From an uncultured Fibrobacterota bacterium (GTDB taxonomy: Bacteria; Fibrobacterota; CAYVZU01), in assembly GCA_964455935.1 (NCBI GenBank), contig CAYVZU010000008.1, forward strand, positions 299 to 64,298: a DNA stretch of 64,000 bases, given 5' to 3'. Position numbers and translations under genes: made by a program. The notes under the pieces were generated by a model. It had not been told where the DNA came from. It saw only the letters and a program-made list of their open reading frames with translations, and did not search any database. Positions 1-64,000 of the stretch are shown here, one piece after another (position 1 is the first letter of the stretch; each line of letters starts with the position of its first letter).

Positions 1-1
1 G

Positions 2-709
2 ACCCAGGAGGCCCAGAAAATCTTTTCGTCGTCCACGTCCGTGTTCTTTGGGGCCACCCCCTTTATGCACATTCGCTCGGCGCTCCGATTTCTGATCTAC
101 GCTTTTGCCGTGATCGGACCGGCCGGTCTTGTCTACTTTGTTCTGGCGCCGCGGCAGCTCGATCGCCGTCAGCTCCTTTACCTTCTCCTTGGAACCATGC
201 CCCTGTTCCTTTATGGAACGCTGATTCACATTCCTCTCTCCTATTATTATGCGCCGGCCCTGAGCTTTGCTTTGTGCTGGTGTTTTTTCTGCGTGGGCGT
301 GCCAATGGCCAGAACGGGTGTCGCCATCCTTCTCGTTCTGAATATCGCATTCTTTTTCTGTGTACCGCGGCCGCAGTTCGAAAAACCGGACAAACCGTTT
401 GGCGAGCGTTCTTGGACCGCGAACGTAAAGAAGCAGGCCCTCTATCTTGGAGCCAATGGCGCACAGGAGCTTGTTGTTCGCCGCGACTTGATTGCAATGG
501 CCGATGCCCACCTGTCGCGGTCGGCTGTCTTCTATGTGCAGCCGGGAATCCTCTGGGATCGCATCTGGAATTATATGGCCGCCTATCGCTGGCACAACCA
601 CTCAACCGCAGTGCGCGATTCGGCCGAGGTGCGGCTGGAAATCAAGTCCGGCCAGAAAGAAACTCCTGTTGCGGAGTTCGGAAACGCAGGCATCCGGGAG
701 GGAAAGTAG
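2..709 (+). CDS. Hypothetical membrane protein, 5'-truncated at the window edge (the frame is open from position 2). Its stop lies 3 nt before the next gene.
   Basis: Open frame from the window start. Hydrophobic segments. Stop at 707-709 immediately precedes the GT2 start at 712. Confidence 0.45.
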   Translation, partial: TQEAQKIFSSSTSVFFGATPFMHIRSALRFLIYAFAVIGPAGLVYFVLAPRQLDRRQLLYLLLGTMPLFLYGTLIHIPLSYYYAPALSFALCWCFFCVGVPMARTGVAILLVLNIAFFFCVPRPQFEKPDKPFGERSWTANVKKQALYLGANGAQELVVRRDLIAMADAHLSRSAVFYVQPGILWDRIWNYMAAYRWHNHSTAVRDSAEVRLEIKSGQKETPVAEFGNAGIREGK

Positions 710-711
710 TT

Positions 712-1485
712 ATGCTTCAAAACCGAAGAGTGATTGTGGTGATGCCCGCCTACAATTCCGAGAAGACAATTGAAAAGACATACCGCGACATTCCGCTCGA
801 TGTGGTGGACGAGGTCCTTGTGATTGACGACTGCTCGCGCGATCACACCGTGGAGTCGGCGCGAAAGCTCAACCTGCAGGTCTTTTTGCATCAGAAAAAC
901 CTCGGCTACGGGGGGAACCAGAAGACCTGCTATCGCGAGGCCCTTAAGCGGAACGCCGATATCATCATCATGCTCCATCCCGATTATCAGTACCCGCCAA
1001 AACTGATTACCGCGATGGCGGGAATGATCTGCTCGGGCTTGTTCGACATTGTCCTTGGATCGCGCATTCTTTGCGGCATGGCTTTGAAGGGGGGAATGCC
1101 CTACTACAAATATGTCTTCAACCGGCTCCTTACTCTTACGCAAAACATTTTTCTTGGATTAAAACTCTCCGAATACCATACGGGATACCGGGCCTTTACA
1201 CGAGAGGTACTGGAAAGACTTCCGCTTCTGGAGAATTCCGACGATTTCGTTTTCGATAATCAGGTCATTGCGCAAGCGGCTCTTCTTGGGTTCCGAATCG
1301 GCGAGATCAGCGCGCCGGCAGTGTACTCCCAGGAATCCTCCTCCATCAACTTTCACCGCAGCGTCCGTTACGGCCTGGGCGTCCTGTGGACGGCCTGCCA
1401 GTTTGTTTTAGAAAAGAAAGGCCTGAGTCGGTTTCGAATCTTCAACGCTGCGGGACAAACGCTTCAACCAAAAAGCCGCGGCTGA
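712..1485 (+). CDS. Glycosyltransferase family 2 (DPM1-like, soluble)
   Basis: ATG at 712 preceded by GGGAGGGAAAG. Translation begins VIVVMPAYNSEKTIEKT...VIDDCSRDHT, a GT2 nucleotide-sugar binding fold with a DxD-like DD motif. Confidence 0.8.
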   Translation: MLQNRRVIVVMPAYNSEKTIEKTYRDIPLDVVDEVLVIDDCSRDHTVESARKLNLQVFLHQKNLGYGGNQKTCYREALKRNADIIIMLHPDYQYPPKLITAMAGMICSGLFDIVLGSRILCGMALKGGMPYYKYVFNRLLTLTQNIFLGLKLSEYHTGYRAFTREVLERLPLLENSDDFVFDNQVIAQAALLGFRIGEISAPAVYSQESSSINFHRSVRYGLGVLWTACQFVLEKKGLSRFRIFNAAGQTLQPKSRG

Positions 1486-2914
1486 TCAGGCCGGGGCGTC
1501 TCGCCCAAATCCTTAGGGCGGCATACTCAATACCCGCGGCAATCAGGATCGCCCGAAATGGCAGCCATGGAATGGTATACCGGGTCAACCCGATCTCCAC
1601 AGCCGCGGTAATCAGGTATCCGTAGCAGAAAACTCCCGCCGGCAAAGCCAAGCCGGAATGGCCCCCGGCCTTCGGGCGCAGAATGAAAGCCAGTGCCGCC
1701 AAGACCAGAAACCATGAAGTGGGATGCACCATGCCTCGCGCAAACCGCAAAAGACCCAAGGCCGGTCCACCACGGGGCATTGGCGCATTGTCAAGGCCCA
1801 GAAGAATGCGCGGGTCCGGATAATACTCGCGGCAGACAAAGAGCAGTCGGCCAAGATCCTCCCCAATGGCGCAAGCGTAGCGCAAGGGCGAACCGAGGAG
1901 CGACCGAAATGCCCATTGGCTCATGGCCCGGTCGGCTTCGGCATAGGTCATCATCCTATTTGGGACGAGCGTATACATCATATCGTGCGGGATGGCGTTG
2001 AGATCCCAATCGGCCAGAAGATCCGGACTCCGGTAATCGAGACCAAAACCGCGCCGTATCATTGCTTCCCGATACGATGCTTGCAAGGCCACCTGCTTCG
2101 GCGCGCCGCTCTCTAGCAGGCTGTAGGACACGGCCTTGGTCATCAGTGTCAACCCCTGCATCTGTGACCGGCCATAAATGGAATGATGTCGGAGGTTGTA
2201 CAGCGAAAACGGGGCATTCAGGATAATAAACGCCAAAACACACACGCCGAGCGCTTTCAGATCGCGGAAGCGACGCCTGCCCAAATTCCAGATCAGCAGG
2301 GCCGCCACGATCAAGGCAAAAAGGGGATCGGTAACTCCCCGCACATGCGAAGCCAGCGAAAATGTGGTTCCAAGAGCAATGGCCCGCCCAAAATTCGGTT
2401 TCCGGATGAAGGCTATCAGACCCAAAATGCAGAGGACAACGAAAGCAGTGGAAAGGCTCTCCGTCATAATCTCCTGACTGCTCTGCACCAGGAGTGGATC
2501 GATTGCGACCAGTAGCGCAGCGAACAAGGCCGCTGTTTTGCTCTGGCCGCAGCGCAACGCAAGCAGCCAGACCAGCGGCACCAGGCCCGCCATAAGCAGG
2601 TGCTGCAATAGGGTTGGATCTTTGAGCCCGGCCCGGCTCGAGGTGAATGTCTGCAAAAATAGCGGGTAAAGGGGCGCCCGGCGAATCGCCATGGGATTGG
2701 ATTTCCACGAACGCGCCCACTCGACATATTCGGGCGAATCGCCGGTGAAGGCTACAGGATGCTCGGTTCCATACCGCAGATGCGCAACGAGACTCAGGAG
2801 AACACAGCAAGCCAGAAGAATTTCATGCCTGCATCCAAGGCGGACCGCAAGCACCACAACCGCAAAGAGCAGAATGACCGGCAGAATTTCATAGAGGAGC
2901 AAAAACGCCATCAT
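1442..2914 (-). CDS. Polytopic membrane glycosyltransferase, GT-C / PMT_2 (ArnT-like)
   Basis: About 12 predicted TM helices. The motif FTGDSPEYVEWA..RAPLYPLFL resembles the D-E..(h)PPLy motifs of ArnT/PMT-family GT-C enzymes. The start ATGATG at 2914 overlaps the upstream stop (ATGA). Confidence 0.6.
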   Translation of the reverse strand: MMAFLLLYEILPVILLFAVVVLAVRLGCRHEILLACCVLLSLVAHLRYGTEHPVAFTGDSPEYVEWARSWKSNPMAIRRAPLYPLFLQTFTSSRAGLKDPTLLQHLLMAGLVPLVWLLALRCGQSKTAALFAALLVAIDPLLVQSSQEIMTESLSTAFVVLCILGLIAFIRKPNFGRAIALGTTFSLASHVRGVTDPLFALIVAALLIWNLGRRRFRDLKALGVCVLAFIILNAPFSLYNLRHHSIYGRSQMQGLTLMTKAVSYSLLESGAPKQVALQASYREAMIRRGFGLDYRSPDLLADWDLNAIPHDMMYTLVPNRMMTYAEADRAMSQWAFRSLLGSPLRYACAIGEDLGRLLFVCREYYPDPRILLGLDNAPMPRGGPALGLLRFARGMVHPTSWFLVLAALAFILRPKAGGHSGLALPAGVFCYGYLITAAVEIGLTRYTIPWLPFRAILIAAGIEYAALRIWARRPGLISRGFLVEAFVPQR

Positions 2915-4215
2915 CAGCCGCCGTAGTGGGGGAGCCGTGTCCAGTTCATCCAGCCTTGAATCAGGATCAGCAGCGCCACGCCGGCAATCCAGAACGATTT
3001 TCCACGGAGCCCAAGGCGCTCCGCGAGGATCCATTCCAATCCCTTTGCCGCCAGGGCAAAGCAAAGAACCATGGAGTGAAGCCCGTACACCGCGTGAAGC
3101 CTGTTGATAAAGAAGTAAAACCCAAAATCAGCGGCAAAGAAGACAGCGATCAGCGCGATAAGCTTTGTGCTTCCAGCCCGAATAAACGCGTATAGACCAA
3201 TGGCCATCAGAGCCATTTGCGCATATCCCGTGTTCTCCCACAGCACCTGGCACCAGCCCCTACCAAAACGAAGAAGCTCCCTGGCCAATGAGGCCGAGGA
3301 TTGCAGCGACCCGACCCAGATAATTTCGTCATAGCCGCTCACTTCACTGAATTGGTAGGGAATTTCCATTGCGAAGCATGCCAGAATCCAGAGTAGTTGG
3401 GGGACGGCGGCCGCCCCCAGAAACAGGAACACATCCGGCTTCCTTCGAAAAACAGCGTAGAGCGCCGCACCCGCCAAAAATGTGCTGGCCGCCTGTTTGC
3501 CCAAAAAAAGAATCCCCAACACAGCCGCAAAGATTGCCAGGCGGCCGCGACTTATTTTGCCAAACGAGGCTTCGGACCAAAATGCAAGACTTGCCGTGGT
3601 GATCAGTATCTCCAGGCAGCCATATTGAATTTCGCGGAGACTGAGAATCACAATCGGGGTCGCTAGCAGAATGATTCCGGAGAACAGGGCCGCTATCTCG
3701 CCCAGAAATTTGCGGCAGAAATGGACATATGCCAGCACAGCCAAAGCCAGGAAAACAACATTCAAATCAAGCCAGAGAAAATACGTGGCCAAAGTGTCTA
3801 CTGCGCTCCAGGCACCCCATTGGACCGAGTGCCAGCGGACCGGCAAATGATCGAGAACAAGCGGCCGGATCGCGAACTCCCGTACCAGGGCCGTGAGTCC
3901 CGCAACCAAGGGACGATTGACGCGCAGAGTGAAATCCCGCAATATCCACGGAAAACCCAGAGACGAAATGAGTTCGCCGGGTCCATCCATGTTGGTTTGA
4001 TAATAGATCGGAAAGAGCCGCGGATGCGTCACATAGACTTTGGGATGAACTCTCGAAAACATGGGCAGGACAAGAGATAGAGCAAAAACCGCCAGCAGCA
4101 GCAGGCCCATAAGCGCATACGGCCAACGGCCCAACAACCGCTTCTTTTTGGTGTTGTTCGTCCGGATGGCCGCTTCCGGACTCTGTTTGTGCGCAACGCT
4201 GGATGCCGTTTCCAT
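2914..4215 (-). CDS. Polytopic integral membrane protein, putative GT-C-like, function unknown
   Basis: Highly hydrophobic 433 aa. The ATG at 4215 overlaps the upstream stop (ATGA). Confidence 0.55.
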   Translation of the reverse strand: METASSVAHKQSPEAAIRTNNTKKKRLLGRWPYALMGLLLLAVFALSLVLPMFSRVHPKVYVTHPRLFPIYYQTNMDGPGELISSLGFPWILRDFTLRVNRPLVAGLTALVREFAIRPLVLDHLPVRWHSVQWGAWSAVDTLATYFLWLDLNVVFLALAVLAYVHFCRKFLGEIAALFSGIILLATPIVILSLREIQYGCLEILITTASLAFWSEASFGKISRGRLAIFAAVLGILFLGKQAASTFLAGAALYAVFRRKPDVFLFLGAAAVPQLLWILACFAMEIPYQFSEVSGYDEIIWVGSLQSSASLARELLRFGRGWCQVLWENTGYAQMALMAIGLYAFIRAGSTKLIALIAVFFAADFGFYFFINRLHAVYGLHSMVLCFALAAKGLEWILAERLGLRGKSFWIAGVALLILIQGWMNWTRLPHYGG

Positions 4216-5633
4216 CAGGGCTGCCTCCTGGAATCGTTTCTGATAAGCAGTTCAATGAACTTTCCGGAGAAAGCCTTTGCAAACCGATCAGAGCTATTCT
4301 GGACTGAGATTGCGTCGCCGGCGCGCCTTTGTTTGTAGACCAGCAGCGCGTCATAGAAATTCGCCTCGGCCGAATCCGGGGCCGCCATGGTCGCTGGGAC
4401 AGGGCGGAATCCGTTGGCATGCGTCAGTCCGCAAAGGGGGGATACAAGCATGAAGGGTGTGTATCCGTCTTTATAGAAAGAACAATAGAAGAAGGCTTTC
4501 TGCTCGGGCGAGCCGGTGAATTCAAGGACCGGCCGCACTCTTGCCCGGGCCGGCAGGCGCATGGCCGCCTGCTCAATTTCCGCGTAGAAAGGCTTTAGGG
4601 ATCGTTGTTTTTGGATCTGGCCGGTATGCCACACCAGAGCGGCTGAAAGAAGAATGCACGATAAAACCGTCCTGATTATTTTCGCGTTAGGTGCCTGAAG
4701 TGAAAGCGGAAAAATCAAAAGGGCAAAAAGGCCAAATCTCATTTCCGTGAACCCCACGTGCGACACCCACGAGGGGACTAGAAAAGCCATCATGACAACG
4801 AGGACGGGAACCGCGGCAATGCCGGCCGGCATACGCCGGACTCCGGCAATCCAAATTGCGATAGCCCCCAGAAGCGCAATGCGCATCAGCGGCACCTCGA
4901 TCGAAGGATTCCAGTCGTGCAGAAGCCAAAGTATCCGGTTGAGCTTTGTCACAGGCTCGAACGACTGCTTCAGGAAAGTGTGGCTCAGCAAGGAGGCGGC
5001 AAGAAGAAGCAGAAAATAGGCCGCGGCCAGGCCAAGCCGGACATTACGGCTCCTGCTACGCGCGAAAACGATCCATACCAGAACCGCGGCCCCCAGGAGA
5101 AAGGCCAGGGGGTGCGCGGCCGCGGCGGCCAGAAATGCGCAAGCAGCCGCGGCCATTTTTAAACGGTGCGGCAGGCCCGACACGAATGCTGCCAATCCCA
5201 GCATGGCAAACGCGTAACCGGCCAGAAGATCGATGGAGCCGCCGTTGAACCACCAATTGTAGACGAAGAGGGCCGGCCAAAGGCCAAACGGCCAAAACGG
5301 CTGTCCCCTCGCCTTAAGCAAGGCGAGCCCCGCGGCCAACAGCAGAAGAACGCAAATGGACAGCGTCAGTTTTCCGGCCGTAAAGACTCCAAAAGGGAAA
5401 CTCAGCAGAAAGGTTGTGCCATCGAAGAAGTAGTAGGTGCGCAGGCCGGTCCACCGATATTGGTAGTAATGCTCCCATCCCGTTGCGCCGTCGTGCAGGC
5501 CGCGGGCGATTTTAACGCGCAGAAGGTGATCCGGGTAATCCAGTAGTGCGGGATATTTCACCGACCAAATCGGCGTGATGAGCAGCAGAAAGTAAAAGAG
5601 AAGTCCGGTAGCGCGAAGGAAAGCTCGGTTCAT
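4215..5633 (-). CDS. Polytopic integral membrane protein, putative GT-C-like, function unknown
   Basis: Start taken at MNRAFL (5633), which overlaps the GT2 stop at 5630 (ATGA). The longer ORF-track start at 6014 would overlap the whole upstream gene, so I reject it. Confidence 0.55.
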   Translation of the reverse strand: MNRAFLRATGLLFYFLLLITPIWSVKYPALLDYPDHLLRVKIARGLHDGATGWEHYYQYRWTGLRTYYFFDGTTFLLSFPFGVFTAGKLTLSICVLLLLAAGLALLKARGQPFWPFGLWPALFVYNWWFNGGSIDLLAGYAFAMLGLAAFVSGLPHRLKMAAAACAFLAAAAAHPLAFLLGAAVLVWIVFARSRSRNVRLGLAAAYFLLLLAASLLSHTFLKQSFEPVTKLNRILWLLHDWNPSIEVPLMRIALLGAIAIWIAGVRRMPAGIAAVPVLVVMMAFLVPSWVSHVGFTEMRFGLFALLIFPLSLQAPNAKIIRTVLSCILLSAALVWHTGQIQKQRSLKPFYAEIEQAAMRLPARARVRPVLEFTGSPEQKAFFYCSFYKDGYTPFMLVSPLCGLTHANGFRPVPATMAAPDSAEANFYDALLVYKQRRAGDAISVQNSSDRFAKAFSGKFIELLIRNDSRRQP

Positions 5634-6580
5634 TGCTCGAGGTTTGCCGTTTCCTCGACTACATAAAGGGGGCGCTGCTTCACTTCGTTGTATACACGGG
5701 AAAGGTATTCGCCCATAACGCCCAGAAATACCATTTGCATTCCACCCAGAAGCAGCACGACCGAAAGTATCGAAGCCCAGCCGCGAACGGCTCTCTCCGT
5801 AAAGAGAGCGATATACACCGCATATCCCAGGTAGAGGGCGCTCAACAGAAACACGAAAAGGCCGACGTAAAACGCCATGCGCAACGGAAACGCCGTAAAC
5901 GAGGTGATCGCGTCCGCGGCCAGCCGGGCCATTTTGTGGAAGGTATAGCGGCTGTCCTTGCTTCGGCGGGAATCCACGCTGAATTCCAGCAGCACGGGCT
6001 TGAACCCCAGCCAATTCACCAGGCCGCGCAGAAAGCGGTCGCGTTCTTTCAACCGCAGGAATTCATCCACAACCTGCCGATCCATGAGCCGGAAGTCCGG
6101 CACATTGATGCCGATAGGAATTTTCGACCAGTGGTTGAAAAGGGAGTAGAAGACCCGGGTACCGATTCGTTTTAGAAACGGCAGGCCTTGTTCCTGTTTG
6201 CGAACCGCCAAAACAAGCTTGGCGCCGTTTTTCCATGCCTCGATCATTTGGGGAACCATTTGCGGCGGATGCTCGAGATCCGAATCCATGGTGAGAACGG
6301 CCCTTCCTTTGGCCGCTTCGATTCCGGCGCTCAAGGCGATTTGCTGGCCGAAATTGCGCGCAAGGCGAATGCCGCGAATGCGGGAATTTTCGCGGCCCAG
6401 CTGACGAATTAAAGTCCAGGTCCCGTCGCTGCTGCCGTCATCGACGAAGACGATCTCGTAAGACAGCTTCTGCTCTTCCAAAACGGGCAGGACTTGCTCG
6501 CAGAACTCGGCAAGAGTGCTTGCCTCGTTGTAGGCCGGTGAAACGATGCTTACATCCATGCGGAACCTCTTGGAAAACAA
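5630..6580 (-). CDS. Polyprenyl-phosphate glycosyltransferase, GT2 (GtrB/ArnC-like) with a C-terminal TM hairpin
   Basis: Begins VSIVSPAYNEASTL..VFVDDGSSDGT and carries a DSDLEHPP motif. Two C-terminal TM helices are typical of Und-P-sugar synthases. Confidence 0.85.
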   Translation of the reverse strand: MFSKRFRMDVSIVSPAYNEASTLAEFCEQVLPVLEEQKLSYEIVFVDDGSSDGTWTLIRQLGRENSRIRGIRLARNFGQQIALSAGIEAAKGRAVLTMDSDLEHPPQMVPQMIEAWKNGAKLVLAVRKQEQGLPFLKRIGTRVFYSLFNHWSKIPIGINVPDFRLMDRQVVDEFLRLKERDRFLRGLVNWLGFKPVLLEFSVDSRRSKDSRYTFHKMARLAADAITSFTAFPLRMAFYVGLFVFLLSALYLGYAVYIALFTERAVRGWASILSVVLLLGGMQMVFLGVMGEYLSRVYNEVKQRPLYVVEETANLEQ

Positions 6581-6635
6581 TATAAACTTTCTTTTCTGCT
6601 CCTATTAGGAACAAACGTACTTATATTTTGGAAGG

Positions 6636-7529
6636 ATGACCCGCATCGACCCAACTCTGTCCGTTATCATTCCAACCTACAACCGGCACGCTCTTTTGCG
6701 GCGCGCAGTGGCTTCCGTATTGGAGTGTGGCGCCGGCCTGGCGCAGGTCATTGTGGTTGACCAGACCCCCGGTTGCCGGCCGCTGCACCAGCAGCTTTTG
6801 GCCGAGTTTCCCGGCATTGACTTTGTTGCGCTGCCAAAGGCCAACCTTCCGGCAGCGCGCAACGCCGGGGTTGCCCGAAGCAAAGCCCAAATCGTCTTCT
6901 TCCTGGATGACGATGCGATTGTCCGGCCGGGCTGTTTTGAAGCCCATCTGGCCGCGCATGGCCGGGAATCCGTCGAAGCAGTGGCAGGCCGAATCCGGAA
7001 CGTAAACGGCCCTGCCTGGCCCAAAACCCCCCAAGTAACAAGGATCAATCCTGAAACAGGCGAGGGGGTCGGTAATTTCGATCTCGATTATGAAGGTCCT
7101 GTGCTCTATGCGTGCGGGGCGCATATGTCGATCAAGCGCAGCGCTTTGGAAAAAACAGGCGGCTTCGACGCTCATTTCCGGGGAAATGCTCTCTTTGAGG
7201 AGACGGACTTCTTTTTCCGGCTGCGCAAAAGCGGCGGCCTTGTGTGGTATACGCCCCAAGCGGTCGTCGATCATCTTTTGGAGCCCGCGGGCGGCTGCCG
7301 CAAAGAGCAGGGATATCCCTATCTGCTCGACCGAATTCACAATCATGCCCTGTTCTACTTCCGCCATGTCCGCCGGACCCCGTCCAAGAGCTTTCTCGCT
7401 TACATGAGAAATCTGATTGAATTTGCATCGCGATCCGGGTCCGGACACGATCTTTCAAAAGCGATCCGGTGTTTGACGGAACTGACGCGGGCCTACCTTC
7501 ACCATTTCAGTGTCCGGGCGGACGTATGA
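6636..7529 (+). CDS. Glycosyltransferase family 2
   Basis: Begins LSVIIPTYNRHALL, with FLDDDA (DxD). Divergent from the operon at 5630..6580. Confidence 0.8.
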   Translation: MTRIDPTLSVIIPTYNRHALLRRAVASVLECGAGLAQVIVVDQTPGCRPLHQQLLAEFPGIDFVALPKANLPAARNAGVARSKAQIVFFLDDDAIVRPGCFEAHLAAHGRESVEAVAGRIRNVNGPAWPKTPQVTRINPETGEGVGNFDLDYEGPVLYACGAHMSIKRSALEKTGGFDAHFRGNALFEETDFFFRLRKSGGLVWYTPQAVVDHLLEPAGGCRKEQGYPYLLDRIHNHALFYFRHVRRTPSKSFLAYMRNLIEFASRSGSGHDLSKAIRCLTELTRAYLHHFSVRADV

Positions 7530-8629
7530 AGATTGCCTGGATCTATCCCTTCGAACCCAAGCTGGGGAATTCGCTTTACGGCGCTTCCTATGCCCGCGCC
7601 TTGCGCCGCCTTGTTGAGATCGAGGAAATTGACGTGGCCGAGTGCCTGAAGGACTCGGCCGGCGTGTTCGAGAGAATCAACGCGTGCGATACGGCGCACA
7701 TCCAATACGAGATCAATTTTTTCAACCAGGCCGGCACGAACGGCTATGACCGAATCTGCCGACGAATCCATCGGCCCATGGCGGCATCTCTTCATGAACT
7801 GTATCGGAGAATGCCCAATGTATTTCCGCGCGAGGAAATAGCGGGGCCGTGGCCGGTCAAAAAGCTCAAGCAGATCATTTACGATCTCCGCCACCCGGCC
7901 TGCACATTGGTTCGCCGCCACCGCGATTGCCGGTTTCATGCGGATCGGGTGGTCGTGCACTATCCCTATCAGAAAGCCATTCTTGTCGAGCAAGGAATCC
8001 CGGCCCGCCTTGTGGAGATCATTACGCACCCCGTGGTTCCACTGGAGTTGCCCGGCGCGGAGGAGGTCTCGGCAAAGGAACCGCTCAACCTGGGCGCAAC
8101 CGGATTTATCAACCTCAACTACGATTACGATCAGCTCATCGATGCCCTGGCCCTGCTCAAGCGGCCCTGGCGGTTCACCTGGGCGGGCGGACTTCGCCGC
8201 GAGGAAGACAAGAGTCTCCTTGAATCGATTCAGAACAAGGTTGCCGCCAGGGGCTGGAAAGACCGGTTTGAAATCACCGGATGGATTTCCGAGGAGGAGC
8301 TCATCCGCCACTTGGCAAGCTTCCAGGTAGTGCTGGCCCTGTTTTCGGCCCGCAGCACATCAGGAACCTTGGCCAAAGCGATTGCGGCACGAAGCGCTAT
8401 TGTGGCGCGCAGAATGGAGTTGACCCTGGATCTGAATGCCGAACGGCCGATTATGCTTCTCACCGGCGAATCGGCCGAAGAAGCCGCCAACCAGATCGCC
8501 CGTGCTGCCGAGGACGCCCCATTGCGGCGGCGGTTAATGGCCAACATCGATCTCTACGTCACCGATCACACGTATGACAAAATGGCCCGGCAGGTTGTTG
8601 CCATGCACGAAGGCCTGCTGCGCGGCTGA
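7526..8629 (+). CDS. Putative GT-B fold glycosyltransferase (GT4-like, divergent)
   Basis: The ATG at 7526 overlaps the upstream stop (ATGA). The C-terminal half resembles GT1/GT4 donor-binding domains. Weak call. Confidence 0.45.
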   Translation: MKIAWIYPFEPKLGNSLYGASYARALRRLVEIEEIDVAECLKDSAGVFERINACDTAHIQYEINFFNQAGTNGYDRICRRIHRPMAASLHELYRRMPNVFPREEIAGPWPVKKLKQIIYDLRHPACTLVRRHRDCRFHADRVVVHYPYQKAILVEQGIPARLVEIITHPVVPLELPGAEEVSAKEPLNLGATGFINLNYDYDQLIDALALLKRPWRFTWAGGLRREEDKSLLESIQNKVAARGWKDRFEITGWISEEELIRHLASFQVVLALFSARSTSGTLAKAIAARSAIVARRMELTLDLNAERPIMLLTGESAEEAANQIARAAEDAPLRRRLMANIDLYVTDHTYDKMARQVVAMHEGLLRG

Positions 8630-8780
8630 GATTGCCGATCCAAAACGGATCGACCGGACACCTCAATGCCGCAGTGGATCCGTGGTTGAAAAATGGGACG
8701 ATCTTGCCCCGGATTTTCGGATGGAAAATTGCGTCCGCCCGCCGCGATGCGCCAGGGCGGTTCCGGCGGGAAAAACCCAA

Positions 8781-9014
8781 TCACATTGTCAACGCCACGC
8801 CCTCAAGGACCGAAAGAAGCGAAAGCATGTGCTCGCCGGCCTCGGCCAGGTTTGAGCCCGTAGCATGGACAACCACCGGACCCTTGGAGAGGACAATCAC
8901 CCAGATCCGCTTCTGGTCCTTTTTGCGGATCCAGGAATTCATTTCACAGTTCCATCCGTAGTTGGAGGTATAAACCTTCAGCTTGCGAACGCACCGGGCG
9001 AGCACTGTCGCCAT
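8781..9014 (-). CDS. Small hypothetical protein (77 aa)
   Basis: ORF only. No recognisable family. Confidence 0.25.
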   Translation of the reverse strand: MATVLARCVRKLKVYTSNYGWNCEMNSWIRKKDQKRIWVIVLSKGPVVVHATGSNLAEAGEHMLSLLSVLEGVALTM

Positions 9015-9190
9015 AAAGGCCTCCTTGCCTGCTCGCTTCCCATGCCGATCGGAAAACTCCTAATTGCGGCCCTGGGTCTGGATTATCTCCCTGGCATCTC
9101 GCCGGATGCCATTCTTTTTATCGGATTGTTTCGACCCGGGTTGATCGCGATTTCATGGAGAAAAAAGGCTGAAGGAGAACTTAACAAAGA

Positions 9191-9211
9191 ACCTGAAACC
9201 GAGCTTCAGGT
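9191..9211 (-). terminator. Hairpin ACCTGAAGCUCGGUUUCAGGU plus a U-rich tail, downstream of the DUF2225 gene
   Basis: A 7-bp stem and 7-nt loop, followed on the minus strand by UCUUUGUU. Confidence 0.4.
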
Positions 9212-9265
9212 TTAGCAATACGAAACGGCTTTGATTCCCGATTCTGATGCGTTCTGCGCTGGCTC

Positions 9266-10237
9266 TCAGCAGAATTTGAACAGGTCTGGATTGTCGCGGT
9301 CTTCCCATAGCGCCTTGGTGCGCTGCTGCCATTTTTCCACGCAGATCGTGTTGATCTTTGGATCCTCACGCATCTTCTTTTTCATCTCAGCCAGGATGCG
9401 GTCGAAGACGCCCATGTAGCTCCCCGCCTTCTGTTCGTTTCTCAGGCGCATATGCAGGGCCACAATCGTGTAGATGCTTTGGTACTCGATTTCCTCGGAC
9501 GGCGAGTTGGACAGGCGGAAGGCATCGGAAAAATAGTCGAGCGCTTCCTTGAGCGTCTCTTCGTTGTTGCCGCCCGAGTCACGAAGGATCTGGGCGATCT
9601 TAAGAGAATAGGCGCCCATCTTGTAGTAGGAGTAGGGCGTCTCGTAATAGGCTTCGATTCCCGCGCGCATGATGGCCAGCCGGTAGCTGAGAATGGCCGC
9701 GTCATCCGTACGGGGGCGGCCAAAGAAGCTGGACACATCGGCCACGCTTTTAAGCAGCGCCTTGCGCTCGCCAATGCGTTCCTGAAGCGTAAGAATGACG
9801 TTGGGATTGAGCTGGGACGGCGCATTCTTGGCCGTGGGCGAGGCGCTGACAAAATCTTTTTTATCGACCGAACCCAGCAGGCACCGCGGGCAGATGATCA
9901 CGGCCAGGCGCGAGAAATTGACCGTGCGGTATCCCATGGCGCCCTGGTATAGCGGAACCATGAATTTGTTGAAGGTGACCTGCTGCGACTTGGCCCGGAG
10001 TTCATAGCCCGTGATCTTGTCGAAATTGCAGACCGGGCACTTGACCAAAATCTCATAAACCGGGTCTTCACCGGTCTGTTCTTCTTCACGGAGCTGAAAT
10101 TTCTTGGCGTCTTTAAGCTTCTTGATGTTCTTGATGTCGAGCTTGGGGCCGAACCGCCGGATGTACTCGCTTGTGAGGTTCTCGTCTTCGAGAAGGCTCA
10201 TGAGCCGGCGCTTGACTTCCTGGACATCGATGGGCAT
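9266..10237 (-). CDS. DUF2225-like zinc-ribbon protein
   Basis: CPVCNF...CPRC cysteine pairs and overall similarity to the DUF2225 family, from memory. Confidence 0.55.
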   Translation of the reverse strand: MPIDVQEVKRRLMSLLEDENLTSEYIRRFGPKLDIKNIKKLKDAKKFQLREEEQTGEDPVYEILVKCPVCNFDKITGYELRAKSQQVTFNKFMVPLYQGAMGYRTVNFSRLAVIICPRCLLGSVDKKDFVSASPTAKNAPSQLNPNVILTLQERIGERKALLKSVADVSSFFGRPRTDDAAILSYRLAIMRAGIEAYYETPYSYYKMGAYSLKIAQILRDSGGNNEETLKEALDYFSDAFRLSNSPSEEIEYQSIYTIVALHMRLRNEQKAGSYMGVFDRILAEMKKKMREDPKINTICVEKWQQRTKALWEDRDNPDLFKFC

Positions 10238-10256
10238 GGATTCTCCCGAGAAGCCT

Positions 10257-11606
10257 TCAGTTCCTCTTGTCCAGAGGAGCGTATGACTTTTTTTCCGAAA
10301 CGCTCTTGTAGGCCGGCCGAATGATCTTGCGGCCGCTGATCAGTTCCTCGATGCGGTGCGCCGACCATCCGGCAATCCTCGACATGGCGAAAATGGGCGT
10401 GTAGATCTCCGGCGGGATTCCCAGCATGTCGTATACGAACCCGCTGAAGAAATCCACATTGGCCGAAACCGGGCGGCCCGAACCCTTGATTTTGCGGATC
10501 GCGGCCGGCGCAAGTTCTTCCACGGCCATGTACAGATTCATTTCTTTGATGCGCTCGCCGCCCCGGGCGTTGGCCAGCTCGCCGACTTTCTTCTTGAATA
10601 TGACGGCGCGCGGATCCGACAGGGTGTAGACCGCGTGGCCGATACCGTAGATCAGCCCCGAGCGATCATGGGCTTCCCTGCGCACGAGTTTTTCGAGATA
10701 CGCCGCGACCTCGTCTTTGTCGGCCCAGTCTTTTACATTATCCTTGATGTTGCGCATCATGTCCATGACCTTCTCGTTGGCGCCGCCGTGCTTGGGGCCC
10801 TTTAGCGAGCCAATGGCCGCAGCAACGGCCGAATAGGTGTCGGTGTGGGTCGACGAAACCACATGAACGGTGAAGCTCGAGTTGTTTCCGCCGCCGTGCT
10901 CGGCGTGAAGGACCAGGGCGAGATCGAGGACCTCCGCTTCCAAGCGGTTGAATGTCTCATTGAGCCGGATCAGGTGCAGGAAGTTCTCGGCCAGGCAGAA
11001 TTCCTTTTTGGGCAGCCGGATATGGAGCGTCTTCTTGCGGAAATAGTGCTGCAGGGCTTGGTAAGCGTAGGCGATCAGCACCGGGAATTGCGAGCAAAGC
11101 CGGATGCACTGGTCCAGCACGTTTTCGATGCTCAGATCGTCGGGATTGGGATCGTAGGAATAGAGCGCGAGCACGCTGCGCGCCAGCTTGTTCATAATGT
11201 TGTTCGAGGGGGCGCTCATGATCATGTCTTCGTTGAATCGATGCGGCAGATCCATGGAGTTCTTGATCAAGTCGCAGAACTGGGTCAGCCGTTCGGCCGT
11301 GGGCAGTTTTCCAAACAGGAGAAGATATATCACTTCTTCAAAGCCGAACCGCTTCTCGCTCTGAAAGCCGTTGACCAGTTCCTTGATATCATAGCCACGG
11401 TAGGACAATTGGCCGTCGGCCGGGGTGACATCTTTTTCCACCACCACAAAACCGTGCACGTTGCCCACTTCGGTAAGGCCAACCAGCACTCCGCTCCCAT
11501 CCTGGTTGCGCAAGCCCCGCTTCACGTCATAGCGCTCGTAGAATTTTTCCGAAATGGGGCCGCGGTCCAGAATTTCCTGGGACAGATCTCGTATTACTTT
11601 CTCCAT
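10257..11606 (-). CDS. gltA: Citrate synthase
   Basis: Hallmark motifs HAEHGGGN and GIGHAVY, and the right length (449 aa). Confidence 0.95.
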   Translation of the reverse strand: MEKVIRDLSQEILDRGPISEKFYERYDVKRGLRNQDGSGVLVGLTEVGNVHGFVVVEKDVTPADGQLSYRGYDIKELVNGFQSEKRFGFEEVIYLLLFGKLPTAERLTQFCDLIKNSMDLPHRFNEDMIMSAPSNNIMNKLARSVLALYSYDPNPDDLSIENVLDQCIRLCSQFPVLIAYAYQALQHYFRKKTLHIRLPKKEFCLAENFLHLIRLNETFNRLEAEVLDLALVLHAEHGGGNNSSFTVHVVSSTHTDTYSAVAAAIGSLKGPKHGGANEKVMDMMRNIKDNVKDWADKDEVAAYLEKLVRREAHDRSGLIYGIGHAVYTLSDPRAVIFKKKVGELANARGGERIKEMNLYMAVEELAPAAIRKIKGSGRPVSANVDFFSGFVYDMLGIPPEIYTPIFAMSRIAGWSAHRIEELISGRKIIRPAYKSVSEKKSYAPLDKRN

Positions 11607-11743
11607 TCAATCCTCTTGGCTCTCGGGCGGTTCTAAAAACATTGCACAATGTAGTCCTTAGAAAATAGAAAGTTCCATTCGAATTGTCTATAGAGTGTTC
11701 CAGGAGTTTCCGGACCCGAGGAGGCTGGAGACCGTGCGATTTC

Positions 11744-13978
11744 TTATTCGAAGCGGACTTTTCCGTTGGTCTGAATCAGAAACCGTTTGTCCCAGATAAC
11801 GTCCGGGCCCAACGTGATCTGAAGGGTGTGCGAGGTCTTGTCGAGATCCAGCAGCATCACCGTATTGCGCGTGAGCACGGGCAGCAGCAGCTCCCCGTCG
11901 ATGCGCGCCCAGTGCGGGTTCTGCTCCTTGATGCTGTCGGGCAGAACGATGCGCGCGGCCCTAAAATCCGGGTTTTTCCGGAAGCTGAGGGCAAGGCCCG
12001 CGGAGATGGCGTACGCGGCGTACTCGTTATACCCGTTGCTGGTGTCGGGCAGAAGGATTCCCGAGACGGAAACGCGCAGGGCCGGGCAGGGCGTCTGCTG
12101 CAGGAACGTGTTCGAATAGGGCAGGGGCCCTTTGCAGCGGGCCAAACCCAGCACGGAAACGGCGGCGCGCGAAACGGCCTGGCCGATCTGCCGGGCCGGC
12201 TCGCTTGCGGCATAATGGTAGATGCGGCAGGCCGGGTCTTTGAGCGAATCGTGTCCTATCGACATCGCGAGGTCGAATTCCCGCTCCAGGGACTGCTCGA
12301 CTCGCTGGAATGGTGTGCGGGTCTGGTTTCCCATGCGGGTGAAGTGGACCTCGGCGCCGGCAAGAGCAAGAAAATGGGCCAGCCGTCGCGCAAACCGCAT
12401 GTTCTGGTCCGCCGCGCGGATCTTCCAGGGGCTTTTGGTTCCGCTTGCCTCGCCGCCGAACTCCGGGTCCAGCAGAATGCGCCGGCCCAAAAGAGCGCCC
12501 TGGTGAAAAGCCGCCATGGGCGTCTGCGTGCTTTCGGGACAAAAGGCGGTTTCGCGAAACCCGGGCCTGGAAAACCGGGGCCGGCCGCTCTCGACCGGAG
12601 CCCAAAAGAACCCGTTGGGGTCGGTCCGGGTCTGCGGTATGCGGAGCTCCGAGAGGACCTGCGCGTCCCCAATCCCGGCTCCGGTGGCCGCGTTGCACAC
12701 AAAACCCGAGTGGTAGCGCAGTGCGCGTTCGCCGGCCACGGCGACACTGTCGGCCAGGGATTCGGCCATGACCGACACCAGGACCGGCTTCAGGGAATCG
12801 GCCCTCCAGTAGTTAAGGGCCTGCCCTGCCTTCGTGACCGTTGAATCATAACGCAACCGGCCTCTTGATGCGCGAAACGAGACCTTGTATCCGTCGGCCA
12901 CCGGCCGGTGCAGCGAATCGCACAGATCGGCGGCCACCCGGACCCATTGACCCGGGCGGAACACCGGCGGGTCCGCGCGCAGGCGCAGAGACGCGGGCCG
13001 CAGATCGACCTTAAAGCGGACCGTGCGCAGGACCGAAAAAGCCATGCTGCGCGAGACCAGTTGAACCGATGCGCTGTGCCAGCCGTTCGACAGGGGAGCG
13101 GCGGGCCGAAACGAAAGGAAGTTTTGTTCCACCAGCGGCGCGGCCGGCGTCCCGTCGATAAAACAGGCGGCGCCCCGCGCCGCCGCGAAATCCGTTCCGG
13201 GTTGAAGCCGGGCCACGATCAGCGGATCGGCATGGGGCAAAACCTGTTCCGAAGGCAGAATGTCGACGATCCGGGCCGCTTCCATGGAAAAGAATTGGAC
13301 AATCCCCTGCAGGTAGGCCCGTGCCTCGGTTTCCACGGCCGCCCAGGTCCCCAGAATCATCTCCTGATCCGGATGGGAAATGTAGCTGGGTTCACCCAGC
13401 AGGGCCGGGCCGCGGCTGTTGCGCAGGACAAAGTAATTGCCCGGCACGATTTCCTCGGGTTCGATTTTCAGGTTGCGGGCCAGGGCGCGGTGAATGCTTG
13501 CGGCGGCCTCGAACGAGGCGCCCGGGTCGTGCATGGCGTAGAATGTCTTTGTGTCGTTGATCGCGCGGTTCTCGGTCGCATTGTGGTGAATCGAGATGAA
13601 GAGGTCCGCTGCGGCCATGTTTGCCCGCCGCATCCGCTCGATAAGGTCCGCCTTCAGGTTGCGTCCGCGGGCCGCGTCCATGAGAAAGTCGCGGTCCTGC
13701 CAACGCGTCAGCACGGGTTGCGCGCCCATGGAATCGAGCAGGCAAAAGAGGCGCCAGGCCACCGCCAGGTTCAGGTCTTTTTCCAAAAGTCCGTTCTGGC
13801 CCACGGCCCCTTTGTATGCGCCGCCGTGGCCGGGGTCCAGCACAATCACCTTTCCCGCGATCGCCTCGGCAGTCAGGGGGAGGGGATCGGCGCCGGAGTA
13901 CCAGGGCACCGTGGAAGGGAGCGGAGGGCATCCACATAGAAACAACGCGCCCGCAAGCAGGCCAACGAACTTCTTCAT
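11744..13978 (-). CDS. N-acetylmuramoyl-L-alanine amidase (two Amidase_3-like domains), lipoprotein
   Basis: Signal peptide with LFLCGC. Carries DPGHGG..SIHHNA motifs and a second LDPEFGG module. Confidence 0.8.
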   Translation of the reverse strand: MKKFVGLLAGALFLCGCPPLPSTVPWYSGADPLPLTAEAIAGKVIVLDPGHGGAYKGAVGQNGLLEKDLNLAVAWRLFCLLDSMGAQPVLTRWQDRDFLMDAARGRNLKADLIERMRRANMAAADLFISIHHNATENRAINDTKTFYAMHDPGASFEAAASIHRALARNLKIEPEEIVPGNYFVLRNSRGPALLGEPSYISHPDQEMILGTWAAVETEARAYLQGIVQFFSMEAARIVDILPSEQVLPHADPLIVARLQPGTDFAAARGAACFIDGTPAAPLVEQNFLSFRPAAPLSNGWHSASVQLVSRSMAFSVLRTVRFKVDLRPASLRLRADPPVFRPGQWVRVAADLCDSLHRPVADGYKVSFRASRGRLRYDSTVTKAGQALNYWRADSLKPVLVSVMAESLADSVAVAGERALRYHSGFVCNAATGAGIGDAQVLSELRIPQTRTDPNGFFWAPVESGRPRFSRPGFRETAFCPESTQTPMAAFHQGALLGRRILLDPEFGGEASGTKSPWKIRAADQNMRFARRLAHFLALAGAEVHFTRMGNQTRTPFQRVEQSLEREFDLAMSIGHDSLKDPACRIYHYAASEPARQIGQAVSRAAVSVLGLARCKGPLPYSNTFLQQTPCPALRVSVSGILLPDTSNGYNEYAAYAISAGLALSFRKNPDFRAARIVLPDSIKEQNPHWARIDGELLLPVLTRNTVMLLDLDKTSHTLQITLGPDVIWDKRFLIQTNGKVRFE

Positions 13979-14250
13979 TGCATTTTAAAATAAGGATTGG
14001 AGTTCCGGGGATGCCAGAGAAGAAGCGCTTGGCAAGAGACGTGGAACGTTTGACGTAAAACGCAAAACCAAGGGGACGCGCCCTCCGCCCACATTCAGTA
14101 TTCCCTCGTCTAACGTCTAACCTTCCAACGTCTTTCCAAGCTTCTTGACCTTCGCCCTGCCGTTCGGCATTTTGGGATTAGAGCCAGCCCTTCGGACCGG
14201 CTCAGCCTTCCTATTGAGTTCCATCCTTTTCCTCTTACAGGAGGGTTCCC

Positions 14251-15072
14251 ATGCTCCGCCCGCGCGTTCTCCTTATCTGCATCGTTGCCCTCGTGATCGC
14301 CTGCCAGACTGTCCCGCTCACGAATCGCAGGCAATTTGTACTGGTTCCGGAATCCAGTATCCTCTCCATGAGCTACGAACAATACGGCGAGTTTATGCAG
14401 CAGAGCCGGGTGGTTGCCGGCACGCCGGAAGCGAACCTGGTGAAATCCGTGGGAGGCAATATCGCCCGGGCGGTCGAGACCTATTTCAAGCAGAACCACA
14501 TGGCCGACCGGCTAAGCGGCTATGCCTGGGAATTCAACCTGATCAACGACACAACCGTGAATGCCTGGTGCATGCCGGGCGGCAAAGTGGCTGTTTATAC
14601 GGGAATTCTGCCGTATGCGCAAAACGAGCCCGGATTGGCGGCCATTGTGGGGCACGAAGTGGCGCATGCCGTGGCGCGGCATGCCAACGAGCGCCTTAGC
14701 CAGATGCTGACGCTCCAGCTTGGGGGAATGGCACTTGGCGAAGCGCTGGCCAGCAGACCCGCCCAGACGCGCCAGCTTGCCGCCACCGCCTTCGGGATTG
14801 GGGCGCAGGTGGGTGTCATTCTGCCATACAGCCGCACGCAGGAGACCGAGTCGGACCGGCTTGGCCTGATTTTCATGGCCATGGCCGGATACGACCCAAA
14901 CCAGGCACTTACGTTCTGGCAACGAATGGCCGACCGCAAAACGCCCAAGCCCCCGGAATTTCTCAGCACGCACCCGGCCGACGAAACGCGGATTCGCAAT
15001 CTTCGCAAATACATGCCCGAAGCCAAGCGTTACTACCGCCCCAAACAATCGGCGTCAAAACAATGCAGATAA
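14251..15072 (+). CDS. M48 family zinc metallopeptidase, lipoprotein
   Basis: HEVAHAV (HExxH) motif. Signal peptide with a VIAC lipobox. Confidence 0.85.
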   Translation: MLRPRVLLICIVALVIACQTVPLTNRRQFVLVPESSILSMSYEQYGEFMQQSRVVAGTPEANLVKSVGGNIARAVETYFKQNHMADRLSGYAWEFNLINDTTVNAWCMPGGKVAVYTGILPYAQNEPGLAAIVGHEVAHAVARHANERLSQMLTLQLGGMALGEALASRPAQTRQLAATAFGIGAQVGVILPYSRTQETESDRLGLIFMAMAGYDPNQALTFWQRMADRKTPKPPEFLSTHPADETRIRNLRKYMPEAKRYYRPKQSASKQCR

Positions 15073-15248
15073 GGTGAATGGAAAGTGACTACTCAGGTCT
15101 CACGGAAGGACCTTGAAACCACCGAGATCACAGAGGGAAGACAAGAGAAAACACAGAGAGGAGTCTTTGCCGGCACAATCCTGCGCCAAAAAGATCTCAC
15201 TCTTCTCTGTGCTCTCCTTCTCCGACCTCGGTGTTCTCTGTGGTTGTG
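15073..15248. repeat. Degenerate copy of the CACAGAG / TTCACCAC repeat family
   Basis: Shares GGTGAATGG..CACAGAGGGAAGACAAGAG..CTCTGTGG blocks with the copies at 20835..20973 and 42523..42675. Confidence 0.4.
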
Positions 15249-15288
15249 CCTTCGCTTGATGAGCGGGAGCAGTTACAATGGAAAGACG

Positions 15289-15795
15289 TCAACTGCCAAC
15301 TTTTTGATCGGGCGGTTCGTCCCTGGGGGGAGCGAGACGGTGGGGATGACCGTGTTTGAGTTTTCGCACATAGGCTTCGGCCAGAAGCCGAATCGCGGCG
15401 TAGCTGGCGACCGAAAGCAGAAGGGCAAGAATGCTGATGCCCACCAGAAATTTCTGGGTGAAGTGGAAAATGCGGCTGAACAGCGTAATGTCGACATCGA
15501 CCGACGGCGTATTTGAAAACAGGAATCCGCCGATTTTTAGGCTGGGCGGAATCAGCGAGGCTGTAAACAGAGGATTCCAGAAGAAGATGGCCGCAAAAAG
15601 GGAAATTCGGTTCACCTTGCGAAAGACCACTGCGATCAGAAGCCCCAGCAGCAGGTTGAACCCGGGCGTGGGCATAATGGCGATGAAGCTGCCAATGGCA
15701 AATCCCAGGGCAATGGAATGCGGCGACCCGCCGGACCGCAGGACTTCCACAACCCGCCTGCGTATTGCCCTCAGCCATGTCCTGGTTCTGTTCAT
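15289..15795 (-). CDS. DUF2062-like membrane protein
   Basis: N-terminal RRR..L..GGSPHSIALGFAIGSFIAIMPTPG motif and TM helices. Confidence 0.55.
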   Translation of the reverse strand: MNRTRTWLRAIRRRVVEVLRSGGSPHSIALGFAIGSFIAIMPTPGFNLLLGLLIAVVFRKVNRISLFAAIFFWNPLFTASLIPPSLKIGGFLFSNTPSVDVDITLFSRIFHFTQKFLVGISILALLLSVASYAAIRLLAEAYVRKLKHGHPHRLAPPRDEPPDQKVGS

Positions 15796-15981
15796 TTAAT
15801 TACCTTCTTAACATCCTGTTTCGGGCATTCGGGAGCGGAAATCGGACGAGGACGGTGGCCACACACCTTCCGCATCCCGGTCTAGCGGGGGAACGGACGT
15901 GTCAAATATACCATATTGCGTGGCCCCGGCCGATGCCGGCGGCCGCTACCGCGCGCGGAATATGGAAGGTACATCTCCACA

Positions 15982-18036
15982 ATGACGGTCCAATCGGAAT
16001 TTTCTCTTCCCCTGGGTGCCGCAACAGGGCCCGAAGGCACGAACTTTTCGCTTTTTTCCGGGCAAGCCGAAAAAGCGGAGTTGTTGCTGTTTGACGACCC
16101 TGGTGACGCAGAGCCCTCGTCCATCGTGGAATTGCAGAAGTCAGCCGGTCCGGTTTGGCACGCGCATGTGCCCGAAGCCGGCCCGGGGCAATTGTACGCA
16201 TTCCGCATTCATGGACCTTTCGATCCCGATAAGGGCCGGTGGTGCAACCCGCACAAGGCCGTGTTGGATCCCTACGCCAGGGCGATCACCGGCGATGTCC
16301 TGTGGAATGACGCACTGTATTCCTTCCGCCGCCCCCGGAACGGACCCGCCTGGGAGAAGGATGACCGGGATTCGGCCGCTTATCTTCCCAAATGTGTGGT
16401 GGTCGATACGACATTCGATTGGGAAGGAGATTCTCCGCCCGGCATTCCCTGGGACCGGACCGTCATCTATGAAACGCACATCAAAAATTTCACCGCAAAA
16501 CTACCGGGGCTGGATCCGAGCCTTCGGGGCACCTACGCGGCAATGGGATCGCCGAAAGCCCTGGGCCATCTCAGAAAACTCGGCGTAACCGCAATCGAAC
16601 TGCTGCCCGTTCAGCAGCATTTCGACGAATCGGTTTTGGCCGAGCGGGGCCTGCAAAACGCGTGGGGCTATTCGACAATCGGCTTCTTTGCCCCGGATTT
16701 TCGGTACTCGGGTTCGGGCAGCCTGGGCGGTCAGGTGGCCGAGTTTAAACGAATGGTAAAGGCGCTTCACGCCGCCGGGATCGAGGTCATTCTCGACGTG
16801 GTCTACAATCACACACCCGAAGGAAACCAGGAGGGCCCGGTCTTCTGCTTTAAGGGAATCGACGCTGCCGCGTATTATGCCATGGATGAATCCGGCCGCT
16901 TTCTTGATGTGACCGGAACGGGCAATACGCTGGCAATTGAGAATTCATGGACCCGACGGCTTGTGCTCGACAGCCTTCGCTACTGGGCAGGCGAAATGCG
17001 CGTGGACGGATTTCGGTTCGATCTTGCCGTAACGCTGGGACGCGAAAAGGGACAATTCAACAGCCGGTCCGCTTTCTTCCGGGAACTGGCGCAAGATCGC
17101 GTGCTCTCGCGGGTAAAAATAATCGCCGAGCCCTGGGACATCGCGGCTGACGGGTATCAGGTCGGCCATTTTCCCGCACCCTGGAGGGAATGGAACGATC
17201 AATTTCGCGACGGCCTTCGCCGCTTCTGGAACGGCTTTGAACCGGATGCGCAAGCCCTGCGGAAACGAATGACGGGATCGCCCGACCTGTTTCCCCCCAG
17301 CCTGCGCCATCCGGAGACAAGCGTCAATTTCGTAACGTGTCATGACGGGTTCACTCTCAACGACCTGGTCAGCTATAACGAAAAACACAACCAGGCTAAT
17401 CTGGAGGAGAACAAGGACGGCTCCGCGGTCAACTACAGCTGGAACTGCGGGGTCGAGGGTCCCTCCAACGATGCGAACATCAAGGCTCTCCGCTTTCGGC
17501 AAATGAAGAATTTTCTGGCCTCTCTGCTATTGGCGCGCGGGATTCCCATGCTTAGCGGAGGCGACGAAATCGCGCGGTCTCAGAACGGAAACAACAATGC
17601 CTACTGCCAGGATAACGAGACGACCCGTTTCCATTGGGACCTCGACTCGGAACGCAAGGACCTGCTGCGTTTCACGCGTCGTCTTATTGAACTGCGGCGG
17701 CGCGTTTCCCCGCTTGCCGAAAACACCGAAGTTTTGCAATGGTCGTTGCTCGATGCGCCCAGCCCCGCCGAATCGAACAACAAGGCCGCTCTGGGTCTGG
17801 CCTGGATAAATACCTCTGGCAGCCGGTACGCGCTGCTGATGAACGGGTCCAAGAATTCCGTGCAATTCGAATTGCCTGCGCCAGTCAGGGATTGGAGGAT
17901 CCTGCTATCCAGTCTTAAGAAGGTTCGTGCTCCCCGGTCTGCCGGGAATTCCTTCAGGCTGGAAGCGCATGCGCTGGCGCTTCTCCAGGCAAAGCTACCG
18001 GTAGTATCGGATACCGGCGGATCAGCACCCAGCTAA
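15982..18036 (+). CDS. glgX: Glycogen debranching enzyme GlgX (GH13)
   Basis: N-terminal CBM48-like region. Catalytic blocks match GlgX, including VILDVVYNHT, GFRFDLA and EPWD. Confidence 0.9.
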   Translation: MTVQSEFSLPLGAATGPEGTNFSLFSGQAEKAELLLFDDPGDAEPSSIVELQKSAGPVWHAHVPEAGPGQLYAFRIHGPFDPDKGRWCNPHKAVLDPYARAITGDVLWNDALYSFRRPRNGPAWEKDDRDSAAYLPKCVVVDTTFDWEGDSPPGIPWDRTVIYETHIKNFTAKLPGLDPSLRGTYAAMGSPKALGHLRKLGVTAIELLPVQQHFDESVLAERGLQNAWGYSTIGFFAPDFRYSGSGSLGGQVAEFKRMVKALHAAGIEVILDVVYNHTPEGNQEGPVFCFKGIDAAAYYAMDESGRFLDVTGTGNTLAIENSWTRRLVLDSLRYWAGEMRVDGFRFDLAVTLGREKGQFNSRSAFFRELAQDRVLSRVKIIAEPWDIAADGYQVGHFPAPWREWNDQFRDGLRRFWNGFEPDAQALRKRMTGSPDLFPPSLRHPETSVNFVTCHDGFTLNDLVSYNEKHNQANLEENKDGSAVNYSWNCGVEGPSNDANIKALRFRQMKNFLASLLLARGIPMLSGGDEIARSQNGNNNAYCQDNETTRFHWDLDSERKDLLRFTRRLIELRRRVSPLAENTEVLQWSLLDAPSPAESNNKAALGLAWINTSGSRYALLMNGSKNSVQFELPAPVRDWRILLSSLKKVRAPRSAGNSFRLEAHALALLQAKLPVVSDTGGSAPS

Positions 18037-18238
18037 TCGTGAGCCGGTAGGCAACTTAACGCTATTTAACCTAAATCTGGTATCTTTTTTGCGGTCTCAT
18101 GTGTTCCAGCAAGGGATATATCTGACGTAATACCCGCCTTTAAGCCTGCCGATATCCTTATTAGAGAGTAGATTTATAATAAGGGGCGTTCGGGAATAGG
18201 TTTCCTGTGGCGCCCCCAAAGAGCAAAGGGGGCCGCCA

Positions 18239-18982
18239 ATGCTCAATTACCACGATCTGGCCACTCACGAGAACGAGCTCAGCGATGATTACCTGCTTCA
18301 TTGTCTTCTGCGAGCCCGCGTCGAGACCCACCATGAAACCGAAGAGGACGAAGACGTTAATGTTTATCTCGTGAACCTGCTTGGCCAGTACATGCGGGCC
18401 GAGTTCGTGGATCATGTCGGCGAGTACCTCTCAAAGTTCGATACCGTGATCTCGGAAAAGGTGCGCCAGCACAATGACACCGTCTATACCTATTATACCT
18501 ACAAGGCCAACGCGGATTTTTATCTTCTGGGCCTGAGCATCTTTGGCGGGCTCGAAAACAAGCGGGTGCCCGAAGCGCTGCGCCTGACCGAAAAGAACTT
18601 CGCCGACAGAGGCAAAGCCTATTACTCTTTTGCCGCCGATCTGAACCGGCAGGTCTTTCACAAAGTGACGGCCGTCTGCGGAATTTTGGCGAAATTGTCC
18701 AAATCCTTTCCCGTTTACCTCGAGGTCCTTCATCATGTCAAAGACCGATACTTTCATATCGAGGATCGGGTCATGAGCGAGGGCGAATGGTTCCACCTCG
18801 AACGGGAAATCAACCACGAGTCCGACAAGGTTCTTTTCAAGGAGAAGATCGACGTTCTTCTGGACCTCTACTCCTCATATCAAAAAGAGCCCGATCCCCA
18901 TACGCGCAAGCGGATTTTGGAGCTTGTGGCCGAACTCAAATCGCATGATCCCAAATTCGATTTTCCGATCGAGAAGTTATAG
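18239..18982 (+). CDS. Hypothetical protein
   Basis: ORF with TATAAT at about 18174 and a GGGGG RBS. No family recognised. Confidence 0.45.
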   Translation: MLNYHDLATHENELSDDYLLHCLLRARVETHHETEEDEDVNVYLVNLLGQYMRAEFVDHVGEYLSKFDTVISEKVRQHNDTVYTYYTYKANADFYLLGLSIFGGLENKRVPEALRLTEKNFADRGKAYYSFAADLNRQVFHKVTAVCGILAKLSKSFPVYLEVLHHVKDRYFHIEDRVMSEGEWFHLEREINHESDKVLFKEKIDVLLDLYSSYQKEPDPHTRKRILELVAELKSHDPKFDFPIEKL

Positions 18983-19027
18983 CGAATCAAGGGCGAAAGG
19001 AAGGAATGCTCTTCCGTCAGCTTTTTT

Positions 19028-19232
19028 CCTCTCCCTTCGAAGGGAGAGGATTAAGGTGAGGGTGGAGAATCCCGAAGTTCCTGCCAGAGCAGGTCGTGCA
19101 CAGTTCCATTTCGTAATGCGTCCCAGATGATCCGTTCGGGAATCGTGGCAGCTTTGCGGAGCTTACGCGATGAGGATTGCTCTGTTCTGATGGAACCCCC
19201 TCACCCTACCCTCTCCCGCCGAAGGGTGAGGG
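19028..19232. repeat. Two inverted copies of the 37-bp module CCTCTCCCTTCRAWGGGAGAGG-NNN-AGGTGAGGGTG, flanking 133 bp (family 1, REP/MITE-like)
   Basis: Left copy at 19028..19064. The right copy, as reverse complement, is at 19196..19232. Both sit at convergent gene ends. Confidence 0.6.
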
Positions 19233-19268
19233 ATTTCCGGAGGAAAACGCGTTTTTCTCCAGCCCGAA

Positions 19269-20078
19269 TCACCCGTATCGTCCTTCGATGTAGTCGGCTG
19301 TTTTGGGGTTCTGGGGCTTGATGAAAAGCTCTTCTGTGCGGGTGTGTTCGATCACTTCGCCCAGGAGCATGAAAATGCACTCGTCGCTGGCGCGGCGGGC
19401 CTGGGCCATGTTGTGCGTTACGATCGCAATTGTGTAGTTCCCCCGCAGCTTAAACATCAATTCCTCAATGGCCCGCGTGCCTTCCACGTCCAGCGAGGAA
19501 CACGGCTCGTCCATCAAGATCACTTCGGGCTTCAACGGAAGCAGGCGCGCGATACAAAGTTTCTGCTGCTGTTCCAATTGAAGCGTCGTGGCCCTGGCGG
19601 AGAGACGATCCTTGACATCCTTCCAAAGTCCCACCTCGGTTAGCGCGGTTTCGACCGCTTCGTCAAGTTGGGATTTTTGCAGTTGCATGCGCGGCGTGTG
19701 GACGCGAAGCCCAAAAACAACATTCTCGTAAACCGAAATGGGCAAGGGATTGGGTCGCTGAAAGACCATACCCACGCATTTGCGCAGTTCGATCAGCGAA
19801 ACGTCGGCATCATAGATGTTCTTGCCCAGAATTTCGATAACGCCCGCAGTGCGAACGTAGCTATAGCGCTCATTGATTCGGTTGAAGCACCGGAGCAACG
19901 TGGTTTTGCCGCATCCACTGGGGCCGATTAGAGACGTAATCAGGCCGTGCTTGATTTGCACGCTTACATTCTTAAGCGCCTGGAATTTGCCATACCACAG
20001 GTTCAGGTCCCGGGTGATAATGCTGTGAGGGCGTGGGGCATTCATGAAGTTATCCAAAAATACCATTGACATATTCAT
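19269..20078 (-). CDS. pstB: Phosphate ABC transporter ATPase PstB paralog with a degenerate signature motif
   Basis: Walker A GPSGCGKTT, Q-loop GMVFQRPNP, Walker B ILMDEPCSSLD and H-loop VTHNMAQA are all canonical. The signature reads LQLEQQQKL instead of LSGGQ. Confidence 0.85.
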   Translation of the reverse strand: MNMSMVFLDNFMNAPRPHSIITRDLNLWYGKFQALKNVSVQIKHGLITSLIGPSGCGKTTLLRCFNRINERYSYVRTAGVIEILGKNIYDADVSLIELRKCVGMVFQRPNPLPISVYENVVFGLRVHTPRMQLQKSQLDEAVETALTEVGLWKDVKDRLSARATTLQLEQQQKLCIARLLPLKPEVILMDEPCSSLDVEGTRAIEELMFKLRGNYTIAIVTHNMAQARRASDECIFMLLGEVIEHTRTEELFIKPQNPKTADYIEGRYG

Positions 20079-20823
20079 ACGTTTCCCGTCGGGCGGGCTT
20101 GTTGGAAAAAATCACAGCCGTGCGGTCCAGTTCCACGATTTCCCCATTCCACATAAACATCGTGCGGTCGGCCAGCCGCCGGGCCTGGTGGGTAAGATTT
20201 GTCACCAGCAGAATGGTAATCTCTTTGCGGAGTTCTTTGAGAACATCCTCGATGCGCATGGTGGTAACCGGATCGATCGCGATGGAGAATTCGTCGAGGC
20301 ACAAAATTTCCGGCTGGTGCGACAAGGCCCGCGCAATGGTCAGACGCTGCTGCTGGCCGCCCGAAAGTGCCGTTCCCAGACTGTTCAGCCGATCTTTCAC
20401 CTCGTCCCACAGAGCGGCCTGTGTCAGGCATCGTTCCACAATTTCGTCAAGATCGTTTCTTCGTGTAAGGCCGGCGCTGCGGGGCGCGAAAGCGACATTG
20501 TCATAAATACTTAACGGCAGGCCCACGGGAAGCGGGGCGACCATGCCGATCTTGCGCCGCAGGGCATGCACATCTCTTACGCGGCGAATATCTTCACCAT
20601 CAACCCGGATTGTCCCCGACACCAGCGCATTGGCCGTGAAATCGATGGTCCGGTTGAGGCAGCGCAGTAGTGAGGTTTTTCCCGACTGGGCCGGCCCGAT
20701 AATACTGAAGATCTCGTTGCGGTTCACATCGAAGCTGATCCCGTGGATCGCCTCGATCCCGCCGTAACTGACCCGCAGATCACGGACCTCGATCGCCTTG
20801 GGCTCTGTCATGGCGTTTCCCAT
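20050..20823 (-). CDS. pstB: Phosphate ABC transporter ATPase PstB paralog with a canonical signature but degenerate Q/H-loops
   Basis: Signature LSGGQQQRL and Walker A GPAQSGKTS. The Q-loop glutamine is absent (GMVAPLP). Walker B region reads ILCLDEFSIAID. H-loop region reads VTNLTHQA. Confidence 0.85.
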   Translation of the reverse strand: MGNAMTEPKAIEVRDLRVSYGGIEAIHGISFDVNRNEIFSIIGPAQSGKTSLLRCLNRTIDFTANALVSGTIRVDGEDIRRVRDVHALRRKIGMVAPLPVGLPLSIYDNVAFAPRSAGLTRRNDLDEIVERCLTQAALWDEVKDRLNSLGTALSGGQQQRLTIARALSHQPEILCLDEFSIAIDPVTTMRIEDVLKELRKEITILLVTNLTHQARRLADRTMFMWNGEIVELDRTAVIFSNKPARRETYEYVNGIFG

Positions 20824-20834
20824 TTTGTCCGCTC

Positions 20835-20973
20835 TTCACCACAGAGACACAGAGGACACAGAGGACACAGAGAAGAAATATTCATGGCATTCCAATGCGA
20901 ATGACAGTATTTCCAATAATCCGCTTTATAATTTTGCTTTTCCATCTCTGTGATCTCCGTGCTCTGTGGTGAA
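20835..20973. repeat. MITE-like element with perfect 12-bp terminal inverted repeats TTCACCACAGAG / CTCTGTGGTGAA, inserted between pstA and pstB
   Basis: Terminal inverted repeats at 20835..20846 and 20962..20973. Internally GACACAGAG occurs 3 times in tandem. Confidence 0.6.
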
Positions 20974-20976
20974 TGG

Positions 20977-21888
20977 TCACCATTTCTTCCGGTTGCGCAG
21001 CCACACGCGCAGGGCAATGGCGCTGGCATTGACCAGCAGCACGGAACCCAGAAGGACAACGGCGGTCGCGTAGGGAATCGACTCCTTCACGTTGGGCACC
21101 TGTGTGGCCATTGTGTAGAGGTGCATGGAAAGCGCCATGCACTGCTCCGTTAGTTTATAGGGGAACAGATCCCCACGCTCGACCACCTTGAAAAAGACCG
21201 CGCCCGTAAACATGATGGGCGCGGTTTCGCCGGCAGCCCGGCTCACCTGGAGGATGATGCCGGTTAAGATTCCGCTGATCGAGTTAGGCAGAACAATGGC
21301 CTTGATTGTCTGCCAGCGCGTTGCCCCCACATTCCAGCATGCCTCGCGAAACGATTTGGGAACGGAAGCCAGCGCTTCGCGCGTGCTGGCGATGATGACC
21401 GGCAGAGTCATGATGGAAAGGGTGAGGGCGGCCGAGATAATGGAATAGCCAAAGCGCGCCGCATAGACAAAGGCTCCAAGCCCAAACAAAGCGTGTACAA
21501 TGCTGGGCACGCCCGCCAGGTTGATCACGGCGAGGTTGATGATGCGGTTGAACCAGTTGTCTTTGGCATACTCGTTCAGATAAATGGCAGCCATCACGCC
21601 CACGGGCGCCGAGACTGCAAGGGAGATTCCCACCAGGTATAAAGTTCCTACAAAGGCCGGCCAAATGCCTCCTTCGCGCATGCCGCTTCTGGGAATGTCG
21701 ATGAGAAACTCCAGATTCAGCGACGGCGCGGCGCGCACCAGGAGGTAGGCCACAATCGCGACCAGGGGAATCACCATCATCAGGGCCATTGCCCAGAAAA
21801 CCCATTTGGCAATGGACTGGGTCAGTTCCTTGCGGCCGCCATATGCGGTTTGCCGGAATCGAGTTACCGTATGGGTATTTTCGGCCAT
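20977..21888 (-). CDS. pstA: Phosphate ABC transporter permease PstA
   Basis: Start taken at MAENTH (21888). The ORF-track extension to 22209 overlaps pstC. EAA-like loop and PstA-like TM layout. Confidence 0.8.
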   Translation of the reverse strand: MAENTHTVTRFRQTAYGGRKELTQSIAKWVFWAMALMMVIPLVAIVAYLLVRAAPSLNLEFLIDIPRSGMREGGIWPAFVGTLYLVGISLAVSAPVGVMAAIYLNEYAKDNWFNRIINLAVINLAGVPSIVHALFGLGAFVYAARFGYSIISAALTLSIMTLPVIIASTREALASVPKSFREACWNVGATRWQTIKAIVLPNSISGILTGIILQVSRAAGETAPIMFTGAVFFKVVERGDLFPYKLTEQCMALSMHLYTMATQVPNVKESIPYATAVVLLGSVLLVNASAIALRVWLRNRKKW

Positions 21889-21893
21889 TAACT

Positions 21894-22826
21894 CTATTTT
21901 CTCCGGATGCCGCGAATGACGAAATCCGCGGTCAGGTTTACGGCAAAGGTAATGCAGAACAGCAGAACCCCGGTCAGAAACAGCACGCGGTAGTGATCGG
22001 ACCCGGCCGGCGCTTCGCCCAGTTCGGCGGCGATGTTGGCGGTGAGGGTTCGAATGGAATCGACAAGGCTGACCGGGATTGTGACTGCGTGGCCCGTTGT
22101 CATAAGCACGGCCATCGTCTCCCCCACGGCCCGGCCCACGCCCAGCAGCACAGCCGCCAGAAGCCCGTTTTTGGCCGCGGGCAGCAGCACGCGATAGATG
22201 GTCTGCCACTTCGTGCTTCCCATGGCCAGGGAGGCCTCGCGAAACGAATCGGGCACCGCCTTTAAGGCGTCCTCGCCGATGGAGACAATGATGGGCACGC
22301 TCATCAGGGCCAGAACGATCCCGCCGTTAAGCAGGTTCACGCCCACCGGGGCGCCGGTATATGCGGTAATCAGCTTGCTCATCACCGTGAGGCCGATGAA
22401 GCCCCAGACAACGCTGGGAATTGCGGCCAGCAGCTCAATGACGATCTTTAGCGTCTCCTTCGCCTTCGGGCTGCAGAATTCCGAAATGTAAATGGCGGCG
22501 CCCAGTCCAAACGGCACGGCAATGACCATGGCCAGGGCGGTCACGGCGACACTTCCGACCGTCAGGGCGAAAGTCCCGTAACGAACATGAACGGCCGAGG
22601 TTGGGTACCATTTGGTGCTGAAAAGAAATTCGAGCAGATGAAAATCCTCGCTGACCAGGACCGGCAATGCTTCGCGAAAGATGAAGATGAAAATGGCCAG
22701 GACAAAAATGATCGCACTGACGCCGCTGAGGCGGATCAGGCCTTCCAGCGCTTTCTCACCGGCCACAAGCCATGGGGAACGGGTGGGGCGTTTTCCGTGC
22801 GCGGGAATGGATTTTGATACCATCAT
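21894..22826 (-). CDS. pstC: Phosphate ABC transporter permease PstC
   Basis: Conserved SLAMGSTKWQT..LP block. The start overlaps the pstS stop (ATGATGA). Confidence 0.85.
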   Translation of the reverse strand: MMVSKSIPAHGKRPTRSPWLVAGEKALEGLIRLSGVSAIIFVLAIFIFIFREALPVLVSEDFHLLEFLFSTKWYPTSAVHVRYGTFALTVGSVAVTALAMVIAVPFGLGAAIYISEFCSPKAKETLKIVIELLAAIPSVVWGFIGLTVMSKLITAYTGAPVGVNLLNGGIVLALMSVPIIVSIGEDALKAVPDSFREASLAMGSTKWQTIYRVLLPAAKNGLLAAVLLGVGRAVGETMAVLMTTGHAVTIPVSLVDSIRTLTANIAAELGEAPAGSDHYRVLFLTGVLLFCITFAVNLTADFVIRGIRRK

Positions 22827-23740
22827 GAGCGCGAGGCAATTCCTGTATTGTTGTCAGGCACAGGCACGAATCCGCTTTCCTCCACGATCTTCTGCCCGGC
22901 CGGTGATAAAATCCAGTCGATGTACTTGCGGACCGCGCCATGGGGCTGACCCAAGGTGTAGAGCAACAGCGATCGGGCGAGGGGGTAGGTTTTATTTTGC
23001 GTGTTCTCCACGGTCGGCGCGTAGGCCGGTTGGCCGGCTGCCGCCGCGATGTTGAGCATTTTCACCGTTCCCATTGCGTATCCCATGCCGCTGTAACCAA
23101 TAGCGGTCCGGGCGCTTCCGATCAGTTCGACCGTTTCTTTGGAGCCGCTCATGTCGCGCGAACCGAGTTTGAAATCCTTGCTGTGGAGGACGCGCTCGCG
23201 AAAAAACTCGTAGGTTCCGGAACTGGACTGTCGGCTTACCCGCACGATCCTGTCGTCTTTCACACCGGGAATGGTGACGCCCAGCTGCGACCAATTTGTG
23301 ATATCGCCACCGTCGGCAAAGATCCGGGCCAATTGTTCGAACGTGATGTCGATGAGCGGATTCTCTTTGTGCACGTAAACGGCCAAGGCGTCGAACGCGG
23401 CGATGAATTCAACCGGATCCTTGCCGGTGTGTTCCTTGGCCCGCGCAATTTCCTTCGCTTTCATATTGCGGCTGGCATTGGCGATATCCACGGCCCCGCG
23501 TTCCAAGGCGGCAATGCCCACGCCCGAGCCGCCGCCGGACACTTCGATTTCCACGGAGGGCTCGACCCGCTTGTATTGCTCGGCCCAGGCCTGGGCCAGG
23601 TTGACGATTGTATCCGAGCCTTTGACCTGAATGACGGTCCCCGACCGGTTCCCGCGGTTGTTTCCGCAGCCCAGCAACAACAGCAGACCGGCGAAGCCCA
23701 GGGCGAGACGGGTGCGCGTTGCGAAGGATAGGGCCGGCAT
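22823..23740 (-). CDS. pstS: Periplasmic phosphate-binding protein PstS, lipoprotein
   Basis: Start taken at MPALSF (23740), giving a signal peptide plus LLGCG lipobox. PBP-like VIQVKGSDT motif. Confidence 0.85.
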   Translation of the reverse strand: MPALSFATRTRLALGFAGLLLLLGCGNNRGNRSGTVIQVKGSDTIVNLAQAWAEQYKRVEPSVEIEVSGGGSGVGIAALERGAVDIANASRNMKAKEIARAKEHTGKDPVEFIAAFDALAVYVHKENPLIDITFEQLARIFADGGDITNWSQLGVTIPGVKDDRIVRVSRQSSSGTYEFFRERVLHSKDFKLGSRDMSGSKETVELIGSARTAIGYSGMGYAMGTVKMLNIAAAAGQPAYAPTVENTQNKTYPLARSLLLYTLGQPHGAVRKYIDWILSPAGQKIVEESGFVPVPDNNTGIASRS

Positions 23741-23744
23741 TTTT

Positions 23745-24869
23745 CTATCTGGTTTCCGTACCCAGAATTGCCTGCACAAGATCGACAATGTGGGAATTGA
23801 TGAACTGGAATGCGGCATCGTACGAGGCCCGTACTTTCTCGGACGGCCCCTGGACCAGGGAGGGGTCCTCGATGTTCCAATCGAGCAGGACGACTTTGCG
23901 CGGCGATTGCGGCAAAGCCTTGTGCACCTCTTTGGACAGGATAATGATGACCTGATAATATTCGAGATTGGGGATCTGGTAGATTGATTTTGGCGCGGTC
24001 CGTTCGAGATTGAATCCCTTCTCCTTCATATATTCTATCGTGCGGGCGTCCACCGGCTTGGGTTCCAGTCCCGCGCTGCTAAAAATGAAGCGGGGCTGGT
24101 TGAGACCGCTGGCAATGGCCTCGGCCATTTGGCCGCGGCAGGAATTGTGGTTGTCGACAAACAAGATTCGGAATGCCTGCGAGGCCGGGTGCTTGGCAAC
24201 CTCGCCGGTCACCATGTATATCGCTTCCATGCAGATGTTGCGGGCCTGGTCGGAAACCCGTTCAAATCGCCGGACCAGGGTCATGAGGGGATCGAACACA
24301 TCAAACGGGATTTTCTGCTCCTGGAACTCCCGCACAATGTTGTTGTTGAGCTTGTTTCGCATGGCATTGACAGCCTCCTCCACCCCGAAGGTGGCGCGGG
24401 CCAGGTCGGCATTTTGCTCGAAAAGAGACTGGGTCGCATCCTGGTACATGGTGATGGCGAGCTTGGCCAGCTCCAGGATTCCCTGCTTAATTTCGGCCGG
24501 GGCCCGGTTTTCGAGCCGCAGGATGTTGTGGGCGATACTTTCGGCATAATCGCCGACCCGTTCCAGCTCAAGATTAATGCGGATTGTGGTGTAAGCGAAA
24601 CGGAGCGGACGGGCAACCGGTTGTTGGCGCACAAGGAATTCGAGGCAGAGCCGGTCGATCTCCTTTTCCTTCTCGTTGATGTATTGGTCGCGCAGGATCA
24701 CGGCATAGGCGAGCTGCCGATTATTCTCAACAAGGGCCTTTACGCAGTCTTGCAGGGCCTTTTCGGCCAGCTTGGCCATTTCGGTCACCTGGTTGCGGAT
24801 TCTAGAGATATCACGCTCAAGGGATTCTTCCAAGTGCGTATGCATAGTCCTCCGTAGTCCCTCCAACAC
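23745..24869 (-). CDS. PhoU domain fused to an LMWP (ArsC / low-molecular-weight phosphatase)-like domain
   Basis: The N-terminal ~220 aa are PhoU-like repeats. The C-terminal domain ILFVDNHNSCRGQMAEAI aligns to the ArsC/LMW-PTP P-loop (C-x-G-N-x-C-R) with the nucleophile Cys replaced by Asp. A later DP motif (EDPS) is present. Confidence 0.75.
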   Translation of the reverse strand: MLEGLRRTMHTHLEESLERDISRIRNQVTEMAKLAEKALQDCVKALVENNRQLAYAVILRDQYINEKEKEIDRLCLEFLVRQQPVARPLRFAYTTIRINLELERVGDYAESIAHNILRLENRAPAEIKQGILELAKLAITMYQDATQSLFEQNADLARATFGVEEAVNAMRNKLNNNIVREFQEQKIPFDVFDPLMTLVRRFERVSDQARNICMEAIYMVTGEVAKHPASQAFRILFVDNHNSCRGQMAEAIASGLNQPRFIFSSAGLEPKPVDARTIEYMKEKGFNLERTAPKSIYQIPNLEYYQVIIILSKEVHKALPQSPRKVVLLDWNIEDPSLVQGPSEKVRASYDAAFQFINSHIVDLVQAILGTETR

Positions 24870-24910
24870 AATCGCCGAATACTTGAAGACCTCTAAAATA
24901 ACATATGAAA

Positions 24911-24939
24911 TGTTAGCGCTGTGTTAGACTTGTGTTAGA
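24911..24939. promoter_or_regulatory. Pho-box-like array: three 7-bp direct repeats TGTTAG(C/A) with 11-bp periodicity
   Basis: Repeats at 24911, 24922 and 24933. This matches the architecture of PhoB/PhoP boxes (7-nt repeats separated by 4 nt), in the divergent promoter between the phoU-fusion/pst operon and phoBR. Confidence 0.55.
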
Positions 24940-25124
24940 ATTCTTTCTATATAAATCTTCTTACCTCGGGCGGTTTCAATAGAAAAAAGCATTGGGGGAA
25001 AATCCATATTTTGGTCAATCCGATCCCTTTTCCGTCCGGGTTTTGCTATTTTTTGCATGATGCGTGTGATTTCTTTTGAAATTCTAGCGAAATTCAAACA
25101 AACCGTCCGTATTTTGGATTAAGC

Positions 25125-25823
25125 ATGGCAAAGCTCAGCGTACTTATTATTGAAGACGAAGAGCCCATTGCGGAGCTCATCCGGTATAATCTGGAGAGGG
25201 AAGGATACTTAGTTGCAACGGCTTTCTCCGGTGAAGAAGCCTTGCTTGAAGTCGACGTCCGGCCCACCCACTTGGTGCTTCTGGATCTAATGTTGCCCGG
25301 CATTGACGGGCTTGAAGTCTGCCGCCGGCTGAAGGCCAACCCCAAAACAGCCGCTATCCCGGTGATCATGCTTACGGCCAAAGGCGAGGAGTCCGATATT
25401 GTGACCGGCCTGGAATTGGGGGCCGATGATTACATGGTGAAGCCGTTCAGCCCCAAGATTCTTGTCGCGCGCATCCGGGCCGTTTTGCGTCGCAAGACGT
25501 CAACCACGTTCCGGGCCGAGACCCTGAGTATACACAACATGATCATCCATTCGGGCCGGCATGAAGTTACGGTGTCGAACCGGAAAATCGACCTGTCGGC
25601 GGCGGAGTTTCGCATTCTCCATTTTCTCGCGAGCCGGCCGGGGTGGGTCTTCACCCGGGGCCAGATCGTCGATGCCGTAAAGGGCGAGAACTATCCGGTC
25701 ACGGACCGATCCGTGGATGTGGCGCTGGTCGCCTTGCGCAGGAAGCTTGGTTCCGCGGCGGAATATATTGAGACGGTCCGCGGGGTGGGATATCGGTTCC
25801 GTGAGCCGGAGGAATGGCAATAG
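25125..25823 (+). CDS. phoB: OmpR-family response regulator PhoB
   Basis: Receiver domain (D..LLDLMLPG) plus a winged-helix (RVDVALVALRRKL). Confidence 0.9.
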   Translation: MAKLSVLIIEDEEPIAELIRYNLEREGYLVATAFSGEEALLEVDVRPTHLVLLDLMLPGIDGLEVCRRLKANPKTAAIPVIMLTAKGEESDIVTGLELGADDYMVKPFSPKILVARIRAVLRRKTSTTFRAETLSIHNMIIHSGRHEVTVSNRKIDLSAAEFRILHFLASRPGWVFTRGQIVDAVKGENYPVTDRSVDVALVALRRKLGSAAEYIETVRGVGYRFREPEEWQ

Positions 25824-27598
25824 GTATGCCCAAACAGAAATTATTCCGCAGAATCTTCCTGTATCTTCTCCTGCTTTCCGTTGGCGGCATAGCCATGCTT
25901 ACATGGGTCGAGGCACGACAGTTCCGCAAATCCTACCTGCGTCAGACGGAGGACGGGCTGCGGGACCGCGCCTTTCTCTTGCGTGCGGCGCTTTTGCCGC
26001 TGTTTCAACCTGCGAATCTGGCCGGGGCCGATTCCATTTGCGACCTTCTGACGGCTTCGCCGTCCCGCGTAACCCTGATCCTGCCGGATGGACAAGTCAT
26101 CGCCGATTCCAAGGCCAACCCCGACTCCATGGAAAACCACAAGGATCGACCTGAAATTCGTGAAGCCCTGGATGGCAAAATGGGGGTTTATTCTCGCTTC
26201 AGTGCCACAAGAAATCAGGGAATGATGTACGTGGCATTGCCTGTTTTCGAACAGGGGAAATTGGTGGGTGTCGTGCGGATTTCCTTGTCCCTGGCCGAAA
26301 TTACGACAGGAATTCGAGTCATTCACAAAAGGATGGTTATTGCGGCGCTATTCGTTCTTATGATGGTGATCCTGCTAAGCCACCTCTTGTCAAAACAGAT
26401 CGCCCGCCCCATCAGTGATCTGGAAACAGGGGCTGACCGGCTGGCAAATGGCGATTTCGGCGCCAAGCTGGCCGAGGGGCCATTTGAGGAGACCTCGCGT
26501 CTTGCCCATGCCATGAATGTCATGGCTGTGCAATTGCGGGAGCGTTTCCAGACTATTCTAGAGCAAAAAAAGAAACAGGAAGCGGTGGTCAACAGCATGT
26601 CGGAAGGCGTAATTGCCATGGATACTCAGATGCGGATTATGGAGCTAAATCCCGCGGCCGCCGGAATGCTTCAGACAACCATCGAAGCGGTCCGCGGCCG
26701 GAAAGCGCACGCGATTGTCCGCAACAGCGAATTGCAGGATTTGATCGAGCGAACTCTGGCAGGCGAAAAACCGGTCGAGGCCGAAATCAAATGGAAGCGC
26801 CCGGATGGCGAATGCTTCCTGCAGGCCCACGGGACATCGATTCGCGATGAAACCGGCCGGCCGGTTGGCGGACTGATTGTCCTCAACGACATTACCGGGA
26901 TCCGGAAACTAGAGAGGCTACGCCGTGATTTTGTGGCCAATGTCTCGCACGAACTCCGCACGCCTTTGACTTCCATTAAAGGGTTTGCCGAAACTTTGGT
27001 GCAGAATGCCCAATCAATGAATCCGGAGGACTTGCGCCATTTCCTGTCCATTATGGTCCAGCAGGCCGACCGGCTCAATGCGCTGGTGGACGATCTTCTC
27101 ACCCTGTCGCGCATCGAGGACCAGGAAGAAAAAAGGGGGCTCCAATTGGAAAGCGTTGATCTTTCCGGCATCTTGCTGGCCGCGCGCGATGCTGTGCTGG
27201 TGCAGGCCAATAATAAAGGCATTACCATTGAGGTGGAGGCGGCGCAGGGCCTTTCGGTCCGGGCCAGTCCGGTCATGATCGAGCAGGCTGTGACCAATCT
27301 GCTGGATAACGCAATCAAGTACAGCCCCGATGCAAGCCAAATCCGTGTTGTGGGGACACAGGAAGGCGGCCTGGTGAGTATTTCCGTTATTGACCAGGGC
27401 ATTGGCATCGAATCACGACACATCCCGCATTTATTCGAGCGATTCTACCGAGTGGATAAGGCCCGCAGCCGCAAGGCCGGAGGAACCGGATTGGGGCTTT
27501 CCATTGTCAAACACATCATGTCCCTGCACGGCGGCCGGGTGGACGTGCAAAGCGTCCCGGGAAAAGGCAGTACGTTTACCCTTACCGTTCCAGCCTGA
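25814..27598 (+). CDS. phoR: Sensor histidine kinase PhoR-like (TM, HAMP, PAS, HisKA, HATPase_c)
   Basis: H-box HELRTPLTSIKG, with N/G1/G2 boxes. Overlaps the phoB stop. The alternative ATG is at 25826. Confidence 0.9.
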   Translation: MAIGMPKQKLFRRIFLYLLLLSVGGIAMLTWVEARQFRKSYLRQTEDGLRDRAFLLRAALLPLFQPANLAGADSICDLLTASPSRVTLILPDGQVIADSKANPDSMENHKDRPEIREALDGKMGVYSRFSATRNQGMMYVALPVFEQGKLVGVVRISLSLAEITTGIRVIHKRMVIAALFVLMMVILLSHLLSKQIARPISDLETGADRLANGDFGAKLAEGPFEETSRLAHAMNVMAVQLRERFQTILEQKKKQEAVVNSMSEGVIAMDTQMRIMELNPAAAGMLQTTIEAVRGRKAHAIVRNSELQDLIERTLAGEKPVEAEIKWKRPDGECFLQAHGTSIRDETGRPVGGLIVLNDITGIRKLERLRRDFVANVSHELRTPLTSIKGFAETLVQNAQSMNPEDLRHFLSIMVQQADRLNALVDDLLTLSRIEDQEEKRGLQLESVDLSGILLAARDAVLVQANNKGITIEVEAAQGLSVRASPVMIEQAVTNLLDNAIKYSPDASQIRVVGTQEGGLVSISVIDQGIGIESRHIPHLFERFYRVDKARSRKAGGTGLGLSIVKHIMSLHGGRVDVQSVPGKGSTFTLTVPA

Positions 27599-27692
27599 CG
27601 GCGGATTCGGTGGAAATAAATCGCGGGTGTTGTCCCGAAGCCGGCATGGCGGTAGTTTCCGGTAATCAGTAACTTTTTCAAAGAAGGAATAA

Positions 27693-28001
27693 ATGGCCAA
27701 CAAATCCCCTTGGTATCTGAATCTGTCTCCTTTGGGTGCCGCTTACCAGCATTTTTCTAATGCCGCCAAACAGAAGACCGTATTGGATCCCAAAACAAAA
27801 GAGCTGTTAAGAGTCGCCGTGGCCTCGGTATTCCGATGCGAACATTGCACGGAACATCACATCAAGGACGCTCTCGGCGCCGGTGCCACGAAACAGGAGA
27901 TTGCGGAGGCAATCCTTCTGGCTTCGTTGCAGTCTGCCGGCACGCAGCTCAATTGGAACGAAGAGCTGTTTAGCGAACACCTCGTCGATAAGCCGCAATA
28001 G
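27693..28001 (+). CDS. Carboxymuconolactone decarboxylase / AhpD-like family protein
   Basis: RCEHCTEHH motif and the expected size (102 aa). Confidence 0.65.
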   Translation: MANKSPWYLNLSPLGAAYQHFSNAAKQKTVLDPKTKELLRVAVASVFRCEHCTEHHIKDALGAGATKQEIAEAILLASLQSAGTQLNWNEELFSEHLVDKPQ

Positions 28002-28279
28002 CGAAATCGGGCGATTTCTGCTCCCCGGCACCGGGTTGGTTTGGCGGCCAGAGCCGCCTTTCGCCCGTAGCTTCCATCCGTGCACTCTAGCACATTCCTA
28101 ACATCCACCTAATCCAGCGCGCATTTTCCATTGCGACTTTATGGTCCAGGTCTAGCCAAGGACTAACACGGGGCCAATCGCAACGTAACCCGCACAGGTG
28201 ATCTTATACGCCAATCGGCTGGGTGCCGGTTCCGTGAAGGCGGGACGCGGAAGAACCCGTAAAAGGGAGGGGGAAGAGA

Positions 28280-29797
28280 ATGAGAAAGATCCTTTCATTA
28301 TTCGTGGTTCTTGGCCTGACGGGGACTGTTCTGGCGCAGGCCCTGGACACCGCCGCGGCGGCAGACGAAAGCCGGACGGCCGCAAACCAAGAGCGGCTCA
28401 AGTCATTGGAGGGCAAAGCTGACGGTCTCAACAAGTCCTACTTGGAAACCAAATCCACCGTTGACAAGCTGGCAAAAATCAAGATTTCAGGCTACATTCA
28501 GACTCAAGCGCGCATGCCTACGGACTATGATGCGGCCACGGATTCAAGCCTCACCCATTCCGCCTGGGGCAAGTATCAGTACAAGGTGGGCGACTTCGCC
28601 GGCGGTGCCTTTTCCGATCGGGTTTCGAGCGCATTCGAAGTTCGTCGCGGCAGAGTTAAAATCGCCTATGAAACGGCATTGAGCATGGCTGTTGCGCAGC
28701 TCGATATTATCCCCTTTAGGTCCGCCAATTTTCTTCAAAGCGTGACCACAACAACAACGCGTGACACAATAGCCGACAGCCTGGGTGTCAACCATGTCGT
28801 AACCCGGTCCGCCACAACAACATCAACCAGCAGCGCGGCCCTCACCGGCGGCGGTGTTAGCGTGAAGGATATTTATCTGAGATTCACCGAGCGCTGGTAC
28901 AAGAGCTTCGCGCTTAAAATGGGTATTTTCGACAGGCCCTTTGGCTTTGAAATCGGCTACAGTTCCAGTTCCCGCGAATCGCCCGAGCGCTCCAGGGCCG
29001 AGCAGACCCTGTTCCCCGGCGAGCGCGATTTGGGCGTTTCACTTGAATACTTACCCGCGGACAACATGCCGGTTTGGGCTCAGCATTTGAATTTTAAGGG
29101 CGGCTTCTTTACTGGAAACGGGATTAACGTGGAAACCGACGGTAAGCGCGACTTCATTGGCCGGCTGGGCGTTACCTTCCCGTTTAATGAGCTGAACTTC
29201 GCGGTTGACGGTGGCGCCTCCCTCTACAATGGCTCGGTCCTTTCCCAGAACGATTCGGTTTTTGAAATCAGCGGCACATCCTTTGCGCCGGAAACCGGTA
29301 ATAAGAATGAATATATCGACCACCGGTACTTTGGCGGCGATGTGCAAATCTATTACGGAAATACCCCGGTCATTGGTGGAACCACGTTGCGCCTGGAAGG
29401 ATACGTAGGCTCCCAGCCCGGTTCCAAGACCAGCAATTCCTCTCCAAAATCCGACATGCCCAGCTCGGCCCAGATTTACAAACGCAATTTTCTGGGCGGC
29501 TATGTTATGCTGGTTCAAAACCTCGATCCCATTAAAAGCCAGCTTGCGCTCCGCTATGATTGGTTTGATCCGAATACGGAAATCGAGGGGACACAGGTCA
29601 GTTTTCAGGAAACCCAGACCACCGACCAGAGATACGGTACGCTGGGGATTGGCGAGGTTTATCACTGGGACGAGAATGTGAAATTCATCGCTTACCTCGA
29701 CAAGATTTCTAACGAGGAAATCACGGATAGCCGGGCGATCTTTACCGATGATGTTGAGGACAACGTTTTCACTTTCCGTGTCCAATACAAATTCTAA
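28280..29797 (+). CDS. Phosphate-selective porin O/P family outer-membrane protein
   Basis: Signal peptide, N-terminal coiled-coil, beta-rich body, and a C-terminal aromatic residue (..QYKF). Sits immediately upstream of pstS. Confidence 0.7.
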   Translation: MRKILSLFVVLGLTGTVLAQALDTAAAADESRTAANQERLKSLEGKADGLNKSYLETKSTVDKLAKIKISGYIQTQARMPTDYDAATDSSLTHSAWGKYQYKVGDFAGGAFSDRVSSAFEVRRGRVKIAYETALSMAVAQLDIIPFRSANFLQSVTTTTTRDTIADSLGVNHVVTRSATTTSTSSAALTGGGVSVKDIYLRFTERWYKSFALKMGIFDRPFGFEIGYSSSSRESPERSRAEQTLFPGERDLGVSLEYLPADNMPVWAQHLNFKGGFFTGNGINVETDGKRDFIGRLGVTFPFNELNFAVDGGASLYNGSVLSQNDSVFEISGTSFAPETGNKNEYIDHRYFGGDVQIYYGNTPVIGGTTLRLEGYVGSQPGSKTSNSSPKSDMPSSAQIYKRNFLGGYVMLVQNLDPIKSQLALRYDWFDPNTEIEGTQVSFQETQTTDQRYGTLGIGEVYHWDENVKFIAYLDKISNEEITDSRAIFTDDVEDNVFTFRVQYKF

Positions 29798-29851
29798 GAA
29801 AGACGGGTGGTTCATGCATAAGACATCCTATCACTCTTACAAGGAGATGTT

Positions 29852-30673
29852 ATGCGGAAAATTCTTGTCCTGCTGAGCATGGTCTTGTTGAGCGCACTGG
29901 CCTTCGGCAAGACCGTGATCACAGTAAAAGGCTCCGACACCATGGTTATCCTGGCCCAGCGCTGGGCCGAGATGTATATGGCCGCTCATCCCGATGTGAC
30001 GGTGCAGGTCACGGGTGGCGGATCGGGAACCGGAATTTCGGCCCTCATCAATGGCACTACGGATATCTGCAATGCTTCCCGACCCATGAAGGGAAGCGAA
30101 CGGGAGAAACTCAAACAGCGCTATAACTCTCTGGGCGTGGAAATTAAGGCGGCCAAGGACGGGCTTTCCGTCTATCTGAACGAAGACAATACAGTTACGG
30201 AACTAAGTTTGGCCCAGATTCGCAGCATCTACCTGGGCAGCATTACAAACTGGAAAGAGGTGGGCGGCAACGATGCCAAAATCATCCTTTATGGCCGTGA
30301 AAACAATTCAGGGACCTACGTTTATTTCCGGGATTTCGTCCTCAAGGGCCAGGACTTTTCGCCTCAGACCCAGACATTGCCGGGAACGGCCGCGGTCGTA
30401 AATGCGGTCGCAAAAGATAAAAACGGGATCGGCTATGGCGGCGCTGCTTATGCCAAGGGCATTCGCTTCGCCCAGGTCAAGGCTGACGAGAACAGCCCCG
30501 GATACGAGCCCAACGCCGAAAATGTCAAAAAGAACCTGTATCCGATCAGCCGGTATCTCTATCTGTACACCCGAAGCAGGCCTACGGGTGAAGTGAAGAA
30601 ATACATCGACTGGATCCTGAGCCCCGAAGGCCAATCCGTTGTCGAGAAGGTCGGATATTTCCCGGTGCGATAA
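29852..30673 (+). CDS. pstS: Phosphate-binding protein PstS (second system)
   Basis: Signal peptide. TVKGSDTM..GGGSGTG PBP motifs. Confidence 0.9.
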   Translation: MRKILVLLSMVLLSALAFGKTVITVKGSDTMVILAQRWAEMYMAAHPDVTVQVTGGGSGTGISALINGTTDICNASRPMKGSEREKLKQRYNSLGVEIKAAKDGLSVYLNEDNTVTELSLAQIRSIYLGSITNWKEVGGNDAKIILYGRENNSGTYVYFRDFVLKGQDFSPQTQTLPGTAAVVNAVAKDKNGIGYGGAAYAKGIRFAQVKADENSPGYEPNAENVKKNLYPISRYLYLYTRSRPTGEVKKYIDWILSPEGQSVVEKVGYFPVR

Positions 30674-30735
30674 TGGATCGAGTCTGTTCAGCGCCCCCTT
30701 CCCATCCTTCCCCCGCAGGGGGCAGGTGCTTAAGG

Positions 30736-30770
30736 AAGTCCCCCTACGGGGGATTTAGGGGGCGTTTTAC
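30736..30770 (+). terminator. GC hairpins between pstS and pstC (attenuator/terminator-like)
   Basis: CCCCCGCAGGGGG and CCCCCTACGGGGG stems, followed by ATTT. Confidence 0.4.
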
Positions 30771-30775
30771 CAGCG

Positions 30776-31795
30776 GTGGAAGCCAAGATGAATTTTCGTA
30801 GGCTCCGGCTTCGCATTGCCGAATTCATTGCCGAGAAGGCGATTTTCGCGATTGCGCTCTTCTCGCTGGCCTGTATTGTCCTGATCTTCGTGTTCGTGTT
30901 TCGCGAAGCCGCAACCCTGTTTGTTAATCGATCTCCTGCATCATCCCAAAACGCACTGGAGCAGCAGGAAACCTACGGTGACGAGGGTCTGGAAGATTCT
31001 CCCCCGCCTGATGAATTGGTCGAGAAGGAAAAGGCGATCCGCTTTCGGGACTTGTGGTGCACGATCTGGCAGCCCGTGTCGTTGCACCCGCGATACGGGC
31101 TTCTGCCGCTTCTGGCCGGCAGTCTGAAGGTGACGTTGATTGCGATTCTTTTCGGTGCGCCGATCGCGATTCTAGCCGCGCTCTTTACAATAGCCTTTGC
31201 GCCGCGCTGGTCCAAGGAAATTCTGAAGCCGGCGATCGAGATTTTGTCGGGGTTTCCCTCCGTGGTGATCGGCTTCTTTGCTCTCGTTGTCATGGCCTCC
31301 TTTCTCCAGAAGCTTTTTGGACTGGAGTACCGGCTAAACGCATTCGTAGGCGGGCTTGCGCTTTCGCTGGCCGTCATTCCCATCATCTACACGATCTCCG
31401 AGGATTCTCTTTCGGCCGTTCCCAAGTCTCTGAGCGAGGCGAGCCTTGCCCTGGGGGCAGCCAAGTGGGAAACCGTGCTGTTCGTGATGCTGCCCGCGGC
31501 CACGCCCGGCATTTTCGCCGCGATCCTCCTTGGCTTTGGCCGTGCCTTTGGCGAAACCATGATCGTGCTGATGGCCACGGGCAATGCAGCGCTTCTTTCG
31601 TTCGATGTACTGGAGCCTGTGCGCACCATGTCGGCCACCATTGGCGCGGAAATGGCCGAGGTGGTCTTTGGCGATACACATTACAGCGTTCTCTTTATGA
31701 TTGGCGCCATCCTATTTGTCATCTCCTTCGGACTCAATGCAATAGCCGAGGTGTTCGTGCGCCAGCGTTTGATGAAACGATTCAAAGGTGGATAA
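30776..31795 (+). CDS. pstC: Phosphate ABC transporter permease PstC
   Basis: GTG at 30776 (ATG at 30788). EAA-like loop SLALGAAKWETV. Confidence 0.9.
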   Translation: MEAKMNFRRLRLRIAEFIAEKAIFAIALFSLACIVLIFVFVFREAATLFVNRSPASSQNALEQQETYGDEGLEDSPPPDELVEKEKAIRFRDLWCTIWQPVSLHPRYGLLPLLAGSLKVTLIAILFGAPIAILAALFTIAFAPRWSKEILKPAIEILSGFPSVVIGFFALVVMASFLQKLFGLEYRLNAFVGGLALSLAVIPIIYTISEDSLSAVPKSLSEASLALGAAKWETVLFVMLPAATPGIFAAILLGFGRAFGETMIVLMATGNAALLSFDVLEPVRTMSATIGAEMAEVVFGDTHYSVLFMIGAILFVISFGLNAIAEVFVRQRLMKRFKGG

Positions 31796-32698
31796 GTGAG
31801 GTTTAGGAAATCATTGTACGGCGCCTCGGTCTTTGGAATCACGGCCTTTTGCGCGGGTATTATTTTGACCGCCCTGGTGATCATGATGACCACCATTGTC
31901 CTGGGCGGCTACAAGCATATCACATGGACATTCCTGACCGCGGCGCCTGCGGAGGGCATGACCGCCGGCGGGATCTTCCCGGCCATTGTGGGAACATTCT
32001 GGCTTGTACTGCTCATGTCCCTGGCCGGCGTGCCGGTGGGCACGGCCACAGCCCTTTACCTGTGCGAATACGTCCGCCAGCGATCGATCATCGTGCGCGC
32101 CATCCGTTTCGCCGTCAACACCCTGGCGGGAATCCCATCCATCGTTTTCGGGCTCTTTGGCCTGGGATTTTTTATCCAGTTCGTGGGAAAAAGCGCCGAT
32201 TCGCTGCTGTTGGGACCCGGCGTGGTGAAATGGGGACAGCCCAATCTGCTATGGGCCAGTCTCACCATGGCCGTCCTCACCCTGCCCGTGGTGATTGTCT
32301 CGGTGGAGGAGGCCATCAAGAACATGCCGCAAGAATATCGCGAGGCAAGCTTCGCCCTGGGCGCGACCAAGTGGCAGACAATTCGGCAGGTGGTCATTCC
32401 TCATTCCCTCACCGGTATGTTCACGGGCAGCATTCTGGCAATCAACAGAGGCGCAGGCGAGGTCGCTCCCATTCTCTTCACCGGAGTGGCCTACTTCCTT
32501 CCGCACCTTCCCTCGGATTTATCGGACCAGTTCATGCACCTGGGCTATCACGTCTATATCATGGCAACGCAATCAACCAACGTGGAGCAGACAATGGGAA
32601 TCCAGTACGCGACCACTCTCGTGCTGCTGTTTCTGGCCTTCACGCTGAACCTGGGGGCCATTTTGCTGCGGTATCGGATTCGGAGGAGGATGGCCTAG
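31796..32698 (+). CDS. pstA: Phosphate ABC transporter permease PstA
   Basis: GTG start directly after the pstC stop. SFALGATKWQTI motif. Confidence 0.9.
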   Translation: MRFRKSLYGASVFGITAFCAGIILTALVIMMTTIVLGGYKHITWTFLTAAPAEGMTAGGIFPAIVGTFWLVLLMSLAGVPVGTATALYLCEYVRQRSIIVRAIRFAVNTLAGIPSIVFGLFGLGFFIQFVGKSADSLLLGPGVVKWGQPNLLWASLTMAVLTLPVVIVSVEEAIKNMPQEYREASFALGATKWQTIRQVVIPHSLTGMFTGSILAINRGAGEVAPILFTGVAYFLPHLPSDLSDQFMHLGYHVYIMATQSTNVEQTMGIQYATTLVLLFLAFTLNLGAILLRYRIRRRMA

Positions 32699-32716
32699 CA
32701 TGGCCGGAACACCATA

Positions 32717-33475
32717 ATGAGCGCCTATAAGACAATAATCCGCAATTTGAACTTCTTTTACGGAAGCCAACAGGCTCTTTTCGACATCACCATGGATATT
32801 GAGCCGTTTCAGGTCACGTCGCTGATCGGACCTTCGGGGTGCGGCAAATCCACATTTCTGCGCACGCTCAACCGCATGAATGATCTAATCGAGAATACCC
32901 GGGTCACCGGCGAGGTGATCGTCGACGGCCAGGACATTTATGGCAAGAAGGTGGATGTCGTGGCCTTGCGAAAGAAGGTTGGAATGGTCTTTCAGAAATC
33001 AAACCCATTCCCAAAAACAATTTTCGACAATGTCGCCTTCGGCCCCAGAATTCACGGGATTCACAACACAAACCGGCTTAACGAAATCGTGGAGAGCTGC
33101 CTGCTCCGGTCGGGCCTTTGGGATGAGGTCAAAGATCGGCTGCACACAAGCGCACTGGGTCTCTCGGGCGGTCAGCAGCAGCGGTTGTGCATCGCGCGCG
33201 CCCTGGCCGTGGACCCGGCAATTTTGCTGATGGATGAACCCGCTTCGGCCCTTGACCCGCGCTCGACCGCTAAGATCGAGGATCTGATTGCCGAATTGCG
33301 GAAGAACTATACCATCATCATTGTCACGCACAACATGCAGCAGGCCTCGCGCGTTTCCGATATCACGGCCTTCTTCTACGAGGGCCGCCTCATTGAAATG
33401 GGGCCAACCCGAAAGATCTTCACGAAACCCGACATCAAACAAACCGAAGACTATATCACCGGAAGATTTGGATAA
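32717..33475 (+). CDS. pstB: Phosphate ABC transporter ATPase PstB (fully canonical)
   Basis: Walker [10 protein letters not shown], signature LSGGQQQRL, Walker [12 protein letters not shown] and H-loop VTHNMQQA are all canonical. Confidence 0.95.
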
Positions 33476-33488
33476 GCGAGGAACCACC

Positions 33489-34169
33489 ATGGCAGTCCAC
33501 ATGCGCCGCGAGATCGACAAACTTAATCAGCAACTGCTTGAGCTTGGTACGCGGGTCGAAGAGGCGGTTGTGGCGGCCATTGCCGCCGTGGAGGAACAGG
33601 ACGTCGAGTCCGCCCGGCAGGTGATCCAAAACGACGAGCGAATCGATCGCAGTGAAATTGAGGTGGAAGAGGAATGCCTCAAGATTCTTGCCCTTTATCA
33701 GCCCGTGGCCATTGATCTCCGGTTCATTGTCGCGGTACTCAAGATCAACGGCGATTTGGAGAGGATTGGCGATCTGGCCGTTAATATCGCCGAACGGGCC
33801 ATGCTCCTGGCGTCCAAAGATGCGCCTTCCGTCGACTTCGATTTCCATCGAATGTCCCAGGAAGCCCTGGCCATGCTCAAGCAAAGCCTGGACGCACTGG
33901 TCAACATGGATGCCAACTTGGCCTATCGAGTCCTGAAATCCGATGATGAAATTGATTCTTTAAACCGCCAGAATTACGACAAAGTCATGTACGCTATCAA
34001 CAGCAATGCCCAGCACGCCAAGATCATGATCCATTACCTGAGCATTTCCCGTTTTCTCGAACGCCTGGCGGACCATGCCACCAATATTGCGGAAGACGTT
34101 ATCTATCTGGCGACCGGCGAGATCGTGCGCCATGCCGGAGAACAGGACAGGCCGACTTCTAACCCTTGA
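33489..34169 (+). CDS. phoU: Phosphate signalling regulator PhoU
   Basis: Start taken at MAVHMRREI (33489). Two PhoU repeats. Confidence 0.9.
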   Translation: MAVHMRREIDKLNQQLLELGTRVEEAVVAAIAAVEEQDVESARQVIQNDERIDRSEIEVEEECLKILALYQPVAIDLRFIVAVLKINGDLERIGDLAVNIAERAMLLASKDAPSVDFDFHRMSQEALAMLKQSLDALVNMDANLAYRVLKSDDEIDSLNRQNYDKVMYAINSNAQHAKIMIHYLSISRFLERLADHATNIAEDVIYLATGEIVRHAGEQDRPTSNP

Positions 34170-34269
34170 GCCGCCCAAGACCAGCCATTGAACAGGGCCT
34201 GGCATCTGGTTTGCTTATCTGGTTTGATTAATAGTGGCCGCGCATCCGCCAATCATTTATGGAGGAATC

Positions 34270-34809
34270 ATGCCTATCAAAACAGAGCAGGAAGAAAAGA
34301 TCAGCACGCAAGCGATGATGGAAGTGTACACGAAACTTGGAACCCCTGGCGCTCCCCATCAGTTTCTCGCCAGTTCGGCTGGAAGCTGGAAAATCACAGT
34401 CAAATCATGGATGGAGCCCGGCATGCCTCCAACGGAAAGCACTGGAACCAGCGAACTGAAGATGATCATGGGCGGCCGGTTTCTTCAGGAAGAGTTCACC
34501 GGTGAAATGATGGGGAAGAAGTTCACCGGCTTGGGGATTACAGGATACGATAATCATACGAAGAAATACGTGTCGACCTGGATCGACTCCATGGGGACCG
34601 CCATGCTCTTTTTCGAAGGATTCACCGACCCGGAAAACAGGGTTCTCACCCTGAAGAGCCGCTATGACGACCCATTCAAGGGTTCCATGACCTGGCGTTC
34701 GGTGACCACACACGTGGATGAAAACACTTGCCTTGTTGAAATGTGCAGCGTTGATCGGAGCGGCAAGGAAGAGAAGATGATGGAGATGTCCTACGTGCGC
34801 AGGCGCTAG
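34270..34809 (+). CDS. DUF1579-like protein
   Basis: ATG at 34270 with a GGAGGA RBS. The alternative start is 34234. Family assignment is from memory. Confidence 0.45.
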   Translation: MPIKTEQEEKISTQAMMEVYTKLGTPGAPHQFLASSAGSWKITVKSWMEPGMPPTESTGTSELKMIMGGRFLQEEFTGEMMGKKFTGLGITGYDNHTKKYVSTWIDSMGTAMLFFEGFTDPENRVLTLKSRYDDPFKGSMTWRSVTTHVDENTCLVEMCSVDRSGKEEKMMEMSYVRRR

Positions 34810-34893
34810 GACGATTTTTAGAAACGAGTTCCGTAATGGGCCGGCCGCCCCAGCAGTGACGCGGCGGCCCGAACTGAACCGATGTCGGAGCGC

Positions 34894-36795
34894 TTACAAT
34901 TCAACCCTTGATCCCAATTCCACAACGCGGTTGGGCGGAAGCCCATAAAAGCTTGTAGCGTCAAGAGCGTTGCGCGACATGAATTCGAACAGCTTTTTAC
35001 GCCACATTCGCATTGTGGGATGTTTTCCAATAACCAGCGATTCGCGCCCCAAAAAATAGGTGGTCGTCTCGGGTTTCAAAGCGCTATCCAAACCCGTGAG
35101 ATTCATAAGCGCCGCGGGAATATCGGGTGCCTCAAAAAAGCCGTAGCCGAGAATCACCCGAAAAATCCCATGCCCCAATGAGTCGACCCGCGCGCGCTGC
35201 GAAGCGGCCACATAGGGGATCTCCTGACTTTTTACCGCAAGGATGATCGTTCGTTCGTGCAGAACCATATTGTGCTTAAGATTGTGGAGCAGGGACCCGG
35301 GAACCGCTTCGGCATTGGCCGTTAAAAAAACGGCCGTCCGGGGGACCCGATTGAATTGCGTCACGTGCTCCGGAAGGATGCTTAACGGCATTGCGTTCGC
35401 AAAAATCCTCTTGCGCAAGACCTCCCGGCCGTCGATCCATGTCTTAAAAGAAATGAAGATCGCCGCTGCAATAATCAGCACGATCCATCCGCCGGTTCCA
35501 ATTTTTAGAAGGTTTGAGATAAGAAACGAGCAGTCAACAAGAAAGAATGCCGCAATCAGGGGCACAAGAAATATCCAGCGCTTCTTCCATAGCGCGCGCG
35601 AAACGAGCGCAAGGAGCATGGTTGTGATCAGCATTGTTGCCGAGACCGCGATCCCGTAGGCCCCTGCCAGGCGACCGGACTCTTTAAAACCAAGAATGAG
35701 GGCCAGCGTTCCAAAAAAGAGGCACCAATTCATAAACGGCACGTAAACCTGCCCTATTTCGCTGATTGAGGTATGACGAATCTGCACCCGGGGCCAGAAA
35801 CCAAGAGCCACGGCCTGTTTTGCCAATGAAAATGCGCCGGAGATCACCGCCTGCGATGCAATAACGGTCGCGGCGGTTGCCAAAACCACCATCGGGAGCA
35901 GAGCGCCGGGTGGAACAAGGCGATAAAACAGATTATCGATGGGTCTGTTTGCGCCCAGCAAATAGGCTCCTTGTCCGAAATAATTCAGCAGCAGGCCGGG
36001 AAGAACAATGCCATACCAGGCAAGTCGAATCGGCTTTCGTCCAAAATGACCAAGATCCGCGTAAAGGACTTCGGCCCCGGTAACCGCCAAAAAAACCGAA
36101 CTCAGAGTTTTAAAGCTGTACAGACCATTGCGGTCCAGGAAATCCATGGCAAGGACCGGGTTCAGGGCTGCCAGAATCGAAGGATCCTTTGCTATGGAGA
36201 TTGCGCCCAGCAGCCCCAGAACCAGAAACCAAAGCAAAACAACGGGGCCAAAAAGAGTACCGATTCGCGCGGTTCCTTTTGACTGAACCGCAAAGAGCGC
36301 GGCAAGAGTTCCGATCGCGACGGGAATAACATATGGCTTAAAAAGCGGTGTTGCCACATTCAGCCCTTCCACTGCGCTTAGAACGGAGATTGCCGGCGTT
36401 ATAATGCCGTCGCCAAAAAGCAGGGCGGCCCCAAGAATTCCCATGGAAAGCACCAACAGGGAGTTCTTTTTTCTGGGATCGGCCCGGCCTCGTTCCACAA
36501 GCGTCATGAGGGCCAGAATGCCCCCTTCCCCGTTGTTATCCGCACGCAGAACCAGAAAAACGTACTTAAAGGAAACAATCAGAAGGATGGTCCAAAGCAT
36601 AAGGGACACAACCCCCAATACATTCTCCTTTGTGGCGGGGACCGCGTGCGCGCCTAGGAAACATTCCCGAAGGGCATAGAGCGGACTGGTGCCGATGTCG
36701 CCGAAAACAATGCCCAGTGCAAGAAGGATTAAATGGGGAATTTTGCCCCTTGATTGTTGGTTGGAAACGAAAAATTGAGGTGTGGAAGAAAGCAT
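34894..36795 (-). CDS. kup: KUP/HAK/KT family potassium transporter
   Basis: GDIGTSPLY motif, 12 TM helices and a C-terminal cytoplasmic domain. Confidence 0.9.
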   Translation of the reverse strand: MLSSTPQFFVSNQQSRGKIPHLILLALGIVFGDIGTSPLYALRECFLGAHAVPATKENVLGVVSLMLWTILLIVSFKYVFLVLRADNNGEGGILALMTLVERGRADPRKKNSLLVLSMGILGAALLFGDGIITPAISVLSAVEGLNVATPLFKPYVIPVAIGTLAALFAVQSKGTARIGTLFGPVVLLWFLVLGLLGAISIAKDPSILAALNPVLAMDFLDRNGLYSFKTLSSVFLAVTGAEVLYADLGHFGRKPIRLAWYGIVLPGLLLNYFGQGAYLLGANRPIDNLFYRLVPPGALLPMVVLATAATVIASQAVISGAFSLAKQAVALGFWPRVQIRHTSISEIGQVYVPFMNWCLFFGTLALILGFKESGRLAGAYGIAVSATMLITTMLLALVSRALWKKRWIFLVPLIAAFFLVDCSFLISNLLKIGTGGWIVLIIAAAIFISFKTWIDGREVLRKRIFANAMPLSILPEHVTQFNRVPRTAVFLTANAEAVPGSLLHNLKHNMVLHERTIILAVKSQEIPYVAASQRARVDSLGHGIFRVILGYGFFEAPDIPAALMNLTGLDSALKPETTTYFLGRESLVIGKHPTMRMWRKKLFEFMSRNALDATSFYGLPPNRVVELGSRVEL

Positions 36796-36996
36796 TCATC
36801 CCCCAATGATTGCGGACCTGTGCGCGGGATTGCTCTTCGCGCTGACGGTGGTAAGCCCCGTGGTCGAGATCGCCGATGTAATGTTGAATAGGTTGTCTAT
36901 GAGCTTGCTCGGCTTGGTTCGGGAAAACAGAAGTGAAAGGAACCGTGTGCCAATGGGAGACGGTTGGATCGGTGTGTCTAATGACTGAGAATCCAT
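36796..36996 (-). CDS. 66-codon upstream ORF in the same frame as kup, separated from it by a single TGA
   Basis: GGAGG RBS 7 nt upstream of ATG 36996. Stop TGA 36798..36796 is immediately followed by the kup ATG. Coding status uncertain. Confidence 0.3.
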   Translation of the reverse strand: MDSQSLDTPIQPSPIGTRFLSLLFSRTKPSKLIDNLFNITSAISTTGLTTVSAKSNPAHRSAIIGG

Positions 36997-37065
36997 TTGG
37001 TTTACCTCCGGTTTTGGGGCATTACGGAGGCAGAACCGGAATGGTTACCTCACAATAACGCTCTC

Positions 37066-37190
37066 CCACATGCCTACGAGGTTAGCTGACGGGCTCGGGC
37101 TTGGAAGTGCCCTATCCTTGACGGAATACGCCCCAAGAGTTGGGTCCCCCGCATCCATGGTTTTCCCATGGATTTCGGCTACATCATTTG
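37066..37190 (-). promoter_or_regulatory. c-di-AMP riboswitch candidate (ydaO/kimA class) in the kup leader
   Basis: The minus-strand RNA contains GAUGCGGGGGACCC, UUGGGGCG..AUUCC and CCCGAGCCCGUCAGCUAACCUCGUAGGC. The last matches the conserved 3' block of the B. subtilis ydaO aptamer as I recall it. Confidence 0.6.
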
Positions 37191-37477
37191 TGAAACTTGT
37201 TAAACCTAAATGCCGCGGTTGCTGCTATTCGCTACGGGCAACTGCGGTTTTTGGGTTAAGATTCTGTTGCTAACCTCCCTTTGGTTGGATGGTTTCACAG
37301 TACGAGTATTTCGATGATGAAAAATATAGCAACAATAATTGGCGGCAATCAATTTGTTCAGCGCCCTTGTGGAACGCACAAGGTGCGATTTAAACGCAAA
37401 ATACCGTAGCGGTAACAGGGATACAAGCCGGGAGCCGCGCAGTCAGTCAGAAGCAGAAGGGATCTATGAGGCGGGTT

Positions 37478-38482
37478 CTATTGCCCGTCCTGCGAAACGA
37501 ACCGCGGGCTGCCGACTTGAATTGCCTGCGGGTACGTGCCGGGCAGCCGGCGGGTCTGCGGGAACTCCTGCCGGACCTGCTCCAACAGACAGTCGACCTT
37601 TGCGGAGTCCTCGTTTCGCACCGGCATTTGAATGAGATAATACGTTTCATTCCCGCCCGGAACAGCTCGCAGGTAAGCACGAACGCCGTCGTTCGCATTG
37701 GCGTAGTCGCCCCGGCCAAAGTTGAGGAGGCTGTCGATTTCGTGGTATGCGGTTGCCACGGCTTGCGGATTACGGCTCCCTTTTACCACGGCCTGATAGA
37801 TGGGCAATGCCTTTTGGGGCTGGCCAAGCATGCTATAGCAGTATCCCAGGTCGAGCATGGCCTTGTCGCGCTTGACGGTATGGAGCGCAAGATACTTCTG
37901 CAATGCGGCCGCGGCAGCCGCGAAATTTCTCTTTTTGATCAGGCGACCCGCAATTTCGTAGTGGTGGTCGTCGGACGATGCTCCATAGGGGAGTCGACCG
38001 GTTTTGGACTTGATCGTTTGCGGAGAAGGACGAACCTGCGCGGAATCGGGCTTTGCTTCCGGGGGGCGCGCCTGGCTGCCCGAATTCGGTATTGATGCCA
38101 CTTGCGGAGAAGGGGTCATCTTCTTTCCAAGGTCCAGTGCGTGGAAGAAATACCCGCCGAAAAAAACAAGGACCAATGCGGCAAAGCCCCAGGCGATTCG
38201 CAAACCTGCGAAAGTGGGAGACGTGTGCCGGACGGGAATCGGCCTGCGCTCCGCGGCGACAAGGGATCGCTCGACCATCATCCGGATTTCCGATCCGGAT
38301 AGCAAATCTTTTTCCGAAACAGGCGCGCGCAGCGCGGTTTCAATTTCCCGGAGGTCTTGGCAAAAAGCGCGGCACTTTTCGCACTGCTCCAGATGCCGGA
38401 GCAGGGCGGGTTTGGCGGATTCACCCAATTGTCCGCCAACCAAAAGATGAATCGGTTCTTCCCAGTGTCTGCAGGCCATCAT
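37478..38482 (-). CDS. Anti-sigma factor (zf-HC2, one TM, C-terminal TPR-like domain)
   Basis: HLEQCEKCR zinc-finger motif. Co-directional with, and overlapping, the ECF sigma gene. Confidence 0.7.
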   Translation of the reverse strand: MMACRHWEEPIHLLVGGQLGESAKPALLRHLEQCEKCRAFCQDLREIETALRAPVSEKDLLSGSEIRMMVERSLVAAERRPIPVRHTSPTFAGLRIAWGFAALVLVFFGGYFFHALDLGKKMTPSPQVASIPNSGSQARPPEAKPDSAQVRPSPQTIKSKTGRLPYGASSDDHHYEIAGRLIKKRNFAAAAAALQKYLALHTVKRDKAMLDLGYCYSMLGQPQKALPIYQAVVKGSRNPQAVATAYHEIDSLLNFGRGDYANANDGVRAYLRAVPGGNETYYLIQMPVRNEDSAKVDCLLEQVRQEFPQTRRLPGTYPQAIQVGSPRFVSQDGQ

Positions 38483-38484
38483 AT

Positions 38485-39078
38485 CTACATCACCCTCTGA
38501 TCCCGCAAGGCCTGTATGATTGCTTTGCGGCCTTTAAAGAGAATGGACTTGATTGCGTTTTCACTTTTGCGCGTGTGCCGCGCGATGTCGCGGACATCGC
38601 GGTCGGCGAAATAAAACATCGACAAGACTTCCCGATATTGATTGGGCAGATCCGCGATTGCCATCCTGGCCTTGTCGAAGAGCTGCTTTTTTTCGGTATG
38701 TTCCAATGGGTTCGGCTCGCGGCTTTCCCATGCATCTGCAATGGACTCCAAGGGGACCGTGTCCTTTCGCGCTTTCTCCCGGGCCAGAAAATCGAGATTC
38801 ACATTCACCGTGATGCGATAAATCCACGTGCCGAATTGTGAATCTTCCCGAAACTTGCCGATTCCATGAATGACACGCGCAACCACCTCCTGGAAAATAT
38901 CCGCCAGGTATTCGGGTTTTCGTGTCATTCGCAGGGAAATCCGCTGGATCATCTTTCCGTATGCCTTAAAAAGGTCGTGAAAAGCTTCCCGATCCCCATC
39001 TTTACATCGTCGGACAAGCTCATCCATGCGGTACCATATGGGGTGCCGCGGAGTCGGTTTTCGCCGAAACCCGGGCAA
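38485..39078 (-). CDS. ECF-type RNA polymerase sigma-70 factor
   Basis: Region 2 (FQEVVARVIHGIGKF) and region 4 (DLPNQYREVLSMFYFADRDVRDIA). The start may be the internal M at 39027. Confidence 0.85.
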   Translation of the reverse strand: MPGFRRKPTPRHPIWYRMDELVRRCKDGDREAFHDLFKAYGKMIQRISLRMTRKPEYLADIFQEVVARVIHGIGKFREDSQFGTWIYRITVNVNLDFLAREKARKDTVPLESIADAWESREPNPLEHTEKKQLFDKARMAIADLPNQYREVLSMFYFADRDVRDIARHTRKSENAIKSILFKGRKAIIQALRDQRVM

Positions 39079-39177
39079 AAAGGCAGCCGGGCTCGGTGAA
39101 ACTCGATTTCTGCAGGCACCTGCTTTATTAGACGGCTCAACAGCCTTTTGGTTTCCAGAAAAGGTACCTATTCACGC

Positions 39178-39296
39178 CCCCTCACCTCCGCCCTCCGCGG
39201 TAGATCTGCTACGGAGGACGGGCTGGCCCTCTCCCACCCAGTGGCGAGGGGACTCTTTCCTCTCCCTTCAATGGGAGAGGGTTCAGGTGAGGGTGT
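39178..39296. repeat. Family-1 GC-rich repeat element bounded by CCCTCACCT / AGGTGAGGG inverted repeats
   Basis: Contains the same CCTCTCCCTTCAATGGGAGAGG-GTT-CAGGTGAGGGTG module found at 19028..19064. Confidence 0.6.
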
Positions 39297-39699
39297 TTGC
39301 CATACTGAATAGATACCAGAAAAGATAGCATATGGCTGGATTGCGGCGTTCGTTTGCCTCCCTTAGCAACCGAATCGGCCTATCGGCAGTCTAATTGTGA
39401 AAGGAAAGGAGGAATGGCGGGAAGTGCATCCAATGTCCCTTCCCGCCACAATATGACCAGCTTGATATTGCTTGCATTCCAAAAGAGCGCGTGCCTGGAG
39501 CGCATCTCAACATTCACACGGGCCAGGACCAGAATCAAAATAGCGCTGGCCAAGAGTGTGAAGGAAACCCGTCCAATCAATCAGAAACAAAGGAGGCAAT
39601 GACCTGGTTTTCGCCGAAGAAAGGAACCGGCCGGGTCCCGGCCCCGCGGGCTGGACCCGGTCGGCTTCCGCGTTTTGAGCATAAACAAGGGGAGGTTGT

Positions 39700-40089
39700 A
39701 TGCATCTGCCCAAGTGGCATCCTGCGAAATCGCACTCAAACCAAATCAAAATGTGTCAGTATGCCGGATGCGGAAAGGAGTTTGTTGGCTGGTTTCGCCA
39801 GAAATACTGCGAATTCCACAGCGATCCGCGGCACCGGAAGCGAATTCGTGTTAAAATCTTTGATCCAAGCGTCAAAAACAGGACCTATCACCATGATTTT
39901 TCCCACTGCGTGACCAAGACCTTCAAATGCGGACTAAAGGGTTGCAGGGAAAAATACCAGGTGGTGCTATACCCGAAGCAGGAAGTATATCCGAACTACT
40001 GTAACAGGCACAGGACGGAATATCAGCGGCAGTTTTTCGCCAAAACCCGCCTTGTAAGCCCATTTTTTGGCATAAAGGCGGCGGCATAG
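39700..40089 (+). CDS. Cys/His-rich small protein with two C2H2-like zinc-finger motifs (C-x4-C-x3-F/Y)
   Basis: GGGGAGG RBS. MCQYAGCGKEF and FKCGLKGCREKY motifs. Lies in a locally lower-GC patch. Confidence 0.45.
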   Translation: MHLPKWHPAKSHSNQIKMCQYAGCGKEFVGWFRQKYCEFHSDPRHRKRIRVKIFDPSVKNRTYHHDFSHCVTKTFKCGLKGCREKYQVVLYPKQEVYPNYCNRHRTEYQRQFFAKTRLVSPFFGIKAAA

Positions 40090-40188
40090 GGGCGGCACCC
40101 TTCGGCTTCGAGTGCCTGTGTCGTTTTCGCTCGGGCTTTGGCCCGCGCAACCCTTTTTTGAGATGCGCTCTAGTTCGGAAACATTAAG

Positions 40189-40563
40189 CTATAATTCGCA
40201 GCGGATGCCCAGCAACGCGCACGTTTGCCGGACAAGTTCGGGACCGTTGTCCTTTGTTATGAAACAATCCGCGCCTGCCTCTTTGCTGGCCAATTCGTAG
40301 GCTTCTTTGCTATGCCCTGTGGCAATAAGGACCTTCAGGCCCGGATTCAAGCGGCACAATTCCCTTGTTAGCGTGATTCCGTCCATGCCGGGCAGCGAAA
40401 TGTCGACAATGACAAGATCAACCTTGATTTGGGGAATCCTTTCCAACGCTTCTTCGGCGGTTGCGACCTGCAAAACAATCTCAATTTCCTTGTGCTTCCT
40501 GAACATGCGCCGGTAGATGATCTGCATGTCCTCGTAATCTTCCACAATCGCAATTCGTTTCAT
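40189..40563 (-). CDS. Stand-alone response-regulator receiver domain (CheY-like)
   Basis: Acidic pocket DYED, a phospho-acceptor D in VIVDISLPGMDG, and conserved T and K. Confidence 0.85.
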   Translation of the reverse strand: MKRIAIVEDYEDMQIIYRRMFRKHKEIEIVLQVATAEEALERIPQIKVDLVIVDISLPGMDGITLTRELCRLNPGLKVLIATGHSKEAYELASKEAGADCFITKDNGPELVRQTCALLGIRCEL

Positions 40564-42524
40564 TGCGGGGCACTCTCCAGAATTGACAGCGGAATAACAA
40601 GGGTCATACGCGTGCCTTTACCGATTTGTGATTCCATTTTCAGTTGGCCGCCAAACAGCCGCAATCTCTCCTCAATGCTGAAAAGCCCCATCTCCGCCGC
40701 ACCGTATGGACGTTTTCGAACCGCCTCAACATCGAAGCCAACGCCCCGGTCTTCAACCGTGATCGCAATTCGATCCTTTTCCAGGTTACCGGAGATGACC
40801 ACTTCTCTTGTTTTTGCATGCTTGATAATATTGAAAAGCAACTCTCGCATGAGTTGCACAATCAGAATCTGGTCTACACCCCGTACCGCCGCCAGGTCCT
40901 TTGAAAGATCGATGCAAATCACAAGACCATAGTGTTCTTCCATGTGCCGGGCAAGCCAACGAAGCGCGGCATCCAGGCCTTCGTTCTTCAGAATGGGCGG
41001 ATTCAATTCGACGGCCAGAGATTTGGTGGTGGCCAGGGCTTTTTGAATCGACTTCCGGAGCATTTCAACATCACGGGCGATTTCCTCCATATCCGCCCCC
41101 GAACGGCAATGGATGGAATCGGTCAGCATCTTTGCTCCAAAAAGGTTCTGCTGAAGATCTTCATGCAGAATCCGTGAAAAGCGCTGGCGTTCCCGTTGCT
41201 CGGCAATTGTCAATTCCTTCGAAAGATCGCGGACCTGCCGCGTGCGCTCCCGTATCAGGTCCTCCAGATGATCGTTCACCGCCTTCAATTGATCTTTGCT
41301 TCGGCGTAAATCTTCCTCACTCTGCTTTTGCTGTGTAACATTGCTTGCCGTGCCAAACCATTCGACAATTTCGCCCTTTTCATTCATAATGGGAACAGCG
41401 CGCGAGAATGTCCAACCCAAAGACCCGTCCTTTTGCAAAACCCGGTGCTCCAAGGCAAAGACGCGTTTTTCCTGGATTGCCGCGTTGATGGCCGCATCCA
41501 CGTACGACTGGTCATCGGGGTGAATGTATTCCCGCCGCCAATCGCGGCTGGGGCGGGTGGTATCAGCAAGAAAATCCTGCCCGCTAAGCTGACACATTTC
41601 GCTCCAGTCCGGGGTCATCCGGTACAGGACATCCGAACTGGCCAATACGATTGCGCGAAAGCGTTCTTCGCTCTTCTGCAGGGCTCGCTCGACCGCTCTG
41701 CGTTCCGTGATATCCCGCAAAATGCTCTGGAATATTCGTTTGCCTCTGTGCTCAAAAAGAGAGCCGGTCATTTCAATCACCCTTTGCTCGCCGTCCTTTC
41801 GGATGTGAATGTGCTCATCCGTCACGCTCCCATTGAGTCTGGTCCCTCGAATAAATCGGCCCACCCGCTCCAAATCCTCGGGCCGGTGAATTTGCTCATA
41901 CGAAAGCCCCTGCAGCTCGGTACGGGAATAGCCAAGCTGGCGCGCAGCCGATGCATTGGCATCAATGATTCGGCCGGATTCGGTATCGTAAAAGATTATG
42001 GCATCATTGGCGTACTCAAAAAGGCTGCGGTAGCGCTCCTCGCTTTCACGCGATTCCTGTTCCGCTTTGCGAAGATCAGAGGTCCGCTCTCTTAATTCCG
42101 CGTTGCGCGCATCCACCTGTCCCTGAAGCAGACCCTGGTAGGCGAGCAATTGGGCTCTGGCGCGGTGCATGGTCTTTGCAACGAAGCAGATAAGGGTGCT
42201 GCTGAAAACGAAGATGATCAGTGAAAGAAAATCGAGCGGATCGGTGATCGCAAAACTGAATGCAGGATCAAGAAAAAAGAAATCAACAGCCACTGCGGAA
42301 AGCGCGGTAGCCAGCATTCCCGGCCAAAACCCGCCGAAAATGGCCGCAATTGTCACGGCGGGAAAAAACGTGATAAAAGCGGCTCGCATTCCCACTTCGG
42401 CCAGCAGCACCTTGCGCACCACAATGGCAAGAATGACAAGAAGAACTGCCGCCGCATAGCGCAATGCGGTGTTCCTGGCTCGGCATATTGCATTCAATCC
42501 GTTCATGGTGTTCTGTTGAACCAT
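40560..42524 (-). CDS. Sensor histidine kinase: DUF4118-like TM region, tandem PAS, HisKA_3 plus HATPase_c
   Basis: H-box ERERQRFSRILHEDLQQ (HisKA_3/NarX-like). ATGA overlap with the receiver gene. Confidence 0.85.
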   Translation of the reverse strand: MVQQNTMNGLNAICRARNTALRYAAAVLLVILAIVVRKVLLAEVGMRAAFITFFPAVTIAAIFGGFWPGMLATALSAVAVDFFFLDPAFSFAITDPLDFLSLIIFVFSSTLICFVAKTMHRARAQLLAYQGLLQGQVDARNAELRERTSDLRKAEQESRESEERYRSLFEYANDAIIFYDTESGRIIDANASAARQLGYSRTELQGLSYEQIHRPEDLERVGRFIRGTRLNGSVTDEHIHIRKDGEQRVIEMTGSLFEHRGKRIFQSILRDITERRAVERALQKSEERFRAIVLASSDVLYRMTPDWSEMCQLSGQDFLADTTRPSRDWRREYIHPDDQSYVDAAINAAIQEKRVFALEHRVLQKDGSLGWTFSRAVPIMNEKGEIVEWFGTASNVTQQKQSEEDLRRSKDQLKAVNDHLEDLIRERTRQVRDLSKELTIAEQRERQRFSRILHEDLQQNLFGAKMLTDSIHCRSGADMEEIARDVEMLRKSIQKALATTKSLAVELNPPILKNEGLDAALRWLARHMEEHYGLVICIDLSKDLAAVRGVDQILIVQLMRELLFNIIKHAKTREVVISGNLEKDRIAITVEDRGVGFDVEAVRKRPYGAAEMGLFSIEERLRLFGGQLKMESQIGKGTRMTLVIPLSILESAPQ

Positions 42525-42675
42525 TCACCACGGTGGCACAGAGGGCACTGAGAAAGATAAGAGTCCAAAGGCAGCGCAAAGAAAAAGCGTTTCTGGCGCG
42601 CACCTGCGCCGAAAAACTTATCTCCTCTTTGGATTCTTTTCTGATCTCCGTGTTCTCCGAGTCGCTGTGGTGAAT
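42523..42675. repeat. MITE-like element of the TTCACCAC..GTGGTGAA family
   Basis: Terminal ATTCACCAC(42523..42531) and GTGGTGAAT(42667..42675). The internal GATCTCCGTGTTCT block is shared with the copy at 20835..20973. Confidence 0.55.
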
Positions 42676-42712
42676 AGTTCTATTTCCTAGGGTTAGCGCG
42701 TTTACGAGCAAC

Positions 42713-45484
42713 TCAGGACAATGTGAAAAAAAACGTGGCCCCTTTGCCCCGTTCGCCTTCGGCCCAGATTCGTCCTCCATGCCGCCGGATTGCTCTTTCG
42801 ACGATGGCCAAGCCCACGCCGGTTCCGGAGAACTCTTTTTCCGAATGGAGCCGTTGAAAAGGTGCGAAGAGCCTGCCTGCAAGGGACATGTCAAAACCGG
42901 CGCCGTTGTCTTTAATAAAATAGACCCGCTTTCCGTGCTTATTGAAGGAACCGAACTCAATGCAGGGCCGGCCGGTTCCGGCCGTGAATTTCCAGGCATT
43001 GCCCAAGAGGTTACTCAAAGCAACGCTCAGCAGCCGGGCATCGGCCCGGACTTTGAGCCCATCTTGAATCTTTACTTCGATTTGCCGACCCGGATTGGCC
43101 GTGGTCAGCTCGTTCAGTGATAAACGGGCCATTTCGCTGAGATCAAGCTCCACCAGATCCATTTCCTGGCGGGAAATTTTCGAAAGGGCCAGCATGTCAT
43201 CAATGATTGAATTCATTCGATCCGTTCCCCGCTTGATTCTTTCAAGGTACTCCCTGCACTCCCTATTAGCCTGGTCCGAGCAGTCTTCAATCAAAACTTC
43301 GGCAAAGCCGCGGATTGTGCGCAGGGGATTGCGCAGGTCATGAGCCACGGAGTAGGAAAATGCCTCCAGATCCCTGTTGGCCACCGTAAGTTCTTTGGCC
43401 CGGCTGGAGAGTTGCTCTTCGAGCTGCTTGCGCGCGGTAATATCCTGCGTAATCCCAAAACCGCCCAGCAAAGCGCCATTTTGGTCGTATTCAAGATATG
43501 CTTTTTCCCGGACCCATCGAATGTCCTCGCCGATGATAATTCTGTGCTCGATATCATATGGAGCACCCGCAATGGCGGCGTGCCATTGAGTATCGACATA
43601 GAATTGGTCGTCGGGATGCACCCTGGACAAGAACTTTTCATAGGTCAAGGGAGTTCCCGTTGGAATGCCAAAAATGCGGTGGTTTTCGTCGGACCAGGTC
43701 AACTCGTTCTTTCGTACGTCCAGCCGCCAGTTGCCCATGCTGCCGACCTCCTGGGCCCGGGCGAGATCTTCTCTGCTGCGGCGCAAATCTTCTTCTGTCC
43801 GCCTGCGGTCGGTAATATCCACCGCCATTCCCACAATAAAGCGCCTTCCGTCATGGAGGATTCCGGGCGAGGAGGCGCTGAAGCTCCAGTATCGGATCGA
43901 TCCGTCATGGGTGCGGACCGGAAAATCGATGTTCATGGTCCTCTTTTCCTGACGAAAGAGGGACCGAACGTGATCGCGCATGGCTTGGGCCCCTGCCCCG
44001 TATGCTCGATTGAGCCATGCCTCGAAAGAGTCCATGTCCTTGGGTCCATAGCCTGTGTTTTCGGTCCAGCCTCTGCTGATCTGTAGAACCTGTCCATCCT
44101 CGGCGTGCATGATAATGGGTATTGGTGCTTCCTCAATGGCCTGGCGAAACTGCTCCTCACTTTGACGAAGGTTCTGTTCGGCCTGTTTTCGCTCGGTGAT
44201 GTCCTGGACAATTCCGGCCATACGCCGGGCATTTCCGGAAGAATCGGGAATAGGGCGACCGGCTGCCAGGATCCAGCGAATCTGGCCGTCTGCGCGCCGG
44301 ATGCGGCACTCGAAATTCCAGTTACCCCGCGTGGCAAGGGCCTGGTGAAATTTGCGATCCACCTCGGAACGGTCTTCGGGCAGCACATGTTCAAGGAACA
44401 TCTCGTAGGTCCACTGCGGCAGCGGTTCTTTGTAGCCAAAAACGGCATCGTGCCCCAAGGTGCGGTACGCCGTATGATCGATAAGATCGAGATCCCAGGC
44501 CCCCGTATGAATCGTCTCCAGAGCAAAATGCAATCGACTCTCGCTCTCCTGCAGCAACTCTTCAGCGCGTCTGCGCTCGGTAATGTCGCGCACAACCGAT
44601 ACGGACCCGATAATTTCGCCGCGGGAATTCCTTACCGGGGCGGCGCTGATTTGTCGGTGTCGAAGGTCCTTGTGCGCGGGCGTGCGAATGATCTCCTCTT
44701 CGCCGCGAATGACTTCACCTTTTAGGGCCCGCAGGGGCGGGGCTTCCTCGACGGGTCTTGGGGTGCCATCGGGCCGGTACACTTCCAGGCTGGAGGCCAG
44801 CTTCTCTACATCGATCTGCTCCTGGGAACCGGCCAATCGGAATTCGTTGCAGGCAGTAGGATTTGCCAGTGTAAAATGCCGATTTACGTCCGTAAACCAA
44901 ACCTCATCCGTAATGCTGTTGATGAGAGCCCGGAGCCTGTCCCTTTCCTGCCCAACGGCTTCCGTGCGCAACTCGACTTGCTTCTCAAGCCAAGATTGAG
45001 AGGCGACCAGCCGCGCGCGGGCGCGGTGCATGGTCTCAGTAATCACCGAAATCACGATGCCGCTGAGCAGAAAAAGAATTGTGGCAACCCAATCTGCGGG
45101 GTTGCTCATGGCCAGCCGGCCCACGGGCTCGGTGAAATAGATGGCCGCAATTACGGAAAGTATCGTGGCCAGCAATCCCGCCCGCAATCCACCATAAAGG
45201 GCCGAAACCATCACGGCCGGGTAGAAGGTCAGGAAAAGAAAGTGGGCACCCAGCGCTTCTTGAAGCGCCAGCCGGATCCCAATCGCAGCAAGCAAAGCCG
45301 GCACGGCAATGCCGAATTGACGCAGGGGTTTGCTTGGCACAATGGCAGTGCTTGAGGGGCCGGTCACAGGATTCCTTTCGCAGCGGATCTGCAATTCGCG
45401 GCTTACATACCGCAATGGACACACGCAATTCAAGAAATTTTCAGAACTGCATTTGGGCTTTGCGGACCCGCGCCAAAGAAGCAA
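42713..45484 (-). CDS. Large sensor histidine kinase: DUF4118-like TM, at least four PAS domains, HisKA, HATPase_c
   Basis: H-box HDLRNPLRTIRGFAEVL. G-boxes DNGAGFD and GTGVGLAIV. Confidence 0.85.
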   Translation of the reverse strand: MLLWRGSAKPKCSSENFLNCVCPLRYVSRELQIRCERNPVTGPSSTAIVPSKPLRQFGIAVPALLAAIGIRLALQEALGAHFLFLTFYPAVMVSALYGGLRAGLLATILSVIAAIYFTEPVGRLAMSNPADWVATILFLLSGIVISVITETMHRARARLVASQSWLEKQVELRTEAVGQERDRLRALINSITDEVWFTDVNRHFTLANPTACNEFRLAGSQEQIDVEKLASSLEVYRPDGTPRPVEEAPPLRALKGEVIRGEEEIIRTPAHKDLRHRQISAAPVRNSRGEIIGSVSVVRDITERRRAEELLQESESRLHFALETIHTGAWDLDLIDHTAYRTLGHDAVFGYKEPLPQWTYEMFLEHVLPEDRSEVDRKFHQALATRGNWNFECRIRRADGQIRWILAAGRPIPDSSGNARRMAGIVQDITERKQAEQNLRQSEEQFRQAIEEAPIPIIMHAEDGQVLQISRGWTENTGYGPKDMDSFEAWLNRAYGAGAQAMRDHVRSLFRQEKRTMNIDFPVRTHDGSIRYWSFSASSPGILHDGRRFIVGMAVDITDRRRTEEDLRRSREDLARAQEVGSMGNWRLDVRKNELTWSDENHRIFGIPTGTPLTYEKFLSRVHPDDQFYVDTQWHAAIAGAPYDIEHRIIIGEDIRWVREKAYLEYDQNGALLGGFGITQDITARKQLEEQLSSRAKELTVANRDLEAFSYSVAHDLRNPLRTIRGFAEVLIEDCSDQANRECREYLERIKRGTDRMNSIIDDMLALSKISRQEMDLVELDLSEMARLSLNELTTANPGRQIEVKIQDGLKVRADARLLSVALSNLLGNAWKFTAGTGRPCIEFGSFNKHGKRVYFIKDNGAGFDMSLAGRLFAPFQRLHSEKEFSGTGVGLAIVERAIRRHGGRIWAEGERGKGATFFFTLS

Positions 45485-45494
45485 TCTTTACGTT

Positions 45495-47021
45495 GTGGTC
45501 CCCATCCCCTTCTGTCTCGGTTACGCCGAGACCCATTACCGCTTTCTTCCTGGTCTGAGCCCTATTTATCGCAAGCAGCCGGAAATTCTAACCGATGCGC
45601 CGGCCCGGATCGAACCGGGCCAGGACCTGCCTCTGGCGCTGATCATCAAAGACGCTCACCTGTTCCCCGTTGTTCTGGAGAAGGTCGAGATCGCCGTACA
45701 CCGGGAAGGGGCCGGGTGCATTTGGAGGCAGGTCGTTTTTGAGGGGACGCAAACCATCGCGGATCCTCTTTTCTGGAGGGTCTTCACGATTCCGACTGCG
45801 AACCTTGGCGGAGCGACAATAGCGGTCAATTCGCGAATCGAATTCCAAAGCCGGGGAAGAAGCGAGATCGCCCTTAACGACAATTTTCCCGCGCTTCCTC
45901 ACAGCCAGATGGTGGTGCATATCGCCGACCAGAGCCTGCCGTGCGAGCCGGGGTGGCTGTACGGCGATGCCCATGTGCATACAAACTACTCCTCGAGCCA
46001 CGTGGAATTCGGTGCGCCGCTGGCGCTGACGTCCCAAATGGCAAAAGCCTTTGGCCTTTCCTGGTTTGCGGCAGCGGACCACTCATATGATTTCATGTGT
46101 GTGCAGGAAAATTACCGGCGTTTTGATGCCTCGGCCGCGCTGTGGAACAAGCGCGCGACGGAGATAAACGGGACGTCCCGCGAGGTTACGGTTCTTCCCT
46201 CCGAAGAGATCTCGTGCGCAAACGCAAAAGGCCGCAACGTGCACGTACTCGCGATTGGAAACCGCGATTTCGTGGCCGGTTCAGGCGACGGAGCGCGCCG
46301 CAAACGCAACCGCAAGCCCGAGCACACAATTCAAGAAGCCATTTCTCTTGTGCGCGGACAGGGCGGTCTCTGTTTTGCCGCGCACCCGCTGGTCCAGGCG
46401 GGTTGGCTCCAGAATCTTGCGCTAAACCGGGGCGCCTGGTCCGGCAAGGATCTCGCGGAAGACCTGAATGGCCTTCAATTCTGGAGCGGACACCGCGACA
46501 TCTCTTTCTTCCGAATGCGAAAGAAATGGGTGGACATGCTGCTGGCCGGCCGTCGCCTGCCGCTTGTTGCAGGAACGGATGCCCATGGCGATTTCAACTG
46601 CACGCGCAAAATCAAAACGCCCTTCTTTTCGCTTGAACAAAACCCGGTATTCTTCGGCATGGCGCGCACCTGCGTCCAGGCGTCCTCATCCTCGGAAAAG
46701 GATATCATGGCGGCCCTGGCCCAGGGACAATCCATTGTCACTGACGGCCCGTTCTGCCGAATCCGGGCTGAAGAAGGCCGGATCTGCTGGAGAGCGTTGT
46801 CGACTCCCGAGTTCGGGCGGCTGTGGCAATTGCGGATTTCGGCGGGACGGTTTGGCGAGTCCGAGCAGATTATCGGCGAGCAGCAATGGAAAGACGGACG
46901 TCTCTGTTATGACGCAAGCGGCGAAGTGTCGATGCCAACGGCCTCCTACATCCGCGCAGAGCTCATCGCCCGGCTGGGTGGCCATGAGCTGCTTTGCATG
47001 ACAAATCCGATTTATTGCTGA
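45495..47021 (+). CDS. PHP-domain metal-dependent phosphoesterase; start uncertain
   Basis: GDAHVHTNYSSSH (PHP HxH motif) and later GTDAHGD. The frame is open from 45330. A GTG at 45495 avoids overlap with the divergent kinase. The first in-frame ATG downstream is 45909. Confidence 0.55.
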   Translation: MVPIPFCLGYAETHYRFLPGLSPIYRKQPEILTDAPARIEPGQDLPLALIIKDAHLFPVVLEKVEIAVHREGAGCIWRQVVFEGTQTIADPLFWRVFTIPTANLGGATIAVNSRIEFQSRGRSEIALNDNFPALPHSQMVVHIADQSLPCEPGWLYGDAHVHTNYSSSHVEFGAPLALTSQMAKAFGLSWFAAADHSYDFMCVQENYRRFDASAALWNKRATEINGTSREVTVLPSEEISCANAKGRNVHVLAIGNRDFVAGSGDGARRKRNRKPEHTIQEAISLVRGQGGLCFAAHPLVQAGWLQNLALNRGAWSGKDLAEDLNGLQFWSGHRDISFFRMRKKWVDMLLAGRRLPLVAGTDAHGDFNCTRKIKTPFFSLEQNPVFFGMARTCVQASSSSEKDIMAALAQGQSIVTDGPFCRIRAEEGRICWRALSTPEFGRLWQLRISAGRFGESEQIIGEQQWKDGRLCYDASGEVSMPTASYIRAELIARLGGHELLCMTNPIYC

Positions 47022-47049
47022 TCGGAGGCGAAAGCAGACCACCCCGGCG

Positions 47050-47185
47050 CTTCGCCCGTCTTCCGTAGCAGTGCTACTGCGGAGGGCGGACGCCACCCCT
47101 CCTGGCAGAAGGGGCGCTAAAACGCACAGCATCTCCGAAAAATGCCCCTCCTGCCAAGAGGGGTGCCCGCGGGGCGGGGTGGTCC
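47050..47185. repeat. Diverged family-1 GC-rich hairpin repeat between convergent genes
   Basis: CCGTAGCAGTGCTACTGCGGAGG, CCCCTCCTGGCAGAAGGGG and CCCCTCCTGCCAAGAGGGG blocks resemble the 39178..39296 element. Confidence 0.4.
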
Positions 47186-47193
47186 TTTCCTGT

Positions 47194-49449
47194 TCAGGCA
47201 ATTTCCTGCAGGGCAGTCTTGAGGGCGGGCCGGTTGTCGATTTGGGCGAGGTTTTCGAGATAGGGTTTCACGTCAAGAATGCGATTCATTTTTTTGGCCG
47301 TGTCGTACCAATTAAGAACAGCATCGACATTGAGAGGATTCAGTTGGACGGCATGCTGGAATAAGGCAAACGCGTCCGCGAAATTGCCGCGATAGTACGC
47401 AATCACTCCCAAGCCGTTGAAGGCCCGGTCGTGATAAGGCTTTCCGTCCACGACTTCAAGAAAATAGCGCGAGGCCTGAGGTAATTGGGCTGCCTCCAGA
47501 TGCGTAAGTCCCTTTTTATACGATTCCTCCACGACATCAAAATCATCAAAGTTGTTGAGATCGTAAATGGTGGGGCCCTTCCGTTCGATTTGGGCGAGAA
47601 TCGCCGAAATGTCGGCCAATTCCGGCCGCATCTGGACGGCCTTGCGCAGAAGAGGAACGATCTGCTCGACCCGGCGCAGCTTGAGGGCGGTGTCGAACAT
47701 GTTGACTAGCGTATCCTGTACCGTGGGCGCAAGCGCCAGGCTTTTCATGAACCATCCGAATGCCTGTTCGTAATCGCGCGCGTAAAAGGCAATGACACCC
47801 ATATCGCAAAGGGCTTCGAAGTCCTCGGGGTCGGCCTCCAGGACGTTGCGAAATACCGCTGACGCTTCCTGGATCATCCCTTCGCGCAGCAGCCTTTCGC
47901 CGCGCTTGACCAGTTCGCGCATGCCTACAAATTTTTCAAAACGCACTCCGCCGCCGCGCTGGGCTTCCTGGCGAAGCCGTTCGAGATAGCGCGCGGTCTC
48001 GGAGAGCGAAGGCTTCAACGACAAGGCTTGTCGCAGCACGTGTTCGGCGCTCTCCGGCTGATTAAGCTTAAGGCTGACATCGCAGAAATTGAAGAGCGAA
48101 TCTTCGTCGGTGGGGTTGAGGCGCAAGGCTTCGGCAAACCAGCGCTGGGCCTCTTCATTGCGGCCCTCGTACCAGGCCACAAGCCCCAATCCGGCCGGCG
48201 CTTCGAAACGGTTTGGCATGCGCTGGAGCAGTTCAAGAAACAGCCTGGAGGCCTTGCCCAAATCGTTGGCTTTAATAGCCTCTTCAGCGTCGGTCAACGT
48301 GGGCTCGGGCATCTCGGCGCAGAAGTAATAGCGTGCTATCGTTTGAGATGATAATTCCCCAAGGGCCTCTTTCGCGGCCAGGGCGGTCCGATCCCACGTA
48401 AAGTTTTCACGAATGATCCTGGAGCCCTTTTGCGCGCGGGCAATTGCCTCGGAGGCATGCGACCGAACGTACTGCATGGTCTCGACCAGTTCGTCGGGAT
48501 CGGATTCGAGCATCCAGGCTTCCCGGGTTGTCGTCTTGGGCATGACAACCTCCCGGCGTTCGGTTTTCTTCAAATAGAATACGGTTTCGTTTGCCGTAAA
48601 ATCGTCGCAGGCGCCGCCCGCCGTCACGATCACCGGGAGCTCACAGGCTAGGGCCTCGGCCACGGTCAGGCCGAAGCCTTCACCGCGATAGGGGTGAACC
48701 AGGCAGTCACATTCGCGGTAGAGCGATGCCATATCGGTCTCGGCCAGAAAGTCCTGAATCAGGAGCACTTCGGGAGCGCCGGGCGCCTGACGCATCGCCG
48801 CCAGTTTTTGCGCCACATAATCCCCGGGCAGGCCGCCGTAGGCTGTCTTCAGCACCAGGCAGACATCGTCGGCGCTGGTGAAAGCCCGGCTGTAGGCTTC
48901 CAGCAAAATATCCACCCCTTTGCGAAACACACAGTTCCCCACAAAGAGGAATTTAAACGTCGCCTTGCTCTGTTTTGTCCAAACCGGATCGACCCGTTGG
49001 GCGGGCCTATAAAGATAAGGATCCACGCCCAGGGGAATGACCTTGACGCGCTCGGCCGCAACGCCGTCGGCGATATAGGATTCCCGGTTTGTTTTGCTGT
49101 ATACCCAGACCGCATCGGACAGGTGTCGAAAATAAAGGAGCCATTCGCGGTACAGGCTGTTGAGTTCCCACGGTTGAAAGAGCACCCATTTCCCGTCCGA
49201 CGGCGGAACCAGGCGGGGCATGCCCAGATGGCACAAATGAATGTCGGCTTCGGCAGTTGCGCCTTCGCCCAGTTTGGCCAGAAGAAGCGAATCGTACTTC
49301 ATATCCAGCCGCGGGGATTCTCGCGAAAGGAGCGATAGATTGAAGGACTCCTCGCGCAGAAGACGGCGCGCAATTTCCCGATTTACTTTGGAGAACGGAT
49401 CCGCGCCAAAGAAGTTTCCTTCCCACAGAACGCGGGGCGAATTATGCAT
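47194..49449 (-). CDS. Glycosyltransferase family 1 (GT4-like) N-terminal domain fused to a long TPR-repeat C-terminal region
   Basis: YRGEGFGLTVAEALACELPVIVT donor-binding motif. The C-terminal ~400 aa carry repeated TPR-like A..Y..G...A motifs. Confidence 0.8.
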   Translation of the reverse strand: MHNSPRVLWEGNFFGADPFSKVNREIARRLLREESFNLSLLSRESPRLDMKYDSLLLAKLGEGATAEADIHLCHLGMPRLVPPSDGKWVLFQPWELNSLYREWLLYFRHLSDAVWVYSKTNRESYIADGVAAERVKVIPLGVDPYLYRPAQRVDPVWTKQSKATFKFLFVGNCVFRKGVDILLEAYSRAFTSADDVCLVLKTAYGGLPGDYVAQKLAAMRQAPGAPEVLLIQDFLAETDMASLYRECDCLVHPYRGEGFGLTVAEALACELPVIVTAGGACDDFTANETVFYLKKTERREVVMPKTTTREAWMLESDPDELVETMQYVRSHASEAIARAQKGSRIIRENFTWDRTALAAKEALGELSSQTIARYYFCAEMPEPTLTDAEEAIKANDLGKASRLFLELLQRMPNRFEAPAGLGLVAWYEGRNEEAQRWFAEALRLNPTDEDSLFNFCDVSLKLNQPESAEHVLRQALSLKPSLSETARYLERLRQEAQRGGGVRFEKFVGMRELVKRGERLLREGMIQEASAVFRNVLEADPEDFEALCDMGVIAFYARDYEQAFGWFMKSLALAPTVQDTLVNMFDTALKLRRVEQIVPLLRKAVQMRPELADISAILAQIERKGPTIYDLNNFDDFDVVEESYKKGLTHLEAAQLPQASRYFLEVVDGKPYHDRAFNGLGVIAYYRGNFADAFALFQHAVQLNPLNVDAVLNWYDTAKKMNRILDVKPYLENLAQIDNRPALKTALQEIA

Positions 49450-49529
49450 GAGTAATTTCCATTGACGGACGGGAGTAAAGAGCGGCTGGATCGGAGCGCT
49501 TCAAGCCAATTGCCCCCAGCGCAAATTGA

Positions 49530-49611
49530 ATCGTTGTTGACGCGGAGATGCAACAACGATCCCGCACAGAGTGTTGCCTTTCGGACAATTCCTAATTACA
49601 CATTCCTAATT
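49530..49611. promoter_or_regulatory. Candidate operator region: a 10-bp inverted repeat and a 10-bp direct repeat, between merR and the GT1-TPR gene
   Basis: Inverted repeat ATCGTTGTTG-N11-CAACAACGAT at 49530..49560. Direct repeat ATTCCTAATT twice, 14-bp period, at 49588..49611. Confidence 0.4.
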
Positions 49612-49620
49612 CTAATTTCT

Positions 49621-50031
49621 TCAAAATACATGCTCCAACGCCCGGTCCACAAAATTCCTGGCCGCGGGTTCGGCCGGTGTCGGCGTGTTGGCTTCGGCGA
49701 CCTCGCGTTTGGATTTCTGATGGAGCTGGCGCTTGGCGCCCGCGATGCTGAAACCCTCCACCTTCAGCAGGTGCCGGATTTCCTCGATGATCTCGATGTC
49801 GCGCTCGTCATACCTGCGCTGCTGACCGGGCGTCCGGTTGGGAGTAAGGAAATCGGTAAATTCCTTTTCCCAGTAGCGAATGGTGTGGGCGGGCAGCCCG
49901 GTTATTTTTGATACGTCGCCGATCGAAAGGTCTGCATGGCCGTTCACAGCATACCTCCTCTTGGGTGATGCGGTTGAGCGGGAGGCAACATTCCGTGTTT
50001 CCCGGTCTCGTCCTGAAGCTTTGGAGTGCAT
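49621..50031 (-). CDS. MerR-family transcriptional regulator
   Basis: HTH LSIGDVSKITGLPAHTIRYWEKEF. Confidence 0.75.
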   Translation of the reverse strand: MHSKASGRDRETRNVASRSTASPKRRYAVNGHADLSIGDVSKITGLPAHTIRYWEKEFTDFLTPNRTPGQQRRYDERDIEIIEEIRHLLKVEGFSIAGAKRQLHQKSKREVAEANTPTPAEPAARNFVDRALEHVF

Positions 50032-50203
50032 CTTCGAACCAGACGGCTACCTGCCGGACGGCTTCGGGATGCGCTCTCTTCTCAACGCTGTTTGCGTAAT
50101 CCTTTTGCAAAACCTGTACCACGTCAGAAAGTGGCGGTCTAGGTTCGAAATTAGGGTCGAATCGGCAATCGGGTTGGGACGGGGAGCGGAGAGGGCCGAA
50201 AAA

Positions 50204-50229
50204 CCTTCCGTCAGGAAGGATTTTTTTTC
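50204..50229 (-). terminator. Rho-independent terminator overlapping the csrA stop codon
   Basis: Stem CCTTCC/GGAAGG with a 4-nt loop. Flanked by A8 and T5 runs, so bidirectional in form. Confidence 0.55.
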
Positions 50230-50462
50230 TCTTCTTTTTCTTTCCAGATCTTGGCAATACTGGCAACATCGCCCTTCTGGACTTCGGCGGCGCGGCGGTT
50301 TTCTTCCTGAATGCGTTGATACACTTCTTCGCGGTGGACAATGATGCTGCGAGGGGCTTCAATCCCCAGCTTCACATGGCGGGCATCGATTTCAACGACC
50401 GAAATGGTAATTTGATCGTCGATCCGGATCTTCTCTCCCAACTTCCTTGTCAGAACGAGCAT
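50211..50462 (-). CDS. csrA: Carbon storage regulator CsrA
   Basis: MLVLTRKLGEKIRIDD..HREEV, the CsrA signature, with a K/E-rich tail. Confidence 0.9.
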   Translation of the reverse strand: MLVLTRKLGEKIRIDDQITISVVEIDARHVKLGIEAPRSIIVHREEVYQRIQEENRRAAEVQKGDVASIAKIWKEKEEKKNPS

Positions 50463-50556
50463 GGTAGAACTCTCTGTGTTGCGCCCGCGCCGGATGCGCG
50501 GAGAATCGCGTGGTTGAATTCCTTTTCGCTTCTCCTAGACCGCCCCGTGCAGGGGT

Positions 50557-50970
50557 TCAGGAGAGAATCTTTTCCTTCACAGAATACGATCCGTCGTCAA
50601 GAATAATCTGTTTTCCCAGCCGCTTGGAACGGTTGATGATGACCGGACCCATAAGGTTGGCCGTGGTCTGCATGGGATCTTTCTGGAGTGTGACAATACA
50701 ATACAGAGCTACATCCTCGGGCTTGGCCAGTTGCAGACCGTCGATATGGGTCTGGCTGATGGGAGGATTGTAGTCGGGCCGGAAGAGCATAGGGTTGATG
50801 ACCGCGAAGCGGAGCTTTCGGCTTTCCACGTTCACGAGCCACTCAAACGGCTCAAAAGCCGGCATCCGGGTTAGAACGAATTTGCGCGCCTGCTCGAAGC
50901 CGGGAATCCCGCGCTCGAACGTGATGACGTCCTCGTCCGTGTAGACCAAGTCTTCGAATAGATCCGCCAT
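50557..50970 (-). CDS. fliW: Flagellar assembly factor FliW
   Basis: DUF180/FliW family (FERGIPGFE..). Adjacent to csrA and flagellin. Confidence 0.85.
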   Translation of the reverse strand: MADLFEDLVYTDEDVITFERGIPGFEQARKFVLTRMPAFEPFEWLVNVESRKLRFAVINPMLFRPDYNPPISQTHIDGLQLAKPEDVALYCIVTLQKDPMQTTANLMGPVIINRSKRLGKQIILDDGSYSVKEKILS

Positions 50971-51070
50971 AGGAGATAACTACATCTTCTCCTTGCATCT
51001 TGTCAACGGTTTTGCCGTCCTGCGGGAGCGCTGTAAACAGCGCGCCCGGTTCAATCGGTTTCTACTACGC

Positions 51071-51940
51071 TCAGCCCTGGAGCAATTGCAACACGCTCTG
51101 CGGAATCATATTGGCCTGGGCCAGCATGGCTGTGGCCGATTGCGAAATGATCTGGTTGCGCGTGAAATTGGTCGACTCCTCGGCGAAGTCGGTGTCGCGA
51201 ATCTGCGATTCGGCAGCGCTCATGTTCGCATGCTGGTTTTCGATGTTCTTGACCGTGTGTTCAAGCCGGTTAATGTAGGCGCCCAAGTTCGCACGGATTT
51301 CATTGACATGCTGAATCGCCGTGTCCAGACTGGTCAGCGCGGACATGATATTCTCGCGCGACAGCGACAGCGTGGTCCCGGTGAGTTCCGTGCCCTGCAG
51401 GTCCAGGCCTGCGGTCTGTGTGGTCACGGTATCGATCGACAATGCGACGGTATCGATGTCCATGATGTTATTGGGCCCAATATGCAGGATCGATGAAGCC
51501 TCGCCCTGCACGCCAAAACCATCCCCGGAGAGAAGGCTCTGGCCGTTGTACTTGGCCGATTTCGCGATTCGGTCGATTTCCGACATCAGGTGCTGATATT
51601 CGAGATCGAGGTAATCGCGCTCGACCAGCGTCAGAGTGTCGTTGTCGGCCTGCACAGCCAATTCGCGCATACGTTGCAGCATGTCCGAGACCTCGTTCAT
51701 CGCGCCCTCCGCGATGTTAAGCAGGGCAATGCCGTCCATTGCGTTGCGCTTGTTCATGGCGAGTCCGCGGACTTGTGTGCGCAGGCTTTCGGACACGCTC
51801 AAGCCAGCCGCATCGTCCGATGCGCGGTTGATGCGCAAACCCGTCGAGAGCTTTTCGAGTGATTTTTGCAGATCGCGGCCTACGGTTGCAAGGGCGCCAC
51901 CCGTGATCATGGCAGGGATATTGTGATTAATGCGCGGCAT
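51071..51940 (-). CDS. Flagellin
   Basis: Conserved N-terminal (RINHNIPAM..LEKLSTGLRIN) and C-terminal (..ANMIPQSVLQLLQG) flagellin domains. AGGAGG RBS. Confidence 0.9.
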   Translation of the reverse strand: MPRINHNIPAMITGGALATVGRDLQKSLEKLSTGLRINRASDDAAGLSVSESLRTQVRGLAMNKRNAMDGIALLNIAEGAMNEVSDMLQRMRELAVQADNDTLTLVERDYLDLEYQHLMSEIDRIAKSAKYNGQSLLSGDGFGVQGEASSILHIGPNNIMDIDTVALSIDTVTTQTAGLDLQGTELTGTTLSLSRENIMSALTSLDTAIQHVNEIRANLGAYINRLEHTVKNIENQHANMSAAESQIRDTDFAEESTNFTRNQIISQSATAMLAQANMIPQSVLQLLQG

Positions 51941-52111
51941 ACAAACCTCCTAGTTTCCCGAATATCATCCTTGTAACGATCGCCATCCTGGTTTGCTGTT
52001 CCGGCATCCCTGCCCAATTGGTCGCTGTGAATGAACGAATGTCTCCTCCTTTCACACTGAACCGCGCGGCGGCCCCTGTTGGTTTATTGCTTTGGTTTCC
52101 ATTTTTCATTC

Positions 52112-53266
52112 TTATCCCAGAAAATCGACCAGCGATGGCTGGATGATCGAAGCGCCGGCCTTCAGCGAGGCGCTGTAAATATTCTGCAGAACGCTGAACT
52201 CGGTCACGACTTCGGCCATATCGGCGTCTTCGAGCTCCGATTGCAGTCGCGTGATTTCAGTGACCTGCATTTCGTTGCGGCTCCGAGTCAACTCGAAGCG
52301 GTTCATGCGCGATCCGTTAATGGCTTCGGCCGAGAGGACGTTTTTGAATACATAATCGATTTTGGCCAGCGATTCTCGGATTTTGGCGGGGTCGTTCTGC
52401 ACCAGGGCCTGGCTGAAGACGGTCAGATCTTTGATCAGGTTGGCGCTGTTGACCGGATCGTCGAAGACCTGATCAGCCGAGACATTGATCTGCAGCGCCA
52501 CATCCTGTTCGATTTCGCGCAGCAGGGCATCGGTGTTGGGAACCTCCGCCTTCGCAATCCACTCGAAGCGGATCTCGTAGGCCGTTCCGTTTGGCAGGCC
52601 GTCGAGGGCCCCGCCGGCCAGGCGGGTGATGGTCGAGTTCACGTAATCGATTGTATAGTCGACGCCTTCCTTCAAGGTGGCTCCGCCGCTTTTTACGACC
52701 ACCGTTTTCGCTATCAGGTTCTCCACATTGGTGACCGGGGGCAAAGCGGCGTTGTCCTGAATCGAAATTGCCGTGCCCACGGGCGCCAGCAGGTTATCGA
52801 TGGCGCCGTTGAAGGTGCCGTTTTGGAGAGTGTAGGGCGCAATCTTGGTGTTGGTGCCGCCAAAAATGAAGTCGCCCTTATAGGTGGAGTTAACGAGCGT
52901 AATGACCTGCCGCAGCAGCTGTGTCACTTCGTCGGCGACAAAGGCACGCTCCGAGGCCGTATAGGTATCGTTGCTGGCCTGAATGCCCAGCTCCTTGACG
53001 CGTTGAAGAAGCTCGTTCATGCTGGTGAGGGCCGTGTCGGTTACACCCATGAAAGCCAGGCCGTCGTCGAGGTTGCGCCTGTATTGCTTCAGGCGGTTGA
53101 TGCCCGAGCGCAGGCTCAGATCGTTGGTCACGTCAACAGGATCGTCCGAGGGCCGGTTCAGCCGCCGGCCGGTTGCGATCTGTTCCTGCAGTTCGGAGAG
53201 ACGCGAATAGTTTTTCATGACATTGTATTGCATGTTCGCATTGACTTCATGAAAGGTGATGCGCAT
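52112..53266 (-). CDS. flgL: Flagellar hook-associated protein 3 FlgL
   Basis: N-terminal flagellin-like helix (..TGRRLNRPSDDP..) and a C-terminal flagellin_C-like end. Confidence 0.8.
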   Translation of the reverse strand: MRITFHEVNANMQYNVMKNYSRLSELQEQIATGRRLNRPSDDPVDVTNDLSLRSGINRLKQYRRNLDDGLAFMGVTDTALTSMNELLQRVKELGIQASNDTYTASERAFVADEVTQLLRQVITLVNSTYKGDFIFGGTNTKIAPYTLQNGTFNGAIDNLLAPVGTAISIQDNAALPPVTNVENLIAKTVVVKSGGATLKEGVDYTIDYVNSTITRLAGGALDGLPNGTAYEIRFEWIAKAEVPNTDALLREIEQDVALQINVSADQVFDDPVNSANLIKDLTVFSQALVQNDPAKIRESLAKIDYVFKNVLSAEAINGSRMNRFELTRSRNEMQVTEITRLQSELEDADMAEVVTEFSVLQNIYSASLKAGASIIQPSLVDFLG

Positions 53267-53277
53267 TGCGTCCTCCG

Positions 53278-54969
53278 TTACATCTGAATCAGGGTCTGAA
53301 TCATCTCATCGACCACGCTGATGATTCGGGCCGCGGCCGAAAACGCATGCTGGAATTTCACCATGTTGGCCATTTCTTCATCCAGCGAGACGCCGGCAAT
53401 GGAGTCCTGCTGTTTGTTGAGATATCGGATCAGCGTATCGCGCGAGTTGACGTTGGCATCGGCTTCGTTGCGCTCGATTCCCAGCGTGCCGATAATTCCG
53501 CCGTAGAAAGCGCCGAAAGTTACGGTGGCCTCGCCCATGTGGTTTTCACTCATCGTGCTGCGCTGGCGTAACTGTGCGATGGCCAGGGCATTCGAGCCGT
53601 CGCCGGGCCCTTTGCTGCCATTGACCTGGTGGTTGTAGGCGACGCGAATGTCGGCCGCATTGGGCGCGTAGGCCGGATTGAGAAACGTGATGGTTCCGTT
53701 GATGTAGTCAACGATGTAGTCCTTGCCTGCGCCTTCTTCAAGAGTGACCGGGGTGCCTAGCGGATCGTAGGTGACCGTAAGGGTGCCCTGCGCGATATTT
53801 TGGTTCTGAATGCCCGAACTGGTCCCGATCAGATCGTAAGCCGTTCCAATTGCCGCAACGGAGCCGGCCGCCAGCACCGTGGTGTCGGGAATGCTCGTCC
53901 CGCCCGAAGCTGCGGCGATGTTGAGAACGCTTTGTTTGATGGCCGCGCTCAGCTCGATATCCGTCGCATGCGTCTTCTGCGGGTTGAAAAAGCTGGTCCC
54001 GGTAAGGCCGTTGAGGTCATAGCCTGATTCATGAATCTCATTGACCTTTTCAACCAGGACGCGGGCCAGCTCGTCGAGTTGATTCTGGTAAAATGGAATT
54101 GTCTCGTCGCGGACCGTGAAAAGTCCCTTGAGCTCCCCGTCAATGGGCGTGAAGACCTTGTGCGAGTCGGCCATTGCTACCCCAACGTCCAGACGCGAGG
54201 TACCGTCGGCATTCTGGAACGTGGTCGTCGTGGCTTCGAGTTGTGAAAAGTTGACGGGCGATACAAGCATGAACCCGCCCGAGGTCACGGTGATGGCGCC
54301 GTTGGCGTCCTCAATCGTATTGACGTCGATGTACTGCGACAATTCTTTGAGCAGTTGATCGCGCTGGTCACGGCTGTCATTGGCTTTCTGACTGGTGATT
54401 TCAACGGACCGGATTTCCTGATTCAGGTTATAAATTTCCTTGATCACCTCATTGATCCGCTTGACCTTGCTCTCGATCAGCGTATTCTGGGAATCTCGGA
54501 TGCCGCGCAGCTCGCCCGCCACATTGTGCAAGACATCCACAAGAACCTGCGCGTTCGACTGGACCACGCTGCGGGAGCCGTAGTCGCTTGGATTGTTAGC
54601 CAGATCCTGCCAGCTGTTCCAGAACTGATCAAGGTAATGCCCAATGCCCGTATCCTGCGGCTCGGTGAAGGTGTTTTCAACCCGCTCCAGGGCGCTGTTG
54701 ATGATTTCGTAGTAGCCTTTGGACTCAAGCTGGTTCTGAATCTGCTCGTCGAGGAAGCTGTTGCGGACGCGCGTGATGCTTTCAACTTCCACGCCAAAAC
54801 CCATCTGGCCAAAGACCTGGTCCATGCGGGCATCGGCCGACAACGTGAGGACCTTGCGCGAATAGCCTTCGGTGTTGGCATTAGAGATGTTCTGGCCCGT
54901 TACATCCAGGCCCAGTTGCGCGGCCGCCATGCCTCGCACGCCGATTCCAAGAACGTCTGTCAGTCCCAT
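53278..54969 (-). CDS. flgK: Flagellar hook-associated protein 1 FlgK
   Basis: N-terminus GLTDVLGIGVRGMAAAQLGLDVTGQNISNANT, the FlgK signature. Confidence 0.9.
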   Translation of the reverse strand: MGLTDVLGIGVRGMAAAQLGLDVTGQNISNANTEGYSRKVLTLSADARMDQVFGQMGFGVEVESITRVRNSFLDEQIQNQLESKGYYEIINSALERVENTFTEPQDTGIGHYLDQFWNSWQDLANNPSDYGSRSVVQSNAQVLVDVLHNVAGELRGIRDSQNTLIESKVKRINEVIKEIYNLNQEIRSVEITSQKANDSRDQRDQLLKELSQYIDVNTIEDANGAITVTSGGFMLVSPVNFSQLEATTTTFQNADGTSRLDVGVAMADSHKVFTPIDGELKGLFTVRDETIPFYQNQLDELARVLVEKVNEIHESGYDLNGLTGTSFFNPQKTHATDIELSAAIKQSVLNIAAASGGTSIPDTTVLAAGSVAAIGTAYDLIGTSSGIQNQNIAQGTLTVTYDPLGTPVTLEEGAGKDYIVDYINGTITFLNPAYAPNAADIRVAYNHQVNGSKGPGDGSNALAIAQLRQRSTMSENHMGEATVTFGAFYGGIIGTLGIERNEADANVNSRDTLIRYLNKQQDSIAGVSLDEEMANMVKFQHAFSAAARIISVVDEMIQTLIQM

Positions 54970-54984
54970 CCCTGTACCTCCACG

Positions 54985-55485
54985 CTAAGCAACGCGGTTA
55001 AGAACGTTGCGCGCGGCCTTGCAGTCCTGGGGCGTTTTGCCGCCGGCGTTGTATGTGTCTTTTTTGCGCCGGGCGCCCACCAAAATTTCGAACGTGCCTC
55101 GGATGAATTTGAGGGCCTCACCCAGCAGGATCGCATTGGTCTTGTTTTCCCGCTGAATGTGCGAAAGCACGCCGCGGAGCTTCTCGTCCAATTCCAGCAA
55201 TTCGCGGCGAATGGGTTCCTCGGCCTCTTCGGCAATGCGGTGCAGCGTAAGGGTCCGGGGACCTACCCCGGCCTGCTCGGCGAATTCCTCGACCAGGAGC
55301 TGGCGCGCGCCTTCCAGATCCGTAAGAACCGCAACCAGATCTTCCTGTGCGCGCACGCGTTTGCGCAACTCGTCCAGGTCCGATTGTTCGATCCCTTCGC
55401 GGACCTTCTGGCAGGCCTCGATGAATTTGTTGTAGAGCTCCAGCTCTTTTTCCAGTGTTGATTTCAAAACTTTATGGCTGACCAT
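54985..55485 (-). CDS. flgN: FlgN-like flagellar export chaperone
   Basis: Size, helical composition and position (immediately upstream of flgK). Confidence 0.5.
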   Translation of the reverse strand: MVSHKVLKSTLEKELELYNKFIEACQKVREGIEQSDLDELRKRVRAQEDLVAVLTDLEGARQLLVEEFAEQAGVGPRTLTLHRIAEEAEEPIRRELLELDEKLRGVLSHIQRENKTNAILLGEALKFIRGTFEILVGARRKKDTYNAGGKTPQDCKAARNVLNRVA

Positions 55486-55490
55486 ACGGA

Positions 55491-56351
55491 TTACCCTCCG
55501 TAGAGATTACTAAAGTACTGCCGGAACGCGAGAACGTTGCGGACATAGGTCTGTGTTTCGGGATAGGGCGGAATTCCCTTATGGGCCTCAACGGCGCCGG
55601 GTCCTGCATTATAAGAGGCCAGGGCCTGCTCCACATTTCCCGCAAAGCGTTTGAGCATGGAACTCAGATACCGGGCACCGCCCAAAATGTTCTGGGCCGG
55701 GTCAAACGAATCGGCCACGCCCACTTCCGCGGCTGTTGTATCCATCAGCTGCATCAGGCCCTTGGCGCCCGCCGAGGAGACCGCTTGGGGTCGGCCCTGG
55801 GATTCCTGTAGGATCATTCCGCGCAGGAGATTGGCGTCCACATTACTCTGGCGCGAGGCGCTATTAATCAATGAATTGTATTGGGCCACACGGCGCACCG
55901 CATCGGGTTGCGGCAGCGTCGAGATTGGTGCCGGGGTCTGGTAGTTCTCGACCGGCACGCTTGACCGGATCGATTCTCTTTGCAGATCGCGCAGCGTGCC
56001 CTCGGTCCCCTGCGCCTGCTGGGTGTCATTGGAGAGTTGTCGATACAACAGGTCGGCCAGACCAAAGCGGCTGGTACGCGAGGCAAGCTTGGCATATTCG
56101 CTGTCGAGCATATCCGTGAAGATCTGCTCGCCCAGGTTCTTTTCTACAAGGGGATCGGATTCCTGGGACGACCCGCGCATGGCGCGAAGCATGGTCCCTA
56201 CCAGCAGAGACTCGAAGTCTTGGCAGGTTTCTTTCAGCTTCTGCTGGCGCAGGCCGGCCTGGGTCCCAAGCAGAGCCGTGTTGACAGGTGTGGTTTGCAT
56301 AGTGTTTGACATTCCTCGCTGAAGGGTCCCGAAGCAAGCACCATGCCACAT
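55491..56351 (-). CDS. flgJ: FlgJ-like protein: rod-binding N-terminal domain fused to an SLT/GH23 lytic transglycosylase domain
   Basis: DFESLLVGTMLRAMR (Rod_binding) and AKGLMQLM..YNAG (SLT). The start may be an internal M (MSNTMQ). Confidence 0.65.
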   Translation of the reverse strand: MWHGACFGTLQRGMSNTMQTTPVNTALLGTQAGLRQQKLKETCQDFESLLVGTMLRAMRGSSQESDPLVEKNLGEQIFTDMLDSEYAKLASRTSRFGLADLLYRQLSNDTQQAQGTEGTLRDLQRESIRSSVPVENYQTPAPISTLPQPDAVRRVAQYNSLINSASRQSNVDANLLRGMILQESQGRPQAVSSAGAKGLMQLMDTTAAEVGVADSFDPAQNILGGARYLSSMLKRFAGNVEQALASYNAGPGAVEAHKGIPPYPETQTYVRNVLAFRQYFSNLYGG

Positions 56352-56542
56352 TGCCTAACTCGCCTGTTCAGGTCAAAAACCAAACCTCAAGGAATTCTTC
56401 AGCCCGTGCTTTCATGTTGGCGACGGAAGTTTTTTCTGGCCTTTGGGAAAAATGTTCCAGCGATTTCTGAGGTTTTGGGCAATCGCGCGGAGCGGCCACT
56501 TTCCCTATGAAAAATCTGTTTGAGGCAACGTGAATGAATTGC

Positions 56543-56570
56543 TAAAGTCGCCCGCCGGAACTGCCGATAA
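56543..56570 (+). promoter_or_regulatory. Sigma-28 (FliA)-like promoter motif TAAA-N16-GCCGATAA
   Basis: TAAA at 56543 and GCCGATAA at 56563..56570. About 230 nt upstream of the cyclophilin-FKBP gene. Confidence 0.3.
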
Positions 56571-56800
56571 AAAATCAGGAGTTCATTTGCCGCTGATCTA
56601 TATCCCCGCCATGCCCCTATACATTTTGTCCAACATAGAGCCTGAAGCAGGGAGGAGTTCTGGCGCAAGGGACGGGGCTCCAAAACCGAGACCTTCGGTT
56701 AGTTGTTCAACATCAGAGCGGTTTTATATCCTTCTCCAACCAACAGACCTCCCTGCCCCTCCACTTTTATTATTTTCCTTCCATTCACACTGGAGGTCCA

Positions 56801-57808
56801 ATGAAGAGAACGTTTCTGCTGTCGTGCCTGGGCATTGCCGCGATTGTCAGTTGTTCCGCAAAATATGAGGATGGTATGTACGCCGAATTCCAGACTGCCA
56901 AGGGTAAGATCATCGCCAAGCTGTTTTATGAGCAGGCTCCCATGACGGTCTGCAATTTCGTGGGACTGGCCGAGGGCAAGATCAAATCGAACCGGACAGG
57001 GGTTAAGGGATTCTTTGACGGCCTGATCTTTCACCGTGTTGTTCCGGACTTCGTGGTCCAGGGCGGCGACCCACAGGGCAATGGCATGGGCGACCCGGGC
57101 TACAAGTTCCCGGATGAGTTTCATCTCTCTCTCCGCCACAACAGCGGGGGCATTCTTTCCATGGCCAACTCGGGCCCCAATAGCAACGGCAGTCAATTCT
57201 TTATCACCTTGAAGGAAACGCCCTGGCTCGACAACCGGCACGCCATTTTCGGCAAGGTGGTCGAAGGAATGGACGTAGTCAAAAAAATCGCCCAGGGCGA
57301 CACGATTCAAAAGGTCACCATTGTGCGAGAAGGCCGCGGCGCAAAGAAATTCAAGGCCGATCAGGCTGCATTCGAGGGCCATATCCAGGCCGCCAAGGAC
57401 AAGGTTGCCGCCGAGCAGAAAAAAGTCGAGGCGCAGAATCTGGCCGAGATCCAGAAGCGCTGGCCCAACCGGCAGACCACGGCCTCGGGGCTGATGTTTG
57501 TGATCACAAAGCCCGGCGCCGGCCCCAAGCCCGCTGCCGGAACACCGATCAAAGCCCACTACACGGGCACATTGATGGACGGGACCAAGTTCGACAGCTC
57601 GCTTGATCGTGGCACACCCTTCGACTTCACCGTGGGTCAGGGAATGGTGATCAAGGGCTGGGACGAAGCCTTCATGGATATGCAAAAGGGCGAAAAACGC
57701 ACGCTGATCATCCCGCCCGCGCTGGGCTATGGTGAACGCGGGGCCGGCAGCGTAATCCCGCCCAACGCGTACCTGGTTTTCGAGGTGGAGTTGGTGGATT
57801 TTAAATAA
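56801..57808 (+). CDS. Dual-family peptidyl-prolyl isomerase: cyclophilin domain fused to an FKBP domain, lipoprotein
   Basis: Signal peptide with a VSCS lipobox. Cyclophilin block [28 protein letters not shown] block [24 protein letters not shown]. Confidence 0.85.
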
Positions 57809-57837
57809 CAATCGTGATACTCCCGAATGGGTTGCGG

Positions 57838-57868
57838 AAGGGGCGGTTTAAGCCGCCCCTTTTCTTTA
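57838..57868 (+). terminator. Rho-independent terminator after the PPIase gene
   Basis: GGGGCGG/CCGCCCC stem followed by TTTTCTTT. Confidence 0.65.
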
Positions 57869-57905
57869 CCTGTTCCTTGACTGCAATTAGAGCGGACACA
57901 TTCCG

Positions 57906-60578
57906 ATGCCTGATCTCTACCTGATTGACGGTTCCGCGCTAGCCTACCGCTCGTACTACGCTTTCATTCGCAATCCTCTAATCAACTCCAAAGGCGAAAA
58001 CACCAGCGCTTCGTATGGCTTCGCATCGGCTGTTCTTCGGCTGATCAAGAGCCGCAAGGTCGAATATATTGGCGTCACATTCGATACGGGAGCGCCCACC
58101 TTCCGTCATGAATCCTACAAGGAATACAAGGCGACGCGCAAGCCCATGCCGGACGATCTTAAAAGCCAGATCCCGCGCATTCACGAGGTGATCCGGGCCA
58201 TGGGAATGCCCCTGCTGCGATTGGAGGGCCATGAGGCCGATGACCTGATGGCCACGGTCTCGCGACAGGCCAGTGCGCAGGGATTCCGCGTGTTTCTGGT
58301 CACGCGCGACAAAGATTTGATGCAACTAGTCAAGGACGATGTGTTTCTGTTCGATATCGGAAACCTCAGGGAGATCGACCGCAAGGGCGTTGAGGAAGCC
58401 ATGGGCGTGGCGCCCGAACGCATTCCCGACCTCCTGGCTCTGATGGGTGATGCGAGCGACAACATTCCCGGGATCAAGGGAATTGGGCCCAAGGCGGCGC
58501 TTGATTTGATCGAGCGATTCGGCAGCTTTGACAAGGTGCTGGAAAATGCGGAGCGGATACCGCAAAAGGGAATGCGCCAGAAAGTGCTGGTAGGGATCGA
58601 ATCGGCCCGGCTCAGCCGCGAACTGGTGAAGCTCGACCAAAATGCGCCGGTTCGCTTTGAACCGGACTTTTTCCGATGGAAGGGGCTTTCGGGCGAGGCC
58701 GTCAGGAGCCTTTTCACGGAAATGGAGTTCACGTCCCTGATCAAGGACGTTTCCGACGAACCGCCTCCGGCCGGGCACGCGCAGAAAGTGGTTCTGGTGG
58801 GCACGAAGGCCGAGGCCGAAGCCTTGTGCAAGGCCATTCGGGCCAAGGGCAGCGTTGCCGTAATCACCAAGGCAACCGGAACCAGGCCTTTGATGGACCG
58901 CCTTGTGGGGCTGGGTTTTTCGCTGGAGGACGGACAGGCCTATTATGTTCCGGTCGGCCATAACCACGGCATGCCGGCCGAATGCGAAGAGATCTTCGCT
59001 TGTTTGAGGCCGATCCTGGACGACCCTGCCATCCGAAAATTTGGACACAATGTGCGCTTCGATTGGGAGCTTCTGGAACAGAGTGGATTCATTCTGGAGG
59101 GCGTCTTTTTTGACACGATGATCGCGGGGTATCTCCTCAATCCAACGAGCCGCGTTCATAACTTGAACGCTCTTTCGCAGCAGTACCTGGGCCGGGGAAG
59201 CCAATCGATGGTGGAATTGACCGGAACCGGAAAATGCCAAATCTGTTTTGACGACGTTGGAATCGACAAGGCCATGCTGCATACCGCGGCCGAGGCCGAG
59301 ACGATTCGCGATTTAATGGCGCCTTTGAAAACGAAAATAGACGAAGCCGGCCTTACGGCGCTTTTCGAAAAGCTGGAAATGCCGCTTGCGCCCGTCCTTA
59401 AGGCAATGGAAATGCGCGGGATTACCGTGGACAAAGATTTTTTGGGCGAACTCTCGCACAAATGGGAAATCCGCCAGACGGATTTGTGCCGCCAAATCTT
59501 CGAGCATGCGGGCGAGGAGTTTAACATCAATTCCACGCAGCAACTTGGGAAGATTCTCTTTGAGAAGCTTGGCCTAAAGCCGGTGAAAAAGACGAAGACC
59601 GGGCAATCGACGGATGTGGAGGTTTTGGAGGAGCTGGCCAATGTCCACCCTCTGCCGCGTATGATTCTGGAATACCGCCTGCTTCAAAAACTGAAGTCCA
59701 CCTATGTGGACGCGATTCCCCTTCTGATCAATCCCAAAACAGGGCGCGTACACACCTCGTATAACCAGACCGTGACCGCAACGGGGCGGTTGTCGTCGAG
59801 CGATCCCAATTTGCAGAACATTCCCATTCGCACCACCGAGGGAATGGAGATCCGCAAGGCCTTTGTTCCGGGGAAGCCGGAGTATCGGCTCTTATCCGCG
59901 GATTACTCGCAGATCGAGCTTCGGCTACTGGCCGCTTTCTCAAAGGATGAGGCCTTGCTGGAGGCGTTTCGGCGGAAGCAGGACATTCACCGCGCCACGG
60001 CAGCCCTGGTCTTTGGGATTTTTCCGGAGTTGGTGACGCCCGACCAGCGGCGGCAGGCCAAGGTCGTCAATTTCGGTGTGATCTATGGCATGAGCCCGTT
60101 TGGCCTGGCCAAACAACTTGGGATTTCCAATGCCGAAGCCAAGGCTTTTATCGACGCGTATTTCGCGAGCTATCCGGGCATTCGCGCATATCTCGATGGC
60201 GTATTGGAGCAAGCGCGCACAAAAGGTTTTGTGAGCACAATGACGGGACGCAAGCGCCCCATTCCCGAGATCAACAGCCCCAACGCGCAGATCCGCGGCC
60301 TGGCCGAGCGTGCGGCCATCAACATGCCCATCCAGGGCTCAGCCGCGGACATGATCAAGACCGCCATGATCGCCATTCACAACCGCCTTGCCAAACACAA
60401 GCTCGAAGCCTGGATGCTCCTTCAGGTCCACGATGAACTCGTCTTTGAGGTCCACAACGACCAGGTGCAAGACCTGGAAGATGTGGTCCGCGAAGAGATG
60501 GAGAATGTCTTCGAACTCCCCGTCCCGATTGTCGTCGATGTGAAGTCCGGCAAGAACTGGCTCGAAGCCCACGCATAG
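57906..60578 (+). CDS. polA: DNA polymerase I
   Basis: 5'-3' exonuclease N-terminus. Polymerase motifs A (DYSQIELR), B (RRQAKVVNFGVIYG) and C (VHDELVFE). Confidence 0.95.
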   Translation: MPDLYLIDGSALAYRSYYAFIRNPLINSKGENTSASYGFASAVLRLIKSRKVEYIGVTFDTGAPTFRHESYKEYKATRKPMPDDLKSQIPRIHEVIRAMGMPLLRLEGHEADDLMATVSRQASAQGFRVFLVTRDKDLMQLVKDDVFLFDIGNLREIDRKGVEEAMGVAPERIPDLLALMGDASDNIPGIKGIGPKAALDLIERFGSFDKVLENAERIPQKGMRQKVLVGIESARLSRELVKLDQNAPVRFEPDFFRWKGLSGEAVRSLFTEMEFTSLIKDVSDEPPPAGHAQKVVLVGTKAEAEALCKAIRAKGSVAVITKATGTRPLMDRLVGLGFSLEDGQAYYVPVGHNHGMPAECEEIFACLRPILDDPAIRKFGHNVRFDWELLEQSGFILEGVFFDTMIAGYLLNPTSRVHNLNALSQQYLGRGSQSMVELTGTGKCQICFDDVGIDKAMLHTAAEAETIRDLMAPLKTKIDEAGLTALFEKLEMPLAPVLKAMEMRGITVDKDFLGELSHKWEIRQTDLCRQIFEHAGEEFNINSTQQLGKILFEKLGLKPVKKTKTGQSTDVEVLEELANVHPLPRMILEYRLLQKLKSTYVDAIPLLINPKTGRVHTSYNQTVTATGRLSSSDPNLQNIPIRTTEGMEIRKAFVPGKPEYRLLSADYSQIELRLLAAFSKDEALLEAFRRKQDIHRATAALVFGIFPELVTPDQRRQAKVVNFGVIYGMSPFGLAKQLGISNAEAKAFIDAYFASYPGIRAYLDGVLEQARTKGFVSTMTGRKRPIPEINSPNAQIRGLAERAAINMPIQGSAADMIKTAMIAIHNRLAKHKLEAWMLLQVHDELVFEVHNDQVQDLEDVVREEMENVFELPVPIVVDVKSGKNWLEAHA

Positions 60579-60857
60579 GAAGAGTTGTCGGTTCTCGGTT
60601 GCGGGTCGGTATCGGAAATGTCCGGAGAAAACCGGCTGGCCGTTACTTTTCCTACCCTTCTGCCAGACCTATTGGTTCTTCAGTTCATCAAAGATGTTTT
60701 CACGGTCTGCCCGTTGCTGGAGGAGTTCAGAGGAAGAAACCCAAATTGCCGAGTGGATTTGGGCAACGACCGTTCCCGCTCCCAACAGCGCGGATGCGGA
60801 ATCGCTGGCTTTTGCGGGTTGGTCAACCCTTGATCCCAAATAGTATCTTTTTTTCAC

Positions 60858-61715
60858 ATGAAACGACCAATAATCTGCCTGATTGTGGTTTTTGCCGGCC
60901 TAATCGCCGGTTGCAGCCAAGAAGAGGGCACGCCCGTTATTGCCCGCGTGGGCGACTCCCGGCTGACGCTGCAAGATATCGAGGAATCGGTTCCTCCTGA
61001 GTATCTGCCGTTTATGACCCAGCAGCAATACAAAGACTATGTTCAGCGCTGGGTTGATTCGGAGGTCCTGCTTGCAGAGGCCGTCAAACGCAAGATAGAC
61101 CGGGATCCGGCTGCGCTCCGGCAACTGGAGAGAATCCGGCGGGAGGTCCTTGCGGCCCAACTGATCAGCCAGGCCTGTCCGCCGTCTGGCGATGTCTCGG
61201 ATCTTCAGATACAGCGGTATTACGAGCAGCATCAAAACGAATTCGTGCGCTCACAGTGGGAACTCAAGAGCCTCCACCTTCTGGTTTTGGACAATAGGCT
61301 GGCGTGGACCTTGCGCCAGCAGATTACGCCGGACAATTTTTTGGCCCTGGCCCGGCAGCATTCGATCGATCCCGTGGACGACCCCGAAAAGGCGGCATAC
61401 AAAACGGCCGGTGAAATGTTGCCCGAGCTGGCAGGTGTACTCATGGGCATTCGCGTGGGCGGTATTACAAACCCGATTCAGACGCCGCACGGCAGCTATA
61501 TTGTCCAGCTCCTCGACAAGCAACCTCCCAAGAGCGTGCGTCCGCTTTCGGAAGTGCGCGAGGAAATCGCCAACCGGCTCACCGCGGAGGAACAGAAAAA
61601 AGACGTGGCGAACCTGATCTCGACCTTAAAATCCGGCCTTGTGGTGGAAATGAACCTACGCCAGATTCCCGGCCTGGATTCCGCCCATAGCGGCGCGCGG
61701 ACAGTTTTGCCATAA
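60858..61715 (+). CDS. Parvulin-type (PpiC) PPIase / SurA-like lipoprotein
   Basis: Signal peptide with a LIAGCS lipobox. SurA_N-like region plus a parvulin-like domain. Confidence 0.65.
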   Translation: MKRPIICLIVVFAGLIAGCSQEEGTPVIARVGDSRLTLQDIEESVPPEYLPFMTQQQYKDYVQRWVDSEVLLAEAVKRKIDRDPAALRQLERIRREVLAAQLISQACPPSGDVSDLQIQRYYEQHQNEFVRSQWELKSLHLLVLDNRLAWTLRQQITPDNFLALARQHSIDPVDDPEKAAYKTAGEMLPELAGVLMGIRVGGITNPIQTPHGSYIVQLLDKQPPKSVRPLSEVREEIANRLTAEEQKKDVANLISTLKSGLVVEMNLRQIPGLDSAHSGARTVLP

Positions 61716-61773
61716 TGCGGCGCGGCGTCAAACCCGAGCGCCTGGAAACCAGCCTCAAATTCTGAACTAAGGA

Positions 61774-63084
61774 GTGCCATTCGAAATGGGAAAACAGAGT
61801 ATCGGTTTTATTCTCTTTCTGGTGTTGGCCACTGGTGCGGCAAGCGCCAAACCGGCCGACGGGGTGGTCGCGGTCGTGGACAAGGAAATTGTCCTGCTTT
61901 CGGAACTCAATGAGATTGCGCGCTTGTCATTTGCCCAGGAGCAAAAGGACGAACGGGACACGGCCACATTCAACGAGATGCGCCGGAAAATGTTGAGCCG
62001 CATCATCGACGATCGCATTCTGCTAGCCAAGGCCAATGCCGAAACCGTCGAGGTCACCGAGACCGAGATCAACCAAATGGTCGAGGAACAGGTGGGCGCT
62101 TTGGCCAAACGCTACGGTTCACTGGATTCGCTGGATAAGCAGCTGAAAACCGAGTACGGCCTTTCACTGGTCAAGCTGCGCCGAAAATATCGCAAAGACA
62201 TTCGCGACAACCTGGTCAAGCAACGATTCCGCGACAAGCTGGTCCGCAAAGCCGGGGTCACGCGCGACGAGGTGGCCAAATTTTTTTCCGACTACAAAGA
62301 CAGCCTTCCCAAAGAAGAGGCCAGCGTAAACCTCAGCCATATCATGTTGCGCGTTACGGCCACGCCCGACCTGGAGAAGAAAGCCGCGGAGAAGATCGGC
62401 CGCATTCAGGCGCGTTTGGCCAAAGGCGAGTCTTTTGCCAAGCTCGCGGTGGAGGTTTCCGAAGACCCAAGCGCCAAGGACAGCGGCGACGTTGGCTCGT
62501 TTGCCAAGGGCGAATTGGGCCTGCCGGAATTCGAAGAGGCGGCCTTTGCCCTCAAAGCCGGCCAGATCAGCGCGCCGGTTCGCACCGAAGTCGGCTATCA
62601 CCTGATCCAGGTGAAGGACCGGACCGACCGCAAGGTGCACGTGCGCCAGATCACCGTTATGGTGAAACCCACGCAATCGGAACAGCAAAAGGCGGCTTCG
62701 CGGCTGGACTCACTGCGGACAACACTCAAAGACTCGGTGTCCTTCGCGGCCGCGGCACAACGCATCTCGGAAGATGAGAATACGAAAACAAAAGGTGGGG
62801 CCTTGGGCTGGTATACAACCCAGCGAATGTCGCCCGAGTATGCCGACAGCATCAAAAACCTCGAAGAAGGCGAGATCAGCCGGCCTGTTGTCATTGGTGA
62901 TGGCGTGCACCTGTTCCGGATTAACCGCAAATCGAGCTCGCGCGAGCTTTCCCTGGCGGACGATTACGCGATGCTTGAACGGATGGCGCTTACCTACAAA
63001 GTCCAGAAACAAATGGAAGACCAACTTCGCAACTGGCGCAAGGACTATCATGTGCAGGTTTTCCTCAGCGAGTTTGAAAAATAG
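61774..63084 (+). CDS. surA: SurA-like periplasmic chaperone / PPIase
   Basis: Signal peptide, SurA_N domain, and a parvulin domain with GYHLIQV. Confidence 0.8.
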   Translation: MPFEMGKQSIGFILFLVLATGAASAKPADGVVAVVDKEIVLLSELNEIARLSFAQEQKDERDTATFNEMRRKMLSRIIDDRILLAKANAETVEVTETEINQMVEEQVGALAKRYGSLDSLDKQLKTEYGLSLVKLRRKYRKDIRDNLVKQRFRDKLVRKAGVTRDEVAKFFSDYKDSLPKEEASVNLSHIMLRVTATPDLEKKAAEKIGRIQARLAKGESFAKLAVEVSEDPSAKDSGDVGSFAKGELGLPEFEEAAFALKAGQISAPVRTEVGYHLIQVKDRTDRKVHVRQITVMVKPTQSEQQKAASRLDSLRTTLKDSVSFAAAAQRISEDENTKTKGGALGWYTTQRMSPEYADSIKNLEEGEISRPVVIGDGVHLFRINRKSSSRELSLADDYAMLERMALTYKVQKQMEDQLRNWRKDYHVQVFLSEFEK

Positions 63085-63219
63085 CGCCTGGCTATAGGCG
63101 ATTAGCCAGCAGCCTAGAGAAATCGGAAGAGTCAAGTTGTCAAGGCTTTGAGCGCTCAACGTCCGACGCCGGAAAGGCCGGAACTTCGGCTTTTATCCTT
63201 GGGCCACCATACTTTTCCT

Positions 63220-63957
63220 ATGAAATCCTACTCCCTTCTTGCTCCTTACTACGACCGGGTCATGGAGCATGTGGACTATGACCGGTGGCAGCATCTGATT
63301 CTGGCCATCGACAAGCGATTTCAACTGCGCAATCACCGCGTACTGGAACTGGGCGGCGGAACAGGAAAACTGGCGTTGCTTTTCGCGGAGCCGCCGTGGA
63401 CCTGGTGCTGCAGCGATCTCTGTTTCGAAATGGCACGGGTGGCCCGGCAGCGGCTTTCCGGTCCGGTTTGGGTTCAGGACGGCCGATTTCCTTCTGTACG
63501 GCCCGGCTTTGGGCTGGCGGTTTTCCTTTATGACGGAATCAACTACCTGCTCGAGCGGCCGGAATTCACAGCCTGCATTGAAGCCATCGCCAAAACGCTT
63601 GTGCCCGGCGGGTACTTTCTCTTCGATGTCACAACCGAGACAAACTCTCTCCGGCATTTCGTGGACTACCGATACACCGACTCCTTTGGCGAATGCAAAG
63701 TGGCGCGCCATTCCACCTACAATGCCACAACCCGGATCCAGGCCAATAAATTCGAGTTTTTCGAAAACTGCGGGGGCCGGCTGCGAAAAACCTGCAGCGA
63801 GCGCCATGAACAGCGCGTGTTTGCCCTTTCCGATATCCAGAAAATGCTTTCCAATGCGGGAAAGGTCGCCGAATTTGTGGGTATGTGGGACGGCTTCACT
63901 TTCAAACCCGCCACTCTTGAATCCGAGCGGGTTCATTTCCTACTGCGAAGAAAATAA
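63220..63957 (+). CDS. Class I SAM-dependent methyltransferase
   Basis: Motif I VLELGGGTG. The start is taken at MKSYSLL. The ORF-track start is 63148. Confidence 0.7.
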   Translation: MKSYSLLAPYYDRVMEHVDYDRWQHLILAIDKRFQLRNHRVLELGGGTGKLALLFAEPPWTWCCSDLCFEMARVARQRLSGPVWVQDGRFPSVRPGFGLAVFLYDGINYLLERPEFTACIEAIAKTLVPGGYFLFDVTTETNSLRHFVDYRYTDSFGECKVARHSTYNATTRIQANKFEFFENCGGRLRKTCSERHEQRVFALSDIQKMLSNAGKVAEFVGMWDGFTFKPATLESERVHFLLRRK

Positions 63958-64000
63958 TCCGGCTTAGCGCCCGCTCGGGAACCGAGATTCAGCCCTGCCG

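Follow-up and report, generated by a model that had tools for sequence, protein, structure and literature searches.

The kup leader of the 64-kb stretch of DNA analysed here (the window) raises the question of how a c-di-AMP riboswitch could control a potassium transporter gene when the start codon that it appears to gate belongs to another reading frame. A preliminary description of the locus had proposed a ydaO-type c-di-AMP riboswitch in the 5' leader of kup, and the three RNA strings that it quoted were all found on the minus strand where it had placed them. We examined the identity of the aptamer, the gene behind it, the structure of the leader downstream of the aptamer and the ways in which control might reach kup.

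A c-di-AMP riboswitch aptamer upstream of kup

The window was scanned against all 4227 Rfam families at gathering thresholds, and a single match was obtained, to RF00379 (ydaO/yuaA type) at positions 37190..37056 of the minus strand (87.8 bits, E-value 3.8e-19, model positions 1-134 of 134, cmscan). As the gathering score of this family is 38, the aptamer exceeds it by about 50 bits, which bears out the riboswitch class originally suggested. The 3' end needed correction: the element had been taken to end at 37066, and the Rfam match runs 10 nt further, to 37056, and includes the pseudoknot tail GGGAG. A covariance model built in this analysis from the aptamers found, named R1, gave the window aptamer 133.5 bits.

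The helices of the family consensus, with its pseudo-twofold fold, are present, 24 of the 26 consensus pairs being canonical when counted by hand on the NC line that cmscan prints, and nine pairs with compensatory double changes were identified by RNAalifold in a set of five aptamers. Additionally, the sequence was compared to that of the crystallised, c-di-AMP-bound ydaO aptamer (PDB 4QLM/4QLN; sequence taken from PMC5393176), with identity at 78 of 95 aligned positions. The 3' block CCCGAGCCCGUCAGCUAACCUCG, 23 nt in length, is identical in both, and the ligand-pocket blocks GCGGGGGACCCA, GGGGCG.AU and CCCGAGCCCGUCAGCUAACCUCG are all found in the window aptamer. A match to a 3' block of the B. 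subtilis ydaO leader had also been put forward; 27 of 30 window positions agree with the 30-mer given there for B. subtilis, a comparison now superseded by the covariance-model match.

The hairpin-loop strand CUUCC (37103..37107, minus strand) is complementary to the tail GGGAG (37063..37067, minus strand), which falls within the 'GaGaG' stretch conserved on the 3' side of the Rfam model. The tail of three related leaders (L162, L163 and L165, described below) reads GGAAG and is likewise complementary to the loop strand, and the equivalent loop and tail pairing in the crystallised RNA is ACUCCUUCG with CGAAGGAG. A loop-tail pseudoknot is thus predicted from this complementarity. Taken by its match in sequence and fold, the element at 37190..37056 is almost certainly a bona fide class-I c-di-AMP riboswitch aptamer, and binding of c-di-AMP by it is predicted on the same grounds.

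The kup gene and its riboswitch-bearing relatives

On the strand of kup, the aptamer occupies the interval 261-395 nt before the ATG of that gene, close to the 270-400 nt first estimated. The open reading frame at 36795..34894 (minus strand) is, by its Pfam matches, a full-length Kup of the KUP/HAK/KT potassium transporter family, as had been proposed: its 633 aa match K_trans (PF02705) with 584 bits over profile positions 2-449 of 454, and K_trans_C (PF22776) with 160 bits. Its N-terminal tail is complete, and it starts at an ATG of its own, at 36795. An ECF sigma/anti-sigma pair (39078..37478) lies upstream on this strand, and behind the pair come a hairpin resembling a terminator and a weak promoter-like site; downstream of kup, DUF1579, phoU and pstB are found on the opposite strand. 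The promoter-like site (TTGATT, an 18-nt spacer and TG-TATATT; 37323..37352, minus strand), about 130 nt upstream of the aptamer, is a consensus match of a kind no commoner than chance, and the consensus itself may not be that of the lineage.

Using the R1 model over about 170 loci, the aptamer was identified upstream of kup in 13, namely the window and 12 others. The latter comprise L162, L163 and L165, four Desulfobulbus genomes (L018, L025, L040 and L048) and five metagenome contigs (L110, L114, L125, L126 and L134). Kup homologues reached up to 76% identity. Among those with readable upstream DNA, L162, L163 and L165 are the closest that carry RF00379; their Kup proteins are 76%, 69% and 62% identical to that of the window, and the aptamer lies just upstream of kup at 80-85 bits. 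These closer relatives came from a search of 5.8 billion proteins. The closest named homologues (Fibrobacteres, Lentisphaerae and Phycisphaerae, about 50-55% identity) are without the riboswitch, so Kup phylogeny alone does not predict its presence. The riboswitch is also missing at L164 (Kup 68% identical), because two kup genes stand there in tandem and this one is the second.

The window is collinear with L162, L163 and L165 in aptamer, downstream platform, Shine-Dalgarno sequence (SD) and start codon, and the start codon so aligned is the Kup start in all three relatives (M-N-P-L-R..., etc.). The distance from the aptamer end to the (inferred) kup start is 43-77 nt in the 12 other loci, as opposed to 260 nt in the window, an arrangement seen in one population only among the 13 riboswitch-kup loci. 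The window aptamer is a member of an orthologous set of riboswitches associated with kup, all of which have one expression platform in common.

Alternative pairings in the predicted expression platform

The segment between the aptamer and kup (37056 to 36795, minus strand) was searched for an intrinsic terminator, a hairpin followed by a U-run, and none was found; a terminator platform was therefore rejected. The sequence downstream of the aptamer can instead form three mutually exclusive helices around the SD GGAGG (37009-37005), which lies 8 nt before an AUG at 36996. In helix (a), the 5' flank AAUGAUGU (37188-37181, minus strand; ViennaRNA MFE and duplex folds) pairs with the switching segment S, GCGUUAUU (37061-37054), and extends P1. 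In helix (b), S and the adjoining GAGGUA (37051-37046) pair with UGCCUCC and GUAAUGC (37032-37019), giving a long hairpin that holds the anti-SD. Within it, the platform hairpin (37019..37051, minus strand, -16.5 kcal/mol) consists of GAGGUA, a small hairpin AACC/GGUU, the anti-SD element UGCCUCC (37032-37026) and GUAAUGC (37025-37019), the last being the downstream partner of S. In helix (c), the anti-SD CCUCC pairs with the SD GGAGG.

All three helices are possible in each of the four collinear leaders (window, L162, L163 and L165). Substitutions in S are matched in both of its partners, as A-U in the window, G-U in L162 and G-C in L163. Most platform substitutions are wobble-compatible and not fully compensatory, and the leaders that support the platform model are four related ones.

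On the basis of these conserved alternative pairings, we propose that c-di-AMP would stabilise the aptamer together with helix (a), taking S into P1. Helix (b) would then be blocked and the anti-SD CCUCC freed; the freed anti-SD would pair with the SD GGAGG in helix (c), and translation initiation would be switched off. The anti-SD:SD hairpin has a predicted energy of -10.7 kcal/mol, and the SD has a probability of being unpaired of 0.00-0.01 in the modelled equilibrium. In the window and L162 the equilibrium favours helix (c) (-26.4 kcal/mol, versus -18.8 kcal/mol for the long hairpin), so that the SD is sequestered with or without the aptamer constraint (probability unpaired about 0). Only L163 shows the expected shift, the probability that its SD is unpaired dropping from 0.32 to 0.04 when S is blocked. 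An ON state in the window and L162 would therefore need a kinetic, co-transcriptional fold, and such folds are common among riboswitches. Given the conserved alternative helices and this kinetic argument, c-di-AMP probably switches translation initiation off at this leader.

The regulated start codon opens a fragment of trkH

In this genome the gated SD and AUG open not kup but a fossil of trkH/ktrB, 66 codons long, which runs from the regulated AUG at 36996 to a UGA at 36798-36796 (36796..36996, minus strand) and was present in the open reading frame list and the output of two public gene callers. The element lies upstream of kup on the same strand, as originally described, but does not form a kup leader of the customary kind: this open reading frame stands between the regulated start codon and kup, and any control of kup must be indirect. 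The UGA is followed at once by the kup AUG, with which it is in frame (UGAAUG).

The relationship to TrkH was identified with the NCBIfam profile TIGR00933, which residues 20-56 match at profile positions 4-40 of 391 (E-value 2.2e-5), and KtrB chains head the PDB matches, at the corresponding N-terminal position. When 1.84 billion representatives were searched exhaustively with phmmer, five matches other than the sequence itself were obtained, with E-values from 1.4e-5 to 3.7e-4; in four of the five the partner is a PF02386 TrkH protein of 418-466 aa, aligned by its N-terminus. Pfam gave no match to the 66 aa even at an E-value of 10, and a word-indexed protein search returned only the query. 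In alignments to TrkH, the homologous part covers residues 15-54 (36835..36954, minus strand) and corresponds to the end of helix M1 and the first pore loop, LIDNLFNITSAISTTGLTTVS. In P0248, which of all TrkH proteins most resembles the leader frame (67% identity over 36 aa), the corresponding motif is LIDNLFNVVSAISTTGLSTVS, which is almost the same.

Helix M1 lacks 13 residues relative to real TrkH proteins, and the homology ends after TTVSA, at residue 54; about 40 residues are thus left of the four-fold M1-P-M2 architecture of TrkH/KtrB (about 420-480 aa). Because of the gap in M1 and the end of homology at residue 54, the open reading frame is, as judged by alignment, a fossil 5' fragment of a trkH/ktrB gene that is non-functional as a transporter. 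Moreover, an RF00379 match of 84.4 bits lies ahead of the trkH of P0248 (locus L169), and the fragment is plausibly what remains of a riboswitch-controlled trkH.

An identical leader, fragment and kup junction is present in three assemblies, namely the window contig, ENA k127_294464 and JGI Ga0103681_1003728 (L168). The last is from a different sample and differs by four SNPs, all inside kup. The leaders of the other copies (L161 and L168) are identical to that of the window; the copies represent one population, with no leader variation.

Proposed relay of control to kup

Ribosomes that terminate at the end of the leader frame may reinitiate at the kup start, or may unmask it. An SD-like GGGGGA (36804-36799) lies 4 nt before the kup AUG and is predicted to be buried in a local hairpin, with a probability of being unpaired of about 0.03; the UGAAUG junction and this buried motif fit translational coupling. 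When the leader frame is left untranslated, its C-rich, G-poor first 120 nt (C/G of 2-3) may permit Rho-dependent polarity, with which this composition is consistent. Overall, Kup synthesis would fall when c-di-AMP is high, which is the response expected of a K+ importer. We give about an even chance to the proposal that control reaches kup via the fragment, by reinitiation or unmasking, by Rho polarity, or by both. The model as a whole, in which a translational OFF riboswitch has its control relayed to kup through the TrkH-derived frame, is the one that we favour, with reasonable though limited confidence.

Control of kup might also be exerted mainly at the RNA level, if Rho or RNases are drawn to the untranslated C-rich segment, so that transcripts terminate or are degraded short of kup. 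The base composition of the first 120 nt agrees with this, as does the lack of an intrinsic terminator between aptamer and kup, and riboswitch-dependent Rho termination is established in other systems according to works cited in PMC11260477. However, coupling accounts at least equally well for the exact abutment in UGAAUG and for the buried kup SD, and both the rut site and Rho are putative in this lineage; we regard a mainly RNA-level mechanism as rather unlikely. RNA-level control and reinitiation can coexist.

The GGGGGA before kup might allow translation independent of the leader frame. If kup is expressed constitutively from this motif and its AUG, the riboswitch would gate a useless fossil only, and its regulation of kup would be lost or vestigial. 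We treated such a decoupling as the main rival to the relay model. The position of the motif, 4 nt before the kup AUG, the occurrence of the arrangement in one population only among the 13 loci, and the clearly non-functional nature of a protein fragment with a truncated helix M1 are all in keeping with it. On the other hand, nothing has been lost from aptamer or platform (87.8 bits, all helices, SD and anti-SD), where decay would be expected of a useless element, and the frame of 66 codons has stayed open right up to the kup start. Occlusion of the kup SD is also predicted, and transcription of kup must still traverse the leader. Decoupling is therefore considered improbable, and the relay through the TrkH-derived frame is retained as the preferred reading.

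The source is a metagenome assembly, and the related trkH contig L169 contains homopolymer frameshifts, so that a chimera or sequencing error might be suspected, with a true locus of riboswitch-kup or riboswitch-trkH lacking the fragment; this is very improbable, and an assembly artefact was rejected, as three assemblies, one of them independent and from another sample, have the identical leader, fragment and kup junction. Still less credible is a single protein made by read-through or recoding of the UGA, with a TrkH-like N-terminal extension on Kup: although only the UGA separates the two in-frame sequences, UGA is an ordinary stop codon and the commonest one among the Pfam-supported genes of the window (17 of 39), the Kup proteins of relatives have no such extension, the leader frame holds only a truncated M1 helix, and no SECIS-like or other Rfam element was found in the 64-kb scan, and recoding was rejected.

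Possible origin of the arrangement

The kup-proximal segment (36796..36852, minus strand) was also analysed as a possible decayed second leader, of the kup type. The segment contains the GGGGGA described above, and the 3' end of the TrkH-derived frame, CCGTCAGC-GCG-GAAGAGCA (36848-36831; CCGTCAGC at 36848-36841 and GAAGAGCA at 36838-36831), is similar to what the kup leaders of the relatives have at the conserved 3' block of the aptamer and the pseudoknot tail, CCCGUCAGCUAACCUCGUAGGCGCGUGGAAGAGCA. The alignment is weak. When the 60 nt proximal to kup were compared to the 3' leaders of L162, L163 and L165 with gaps tolerated, z was about 2.2 (p about 0.03 over shuffles); compared to the window's own leader, z was 0, which is the chance level. 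In strict local alignment only the 8-mer GAAGAGCA was recovered (p about 0.05). The resemblance is suggestive of a decayed second leader.

The motif CCGUCAGC is common to trkH, at about codon 52, and to the conserved 3' block of the aptamer. A microhomology-mediated deletion at this motif would join trkH and a neighbouring kup, each under riboswitch control, and would leave the 5' fragment of trkH as an obligatory leader frame, with c-di-AMP control relayed by termination-reinitiation. We put forward such a change of target, by trkH-kup deletion fusion with relay through the fragment, as a tentative scenario that is rather doubtful as a whole. The resemblance in the kup-proximal segment is compatible with such a deletion, though weak as evidence, and the arrangement may instead stem from an insertion. 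The leader of L169 is not closely related in sequence to that of the window, which may descend from a trkH-type or from a kup-type leader.

Relation to known systems

The window aptamer shares its fold, sequence blocks and predicted loop-tail pseudoknot with the ydaO/yuaA riboswitches of B. subtilis kimA (ydaO) and ktrAB and of Thermoanaerobacter (PDB 4QLM/4QLN). Like them it lies in the 5' leader of a K+ importer gene, and an OFF response to c-di-AMP is expected; c-di-AMP riboswitches repress the K+ importers kimA, ktrAB and kdp (PMC11302148, PMC6488665). Whereas transcription termination is the mode of action of the characterised examples from Bacillus (PMC6488665, PMC11302148), the window has a predicted SD/anti-SD platform without a terminator, and its host is a deep-branching groundwater bacterium, placed probably in the FCB group. 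A platform that sequesters the SD, if correctly deduced, would add a translational member to a family whose studied examples are transcriptional.

As c-di-AMP riboswitches have been predicted in ktr, trk, kdp and kup leaders of several phyla (PMC6488665), the pairing with kup is already known in kind, and the riboswitch itself adds little to the K+ importers, kup included, for which such elements are known or predicted. The locus extends the class to a deep-branching, uncultured groundwater lineage. Aptamer class and target gene are as in the kup-associated riboswitches of Desulfobulbus and of L162, L163 and L165, and with the latter three the window has the whole expression platform in common, base for base in many places. 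In the 12 other kup loci the gated AUG is the Kup start, at 43-77 nt, whereas in the window it opens the TrkH-derived frame and kup follows at 260 nt. What the window adds is a deep-branching host, a platform that is predicted to sequester the SD and is common to a small clade, and a leader frame, a fossil of TrkH, that now has the regulated start codon.

Among trkH/ktrB-associated riboswitches, such as that of B. subtilis ktrAB and that at L169 (RF00379, 84.4 bits), the latter stands before the TrkH nearest to the fragment; in the window, by comparison, only about 40 TrkH residues are left. The fragment looks like a dated intermediate, in which a riboswitch-controlled leader would have been re-used after the gene behind it was replaced or fused. 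For annotation, the lesson is that 'hypothetical' mini-ORFs close to riboswitches are possible gene fossils with a regulated start codon.

In Mycobacterium tuberculosis, the ppe2 cobalamin (B12) riboswitch gates the upstream open reading frame uPPE2, and PPE2 expression needs its translation, through termination-reinitiation (PMC11260477). The window is similar in its predicted translational OFF riboswitch, its short upstream open reading frame and a stop codon that adjoins or overlaps the main start codon. The ligand class differs, however, and the stop/start overlap in ppe2 is out of frame (AUGA), whereas in the window the two codons are adjacent and in frame (UGAAUG). Furthermore, the upstream frame in the window is recognisably the fossil of another transporter gene, and its coupling to kup is proposed from the arrangement of the leader. 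The locus is thus a simple natural test case, outside mycobacteria, for a route from riboswitch to upstream open reading frame to reinitiation. If both the change of target and the relay are true, it would be the first natural riboswitch acting through a recycled fragment of a paralogous target gene.

Host and source sample

The contig comes from the groundwater metagenome SRR2177954. No diadenylate cyclase domain was found among the 46 open reading frames scanned in the window, which is a small part of the genome. One relative, P0125, is 81% identical in DNA polymerase I (PolA), but among named organisms identity in this protein does not exceed about 51%, and the highest matches come from Latescibacteria, Zixibacteria and KSB1. 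The host is therefore a deep-branching uncultured bacterium, probably of the FCB group. The host is diderm and has flagella, as seen from SurA, FlgK and flagellins encoded in the window.

Genomic context of the riboswitch-kup unit

The synteny conserved between the window and the loci of its two closest riboswitch-preceded Kup relatives is restricted to the riboswitch-kup cassette. Whereas the cassette is preceded in the window by an ECF sigma/anti-sigma gene pair, which is absent at that place in both relatives, it is preceded in the latter by genes for NifU, a cysteine desulfurase and an HMA-domain protein (L162:1-2622 and L163:255-2708).

In the window, kup lies at the edge of a phosphate island. 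Two separate phosphate-transport clusters (19269-24869, minus strand, and 29852-34169, plus strand), encoding PstS-like proteins (PBP_like_2), permeases, PstB-like ATPases and PhoU, flank a PhoB/PhoR-like two-component pair (25125-27598). The gene at 23745-24869 (minus strand) encodes a fusion protein in which a low-molecular-weight phosphotyrosine phosphatase/ArsC-like domain (LMWPc) comes after two PhoU domains, an unusual architecture for PhoU.

Two adjacent histidine kinase genes are located a few kb from kup (40560-42524 and 42713-45484, both on the minus strand), and both products carry an N-terminal DUF4118, a KdpD-type membrane domain, together with multiple PAS domains. A link to K+ or osmotic sensing is possible. 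Long window ORFs of 433, 599, 505 and 563 aa (2914-6014, minus strand; 28280-29797 and 45330-47021, plus strand) had no Pfam match at E 1e-5; the first two lie within a glycosyltransferase cluster.

Related loci and sequence quality

The Kup relative with 68% identity is the second of two kup genes arranged in tandem (L164:2-780), the upstream ORF ending in the Kup C-terminal motif (...PPNRVVELGSRIEL). The interval between the two copies contains no riboswitch; if one exists, it would be located 5' of the first copy, beyond the contig.

The riboswitch-associated trkH of the long-read contig L169 contains a frameshift in a G-run inside M1 (L169:1440-1520) and a second one close to the 3' end of the gene. 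Both are probably sequencing errors in homopolymers, so that the called TrkH protein (P0248) begins too far downstream and its C-terminus is garbled. In the JGI assembly of the window locus from another sample, the first 66 nt of the contig (L168:1-66, opposite window 37935-37870) do not match the window, and the following ~6 kb differ from it by only 4 SNPs. The mismatch represents an artefact of the contig end or else a rearrangement at strain level within the anti-sigma gene.

In a contig of a Gemmatimonadales MAG, kup is closely followed by a c-di-GMP-I riboswitch (RF01051, 48.7 bits; L017:5185-5272), whose target is presumably the next gene. Finally, a metagenome contig whose kup homologue has no riboswitch carries, ~1 kb downstream of that gene, a near-complete 16S rRNA gene (L081:5348-6866), which could be used for the taxonomic placement of this relative.
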